Origin: Candidatus Limnocylindrus sp.
GTDB taxonomy: Bacteria > Chloroflexota > Limnocylindria > Limnocylindrales > Limnocylindraceae
DNA length: 24,844 nucleotides
Direction: 5' to 3'
Assembly: GCA_040397175.1 (NCBI GenBank)
Contig: JBBAWM010000008.1
Span: 1-24,844 of the forward strand
In this document: piece by piece, positions 1-24,844 of the stretch
Layout of the letters: each line of letters opens with the position of its first letter
Numbering within the stretch: the first letter of the stretch is position 1
The notes under the pieces: model-generated
Told to the model about the DNA's origin: nothing
The model's input: only the letters and a program-made list of their open reading frames with translations
The model's database searches: none
Made by a program: the position numbers and the translations under genes

Positions 1-113
1 GTCGGCGCGAAGCCGGCCCCGGTCTGTTCGACGGCGTCGTGGTACCCGTCGGTCAGCAGATCGCGGAACTGCCGCATATCCGGAGTGCTGTTGTAGTCGC
101 CGCCGACGATCCT
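1..113 (-). pseudogene. 5'-truncated endonuclease/exonuclease/phosphatase (EEP) family gene fragment, continuing off the left edge
   Basis: The minus frame from 110 reads IVGGDYNSTPDMRQFRDLLTDGYHDAVEQTGAGFAPT. This is the GD(F/Y)N motif region of actinobacterial EEP proteins, with almost all third positions G/C. An in-frame TGA at 114-116 lies directly upstream, so the N-terminal part is missing. Not in the ORF track. Confidence 0.7.
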
Positions 114-138
114 TCAGGAGGAATTGTTAGCCTGAAGG
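111..138. repeat. 8-bp inverted repeat CCTTCAGG-N12-CCTGAAGG
   Basis: CCTTCAGG at 111-118 and CCTGAAGG at 131-138, located at the truncation point of the EEP fragment and upstream of the LpqN-like gene. Confidence 0.6.
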
Positions 139-167
139 TTAGTTACTAGCCGGGGAGTGAACTGATC

Positions 168-1040
168 GTGGTAACCGAAAACAAGTCGATCGGGTTTCCC
201 GATGATGAGCCGAATGTCGTTATCGAGGAATCGTCCTTCGTGGGGGAAGCGCCGACAGTGGCCGGTGGACGCGCGCCTTGGTACCGGAAGCGCTGGCCTC
301 TGCTCGCCATCGCGTTGGCTGTCGCCGCAGCAATAGCAGCACTGCTGTTCAGCAACGGGCGCACTGATCAGGCGACTTCGGGGAATGCGTCGGTGGCGCA
401 GTCGGCACCCGGGGCGACGATGCCCGACGGTAAATACAAAACCATCGGCGACTACATCGCAGAAAGCGGTATCACTTCGATACCGGTCCCCCGGGCCACT
501 GACGGAGGTCCGGGTATCCCAGGGGCGCCAGTGTTTGCCCTGGGCCTGTGGCCCGGCCCGACCGTAAGTTGCCGTTCTCAGTATTGTGCCGATGAACTTC
601 GGGGTCTTAATTCCACTGCCGGCGGCCCAAGCCTCACAACCAAAATTGTTGCGGAGCGCCCGTACGGAGCGGTTCAATGGGAGAGCTCAGTAGACCCAGA
701 TGACCCGCCCACCATGGTGGTAACCCTCAATAAGCTGACCGGCGACGTCGACCCATCGAAAATTTTGGAGTACGCGCCAGGTGAGTTGAAGAATCTCCCC
801 AATTACCAACCCCTCGCCGAAGACGACTCAAGCGACCTCAGTGGCTACGAAGCGGTCCAGCTTGCTGGGCGTTACACGCTCGACGGCAAATTGCGTTCCA
901 TCGCCGAAAAGACCGTCATCATTCCCGATTCAGACGCGACATATGTTCTTCGGATTCTCGTCGAATCGCTTGAAGGCGACGCGGACACCCTCAAGCGAGT
1001 GACGGCGACGGTTGACCAGTTGACCGTTATCGAACCGTAG
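168..1040 (+). CDS. LpqN/LpqT-family domain membrane protein
   Basis: GTG start with GGGGAG upstream. A hydrophobic helix (WPLLAIALAVAAAIAALLF) is followed by LpqN-like segments TIGDYIAESGI, KLTGDVDPSKILEYAPGELKNLP and IAEKTVIIP. Confidence 0.8.
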   Translation: MVTENKSIGFPDDEPNVVIEESSFVGEAPTVAGGRAPWYRKRWPLLAIALAVAAAIAALLFSNGRTDQATSGNASVAQSAPGATMPDGKYKTIGDYIAESGITSIPVPRATDGGPGIPGAPVFALGLWPGPTVSCRSQYCADELRGLNSTAGGPSLTTKIVAERPYGAVQWESSVDPDDPPTMVVTLNKLTGDVDPSKILEYAPGELKNLPNYQPLAEDDSSDLSGYEAVQLAGRYTLDGKLRSIAEKTVIIPDSDATYVLRILVESLEGDADTLKRVTATVDQLTVIEP

Positions 1041-1557
1041 CGGTCCGTCGGCAGAGTTCCAGTATCGGCGGCAACAGGTCAGCGATCTGTGAACCGACGG
1101 TTGCGAACACCATAGGGTTCTGGCCGATCGGGTCGGGAATGTCGTCGTTCTCTGCGGCTGAGAGGCGTGGCCGCAGAGCGGCAAGATCCCTGACGGTCTT
1201 CGCCCCGTCCATCGACGCCAGTTTGGCTGCTTCTGTCAAGGTGAATGTTCGACTTAATTGACGTGGGGCAGCCTCCAGCGCCACGTCGCGGTGTGCGCTG
1301 GTCATCGCGATGATGAGGTCGGCGGCGGTGGCGATTTTTGTCGTGAGTTGCCTTGCGGCGAAATCGGAAACGTTCCCACCCAGATTTTCCAGGACGATCG
1401 CCGCGTCCCGATGAATCGGGTGCCCGATCACCGCACGGGTCCCCGCACTGGACGCCCCGAAGTCGGCGATCCCATGTTGGGCTGCGTAGGCGACGGCGAG
1501 TCGCTCCCCGGTGGGGGAGCGACAGATGTTTCCGGTACAGATGAACAAAATGTGCAG
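1027..1557 (-). CDS. Low-molecular-weight protein-tyrosine phosphatase (Wzb/PtpA-like)
   Basis: P-loop HILFICTGNICRS and C-terminal DIPDP acid loop. The start is trimmed from the ORF-track 1749, which overlaps the upstream gene, to CTG at 1557, 5 nt after AAGGAG. Confidence 0.9.
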   Translation of the reverse strand: MHILFICTGNICRSPTGERLAVAYAAQHGIADFGASSAGTRAVIGHPIHRDAAIVLENLGGNVSDFAARQLTTKIATAADLIIAMTSAHRDVALEAAPRQLSRTFTLTEAAKLASMDGAKTVRDLAALRPRLSAAENDDIPDPIGQNPMVFATVGSQIADLLPPILELCRRTATVR

Positions 1558-1612
1558 AATGACTCCTTTGCAAGCGGGCGAGCTAGCTGTGATGTCCGGT
1601 AGCGGACGAAAT

Positions 1613-2479
1613 CTACGGGTTCCGCCAATACTTCTCAACGAGTTCGACAGTGGATTCGATATTGGTGCGGCTTGAGGCGCCGAACACGATTGACTCGACG
1701 TTGGGCAGCGAAGTGACCCACGCAATCGCCTCGTCCGGATGGATTGCACCCGAAGCGAAAACCGACATCGCGACGGCGCGGAACTTCCGATTGTTCAGGG
1801 CGTCGATGTAGCTGTCTATGCCACCGGACATCCGAAATCCGATCTTGTTAATGTTGGAGCACACGATCGGATTGTCGATGCCGACTGAGTCCAAGGCATC
1901 GAGCAGGCGTGGCATGTTCATGGTGATGAAGGCCGGCTCGGCTCGGTAATGATGTGCCACGTGGTCGGCGAAGATTCGGAACGCTTCGGTGAACCCCATA
2001 CCGAGCAGGAAGTCGACGACGACGTTCTGCAGGAAAATCACCGGCGTCTTCAGCCCACTGAACATCTTCATTTCTGCATCGATCAAGAGTGTGATGACGC
2101 CTTCGATGTCCTTTCTGGCGAATGATTTGCCGCCGCGCATCGCTGCGTCGAGGAAACCACCATCGGGCAGGAACTGCTTGATCGCCCCGAACACGCCCGC
2201 CTCGCCCATCGCATTTGCGTACTTGTGCGCGTAGGGCATGCACGGGTAAAAGATCTGTCGTTCGTAGCGCTCAGCTTCGGAACGGACGCGGTCAGTGACC
2301 TCGGCGATGCGGTCGTGGGTCGTGCACATGAAGGTCGTAACACCCGTGTCGTAGGCCGCATCAAGCACCGACATGATCGCGTCTGTGGACTGGAAGCGCA
2401 TCGCTTGGGCGCGCGCCTTCTCCTCCGACATGTGGTTGACGCCGAAGAACTGGTTGTCACCGAACAGAAGTCGGTCCAT
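1613..2479 (-). CDS. Conserved hypothetical protein, possibly aldo/keto-reductase-like TIM barrel
   Basis: 288-aa ORF with strong GC3 bias, starting 3 nt after the stop of the upstream oxidoreductase. N-terminal RLLFGDNQFFG, the ..LDAAYDTGVTTF.. segment and C-terminal AMSVFASG..SIVFGASS resemble AKR-fold segments. Confidence 0.75.
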   Translation of the reverse strand: MDRLLFGDNQFFGVNHMSEEKARAQAMRFQSTDAIMSVLDAAYDTGVTTFMCTTHDRIAEVTDRVRSEAERYERQIFYPCMPYAHKYANAMGEAGVFGAIKQFLPDGGFLDAAMRGGKSFARKDIEGVITLLIDAEMKMFSGLKTPVIFLQNVVVDFLLGMGFTEAFRIFADHVAHHYRAEPAFITMNMPRLLDALDSVGIDNPIVCSNINKIGFRMSGGIDSYIDALNNRKFRAVAMSVFASGAIHPDEAIAWVTSLPNVESIVFGASSRTNIESTVELVEKYWRNP

Positions 2480-2482
2480 TCA

Positions 2483-3622
2483 TCAGCCCTTCGATCCGCT
2501 GTGGGTGCGGCGCGCCTGCCGTCGATTCCGGAGCCAGGCCCACACCCCGGTTGGCCTCTCCGGCTGTCTCTCGACAGACGCGGGGCTTGGGCTCACGGCT
2601 TGAACGCTGCCGTCTCCGCTGGTGAGTATGGCGTGAAGTACTTCGTCGGTGACACTGGCATCATCGAAGTCCGCCGGGCCAGAGGTGGCTCGGTCGGCGA
2701 TTCGCGTCAGCCAGGTATCGAGTTGTGACGAGTACTCCTCCCCGCGCACGTAGAAGTCGACCTCGCCGGTCAGTTCGGTGGTGTACCGGACTGTCCAGCC
2801 TTTGCCGTATCCCGCGAGGGCGGGTTCCGCTTCGCGCAGGTACACCTGAATTTCCTGGCGGTCTGCAACGATCTTGCCGTTGGTGCCCCAGATGGAGACA
2901 CGCGTGGTCATCTTGCGCAGTGACTCATCGGACCAACTGACGGAGAGTTGGCCGCTGACGCCGCTCGGCCACTTGAGTGTTGTGAACACCTCGTCCTCGG
3001 TTTCCGTGGAGAACACCTTGCTGAGCACCGTCCCGGAGACCGACTCGGGGCGGCCGAAGTACCAGGTAAGTAGGTCCACCGGGTGCGCGGCATAGTCGTA
3101 AAGCGCCCCGCCGCCCTCGTCCTTTTTGCTACGCCAGGTGCTGCCCTGGGGCTTGAGGACGACTGGACCGTAGGCCTCGGCGAGAACGTGGGTGACCCGG
3201 CCCAGTGCGCCACGGTCAAGGATCCGCTTGACTTCGCCGAACGTCGCTACGTGCCGGTTGTGATAGCCCACCTGGGTGACCAAGCCCTTTTCGCGAGCGA
3301 GTGCGGCAAGCGCCACCGAGTCGGCTGGATCCAGGCAGAACGGCTTTTCGCAGAACACATGGATGCCGCGCTGCAGGCAGTCGCGCACCATGGGCGCGTG
3401 GAAGCGGGACGGCGTTGAGATTACGGCGGCCTCGACATCGGCCGAGTCAATCATCTTCTTCATGTCGGCGTAGGTGGCGACGCCGGTGTACTTGCCCAAG
3501 ATGTCCAGAATGTAACTGCTGGAGTCGCACACCCCGACGACCTTGACGTCGGGGTGCGCATTGATGATCGAGAAGTGCGACAGCCCCATCTTCCCGAGGC
3601 CGATGATTCCGACATTGACCAC
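2483..3622 (-). CDS. Gfo/Idh/MocA family NAD(P)-dependent oxidoreductase
   Basis: VGIIGLGKMG Rossmann motif, HVFCEKP, QVGYHNR and GGGALYDYAAH. Likely GTG start at 3622 after GAGGGA; the ORF-track start at 3886 overlaps the upstream GT. Confidence 0.9.
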   Translation of the reverse strand: MVNVGIIGLGKMGLSHFSIINAHPDVKVVGVCDSSSYILDILGKYTGVATYADMKKMIDSADVEAAVISTPSRFHAPMVRDCLQRGIHVFCEKPFCLDPADSVALAALAREKGLVTQVGYHNRHVATFGEVKRILDRGALGRVTHVLAEAYGPVVLKPQGSTWRSKKDEGGGALYDYAAHPVDLLTWYFGRPESVSGTVLSKVFSTETEDEVFTTLKWPSGVSGQLSVSWSDESLRKMTTRVSIWGTNGKIVADRQEIQVYLREAEPALAGYGKGWTVRYTTELTGEVDFYVRGEEYSSQLDTWLTRIADRATSGPADFDDASVTDEVLHAILTSGDGSVQAVSPSPASVERQPERPTGVWAWLRNRRQARRTHSGSKG

Positions 3623-3632
3623 TATGAGTCCC

Positions 3633-4790
3633 TCAATTCGTACCGTCGTCAAGCAGTTGGGAACGGAATGAACGCCGGCTCTTTCGGAGCAGATCCTCGT
3701 ACTGCCCGGCAACATGATCCCAGGTGAATTCGCTCTCAAACCTGGCCCGTGCGTTTCGGCCCAACTCTGTTGCCAACTCTTGATCGTCGAGAAGTCGGTC
3801 GATGCACTTCTCGGCGTCTGTAGGTGTGCTGAAGTAGAGGCCGGCATCGCCTGCGACCCAGTTGTTGTACTTGTTGTCGTGGGCAATCACCGGGTTTCCG
3901 GCAGCCAGCGCCTCTACAAGCGACGGGTTGGTGCCACCTACGGTGTGTCCGTGGAGGTACCCGAGGGAGTGGTAGCGCAGCGCTTGGACGGTCGCGGGGT
4001 CAAAGATCGCGCCGAGGAATACAACCTCGTCGCTTGCTGCGTCCAACACCTCACGATGGTAGGTGTCGACGTCACCCTCGTAGGACCCGAGGACCGCAAG
4101 CTGAATCCCTCGCTCTTTCGCTGAGAAACCTTGAACCAACTCAAGGATCGAGTTTTCTGGAATTGCGCGGGCGATCAGTGTCAGGTACTGCTTTGGCGTC
4201 AGACCGAGAGCCTCGACTGGAGTTGTCGGCGCGCTTGCCACGCGATGAGCACCGTAGGTGATTGTCGTTATCTTTCGGGCCGGGGCGCGGGTTCTCAGGT
4301 AGGTGTTGAGTTCTGGATGGTCGGCGATCAACTCGTTGCCGAACAGCGCCGCGAAACGCTCGTTCGCGTACAGGATCGCTTGTCGAAAGAATCCCCAGCG
4401 CTTTCGTGACCATTCAATTCCGTCCATATTGATGACATTTGGGACGCGATAAAGTCGCTGGACGACATTGAAAATCCCAGTGTTATAGCCCAAGGTCAGG
4501 CATACATCGCGGCTCTTGACTGCGTGCCGGATCGATAGCCAGTCAAACTTTGCGGTACCGAGCCAACTGACGTCCGGCACCGAAATACTGACCCTATCTA
4601 TGCCCTGCCACACATCTTCATAGGTTGGACCTTCGTGGTCGGTCTGACAGTAGACAATTACCCGCCACCCGTGATCAACCAGGTAGCGCGCGATGTTCTC
4701 GGCCGCCGTTTCGAAGCCTCCGTAGTTGGCCGGGACGCCGTGTGTTCCCAGTATCCTTACGGTCGGCCGGTCATCGGGCAGGTTGGGCAT
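3633..4790 (-). CDS. GT4 glycosyltransferase, DUF1972-type
   Basis: ILGTHGVPANYGGFET, NMDGIEWSRKRW and HGHTVGGTNPSLVEALA motifs; GAGGA RBS before the ATG. Confidence 0.9.
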   Translation of the reverse strand: MPNLPDDRPTVRILGTHGVPANYGGFETAAENIARYLVDHGWRVIVYCQTDHEGPTYEDVWQGIDRVSISVPDVSWLGTAKFDWLSIRHAVKSRDVCLTLGYNTGIFNVVQRLYRVPNVINMDGIEWSRKRWGFFRQAILYANERFAALFGNELIADHPELNTYLRTRAPARKITTITYGAHRVASAPTTPVEALGLTPKQYLTLIARAIPENSILELVQGFSAKERGIQLAVLGSYEGDVDTYHREVLDAASDEVVFLGAIFDPATVQALRYHSLGYLHGHTVGGTNPSLVEALAAGNPVIAHDNKYNNWVAGDAGLYFSTPTDAEKCIDRLLDDQELATELGRNARARFESEFTWDHVAGQYEDLLRKSRRSFRSQLLDDGTN

Positions 4791-4842
4791 GAATCCTCGT
4801 CGCTGATGCTGGCGGTGTTGCTCTAGCGTATTGCCTGCCAGG

Positions 4843-5886
4843 TTAGATCTTCCGAAGGTGCCGCAACTCGTGTGCGACGCTCTCGGTGAATGTGTCCTGG
4901 GAAAACCTTTTCCGGAACTCCGATTGTCCGCCTATGGCAGATACCTCCAGTTCCAACGGGTGTTTGAGCCGTTCCAGCGGCAATATCAACGACCGCATGT
5001 CAGGACTCAAGCCGGACCGAACGTGCTCGGTCCCAAAAACCGGGAGGCTGAAGGACAAAGCCTCCACCGCCTTCACCTTGATACCTCCGCCGTGATGGAT
5101 GGGAACCACCACTGCGTCGATCTGCCCATAGAAGCCCTCAACAGACTCAACAGGCCCCAACACCGAAATTGGAAACCCCCAGGAGGCCACCTTTTCTGAG
5201 CCGTACCCAGCAACGAGTAGTTCGATCTGGTTCTCCTGGAGGTGACGGGCGTACTCCGTGAGGAATTGGCGCAGTGAGATTTGGTTGGGGGGGTAGTCGA
5301 GGTTACCGATGAAACCGATCGTGCGGATCGGACCTGCCTTACGGGCACTGGCTCGGGCAGGGACCGGGTTGGGTACCCAGGCGGCGTGACCATGAGTTGC
5401 TTCGAGCATGTGTTCAAAGTCGGCATATCCGGCAAAGACATTGGATTGTGCTCGACCCGCCAACCGTGCCTCACGACGAGCCCAGAGACGCGACTGTGCG
5501 CGACCCCCGAATCGTGAAAACCACTCCGCGTCACCCAAGTTACGGGCGTTTACACTCCAGAGGTCCATCCAGTCCAGAATCAGACGGTCTTGCGGAACCC
5601 GCCGCAGTGCATCTTCGAAGACCGCCGGCACCGTGGCGATGACGATATCGGCATGGACTGATTCGCTTGGCATGCTTCGCGTGAATGGCATGGGTAGCAG
5701 AGCGCGCTTAACCGCGGACAGCCTCGCCCCTTTTGAGACGCCGCCGCCTATGGTCCGCAATCCGATGACTTCGCATTCGAAACCCAATGAGTCCAGTGCC
5801 CGCTGCCATGCGCGGATGCGCTGGCCGCCGCCGTCTGATCGGATTTTCGCGCCCTCGTACCAGTACACAATCGATGCTCTAGCCAT
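4843..5886 (-). CDS. GT4 (GT-B) glycosyltransferase
   Basis: GFIGNLDYPPN and VVPIHHGGGIKVKAVEALS motifs. Likely ATG at 5886 (MARASIVYWY), overlapping the upstream stop. Confidence 0.85.
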   Translation of the reverse strand: MARASIVYWYEGAKIRSDGGGQRIRAWQRALDSLGFECEVIGLRTIGGGVSKGARLSAVKRALLPMPFTRSMPSESVHADIVIATVPAVFEDALRRVPQDRLILDWMDLWSVNARNLGDAEWFSRFGGRAQSRLWARREARLAGRAQSNVFAGYADFEHMLEATHGHAAWVPNPVPARASARKAGPIRTIGFIGNLDYPPNQISLRQFLTEYARHLQENQIELLVAGYGSEKVASWGFPISVLGPVESVEGFYGQIDAVVVPIHHGGGIKVKAVEALSFSLPVFGTEHVRSGLSPDMRSLILPLERLKHPLELEVSAIGGQSEFRKRFSQDTFTESVAHELRHLRKI

Positions 5887-6949
5887 GAGGGAGGGCCGCC
5901 AGTTCACGCCGGATAATTGACACGGTTCTTTGCCACGAATGCCTGTCGATGAGTTCCGCTGCCGGTGGGCTAAACATAGTTGGCCTGGCCGCAAGAGCGA
6001 TCATCGCTTCTCCAATGGCCTCTGCCGACGTGGGGTCCACGTATGTAGCGTCATCTCCTAGCGTTTCGTGGAACACGGGCCTATCACTCACCAGAACCGG
6101 CGCACCGAGGAGTCTGGCCTCGACTGGCGGAAGTCCAAAGCCCTCGTCCAAGGAAAGACTTACGTAGAACGAGCAGTTCCTGATCAACCAGCGCAACTGT
6201 GCCATCGAGACAAAGCCCTCGAAGACGATGTGCCCTTTTTTCTCTTCGCCGTCGACCCATCCGGGAAACGCGCTTAACTCGCCGTCTTGAGCGCCGGCGA
6301 TCACAAGCGGAAATTCGCGCGAAAGTAGTTGCGAGCTCCTCGCGCCTTCGAGAATTCCGCCAAGGTTCTTCCGGACATTGAGCCGACCCACAGTCAGTAT
6401 GAATGAACCCGGCCGCAACCCGGGAACGGGCTCGTCGTCAACCGCCAGCACGTCGTCGCTGATTCCCAGGCCGACGGGCACTACACGCGATGCCTTTGTG
6501 AATTTCGAGATCCGACTACCTTCGATCTGAGTGGTACTGAACACCAGGTCTGCTCTGCGCGCCAGTCGAATCATCCACCTGTAGTAGATGAGTTCCGATT
6601 TGGTGAACCACTCGGGGTTCGTGGCAAAGATCATGTCTTGAATCAATACAGTCCGGTTAGTGCCGAAAATGGGGGAGAAGTTATGAGTGAGCATTGCATC
6701 GGCGCGAGCCCGTTTAGCTTGCCAGGGAACAGAGATTGCCGCCGCCAGAGCCTGAGGCCACAGACGCGTGAAAACCAACCGAACGTTGGCCGGCAAGTCC
6801 GTGATCTCCCCGGCGTGCTTGCGGCGGACGACGATAATCAACTCATCCTCGGGATAGAGAGCACTCCAGGTTTCAGTCAACCCGTGCACTACGTGCTGGA
6901 TGGACTGAGTGCCGCGAAACCACCAATAGGCGTCCAGCACAATCCGCAT
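5879..6949 (-). CDS. GT4 glycosyltransferase (mannosyl/rhamnosyltransferase-like)
   Basis: TVGRLNVRKNL and SLDEGFGLPPVEA (EX7E) motifs. Likely ATG at 6949 (MRIVLDAYWW) after AGGGG. Confidence 0.9.
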   Translation of the reverse strand: MRIVLDAYWWFRGTQSIQHVVHGLTETWSALYPEDELIIVVRRKHAGEITDLPANVRLVFTRLWPQALAAAISVPWQAKRARADAMLTHNFSPIFGTNRTVLIQDMIFATNPEWFTKSELIYYRWMIRLARRADLVFSTTQIEGSRISKFTKASRVVPVGLGISDDVLAVDDEPVPGLRPGSFILTVGRLNVRKNLGGILEGARSSQLLSREFPLVIAGAQDGELSAFPGWVDGEEKKGHIVFEGFVSMAQLRWLIRNCSFYVSLSLDEGFGLPPVEARLLGAPVLVSDRPVFHETLGDDATYVDPTSAEAIGEAMIALAARPTMFSPPAAELIDRHSWQRTVSIIRRELAALPHG

Positions 6950-6962
6950 GTGAATCGGCCCC

Positions 6963-7871
6963 CTAATGGCGCTCGGAGTCGACCACGTCTCGAACAGTCT
7001 GCAACAGGTCGATGGAGGGTTGCCATCCCAGCGCCTCGCGGATCGCCGTGTTGTTGCCGCGAACCTCATCAGGGTCGCCGGGGCGGAGTTTCGCTTGGTC
7101 GACTTCGATTTCCGGACGGCGACCATCAGTCAAATTGTCAGCGACAATATCAAGCAACTCTTGACCTGAAACCGACTTACCGGAGGAAACGTTGAGCACG
7201 GGGGCCGTCACTTGCGGCACTTCCAACGCCAGTCTGTAGGCGCGGACAACATCCCTGACGTCCGTGTAGTCGCGGCGAGTAGCTAGATTCCCCACACGCA
7301 CTGCCTCTCCGGTCTGCATCCAGTGGGTAACCCCGCGCACCAAGTCAGGGAGTAGGAAGCCCGGACCCTGGCCCGGTCCAATGTGGTTGAAGGGCCGCAT
7401 GACAAGGATATCTAGGCCGCGCTGTCGGTAATATGCGCTCTGCGCTTCCGTGAGGATTTTGCTGACGATATAGGGCGACGAGGGGTTTATCGGAGAGCTT
7501 TCGTCGAGCGACTGGTTGCCCGATGTGTGGTAGACCCCGCCCGTGCTCACCACTATGACGCGCACCTTTTCGTTCATCGAAAGAAGCGCCTCCCCTAGGC
7601 GGGTCATTGGTGCGCTGTTTGACTCGATATATCGTTGCGGCTCGTTGAATGACGGCCCTACCGCTGACAAAGCAGCTAAATGCACGACTGCGTCACAATC
7701 GACCGAAGGCCAATGGTCCCGTAGATCCACGGCCACATAGTCACTCAGCAGGCCGACGTCTTCTCCGACGGGACCTAAGCCCATTCCGATCACACAGTGG
7801 CCGTGGCCCGTAAGTTCCCTCACCAGGTGCGGGCCTACGAAACCGGCGACGCCTGTGACCGCTACTTTCAT
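6963..7871 (-). CDS. rmd: Extended SDR, Rmd-like GDP-4-keto-6-deoxy-D-mannose reductase
   Basis: TGVAGFVG, HLAALSAVGPSF, YxxxK (YIVSK), RPFNHIGPGQ and GNLATRRDYTDVRDVVRAY; directly downstream of gmd. Product stereochemistry is inferred. Confidence 0.7.
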   Translation of the reverse strand: MKVAVTGVAGFVGPHLVRELTGHGHCVIGMGLGPVGEDVGLLSDYVAVDLRDHWPSVDCDAVVHLAALSAVGPSFNEPQRYIESNSAPMTRLGEALLSMNEKVRVIVVSTGGVYHTSGNQSLDESSPINPSSPYIVSKILTEAQSAYYRQRGLDILVMRPFNHIGPGQGPGFLLPDLVRGVTHWMQTGEAVRVGNLATRRDYTDVRDVVRAYRLALEVPQVTAPVLNVSSGKSVSGQELLDIVADNLTDGRRPEIEVDQAKLRPGDPDEVRGNNTAIREALGWQPSIDLLQTVRDVVDSERH

Positions 7872-7920
7872 GCGGTTAGGAGGCTAGTCTTAGGCGACAC
7901 ACAGGCGCGAGTGAGCATTT

Positions 7921-8913
7921 TCACGCTTGTCGTACCAACTCCAGATCGTGCTGAACCATGCGGTGAACCAAGCCGCGAAAATCGACCTCTCGCGTCCAAC
8001 CAAGAACCCTCTCCGCTTTGGATGGATCACCCAAGAGAATATCTACCTCCGCAGGTCGCAGGTACCGGGGATCCTGCCGAACATAAGGGCGCCAGTCGGC
8101 TATGCCGACCTCTGCGAAGGCAAGTTCGAGGAATTCTTCAATGGAGTGTGTTTCGCCCGTTGCCAGCACGAAATCGTCTGGCTCATGATGCTGGAGCATC
8201 TGCCACATCCCTCGCACATAGTCGCCGGCGTAACCCCAGTCGCGCTTTGGCCAAAGATCGCCCAGGCTCACGTAATCCTGTTGGCCTGAGTGAATCTTAG
8301 CCACTGCATTCGTGATCTTCCGGGTCACAAATTCCAAGCCGCGGCGCTCACCTTCGTGGTTGAAGAGAATCCCGGTAGAGATGAACATTCCGTAGCTCTC
8401 ACGGTAGTTTCGCGCAATCCAATGCGCATAGAGTTTTGCCACACCGTAGGGGCTGCGCGGATGGAAAAGTGACTCCTCGTTGTATCCGGTCCCCGGGCGG
8501 TTGTAATCAAGTCCACCGAACATTTCTGAGGTCGAGGCCTGATAGAACCGGGTCTTTTTATCGAAACCGGTGATCCTCATTGCCTCCAAGAGGTTGAGTA
8601 CGCCCTTGGCCGTGATATCGGTCGTCAATTGAGGGTTGCGAAAGGAGTAACCCACATGGCTGATCGCCCCGAGGTTGTAGATTTCCGTGGGTTCGGAAGT
8701 TCCCACGGCCTGGATCAACGATGTCTGATCAGTCAGGTCAGCCTCAATGAGGTTGATGAAGGGAAACTCGGCCTCTAGTGCTTCACGCCGGGCGTTGCTT
8801 TGCCCGCGAAGCAGGCCAAAGACTTCGTATCCCTTCTGGTGCAGCAACTCTGTCAGGTGGCCCCCGTCTTGCCCCGTAATGCCGGTGATGAGAGCGCGAT
8901 TGTCGTTAGCCAC
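7921..8913 (-). CDS. gmd: GDP-mannose 4,6-dehydratase
   Basis: ALITGITGQDG, FYQASTSEMFG, PRSPYGVAKLY, GILFNHE, FVTRKIT and RDWG motifs. Likely GTG start at 8913 after AGGAG. Confidence 0.95.
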   Translation of the reverse strand: MANDNRALITGITGQDGGHLTELLHQKGYEVFGLLRGQSNARREALEAEFPFINLIEADLTDQTSLIQAVGTSEPTEIYNLGAISHVGYSFRNPQLTTDITAKGVLNLLEAMRITGFDKKTRFYQASTSEMFGGLDYNRPGTGYNEESLFHPRSPYGVAKLYAHWIARNYRESYGMFISTGILFNHEGERRGLEFVTRKITNAVAKIHSGQQDYVSLGDLWPKRDWGYAGDYVRGMWQMLQHHEPDDFVLATGETHSIEEFLELAFAEVGIADWRPYVRQDPRYLRPAEVDILLGDPSKAERVLGWTREVDFRGLVHRMVQHDLELVRQA

Positions 8914-9059
8914 TCGGTGCCTGCTCCTGTTTCGACGCGTACCTGTCTGGCACCGCAGAGTTCGTCGGATGGGAGGCCGTGAGTGTGGCACGGAAGTCGG
9001 ACGGTCCGCAATCACCGGTCAAAGGTTCATCCGCATTTCCGACTGGCCCCGCAACGCCC

Positions 9060-9065
9060 TACCCT
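9060..9065 (+). promoter_or_regulatory. Putative SigA -10 box (TACCCT) for a leaderless transcript of the methyltransferase
   Basis: TANNNT hexamer followed by 7 nt and then the ATG at 9073; no SD visible. Confidence 0.4.
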
Positions 9066-9072
9066 GTAGTTC

Positions 9073-9882
9073 ATGGTTGATCTCAGTCTTTACGACACTG
9101 ACAAATCCGAACTCTACCTTTCGCGTTACACACGTGAGTTCGGCCACTTGTTTAACAATAGCGTCGCACTACTTGAACTGGGTGTTCGACGGGGCGGGTC
9201 CTTGCATCTCTGGCGGGATCTATTCCCGCTTGGACAAATTGCGGGGCTGGATCTGAACCCCGTTGATATCGAAGACACTTCGGGTCGTATTCACGTCTAC
9301 CAAGGATTTCAACAAGACACGGTCGTGCTAGACCGCCTCGCTGTAGAAGTCGCACCCAACGGTTTCGATATTGTCATTGACGATGCGTCACATCTAGGCG
9401 AGTACACACGCGAATCCTTCTGGCACTTGTTTCGGCATCACTTAAAGCCGGGGGGAATCTACGTCCTGGACGACTGGGGTTGTGCCTACCGCAGCGACTG
9501 GGCAGACGGTCACAGGTACTCCGGCCCGCGGGAGGCGATAGGCGATTTTCGCAACGTTGTTGCCGCTAGGGATCAAGCGGGGGGGAGTGGGCGTCGCGAG
9601 AGGATCAGACGTTCCGTGCGTGCGGCAGCGCGGCCGATTGCGGCCGAGATTCCTGATAAGTGGCGTCCGCCGTTGGAAAAGATCTTCATGCGCATCGACG
9701 GTGCGACCATTAGGAATCGGTTTTCGAGCCATGACTACGGCATGGCAGGAGTTGTCAAGCAACTCGTAGATGCCGTCTCACAGTCTTCGATTGATCGCGG
9801 ACGCGAGGGCCTCGCCGAAAACGGCATCGAAAGTGTTCATGTCTACGACTCGCAGGTTTTTGTGCATAAGCGGCCGGCATAA
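9073..9882 (+). CDS. Class I SAM-dependent methyltransferase (MycE/TylE-like sugar O-methyltransferase)
   Basis: TDK..YL..Y, LLELGVRRGGSLHLW, FDIVIDDASH and LKPGGIYVLDD motifs; divergent from gmd. Confidence 0.85.
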   Translation: MVDLSLYDTDKSELYLSRYTREFGHLFNNSVALLELGVRRGGSLHLWRDLFPLGQIAGLDLNPVDIEDTSGRIHVYQGFQQDTVVLDRLAVEVAPNGFDIVIDDASHLGEYTRESFWHLFRHHLKPGGIYVLDDWGCAYRSDWADGHRYSGPREAIGDFRNVVAARDQAGGSGRRERIRRSVRAAARPIAAEIPDKWRPPLEKIFMRIDGATIRNRFSSHDYGMAGVVKQLVDAVSQSSIDRGREGLAENGIESVHVYDSQVFVHKRPA

Positions 9883-9912
9883 GCTAGGCCTTCGGCGACC
9901 ACAGGAATTTCG

Positions 9913-10650
9913 TTAGCGCGCTACGAAAGTCCACACCATGGGAGGCGGCGATTCGAACTCGCTCAACGTGTACGGGCCGTCGCCGTTCACGTCGAAAACT
10001 CGCATGCCTGCTCCCGCGAAGATACTGAAGATTTCTGCGGGTTCAATTCCACACTCGCGTGACGCAACAGCACCGTGTTCTAACCACACTATTGGACGGT
10101 GGCGCGACAAAGTTGCCTTCGCGCCCCGAAGTACGTACCCCTCTGCTCCCTCGACATCAATTTTGATTAGCGTTGGTGGGTGGATCAACACATCATCGAG
10201 GGCAACCACAGGCACTTTGATGGGTTCAAGATCCTGATCGCCTTGTTCACGACGGCCTGCCATGCCGCTTTGTGCCAACGTCGATTTGTTGCGCATGAAC
10301 GTCATAGTGCCGGCGGTTTCGCCAACTGCCGCAGAGTAAACCGCGGAGTCGCCAAACTCGAGCGTCAGGGCTTCGGCCAGCTCTGGCAGTGCTTCGAAGG
10401 CGGCATGGTGGCCATTCGGCGCCACCCTCGCCATTTCGCGCAAGAAAACCCCTTTGTGGGCGCCGACATCAACGCCACAGGAGTCTTCACGAAACGTGTA
10501 GTCGATCAGTAGCCGCAGCCGATCGTTGTCTAGACGATCCTGGCGCCAAGTGGGGCGCCGCCATTCGACTACTGCTCTGGCGGGTGCCTCAAGCCGCGTG
10601 CCCTTCAGGTGCTTCCGAAGGGCATCTTCGGCCATTGCAAACGCTCGCAT
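9913..10650 (-). CDS. FkbM family methyltransferase
   Basis: VDVGAHKG, AFEALP, LIKIDVEGAE and PIVWLEH motifs. Alternative start at 10635. Confidence 0.9.
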   Translation of the reverse strand: MRAFAMAEDALRKHLKGTRLEAPARAVVEWRRPTWRQDRLDNDRLRLLIDYTFREDSCGVDVGAHKGVFLREMARVAPNGHHAAFEALPELAEALTLEFGDSAVYSAAVGETAGTMTFMRNKSTLAQSGMAGRREQGDQDLEPIKVPVVALDDVLIHPPTLIKIDVEGAEGYVLRGAKATLSRHRPIVWLEHGAVASRECGIEPAEIFSIFAGAGMRVFDVNGDGPYTLSEFESPPPMVWTFVAR

Positions 10651-10654
10651 TGCA

Positions 10655-10695
10655 CCCCCCCCCTCATCCCCATGGGCAGCATCCCCATGGGCAGC
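10655..10695. repeat. C9 homopolymer (G9 on the minus strand) plus a 15-bp tandem duplication (CATCCCCATGGGCAG x2)
   Basis: C run at 10655-10663; repeat units at 10665-10679 and 10680-10694, each containing the palindrome CCCATGGG. Confidence 0.85.
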
Positions 10696-10766
10696 GTGAC
10701 GTCGCCATCGCTGGACAGACTCTAGCGGATGAAGCGACTACCAAGAGTCAGATAAGGCGCGGGCTG

Positions 10767-10795
10767 GGTTGCCCATTTGGTCCGTTTGGGCAACC
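10767..10795. repeat. 9-bp inverted repeat (possible hairpin or operator)
   Basis: GGTTGCCCA (10767-10775) and TGGGCAACC (10787-10795) with an 11-nt spacer, between the tailspike-like gene and the FkbM gene. Confidence 0.5.
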
Positions 10796-10972
10796 TGAAA
10801 GGGGTCTACTGCAGGAACCCGGTGACCTCTGAGATGGCTTACAGCCGTTACCCAGAGAGTTCCGTGGAGAACTCATGAGCGCGTCGGGATCGGAGCACCA
10901 TGGCGTACCGGCTTGCTATCGACCCACTATCCATCGGGTTTAGGTAAATGCCATCGGTTCTGGTGTTGCGTT

Positions 10973-13195
10973 TCACCATGTCGTTAGCGCTGTCCGCATC
11001 CAGGTGTCCGCGGCCACGCAGATGTAGACGTGGCTGGTGTCCGCCGCCCAGTTTCCGACCAGGCCCGGGGCGTCGGCCTTAGCGGGTACAGCGACTTTAA
11101 CGCCTACTGGTTCGCTCGAAGTTCCGGTGGTGACGATCCCAAACCACACAGTTCCCGTGCTGATGAGCGACAACTGGCCATTGGCACGTCCAAGGCTGGC
11201 GCTGCCCACGATAGCGTCGGAGTCGGAGGGCGTGGCGGTAATCGTGTTTGCGGTCGACACCCTGCCGGACCCATCGATTAGGCAGTACTCCCTACCGACT
11301 GGCACGGCCGAAATCGCTGGTAGGGCAACGGTGCGCGGTGCGCTGATGCTTGTCCATATCAAGACCGAATCCTGAACCGAAGCAGTGACATTGGAATCGG
11401 CCACAGATCGGACGTATTTTGGCAAGGGGCGGTTGGTCCCTCGGCCAGCCGCTTCTGCAACGATTGGAAGATTCTCGACTGCCCAACTATCCCTGTAGGC
11501 GAAAGCTGGTTGGTTTGAGTTGTTCGGTAAGTGGACGGTGAGCCCCTCCCATGTCACCGTGGGAGCCTGACCGGTATTCAGCGACAGAATGGCCGCACCG
11601 AGGTCACGGCCATACGAGTTAGGCGGGTCATAAGACTTAACTCCGCTGGAAGCAGTCCCCCAGTGGACCAGGCCACGAATATTCACAGACGAAGTTGGAA
11701 GGTTGTCCAACACAAGGGCATTGGCGCCCTGGGGAACATCAGTCGGTCTTAAAGCTGTCTCTGGACCGTTATAGCCGTTCCAGTAGACGTTTTCGCCATA
11801 CTCATTTTTCAGATTGGTAATGACAATGCCGGCCCCTAGGGGCGACGCCCCAGGGCCCACCAGGCGCAGGAGACCGCCACTGTTCTGGTCCCCCGAAAGA
11901 GAGTCGAAGTAAACGGTTTCGCCGCTAGCCACCTTGTAGCTGATACCCGGACTACCTGCCCGCTGGACCAAAACGCCTTCGGCGGTCGCGGTCGCAGCCT
12001 GGTTGGTCGTGATCGTCCCCGCTTCAGCATCGACAGTGATAATCACTGAGTCCACTGGAACGCCGGGACCGCACAGGATGTCACCAACTTCCAGCCCAGC
12101 AAAGCTTGAGACATTGGTGATGGCGGCGCTTCCACTCATGGTGTCAGCCGAAAAGACATTTCGGTTCACGTAACCATTGCAGAATGCATAAAGGTCTCGG
12201 AATGTGGCAGTGATGGCTCCGCCCGCGAATTCGAAACCAGCATTCGCGCAACCCATAGCCGCAACTCGTTCGATTGTACCGCCATCAATGATCTTGACTG
12301 CATCACCGGCAGCGTTGCGGAAACTCAGACCGTTACCAGCAGAATTCTCCCAGTCCTGCACGATAGCGAAACCAGAAAGAAATCCATTCCAGTCGTGCTT
12401 ACCACGGACGCGGGCGCAGTCCACGTTTTGATCCCACATCTGATAAAACGCTGTACCACCCGTGTTTTCCGCGCCCCCGAACCTGGCGTAAAGGATGTCG
12501 TAGGAGACCCAATTCTCCGCAGCACCCTTGACCGTTCCTAACCCGGGGAAGATCAACGTCCCCGAGTACATGGCGACACCGTGAGGGAACACTGCGATAC
12601 GGGCCAATCTCCGGTCCCGCCCGGTATACGACAGATCATCGAACAGATAGTTCAACGCGGTCGCGTTGTCGGTTCCAAACATGCAGAAAGTACCCGTCAC
12701 CGTACTCAGGCAGGGTGCTTCAAGAATGGCATAGCCGGCGCCCCACCCGATAATCGTGGTCTTCAGATTTGTTCCAGCCGACCCAGCCCCAACAACCTTG
12801 ATGACCTTCCCAATGTCGGCTTTGCTGAACGTGTAGCCCGAAACAGTCAAATGGGTTGGTTTGAATTTGGAAGACATAGATGCCGATGTGGTCGTATAGC
12901 GATCCATCTTGACGTTGTAGGGAGCTTGGGTGGGGTCGATGTGCAACGGATTTCGGGCAACAAGGTTCCCGCCACTGATCGATGTCTCCTGACCATCAGC
13001 GCCAGAGTTAAGTCTGCCGATCGGCGCTGGCGGCGATGCCCTGTACGGGTCGCTGCAAGCGCCGATGGAGGCTGCAGCGGTACTTGCACCCAAACCTAAG
13101 AGTGGAAGTCTGCGCAATGCCTCACGGCGTGACGGGAGTTTGTCGGAATTGTCGGTCGCGGTCTCGTCGGCTCCGTAGCGATGAAGAAATCCCAC
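10973..13195 (-). CDS. Putative Tat-exported lipoprotein with a pectate-lyase-3-like beta-helix and phage tail-fibre-like C-terminal modules (possible polysaccharide depolymerase or binding protein)
   Basis: SRREAL twin-arginine motif, hydrophobic stretch and IGAC lipobox (Cys47). IDPTQAPYNVKMD...GTDNATALN...VFPHG...TVKG resembles a beta-helix cap. The C-terminus reads VPAKADAPGLVGNWAADTSHVYICVAADTWMRTALTTW. Confidence 0.7.
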   Translation of the reverse strand: MGFLHRYGADETATDNSDKLPSRREALRRLPLLGLGASTAAASIGACSDPYRASPPAPIGRLNSGADGQETSISGGNLVARNPLHIDPTQAPYNVKMDRYTTTSASMSSKFKPTHLTVSGYTFSKADIGKVIKVVGAGSAGTNLKTTIIGWGAGYAILEAPCLSTVTGTFCMFGTDNATALNYLFDDLSYTGRDRRLARIAVFPHGVAMYSGTLIFPGLGTVKGAAENWVSYDILYARFGGAENTGGTAFYQMWDQNVDCARVRGKHDWNGFLSGFAIVQDWENSAGNGLSFRNAAGDAVKIIDGGTIERVAAMGCANAGFEFAGGAITATFRDLYAFCNGYVNRNVFSADTMSGSAAITNVSSFAGLEVGDILCGPGVPVDSVIITVDAEAGTITTNQAATATAEGVLVQRAGSPGISYKVASGETVYFDSLSGDQNSGGLLRLVGPGASPLGAGIVITNLKNEYGENVYWNGYNGPETALRPTDVPQGANALVLDNLPTSSVNIRGLVHWGTASSGVKSYDPPNSYGRDLGAAILSLNTGQAPTVTWEGLTVHLPNNSNQPAFAYRDSWAVENLPIVAEAAGRGTNRPLPKYVRSVADSNVTASVQDSVLIWTSISAPRTVALPAISAVPVGREYCLIDGSGRVSTANTITATPSDSDAIVGSASLGRANGQLSLISTGTVWFGIVTTGTSSEPVGVKVAVPAKADAPGLVGNWAADTSHVYICVAADTWMRTALTTW

Positions 13196-13411
13196 AATTG
13201 TAAGTATGCGCGAGTAGGCGGTTCCTTGCTAATCAAATCGCGGCCCGCATCCACTCGGGACCGCTCCGTTGGGACACTCTAGGAGGCCTTGTCGCATGGC
13301 ATGCTGGTGCGCTAGGCCCTTTCTGGCCGCGGCGTCGGTTGCGCTTGCTAGGCGGATGTGGCCCGACGGTGTGTTCGTGCGCGAAGTGCGCTCCGGTTTT
13401 GGTGGGTTGGT

Positions 13412-13640
13412 TGATGATGCTCATCGAGAGTCGTCAGGTGTGCTTGCCGGGCTTCCACATCTGAGAGCGGTGTGTCAGTGATGTAGTTGGTAGGTTTGGG
13501 TGAGGGTTCGCCAGGATTCCTGCGCCGGCTTGGCGGTCGCGTAGGAAGCTAGGAATCGCTGTCGGGGTTGATGCTGACTGAGTGGTGCAGGAGGCGGTCG
13601 AGTACGGCGGCGGGCGACAATGGTCCCGCCAGGATGTCGC
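13412..13640 (-). mobile_element. istB: Degenerate IS21-family remnant: istB C-terminus plus probable right end
   Basis: The minus strand reads ..AAVLDRLLHHSVSINPDSDS* and then, frameshifted, LRDRQ, matching the IstB C-terminal pattern A.LDRLLHH...I.G.SYR. Downstream, ..GCAAGCACACCTGACGACTCTCGATGAGCATCATCA resembles the repeated ends of actinobacterial IS21 elements and terminates in CA. Confidence 0.7.
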
Positions 13641-13780
13641 TGCGGCATCGCTGGGTGGACCTCCCCCGATTCGCGTAAATGTCCTGAGTAATTTTCGGCT
13701 AGAGCAAGCGCCCTGCGGCATCGCCATTGTGTGAAGTGATTTCGGGGCGGGCCGCCCTACTTGTCGGCCTTCCGGTTGCC

Positions 13781-14662
13781 TCAAGAGACTTCAACCCACG
13801 GTCGATCAGCAATCATTGACCAGTCAGGGAGTTGGTGTTTTGCCCATCGGGAAGTCAGGCATGACTCAACTGAGCTTGCAGTTCGGTGTGGCAACACGTC
13901 GTCGCGGAGAAAGAACGCGTTGGTGTTCTGGCGGTTCGCCCCCACTAATCGGTAACCGCGCTTTTCCAGCAGGCATTCGAATGCGGCAAGGGATGCCCCG
14001 AAAAACCCGTCTCCACGGAATGCCCCACCTTGGGCGGCGAAGTCCGCTTGGTAGGGAATCGTCAGCCTTCGGCCAGCCGGGATCCGGTTGTTGTACTCAA
14101 GCACGATCACTCGCGGCCGGAGTGCGATCGCGTCAAGAATCCAGTAGTCGACGCCATCCATGTCCAGACTTAAGAGATCGATGTCGGTGTCGTAGCCACG
14201 ATCCACCAAGATGCTATTGATGTTGTCTACGGTCACCCATTCTTGGGCGAGGGTCGGACCGATGCGGAACGTTTCTGAGTGTCGGGCATAAAACTCTTTG
14301 CCCTTGGGGATCAGTACAGGATCTCCGTCGAGCATTAGTGCGTCCCAATCGTGGTGAATCACCAGGTTGGCAGTGTTGTTTTGAATGCCGTCCCCGGCGC
14401 ACAACTCAACGGACCGGCGTGAACCGTGACCAGCAAGGCTGAAGAGGTACAAAAGGATGCCATCCTCGCCGTTCTGGCTGTGGTTTCGAAACTCGACATC
14501 GCGGAACGCGAGGTCGGGCTGATTCGCCCAGTTCAGCGAAAGGAGGTGCTGAGTTCCGCGGTCCGCACCGCAGTGATCGGTTGGCAAAAGCATCGCCCTG
14601 CTGACGGCGTTAAGCCCTTTCCGAACAGCAGCCCTAGGGGAGCTCCATCGTGTGTTTGTCAT
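13781..14662 (-). CDS. SAM-dependent methyltransferase-like protein (FkbM-related)
   Basis: SQNGEDGIL, VELCAGDG..NNT, DIDLLSLDMDGVDYWI, RVIVLEYN and NAFF motifs, typical of FkbM-related proteins in glycan loci. Confidence 0.75.
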   Translation of the reverse strand: MTNTRWSSPRAAVRKGLNAVSRAMLLPTDHCGADRGTQHLLSLNWANQPDLAFRDVEFRNHSQNGEDGILLYLFSLAGHGSRRSVELCAGDGIQNNTANLVIHHDWDALMLDGDPVLIPKGKEFYARHSETFRIGPTLAQEWVTVDNINSILVDRGYDTDIDLLSLDMDGVDYWILDAIALRPRVIVLEYNNRIPAGRRLTIPYQADFAAQGGAFRGDGFFGASLAAFECLLEKRGYRLVGANRQNTNAFFLRDDVLPHRTASSVESCLTSRWAKHQLPDWSMIADRPWVEVS

Positions 14663-14761
14663 CGTTGGCGCTGACTTAACTCAAGTGGAATCGGCATAAC
14701 AGTCCATCCCTCTTTGTGTCGTTACTCGGCGTCACTAGTACGAAATGTAACAAGTAGGCGG

Positions 14762-14864
14762 CGCCGGTCTGATCAAGCGTCGGGCGAAGGGCTTCGGCGG
14801 CGGCGTGCAGTTTGAGTTCGGCCAGGGTCAAGCGCAACTGTCGGTAGCAGCTGGCCGCTGCGGA
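14762..14864 (-). pseudogene. istB: IS21-family istB N-terminal remnant
   Basis: SAAASCYRQLRLTLAELKLHAAAEALRPTLDQ matches the N-terminus of actinobacterial IstB (recalled pattern ASRYQQLRSHLAELKL.AAAEALP.VLD). Similarity stops before the Walker A region. Confidence 0.7.
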
Positions 14865-15146
14865 GAACGCGGCTCTGCCGCGATGCGGGTGGTCTTGGGG
14901 GAATGACTCTGTCGCTGTGCGCACCAACGCGGTGACCTCGCCTCATCCGCGGGTCCATTAAGTAGCTGACAATCCGGGCAGCGCACTGGAAAAATTCAGC
15001 GAGCGCCGTCAGGTGCGGTCTCTGAGGTGACCCAAGCTCGGGTGCGGCCGCACAACTTGCCGCACGCCGTTGCCGGTTCTTCAACGGAAAAATGGTTGCA
15101 AGGCCTAGCTATACCACCGACTTTATGTGCATAGCGTTTATTAAGT

Positions 15147-16058
15147 ATGCTGAGGCTCCGAGCGGGCGAAGGTCACACCGGAATGGATAGCGAAATGCGT
15201 AATGCTGAACCCATAACGGGATCGATTACCTACCACGGTGAGGGACCTTTCTGGGACTCAAGATCTGGGCGACTCTTGTGTGTGGATATGCTGTCAGCGG
15301 AAATCCTCGCGATTGATTCAACGGGCAATTTTTCTCGGCACAAGGTGCCGAGCCGCGCGGCGACCGTCATTCGCCGTCGAGCATCTGGTGGTTTTGTTAT
15401 CGCCACAGAACGTGACCTAATCGGGTCTGATGAGGACTTCTCGGTCTTCGACTTGATCGCGGACATTAGACCCGCAAATGGCTGTCGGACTAATGATGGA
15501 GCATGCGACCCATTTGGGGGCTTCGTAATCGGCACCATGGCTTACGACGAGCGAGCCGGTGGGGGTGCTGTATATCGTATTGCTCCCGACCACCAGGTCC
15601 GTGAGATTCTTGCCCCAGTGTCGATTTCGAACGGATTGCAATGGTCCGCAGACGGCGCGCGTGCGTACCATGTCGATACACCTACCCGGTGCGTTGACGT
15701 ATTCCGAATCGATCCAGAGAGCGGTTCGTGGTTTGACAGGCGTACCCACATCCGGATTGAAGGCTCCTCAGGATACCCAGACGGTATGGCGATCGATGAA
15801 GAGGATGGGCTCTGGATAGCGCTGTGGGCTGGCGGCGTCATTCAACACTATGACGCGGCCGGCAGACTGGTCGAAGAAATTGCAGTGCCAACTGTGACCC
15901 AGCCTAGTTCGTGCGCGTTTGGCGGCGACGATGGCAACATTCTTTATATAACCACGTCACGTCAGGGATTGGCGGATCGCGATCAACCCCTTGCTGGGTC
16001 CCTATTTGCTTTCTGCACTCAATCACGGGGCGCGGAAGTTTGGCAGTTTGGCGGCTGA
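15147..16058 (+). CDS. SMP-30/gluconolactonase/LRE family protein
   Basis: HGEGPFWD, RTNDG.CD, SNGLQWS.DG, PDGMAID, SCAFGG and LYITT motifs. The true start may be ATG 15183 or 15195. Confidence 0.9.
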   Translation: MLRLRAGEGHTGMDSEMRNAEPITGSITYHGEGPFWDSRSGRLLCVDMLSAEILAIDSTGNFSRHKVPSRAATVIRRRASGGFVIATERDLIGSDEDFSVFDLIADIRPANGCRTNDGACDPFGGFVIGTMAYDERAGGGAVYRIAPDHQVREILAPVSISNGLQWSADGARAYHVDTPTRCVDVFRIDPESGSWFDRRTHIRIEGSSGYPDGMAIDEEDGLWIALWAGGVIQHYDAAGRLVEEIAVPTVTQPSSCAFGGDDGNILYITTSRQGLADRDQPLAGSLFAFCTQSRGAEVWQFGG

Positions 16059-16059
16059 T

Positions 16060-16097
16060 GGAAAATTTTCCTTGAGGGTTTTAACCCGTGCTACAAT
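16060..16097 (+). promoter_or_regulatory. Putative promoter: palindrome GGAAAATTTTCC, inverted repeat GGGTT-TT-AACCC and extended -10 TGcTACAAT
   Basis: Palindrome at 16060-16071, inverted repeat at 16076-16087, and TACAAT at 16092-16097 preceded by TG. Confidence 0.45.
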
Positions 16098-16223
16098 CGC
16101 CGACCGAATCTAAAAAATGCTTGTGTAGTTGACGCCATTAAGAACAATACATCCAGAAAATTACGCGAATTCAGTCTCGCGTCCCGAAGGGAATGGGTCG
16201 GAAGTGTTGAAACTGCTCCTGCC

Positions 16224-17522
16224 TTGGCGCCAACCGATTACAGCTCAGATTGTTTGGATTTGGTCGTTAAGCGCGACCGCGCGCAGGTCGGGATTCGGGA
16301 AGCGCGCCTCCCCAGCCAGTGTGGTGCGGTGAGACGCTATTCGTATCCGCTCCATCGTCGGGCGGTCCGCGGCGCGCGCCGCTGGTTTAACTTGACGACA
16401 GAAGCTTTTCGACGACCAATTCGTCGACACGAAATCCTCCTTGTCACTGGGGGTGCGTCACGGGCCAAGATTCAAATGGTCGAACTCCGCCTTAAATTCA
16501 TCCTAGAACATATAGAGCAGAAGTTCGATGTTAAGTACGCCAAGATCGCCCCACTGCGGGCATACTTGCGATTCGCAGCGCTCGTCGCGGCTGACTCTAC
16601 GGCCGTCCCAGACTTTGTTCTCAAACATCTCTCATGGGCCTACGACTTGGACTTTGAGACTAACAAAACCGACGGCTGGACGGCTATGGAATTGGGAACC
16701 TTGCTGAATCAACAGTCCGGAATTAAGCCGGCCGAGGCCGCGGCTCGCCGTAGGTTAGATGAGCGCGTTCGTCAGCTAAAGGCCTGTGGAATGCGGCCTG
16801 CATACATTTTCGGAACTGGGCCATCCCTACAACTAGCAGCTGAGCGCTCGTTCGCTGATGGGATTACGATTGTCTGTAATACAATCGTCCGAGATGCTGA
16901 ATTATGGCACCATCTCTCGCCCGCATTCCTTACAGCTGGCGATGCGATTTATCATTTCGGTGGTAATGCGCATGCGAGGGCTTTTCGCGCCGATGCGTTA
17001 TTACGACTCGTGGAGTCAAATGGCAGTACATTGTTTGTGTACCCGTCTATGTTTGACGTAATCGTTCGCCCCGAATTCCGCGATGTGGAGGCACTTCTGA
17101 TACCGATTCCGTGGGGAGAACATACGGATGTGACTGTAGATCTGACTGACCGCTTCAGCCTTCCATGCGCCGAGAATGTTCTCAACGCATTGCTCCTTCC
17201 GTTAGCGTGCACGGTCAGTAGCGATATCCGTCTATGGGGATTCGATGGCCGCGGACCCACCGATACCGGATTTTGGGCAAATTCTCATAAACATGCTTAT
17301 CCCGAATTGATGCAGTCTCTCCGTGACGACCACCCGGCCTTTTTTGCGGAGTCGATACCTAGAGGTAGGGAAATAGAATATGCCCAACGCGTGCACGGCG
17401 ATCTACTGGAAGAACGGCTAACCGACGCGGAGAACCGCGGCATTCGCTTCCGGATGCTGCATCAGTCCTGGACGCCGACCTTAGCAAAACGGTATCGGGC
17501 AACCGAGCCAGAATCGCGATAA
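16224..17522 (+). CDS. DUF115/Maf-like protein with GT42-like motifs; putative CMP-sugar-acid transferase
   Basis: AYIFGTGPSL (GxGPSL), TIVCN and IRLWGFDG motifs of DUF115/MAF_flag10 and CstII-like folds. The start is uncertain (TTG 16224, TTG 16392 or ATG 16477). Confidence 0.65.
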   Translation: MAPTDYSSDCLDLVVKRDRAQVGIREARLPSQCGAVRRYSYPLHRRAVRGARRWFNLTTEAFRRPIRRHEILLVTGGASRAKIQMVELRLKFILEHIEQKFDVKYAKIAPLRAYLRFAALVAADSTAVPDFVLKHLSWAYDLDFETNKTDGWTAMELGTLLNQQSGIKPAEAAARRRLDERVRQLKACGMRPAYIFGTGPSLQLAAERSFADGITIVCNTIVRDAELWHHLSPAFLTAGDAIYHFGGNAHARAFRADALLRLVESNGSTLFVYPSMFDVIVRPEFRDVEALLIPIPWGEHTDVTVDLTDRFSLPCAENVLNALLLPLACTVSSDIRLWGFDGRGPTDTGFWANSHKHAYPELMQSLRDDHPAFFAESIPRGREIEYAQRVHGDLLEERLTDAENRGIRFRMLHQSWTPTLAKRYRATEPESR

Positions 17523-17657
17523 CAGGCTTTACGTGAGGAGTGCGAACCAACTACCTGTGCAAATCTGGCAATCTGCGCGATGCTAATTGCGACCGCCGAA
17601 AATTTTGCGCAACTTACCCGTGCCCGCGTAGGATGATGATCTGAAACTCTAGGAGAC

Positions 17658-18416
17658 GTGATGAAGCCGTTGCGCCAAGTTATAGCAGGTGTCCGGCGGC
17701 GCTTGGACGAACGTCGTTTCCCATTCGTTGTAACACTCCGTGACTTCGATTCTGCTGGCGTGCGCTTCGAGGTTAGCAATCTGGTTGAACGCCTCAGGAT
17801 TATCGACCACGGCAGCGAAACAGACTATACAGCAGCCATGATTGCGGATCTGCGTAAAGACGACGTATTGTTCGATGTCGGCGCTAACGTCGGCATGGTC
17901 GCACTCCACGCCGCCAAAATCTGCCAAGTTGTCGCGTTCGAACCCGATCCGTATTACGGGGGCCGGCTGAAAAATAATATGGCATTGAATCCAAATCGGC
18001 CGTTTACTATTGAGTCGGTTGCTGTAAGCGATAAGGATGGCAGCTTAACGCTTCACACCGAAGGCGGTGCCGGTACCAGTCCGAGTCTGGTGCGCCAGCG
18101 CGGCGAGACCGCCAGTGTTGTAGTTAGCGGGCGCTCACTTGATTCGCTCATAGCCGAAGGTCGTTTGCCACGGCCCACTGTTATCAAGCTCGATATCGAA
18201 GGTGCGGAGATCCTGGCTTTGCGCGGCGGTCTTGGGCTACTGTCGGGACCGAACCGGCCGAGAGCTCTCTACGTCGAGCTACATGACACATTTCTTGGCG
18301 GTTTTGAATCATCCGCAGATGAAGTCTATGAGTTACTGCGCGAGTTCGGATACACCAAGAAAATCTACTCATCCAAACGTGACGATCAAACGCATCTAAT
18401 CTTGTACAGAGATTGA
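17658..18416 (+). CDS. FkbM family methyltransferase
   Basis: LFDVGANVG, VAFEP, IKLDIEGAE and YVELH motifs; AGGAG RBS before GTG/ATG (17658/17661). Confidence 0.9.
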   Translation: MMKPLRQVIAGVRRRLDERRFPFVVTLRDFDSAGVRFEVSNLVERLRIIDHGSETDYTAAMIADLRKDDVLFDVGANVGMVALHAAKICQVVAFEPDPYYGGRLKNNMALNPNRPFTIESVAVSDKDGSLTLHTEGGAGTSPSLVRQRGETASVVVSGRSLDSLIAEGRLPRPTVIKLDIEGAEILALRGGLGLLSGPNRPRALYVELHDTFLGGFESSADEVYELLREFGYTKKIYSSKRDDQTHLILYRD

Positions 18417-19802
18417 TGAAATTCGTTTGGTATTGATCCATTCCGGGTTTTGGGCACCTAGTCGAGATTGTCGCTCCGACGTCGAAGAGCCCTGAGATTG
18501 ACACGCGACTCCGACCAGTATTACCAGGATCCAAAATGTTTGTTGTCCGGCGCCCGGTGCGATAGATACCTGAGTCATGCCGTTTAGGAGCAGGGCAATT
18601 AGAGCCAAAAGAGCTACAATGCCGTTTCGAGCCCAATCGTCCGCGTGTGCCGAGAGTCGCGAAGCCGCCCAATAGATCGCAAGCGTCAGAAGTAAAACAC
18701 CTATAAGTCCACCGTCGAACAGTTGCTGAAGGAATGAGTTATGAAGGGACGCATATTCTGGGTTTCGCACTATGTTCGCGAGCTCACTCGCGTAAGTTTG
18801 AGAAACGCCAGATAAATATTGACTACCTTGGCCAAACCCGATCAAACTTTCAGACGAGCCGTATACCCATGCTTGCCAATAGTCAATAGATCTTTCCCAG
18901 ATGGTCGACCGAAAATTCAACGAAGAGATTTGTTGTGCGGTGATCGTGCGTCCGGGGGCAATGAAATTGAAAATAGCAGTAATAACACTTTCAAGCCGGG
19001 TTACGACGGGAGGCAGAATGATGGCGGAGATAGACGCGCAGATTGTAGTTAACTGCGCTAGACGACCACTAAGTCCTGGAAAGGCGAATACGATCCCTAC
19101 GAGAATTACCGGCGCTATTCCAGTGCGGGCACCGGATTTGTAAAGAATATACAATGCTGCACACAAAAGTAGGGAGCGAAACAATCGACGAGGCCAATCG
19201 CGTTCGACAATCAAGTACAGGCCAGCAGCAATGTATATCGATGCTAACGCGGCTACCTCATCAAGTGAGGATCCGAGTGGCCAAATGATCCTCACCATAC
19301 CAGTTGTTTCGATGTACCCGGCGATCCGACTGTCAGCGTTAGGCGAGCGTAGTCCGACGGAGTAACTAAGGACATTCAACAACAGGCAGATACCGATCCC
19401 ATCTATCAAGGAACCAATCACGATCCTTGCGTCGACCGTCCGGACTAAAACCACCGTGAGTGCGGACACGAGAACGAGAATTATTAAATTCGACCTAGGT
19501 TCAGATCTTACTAATGCAATTCCCGCTGCAATCCAGAGGGCCAATAATGGGCCCATTCTCAATGATCGGCGGAAGGGGCAGCGCCTAACAGCCGCCGCGG
19601 CGATGAGAATTGCTAGTAGTGCCAATGAAGCTTTTGGGCTAAAGGGCCGAATTGCGAGAACAACCGGAACAGCAATTACTATCCAGTCCAGAGGCACCTT
19701 GTCCGTGTTGTTCACGCCAGTGGATTTGGAAAGAGCCCTCGTTGAGTCAAATATCTGCGGCGGCACCGCCATACGACCCTTTCGATAAAGCAACCCTCCC
19801 AT
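18396..19802 (-). CDS. wzy: O-antigen ligase/Wzy polymerase family membrane protein
   Basis: About 10 or more hydrophobic segments, SGARTG, a large loop with R..IW, and HNSFLQQLFDGGLIG; directly downstream of the flippase. Confidence 0.8.
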   Translation of the reverse strand: MGGLLYRKGRMAVPPQIFDSTRALSKSTGVNNTDKVPLDWIVIAVPVVLAIRPFSPKASLALLAILIAAAAVRRCPFRRSLRMGPLLALWIAAGIALVRSEPRSNLIILVLVSALTVVLVRTVDARIVIGSLIDGIGICLLLNVLSYSVGLRSPNADSRIAGYIETTGMVRIIWPLGSSLDEVAALASIYIAAGLYLIVERDWPRRLFRSLLLCAALYILYKSGARTGIAPVILVGIVFAFPGLSGRLAQLTTICASISAIILPPVVTRLESVITAIFNFIAPGRTITAQQISSLNFRSTIWERSIDYWQAWVYGSSESLIGFGQGSQYLSGVSQTYASELANIVRNPEYASLHNSFLQQLFDGGLIGVLLLTLAIYWAASRLSAHADDWARNGIVALLALIALLLNGMTQVSIAPGAGQQTFWILVILVGVACQSQGSSTSERQSRLGAQNPEWINTKRISSISVQD

Positions 19803-19909
19803 TATTGGCGAAGTATATGTGAACAGTAGCAGGATGGAAACTGGGCGAGTAGGTTGCTGAGGGGTAAATTTGCCAGAGGTTAATGCAGGTTAACCGGGCT
19901 TTCGGCGAA

Positions 19910-21334
19910 CTAGCCCGACGTTGGTGCTGTGACGCCGCGTCTCCGCGCTATCAACATTGCCGCAACAAGCAGAAGTCCGATGCTCCCCCCGGCTAGTATT
20001 CGGCTTGGGGTTGACCCGACGGGAAGAGTTAACGCCACGGTGCTTAACACCATCGCGGCCGCCCCACCGGTTACTTCGGGCCAACACGCGGCCCACGCTC
20101 GCCATGCAATCTCAAGCTTCGCCACCCGGATCATGCCAAATGCGACCGCCGTCATCACGAAGTAGCCGGCACTCGTAGCGTAGGCGACGCCTATTGCCCC
20201 GTACTCGCGTCCGAAGACGAGAATAGGTCCGAGTATGACCACAGCGCCCGCACCGGATGCGAAAGCGCTGTACTTGGGTACACCGGCAGTTAGCACCAGA
20301 TAGTTGATGGCGATGGGATAGACGCCGAACGCGACTTGGCCTAAGAGTAAGACTCCTGCCACGGCAAATGAAGGCCAATACGGCGACGGGAAAATCCACT
20401 GCCCGACAAGAGCCAGCGCTGCACCGATAGCTGCGGGGACCGCTACCGCCAAAACCAGTTGCCACCGGACAGGGGCATACGTGCTTTGGCTCGGGGCTGG
20501 GAATGTCTCCCGAGAAAATCGGGGTTGAACGGCGCGGTTGAACTCCGAAATGACGAGCGACGCGACAGCCGCGACATTCAACCCGACTGCGAGAAAGCCA
20601 ACCTGTGCCAGTGTCGACACGGTTGCCAATGCCGGCCGACTTAGGGATGTAATTGCCCAGTAGGCGGATTTGTGTGGAACAAGAGGTAGGGCGAAACGAA
20701 GCAAATCGTTCAGGTGTCTTCGAGACACTTGTGCCCGCGGCACGCGAACAAGCGTCCATGCCAGAACCGCAGAGACCGCCGCGCTGACGAGATCGGACAC
20801 GACCCAGCCGAGAACTCCCATCTTCAGCACCACAACCAACGTTAATTTTGATAGCGCGTAGACCACTGTCGAGATGCTGGCAAGCCAAACAAAACGTGGA
20901 AGATCCTGGACGGACTGCACCATTGGCAGAGCGAATACGGTCATCGATACCTGGAGCGCTAGGGCGAGGATCTCGATCGCCCAAATTCTACCGGAGATAC
21001 CGAGAAAAGTTGGAACTGATAAGGCGAACACCGTTGCAACGATTGCGCCGAATAGAGGCAGCAGGACGTAGCTATAGAGGCCTGCTAGCCGCAGAATTCC
21101 ACGGGACTCATCATCGTCTTGCGGCACCATGCGTAACACGACCGTGTCAATCGGGCCAGCGAGGAGCGCAAGGAGCAGCATGGCAGCAGCCGTAAGCATT
21201 GATGCGGCGCCATACTCCGCCGGCGGCATCACCCGAGCGATGAATGGCAGAATCAGCAGGGAAATGCCGCGCTGGAACCCGGCGAGTACCAAATAGGTGG
21301 TTGCCGCGCGTCCGGTTATTCCAAGTCGAGCCAC
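19910..21334 (-). CDS. wzx: Oligosaccharide repeat-unit flippase (Wzx, MOP superfamily)
   Basis: Highly hydrophobic 474-aa protein with LILPFIARVMPPAEYG, LLRFALPL and YGAIGVAYAT patterns. Confidence 0.9.
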   Translation of the reverse strand: MARLGITGRAATTYLVLAGFQRGISLLILPFIARVMPPAEYGAASMLTAAAMLLLALLAGPIDTVVLRMVPQDDDESRGILRLAGLYSYVLLPLFGAIVATVFALSVPTFLGISGRIWAIEILALALQVSMTVFALPMVQSVQDLPRFVWLASISTVVYALSKLTLVVVLKMGVLGWVVSDLVSAAVSAVLAWTLVRVPRAQVSRRHLNDLLRFALPLVPHKSAYWAITSLSRPALATVSTLAQVGFLAVGLNVAAVASLVISEFNRAVQPRFSRETFPAPSQSTYAPVRWQLVLAVAVPAAIGAALALVGQWIFPSPYWPSFAVAGVLLLGQVAFGVYPIAINYLVLTAGVPKYSAFASGAGAVVILGPILVFGREYGAIGVAYATSAGYFVMTAVAFGMIRVAKLEIAWRAWAACWPEVTGGAAAMVLSTVALTLPVGSTPSRILAGGSIGLLLVAAMLIARRRGVTAPTSG

Positions 21335-21369
21335 GGCTTAGAGTGCCTGCCCGTTGATTGGGTCGGTCA

Positions 21370-22092
21370 TCACTCCGAACCCAGACGCGCAGTCGCTCCG
21401 CCATCAACGATAAGAACGGCTCCCGTGATGAATCGGGCGTCATCGCCGATAAGAAAAGACGCCGCCGCTGCAACGTCGGTGGGTTCACCGATTCGGCGCA
21501 GTGCGGTGCGCTCGCGCAGTACAGCCTTGCGTTCTTCGGCTGATGCCTCCCAGCGGGCGAAACCTTCACGCAACTTCGCGGTGTCGATTGCCCCCGGTGC
21601 GACGGCGTTGACCCGGATCTCGGGCCCCAGGTCCAGTGCGGCGGACCGCACCCAGCCTTCCAGCGCGGCCTTGCTTGTGGCATAGGCAGTAAGGCCACCG
21701 GTTGTCGCGCGGGCGTGAACGCTACTGACGACCACGACTGAACCCTCGTTGGTCGCCAGGCTCTCGCGAGTGCCTGACACCAACGCATCGACAGCGATGA
21801 CGTTCACGCGCATCGCATCCGTCCACTCACTGAGGGATGTCTGACCAGCTCCTGCCAGGGGCTGCACCGCGGCATTGTGAATCACAGCCTTCAATTGGTA
21901 GTCCCTGGCAAGCTCTCGGCCGAGGTCGATCAGCCGTTCGGACTCTCGCAGGTCGATCCGCACGTCAACGTCGGCATCGATTGCGACATCTCTATCGAGG
22001 CCGATCGCGATGTACCCGTCACTGCGCACGCGTTGACAGATCGCCGTGCCGATCCCGCCGGCGGCCCCGGTGATGATGATGGCGCCGGTCAT
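21370..22092 (-). CDS. Classical SDR family NAD(P)-dependent oxidoreductase
   Basis: ITGAAGGIG, HNAA, YATSK, IRVNAVAPG and FITG..L.VDGG motifs; ATGA overlap with the upstream gene. Confidence 0.92.
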   Translation of the reverse strand: MTGAIIITGAAGGIGTAICQRVRSDGYIAIGLDRDVAIDADVDVRIDLRESERLIDLGRELARDYQLKAVIHNAAVQPLAGAGQTSLSEWTDAMRVNVIAVDALVSGTRESLATNEGSVVVVSSVHARATTGGLTAYATSKAALEGWVRSAALDLGPEIRVNAVAPGAIDTAKLREGFARWEASAEERKAVLRERTALRRIGEPTDVAAAASFLIGDDARFITGAVLIVDGGATARLGSE

Positions 22093-23021
22093 CTCGAAAG
22101 CTCCTCAAGGAGGAAGTCGACGGCCGTCGTGCTGGCACGCTCAACGCCCTCCCGTGTGTTCGAGCCGTTATGGGCGCCCAAGATGACGTTCGGGAGCGTC
22201 CTGAGTTCGCTATCGAGGGGGAGGGGTTCGACCTCGAAGACGTCGAGCGCCGCACCGGCAACTCGACCGGCCTTAAGTGCGTCAATCAGATCGGCTTCGA
22301 GGACGACGGGCCCCCGAGCGACGTTGATCAAGCAGGCGTCGGGGAGCATGAGGGCAAGTCGCTCGGCGTTGATCAAATGGAACGTTTCCGGCGTGAGGGG
22401 ACAGGCGAGCACGATAAACCTGCTGCTGGCGATGAGTTCCTCGAGACTGACCATCGTGACGTCTGCCGGAGTGTCGTCGGCGTAAGGATCGAATGCGACA
22501 ACATTCATACCGAAACCCGAACCGCGCCTGGCGATCTCGCGGCCGATCGCACCGAAGCCCACGATTCCGAGCCGAGTGCCGGCAAGGGTCATTCCCTCAT
22601 GCTTTGGCCACTCGCCTCGCCGAACGGCGGCATCCACGGTGATAAAGCCGCGGGCAAGGTTCAGGATGTAGCCGAATGCGGCATCGGCTACTTCCTGCCC
22701 GAAGACACCTGGCGTGTTGCGGACGGTCACTGCGTGGCGGCGGGCCGCGTCATGGTCGACAGAGTCCATACCGATGCCCCAGCGGATCACAGTCCTGAGT
22801 TCGGGGGCACCGTCGAAAAATTCACGGCTGAGTTCGTCGTCGCCGGCGATGATCCCTACCAGATGGGGGCCGTACTCCAGTAACTCCGCCGCGGTGAACT
22901 GTTGACGGCCGCCCAGGTCGGGCGCCAGCACTTCGTATCCGAGTTTCTCGATGCGTTCGCGGTGCAGGGGGAGTTCGACCTGCATCTGGCGGCAGGTGAC
23001 CAGGACCAGGGGCGTACTCAC
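22089..23021 (-). CDS. D-isomer-specific 2-hydroxyacid dehydrogenase (phosphoglycerate dehydrogenase-like)
   Basis: RWGIGMDSVD, NTPG, GIVGFGAIG, INVARG, LDVFEVEPL and AHNGS motifs; GTGA overlap with the upstream gene. Confidence 0.92.
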   Translation of the reverse strand: MSTPLVLVTCRQMQVELPLHRERIEKLGYEVLAPDLGGRQQFTAAELLEYGPHLVGIIAGDDELSREFFDGAPELRTVIRWGIGMDSVDHDAARRHAVTVRNTPGVFGQEVADAAFGYILNLARGFITVDAAVRRGEWPKHEGMTLAGTRLGIVGFGAIGREIARRGSGFGMNVVAFDPYADDTPADVTMVSLEELIASSRFIVLACPLTPETFHLINAERLALMLPDACLINVARGPVVLEADLIDALKAGRVAGAALDVFEVEPLPLDSELRTLPNVILGAHNGSNTREGVERASTTAVDFLLEELSR

Positions 23022-23692
23022 GGGTTAATTCCACCACTCTCGGCGATGGCGACGGCGAGTGCGAAGTCTTCTTCGATATCGATATCCACCGCTTCTAACG
23101 CTGCCATTTCGAACATCAGAGGCGTTGCGCCGATGCGGTTTCCCCTCTCCCGCAACAACCGTGGGGTGAAGATGAAGAAGCACGAATTCTCGATGAACAG
23201 CGGTGCCAGATCCTGAGTGCGAAGCAACACTGACGGATCGTGGTTCACCGGTCGGGTGTCGGCGTCCCAAAGTCGGGCTTGCAGGCGGGTGACGCTGAAA
23301 ACCGAGTCGAATTCGCTCTCGGGCTCGTTGAACAGTTTCAACGCGGCAGACACCGTGCTGGCCTTCAGGAACGGATTCGTGGAGTGTGTCTGCAGAACGA
23401 CCTCGGCATCGACCTGATCAAGGGTGTTGAGCAGGACATCGTTCATGGCGACACTGCCATCGCGTAGGCCCTCCGGCCGCAGAAGCACCCGCACGTGCGG
23501 GAAGTGGGTTTCACAGTCATCGATGATGAAGTCGCTGTCGGTGTCGATCACGATGGAGTCGATCTCCGGCACCGCACTGAGCGTACGAATGACATGGTGA
23601 TATAGCGGAATTCCAGCCAACGGACGGTAATTCTTTCCGGGCACGCGCTCACTGTTGTGGCGCATCGGGACGATGGCGAGCGTGGGCATCAT
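23018..23692 (-). CDS. Acylneuraminate cytidylyltransferase family (NeuA/KdsB-like CMP-sugar-acid synthetase)
   Basis: AIVPMRHNSERVPGKNYRPLAGIPL, QTHSTNPF, RTQDL...ENS and AVDIDIEEDF motifs. Confidence 0.9.
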   Translation of the reverse strand: MMPTLAIVPMRHNSERVPGKNYRPLAGIPLYHHVIRTLSAVPEIDSIVIDTDSDFIIDDCETHFPHVRVLLRPEGLRDGSVAMNDVLLNTLDQVDAEVVLQTHSTNPFLKASTVSAALKLFNEPESEFDSVFSVTRLQARLWDADTRPVNHDPSVLLRTQDLAPLFIENSCFFIFTPRLLRERGNRIGATPLMFEMAALEAVDIDIEEDFALAVAIAESGGINP

Positions 23693-24652
23693 CTAGGAAT
23701 CTCCCGAATATTCGATCTTGCGGCCAGGTTCGGGCGGCGCGACATGGCTACCGGGATCTGGCGGATAGTAGAAGTGTTCGCGCAACTGCGCCGAGATGTG
23801 ATCGGGTTCCCGAAATCCCTGCCATGCGCCAATGAATTGCGCGAATCGGAACATGGGAATACCCAGCATGTTCTCGCTGAGGCGGTGTGCCTTGACTGCG
23901 TGTGCGTAGTCACTCGCGATGTTCGACAGCGAGAGACCGATAGCCCCGGCTAGCGACATCGTCGAACCCTCGACGATGCGGGCGTAGGCCATGGCTTCGC
24001 GCCTGTACCTGTTGCGGATGACGCTCCACGTCTCTTCATGGACATGAACTATCGGCGCGTCAGCGACATAGGCGATCTTGTATCCCCTGGCGAGTGCCCT
24101 CTTGGCGAAGTCAAGGTCCTCGAGGCCGGTCAGGGACTCGTCATACTGCAACTCCTGCCACGTCGATGTCAGCACCGCGGCGTTGGCGTTGTTACTGAAC
24201 GGGTGGCCCTGGTCCCAGATGTTTCGATTCGGGAACCACTTCAGCATCACCCGCGCCTCGGAGAACTTCGTCCGCTCATCACCGACTTGGCGGCCGTAGG
24301 CAATCCCCACGCCATCGCGGTCGAACGCACTGATGAGGTGCTCGACGTGGGTGTTGTAGAGCGGGTACACGTGGGCCGACGCGAAGAGCAGGACGTCGCC
24401 TGTCGCCGCCGCGCAGCCTCGGTTCAAAGCACGTCCGAATGAGAACTCGCTCTTGTCGATATTGACGATCTGGCAACCGGCCGCTTTGGCGATCGCGACG
24501 GTGTCATCCGTGGAGCCTGAATCGACAAGGATCATCTCATCGGGTTTGACGGTCTGCTGCTCGAAACCCTCCAGCAACCGGCCGATGTGCCTTGCCTCGT
24601 TGTAGGCGCGGATTACCGCTGACACCCGACGAGGCGGACTTGTCGTGTTCAC
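23693..24652 (-). CDS. GT2 family glycosyltransferase
   Basis: SAVIRAYNE, ILVDSGSTDDT, FSFGRALNRG and GLEDLDF motifs; abuts the cytidylyltransferase start. Confidence 0.9.
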   Translation of the reverse strand: MNTTSPPRRVSAVIRAYNEARHIGRLLEGFEQQTVKPDEMILVDSGSTDDTVAIAKAAGCQIVNIDKSEFSFGRALNRGCAAATGDVLLFASAHVYPLYNTHVEHLISAFDRDGVGIAYGRQVGDERTKFSEARVMLKWFPNRNIWDQGHPFSNNANAAVLTSTWQELQYDESLTGLEDLDFAKRALARGYKIAYVADAPIVHVHEETWSVIRNRYRREAMAYARIVEGSTMSLAGAIGLSLSNIASDYAHAVKAHRLSENMLGIPMFRFAQFIGAWQGFREPDHISAQLREHFYYPPDPGSHVAPPEPGRKIEYSGDS

Positions 24653-24664
24653 GCGTGCTCGCTT

Positions 24665-24844
24665 TTACTCGGAGGCCTCACGCTTTAGCCCCGCCGGTTC
24701 TGCGGCCTCGATGCCGGTTTGTACGTCAGACCCCACGGCTTCTGCATCAGGTGCAGGATTCATAGACGGCTGCTCGGCCTTACTATCTCCGTAACTGCCG
24801 CCGTAGTAGTAATAGTTGTAGCTGTACGCACCACTTCCGCGGGT
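24665..24844 (-). CDS. wzc: C-terminal end of a polysaccharide-biosynthesis tyrosine autokinase (Wzc/BY-kinase-like), partial
   Basis: The minus frame from the window edge reads TRGSGAYSYNYYYYGGSYGDSK...REASE*, with TAA at 24665-24667. The Tyr cluster is typical of BY-kinase tails. The catalytic domain is outside the window. Confidence 0.75.
   Translation of the reverse strand, partial: TRGSGAYSYNYYYYGGSYGDSKAEQPSMNPAPDAEAVGSDVQTGIEAAEPAGLKREASE

Follow-up and report, generated by a model that had tools for sequence, protein, structure and literature searches.

A candidate oxidative route to a CMP-activated ulosonate in a surface-polysaccharide gene cassette of mycobacteria, other bacteria and giant viruses

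How can a polysaccharide locus that encodes a NeuA-fold cytidylyltransferase (CT), and no condensing synthase, supply this enzyme with a keto sugar acid? The question is raised by a 24,844-nucleotide stretch of DNA (the window), in which the CT gene is coupled to genes for two dehydrogenases. PMC8157484 describes PEP or pyruvate condensation as the source of nonulosonates and Kdo, so that surveys detect these sugars via synthase genes; the survey in that study also used a 380-520 Da window for labelled products. The original prediction proposed a purely oxidative route from aldose to lactone, aldonate, 2-keto-aldonate, CMP-sugar and glycan. This route is probably the correct reading, although what we observe is gene content, linkage, fusions, folds and residues, from which we infer what each enzyme does, which sugar is involved, and in what order and direction the steps run. 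Comparative evidence argues for it, namely gene fusions, co-occurrence across phyla and in giant viruses, replacement of individual enzyme slots by other families, and cassette-bearing mycobacterial genomes without NeuB. None of the outcomes by which the original prediction was to be judged wrong was observed.

The five genes first named were borne out as real open reading frames (Table 1), with 4-nt overlaps between the CT and dehydrogenase genes (GTGA) and between the dehydrogenase and SDR genes (ATGA). That list was incomplete, since a GT2-family gene adjoining the CT gene through a TAG-ATG junction had been overlooked and belongs to the core. The lactonase and Maf-like genes do lie nearby, but on the opposite strand and 3.8-6 kb from the core, from which wzx, wzy and an FkbM methyltransferase gene separate them. 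The contig (C8) is most likely a mycobacterial contig misbinned into its assembly, as its tetranucleotide profile correlates with that of the core contigs at r 0.89 (core contigs, at least 0.99), it encodes LpqN, its CT shares 80-84% identity with named mycobacterial proteins, and no CT was found in two genomes from the genus to which the assembly is assigned. Searches of the assembly itself for NeuB, HpcH and DAHP/KdsA were discarded for this reason, and the whole-genome synthase test was done on other genomes.

Table 1. Features of the cassette and its surroundings in the window
Feature	Coordinates	Strand	Basis and remarks
GT2-family protein	23693..24652	-	PF00535; adjoins CT; first gene of core cassette
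NeuA-fold cytidylyltransferase (CT)	23018..23692	-	PF02348 CTP_transf_3, E 1e-32
D-2-hydroxyacid dehydrogenase	22089..23021	-	PF02826 2-Hacid_dh_C, E 6e-59, and PF00389
SDR, predicted aldose 1-dehydrogenase	21370..22092	-	adh_short_C2, E 3e-40
Wzx flippase	19910..21334	-	PF01943
Wzy-like polymerase/ligase	18396..19802	-	PF04932
FkbM-family methyltransferase (accessory)	17658..18416	+	PF05050, TIGR01444
Maf/GT42/GT29-fold protein, predicted CMP-sugar transferase	16224..17522 (start likely ~16329)	+	Model, fold search
SMP-30/gluconolactonase, predicted aldonolactonase	15147..16058	+	PF08450 SGL, E 2e-68

Homologues of the CT were found in 15 of 300 sampled mycobacterial species (~5%), in all 20 genomes of one Chloroflexota family, and in proteobacteria and giant viruses; the cassette is not specific to mycobacteria. 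Carriers include the non-pathogenic Mycolicibacterium austroafricanum DSM 44191, Sulfitobacter sp. D7 and Thalassovita gelatinovora. Using an operational cut of at least 150 bits to the window CT to define an inner clade, both dehydrogenases lie within 10 kb of the CT gene in 47 of the 55 inner-clade loci with flanks of at least 6 kb (mycobacterial 20/20, giant virus 7/7, Chloroflexota-type 16/20, proteobacterial 4/8), counts that are not independent because many loci are kin. None of 16 outer-clade loci has both dehydrogenases, and NeuB is present in 10 of these. Among 22 mycobacterial-type loci, GT2, CT and the 2-hydroxyacid dehydrogenase occur together in all and the SDR in 21, the exception being at a contig end. 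The giant-virus glycosylation clusters retain the gene set in shuffled order. In addition, 22 of the 41 long CT homologues carry a fused dehydrogenase (12 a 2-hydroxyacid dehydrogenase, 10 an SDR), with further fusions to a GT29 sialyltransferase (4), GT2 (3) and an aldolase (2), and none to NeuB.

The reported lack of a synthase in the window was upheld, as none of 22 scanned window proteins matches NeuB, KdsA or an aldolase in Pfam, and the 5.2 kb of contig past the window end encodes a chain-length regulator, a DUF4012 protein, a hydrolase and a kinase-like ORF, with no NeuB/KdsA-type synthase. Across 15 cassette-bearing mycobacterial genomes there is no true NeuB; the query matched one genome, where the ORF scores 33 bits as NeuB versus 247 as DAHP synthase. 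No kdsA exceeded the cut-off in any of five mycobacterial genomes tested, and unlinked HpcH-family proteins (25-34% identity) occur in 5 of 5 mycobacterial genomes tested. In one giant-virus bin that is complete by estimate, both NeuB and PF00793 genes are absent. At the locus level, no NeuB/KdsA-type synthase was found in 20 well-flanked mycobacterial loci, and NeuB lies within 10 kb of the CT gene in 9 of 20 Chloroflexota-type loci. A synthase near the cassette comes with its own CT in 9 of 10 NeuB-bearing inner loci, and likewise in Thalassovita (kdsA-kdsB-kpsF) and in viral records. The CT adjoins an HpcH aldolase in two inner-clade loci (L029 and L032). A DAHP-synthase-type fusion with its own KdsB (L048) was missed by the tblastn query set, so that the locus-level absences cover the NeuB, KdsA, HpcH and HMGL queries only.

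The 2-hydroxyacid dehydrogenase belongs to a cassette-specific subfamily (motifs GDD and WG.G.D) and is predicted to be an aldonate 2-dehydrogenase. Its Arg/Glu/His triad (R236, E265, H284) is invariant in 18 aligned sequences, and D178 follows the nucleotide-binding loop. The database label phosphoglycerate dehydrogenase is not matched (TIGR01327, 207 against a cut-off of 454 bits), and the acidic GDD aligns opposite IVRSK of 1wwk, which we take to be a basic phosphate-binding loop. For the SDR, in which S124 and Y137 are invariant and K141 nearly so, the best PDB sequence matches (E 6e-28 and 2e-26) are to SDRs of the Thermoplasma glucose-1-dehydrogenase type. Its leading NCBIfam families are glucose 1-dehydrogenase and aldose dehydrogenase, and the score against PRK06398 is 125 bits (cut-off 341); every NCBIfam match of both dehydrogenases falls below cut-off. 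In two Rhodobacterales plasmids an XylB-like aldose dehydrogenase, accompanied by SMP-30, fills the SDR slot, and both SDR families found in that slot are nearest to aldose 1-dehydrogenases.

The lactonase exceeds the Pfam SGL cut-off (231 bits) and matches regucalcin (E 1e-37), with GEGP, ND, SNG and PDG motifs aligned, among which Glu, Asn and Asp are presumably the metal ligands. SMP-30 lies within 10 kb of the CT in 16 of 20 well-flanked mycobacterial loci and in none of 20 Chloroflexota-type loci, in most of which no lactonase was recognised; four of five Chloroflexota-type genomes encode a full SMP-30 elsewhere, in unrelated surroundings. All three inner-clade loci retrieved from the gammaproteobacterial sample encode a metallo-beta-lactamase-fold hydrolase, and one locus lacking SMP-30 (L137) encodes a cyclase-family hydrolase. 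Both the SMP-30 lactonase and the particular DUF115-like protein are exchangeable. The pathway gains support from the independent appearance of other families with suitable chemistry in the SDR, lactonase and transferase slots.

The modelled CT (pLDDT 97) has the NeuA/CMAS-type CTP_transf_3 fold, with PpNeuA CMP-Kdn synthetase as the closest solved fold (TM 0.88). The CTP-binding Arg/Lys and DxD metal site are kept (R16 and K20 in 84/84 aligned homologues, D203 and D205 in 81/84). The unusual PMRHNS and THSTNPF motifs are present as described and, judged by H103 (83/84) and R140 (81/84), are clade features. On alignment, the CT is a member of a distinct clade of NeuA-fold cytidylyltransferases marked by H103, R140 and T159; the base of the quick tree is unresolved, so neither monophyly nor a direction of transfer is claimed. 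No CT match was found in a phage collection. T159 and H103 replace the carboxylate-binding Arg165 of NeuA (murine Arg202) and Gln104, and Leu156 stands at murine Arg199; across the clade, 82 of 84 sequences have Thr or Ser at the Arg165 position. Arg165 of N. meningitidis NeuA is essential and holds the C1 carboxylate (PMC2901514), and its loss counts against a 2-keto-aldonate as the CT substrate. However, R140 or R186 may compensate, and the swap at positions 140 and 159 is coupled, as expected for compensation.

The Maf-like protein has no Pfam match at E<=0.01, and PF01973 is matched by 12 of 60 homologues only at E values of at least 0.09; no PDB sequence match was found for the family. 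Its model (pLDDT 90) shows the modified GT-A fold of Maf/Cst (~200 residues aligned, rmsd 4.1-4.3) with an extra N-terminal alpha/beta domain (~residues 31-130). In VIA-align, Maf is the best match (Z 11.8, rmsd 4.3, 200 aligned), accompanied by MptE (Z 11.0), the C. jejuni alpha-2,3-sialyltransferase 2p56 (Z 10.3) and GT29 enzymes, and Foldseek gave weak rows only. The fold is also common to the kinase MptE and thiamine pyrophosphokinases. Two sequence-unrelated Maf-type proteins, one of them PF01973-positive, occupy 7 and 8 of 22 loci and never occur together; a Maf-type gene is missing in 2 of 20 well-flanked mycobacterial loci.

Comparison of loci indicates that the GT2 is a sixth, near-obligate cassette member. 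The 15 genomes that carry it, among ~300 searched, are precisely those that carry the CT; it is conserved like the donor enzymes (mean 77% versus 75-80%; Maf-like protein, Wzx and Wzy, 59%, 55% and 40%), and remains unchanged across Wzy, ABC-type and glycopeptidolipid-type loci. The canonical DXD is replaced by S-[AG]-H, with S92 and H94 invariant in 15 aligned sequences. No GT2 match was obtained in two of five Chloroflexota genomes tested, and a third has a stop in the gene; DUF218 was not supported as a substitute there, having no match in the two GT2-less genomes. The GT2 is missing from all seven giant-virus loci, five of which carry an MptE-like gene.

In the proposed pathway, the SDR would oxidise a free aldose to a lactone, the lactonase would open it to an aldonate, and the 2-hydroxyacid dehydrogenase would yield a 2-keto-aldonate, which the CT would couple to CTP for transfer of the CMP-sugar to a surface glycan by the Maf/GT42-fold protein. 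The unfavourable oxidation at C2 would be drawn forward by ring closure and by the CTP step. No PEP or pyruvate condensation would be involved, and the resulting ulosonate would have 5 or 6 carbons and retain its 3-OH. The acceptor here is likely the repeat unit of a Wzx/Wzy polysaccharide, and the GT2 likely contributes to donor supply, for instance by releasing the aldose from its nucleotide sugar, or builds the acceptor residue. The stereochemistry that we assume for D-2-hydroxyacids points the dehydrogenase to a (2R)-aldonate, which implies D-galactose, D-glucose, D-xylose, L-arabinose or L-rhamnose as the source and not L-fucose or D-mannose. D-galactose is a weakly held first guess; galE enrichment near the cassette was not shown (4/55 inner versus 2/16 outer loci). 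Adjacency to gmd/fcl was dismissed as a substrate clue on stereochemical grounds. Several observations weigh against the pathway, namely the altered CT site, the below-cut-off NCBIfam scores of both dehydrogenases, the loci with no recognised lactonase or Maf-type gene, the fold that the Maf-like protein shares with MptE and thiamine pyrophosphokinases, the unlinked and CT-adjoining HpcH genes, and the GT2 gaps in Chloroflexota genomes.

The altered CT site, with its near-invariant new Arg140, would also suit activation of a keto sugar with no carboxylate beside its anomeric carbon, for instance a 5-keto-aldonate or neutral ketose, with the dehydrogenases acting in another order or direction. 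This is unlikely, given the retained dehydrogenase triad, the affinity of both SDR-slot families to aldose 1-dehydrogenases, the coupled 140/159 swap and the lack of a decarboxylase among the loci scanned. Somewhat less likely again is a keto acid supplied by an unlinked aldolase or synthase and only tailored by the dehydrogenases, in the way that ElaABC, one CT with two oxidoreductases, epimerises legionaminic acid (PMC13656337). The Chloroflexota-type loci with NeuB, the two HpcH-adjoining CTs and the unlinked mycobacterial HpcH-family genes agree with such tailoring, but it would leave the lactonase without a role and has to contend with the NeuB-free mycobacterial genomes, the giant-virus bin lacking NeuB and PF00793 genes and the separate CTs of nearby synthases; in L032, the cassette motifs are missing from the dehydrogenase linked to HpcH.

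A donor pathway as proposed, with the GT2 rather than the Maf-like protein transferring the CMP-sugar, seems improbable. Its adjacency to the CT, matching distribution, three CT fusions and missing DXD would fit, yet we know of no GT2 that uses a CMP donor. The GT2 also shows the conservation of a donor enzyme, in contrast to the variable Maf-like protein, Wzx and Wzy; it stays constant across locus types and is absent from the giant-virus loci, most of which have an MptE-like gene. A reading in which the oxidising genes are left over from sugar catabolism and are carried along with the polysaccharide locus, without supplying the CT, is very improbable. Although aldose dehydrogenase and SMP-30 do open non-phosphorylative sugar catabolism, the CT-dehydrogenase fusions and the gene set kept in giant-virus clusters speak against this, and no dehydratase, kinase or transporter accompanies the cassette among the loci scanned.

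The oxidative route, as preferred here, shares parts with several known systems. As in the CMP-Kdn and CMP-Neu5Ac pathways (NeuB-type synthase plus NeuA/CMAS), the CT is paired with sialyltransferase-fold proteins and has the NeuA fold (TM 0.83-0.88 to PpNeuA 9t4z, murine CMAS 1qwj and N. meningitidis 1eyr); however, the cassette lacks the synthase, the CT carries Q104 to H, R165 to T and a new R140, and its partners are two dehydrogenases and a lactonase. Like the Kdo pathway (KdsD-KdsA-KdsC-KdsB), it would activate a free ulosonate with CMP, but it lacks KdsA and KdsC, and its CT is NeuA-like (TM ~0.7 and 11-19% identity to KdsB). Acinetobacter ElaABC (8-epi-legionaminic acid) and EpaAB (8-epi-pseudaminic acid) also pair a cytidylyltransferase with NAD(P)-dependent oxidoreductases, again in a capsule setting. 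However, they modify a nonulosonate from a full Leg or Pse pathway, which the cassette lacks, no NeuB-family synthase being found in its mycobacterial carriers, and the cassette adds the 2-hydroxyacid dehydrogenase and lactonase. Non-phosphorylative aldose oxidation has the same first two steps as those proposed, but is catabolic, continues with a dehydratase and has no known link to a nucleotide-sugar donor, which the cassette is proposed to feed. The 2-ketogluconate reductase GhrB performs aldonate/2-keto-aldonate chemistry and belongs to the same enzyme family as the cassette dehydrogenase. The Maf-like protein shares its fold with the Maf/GT42/GT29 CMP-sugar transferases and differs in its lack of a significant PF01973 match and its extra domain. 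The Klebsiella K38 capsule contains a pentulosonic acid. A link between this sugar and genes could not be made, as the main text of PMC4616057 makes no mention of the sugar. The literature search found no paper on an oxidative CMP-ulosonate route.

Tentatively, the cassette may represent a third route to ulosonate donors, by pure aldose oxidation, whose product, an undescribed CMP-activated C5-C6 sialic-acid mimic handled by a re-wired synthetase site, caps polysaccharides, mycobacterial glycopeptidolipids and giant-virus glycans, with the DXD-less GT2 (DUF218 in giant viruses) as a first enzyme releasing the sugar from an NDP-sugar. If the proposed route is true, it would provide a new nucleotide-sugar donor that screens based on synthase genes and mass windows miss, would account for thousands of orphan 'acylneuraminate cytidylyltransferase + phosphoglycerate dehydrogenase' annotations, and would give testable functions to orphan MptE-like, GT2 and DUF218 proteins. 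An acidic keto-sugar would then be expected on ~5% of sampled mycobacterial species, one Chloroflexota family and giant viruses.

The five genes from which the original prediction built an oxidative, NeuB/KdsA-independent route to a CMP-activated 2-keto sugar acid are real and lie at the predicted positions. Translational coupling of the cytidylyltransferase (CT), D-2-hydroxyacid dehydrogenase, and SDR genes is visible as GTGA and ATGA overlaps, and none of 22 scanned window proteins matches a synthase or an aldolase, in line with the claimed absence. The prediction left out a GT2 gene, whose end directly precedes the CT start (TAG/ATG). The SMP-30 gene and the Maf-like orphan lie on the strand opposite to this core, past wzx, wzy, and an FkbM methyltransferase gene. 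Genes for a chain-length regulator and DUF4012 lie upstream, and the locus as a whole is a polysaccharide cluster of Wzx/Wzy type. Gmd and an Rmd-like reductase suggest that a GDP-6-deoxyhexose is supplied for the glycan of this locus, which also has several methyltransferase-like genes. A 740-aa protein whose N-terminus is twin-arginine-like matches no family in Pfam or NCBIfam and is possibly a secreted glycan-acting enzyme. In addition, a 288-aa protein without a family match adjoins a Gfo/Idh/MocA oxidoreductase, and this pair recurs near the cassette in loci L013 and L028 at 82-87% identity.

Features of the window and of compared CT loci
Record	Positions	Strand	Feature
Window	1613-2479	-	288-aa protein
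Window	2483-3619	-	Gfo/Idh/MocA oxidoreductase
Window	6963-9015	-	Gmd and Rmd-like reductase
Window	10973-13195	-	740-aa protein
Window	15147-16058	+	SMP-30 lactonase
Window	16224-17522	+	Maf-like orphan (start likely near 16329)
Window	21370-22092	-	SDR
Window	22089-23021	-	D-2-hydroxyacid dehydrogenase
Window	23018-23692	-	CT
Window	23693-24652	-	GT2
L156	10266-11906		CT with aldolase
L157	8022-9635		CT with aldolase
L159	8959-10302		CT with aldolase
L029	10635-11435		CT with aldolase
L032	7210-8001		CT with aldolase
L048	1347-3624		Phosphatase-DAHP synthase fusion

The tetranucleotide profile of this contig (C8 of the 1.38-Mb assembly) correlates with those of five core contigs at r 0.89, versus at least 0.99 among the core contigs. 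C8 encodes LpqN, and its CT is 80-84% identical to proteins of named Mycobacterium, Mycolicibacterium, and Dietzia, is placed in a 26-row mycobacterial group of the CT tree (support 96), and was not found in two genomes from the assembly's own genus. We infer that C8 is a misbinned mycobacterial contig, and whole-genome tests were therefore run on true mycobacteria. Several other small contigs (C6, C7, and C9-C15) also deviate from the core profile.

GT2, CT, and dehydrogenase genes occur in the same order in 22/22 mycobacterial-type loci, with SDR in 21, SMP-30 in 14 (once in pieces), the window-type Maf-like gene in eight, and a different PF01973-positive protein in seven others, the last two never together. 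Mean identity to the window proteins is 75-80% for GT2, CT, dehydrogenase, and SDR, 59% for SMP-30 and the Maf-like protein, 55% for Wzx, and 40% for Wzy. Of roughly 300 genomes searched in the genus, a CT orthologue (at least 56% identity) was found in 15, and GT2 in the same 15; five more carry distant CTs (31-33%). The same gene set was found in plasmids of Rhodobacterales and rhizobia, in Chloroflexota (20/20 genomes of one family, plus metagenome loci), in gammaproteobacterial-class genomes, and in 10 giant-virus contigs, in which the genes stand in varied order and CT-SDR fusions are frequent. The cassette is real and widespread.

Co-occurrence was counted in loci with at least 6 kb on each flank, dropping 78 short inner and three short outer loci. 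Of 55 inner CTs (at least 150 bits to the window CT, an operational cut), 47 have both dehydrogenases within 10 kb, against 0/16 outer CTs, 10 of which are accompanied by NeuB. Fusions were sought in 41 CTs, the longest among the top 150 representatives. CT is fused to a 2-hydroxyacid dehydrogenase in 12, to SDR in 10, to GT29 sialyltransferase domains in four, and to cassette-type GT2 in three; HpcH, HMGL-like, HAD, and sulfotransferase domains each occur in a single fusion, no second family was detected in eight, and no CT-NeuB fusion was seen among the 41.

The predicted absence of NeuB was borne out in 15 cassette-bearing mycobacterial genomes, which yielded one weak match (33 bits), an ORF scoring 247 bits as DAHP_synth_1. 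No PF00793 gene was found in seven of these genomes; the other eight carry PF00793 ORFs of DAHP-synthase size, only some of which were typed one by one. In 5/5 cultured mycobacterial genomes, no KdsA match reached the cut-off. The same five carry HpcH-family proteins unlinked to the cassette, and such a protein could conceivably supply the keto acid in trans. Only Chloroflexota-type inner loci, 10 in number, have NeuB nearby; in nine of them it adjoins a second, canonical NeuA, and in the tenth it sits at the locus edge. Likewise, the Thalassovita kdsA is accompanied by its own kdsB and kpsF, synthases in viral records by their own CT, and neither NeuB nor PF00793 was found in one giant-virus bin estimated complete. 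A CMP-heptulosonate route is possible in the viral record L048, where an aroFGH-type DAHP synthase forms one protein with a KdsC-type phosphatase and adjoins a KdsB-like CT of its own. Two inner-clade CTs are paired with an HpcH aldolase (L029 and L032, the latter with a dehydrogenase lacking cassette motifs) and look like a sister, aldolase-fed system. Together with L156, L157, and L159, whose related CTs are paired with or fused to aldolases of these kinds (HMGL-like, RraA-like, or HpcH), they appear to form sister synthase-free systems.

GT2 lacks a DXD motif, and its conservation level tracks that of the donor enzymes. NeuC and PseG free a sugar from UDP, and by analogy GT2 may free the aldose for the cassette; it may instead build the acceptor. 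GT2 is absent from well-flanked giant-virus loci, and a DUF218 gene is present in 7/7 of these. Neither GT2 nor the viral DUF218 was found in 2/5 Chloroflexota genomes, so GT2 is not universal. The DUF218 gene is consistent in viral CT-SDR clusters (L040, L042-L045, and L047-L049), with nearest Atlas clusters that are viral, Chloroflexota, and chlorophyte.

In the oxidative route, the SDR would form the lactone; among solved structures it is closest to Thermoplasma enzymes of the glucose-1-dehydrogenase type. In two Rhodobacterales loci with SMP-30, another SDR takes its place, and the best match of that SDR is D-xylose 1-dehydrogenase XylB (280 bits, cut-off 400). Among loci lacking SMP-30, L153-L155 have a metallo-beta-lactamase-fold hydrolase before or fused to GT2, weakly matching L-ascorbate-6-phosphate lactonase, and L137 has a cyclase-family hydrolase between GT2 and CT; no lactonase candidate was seen in most Chloroflexota loci. 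Lactones also open spontaneously. The dehydrogenase retains catalytic R236, E265, and H284, invariant among aligned homologues, and has an acidic GDD in place of the basic loop of phosphoglycerate dehydrogenase; the Asp after its nucleotide loop presumably indicates NAD as cofactor.

The CT model (pLDDT 97) best matches the CMP-Kdn synthetase PpNeuA (TM 0.88) and keeps the CTP and metal residues. The reported departure from canonical NeuA is seen as His for Gln104, Thr for Arg165, and a new Arg140, which is present in all dehydrogenase-linked inner CTs and in no NeuB-linked outer CT. These changes would mark a different sugar, and they are also the chief reason for doubt about the product. Arg165 of NeuA is essential and binds the carboxylate (PMC2901514). 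Intermediate CTs of enterobacterial plasmids (L034 and L035) have H103 and T159 without R140; their capsule loci also contain a long NeuB and a gene of the inositol-monophosphatase-like kind. A fold search with the model of 16329-17522 ranked Maf (Z 11.8), MptE (11.0), a GT42-type sialyltransferase (10.3), and GT29 enzymes (8.3-9.5) ahead of unrelated entries. Maf proteins use CMP donors to transfer ulosonates and are similar to Cst-II (bioRxiv 10.1101/2020.06.03.131540).

Collectively, the cassette would make a CMP-2-keto-aldonate by oxidation, which is the best explanation and a reasonably probable one, with all activities and the sugar identity predicted. No description of the cassette or of a CMP-2-keto-aldonate was found in the open-licence literature searched, and the cassette is apparently undescribed. 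The closest described architecture, ElaABC, likewise has one CT and two oxidoreductases, but depends on the full legionaminic acid pathway (PMC13656337). The mycobacterial cassette has two settings: Wzx/Wzy loci, and regions with EryCIII-like GT1 genes, gmd/fcl, and ABC-2 transporters alongside. The latter setting, with its resemblance to gtfA-type genes, we take to be glycopeptidolipid clusters. Such glycopeptidolipid-type clusters of slow-growing mycobacteria carry the cassette in L007, L011, L018, L022, and L027, which predicts a keto-acid-capped glycolipid.
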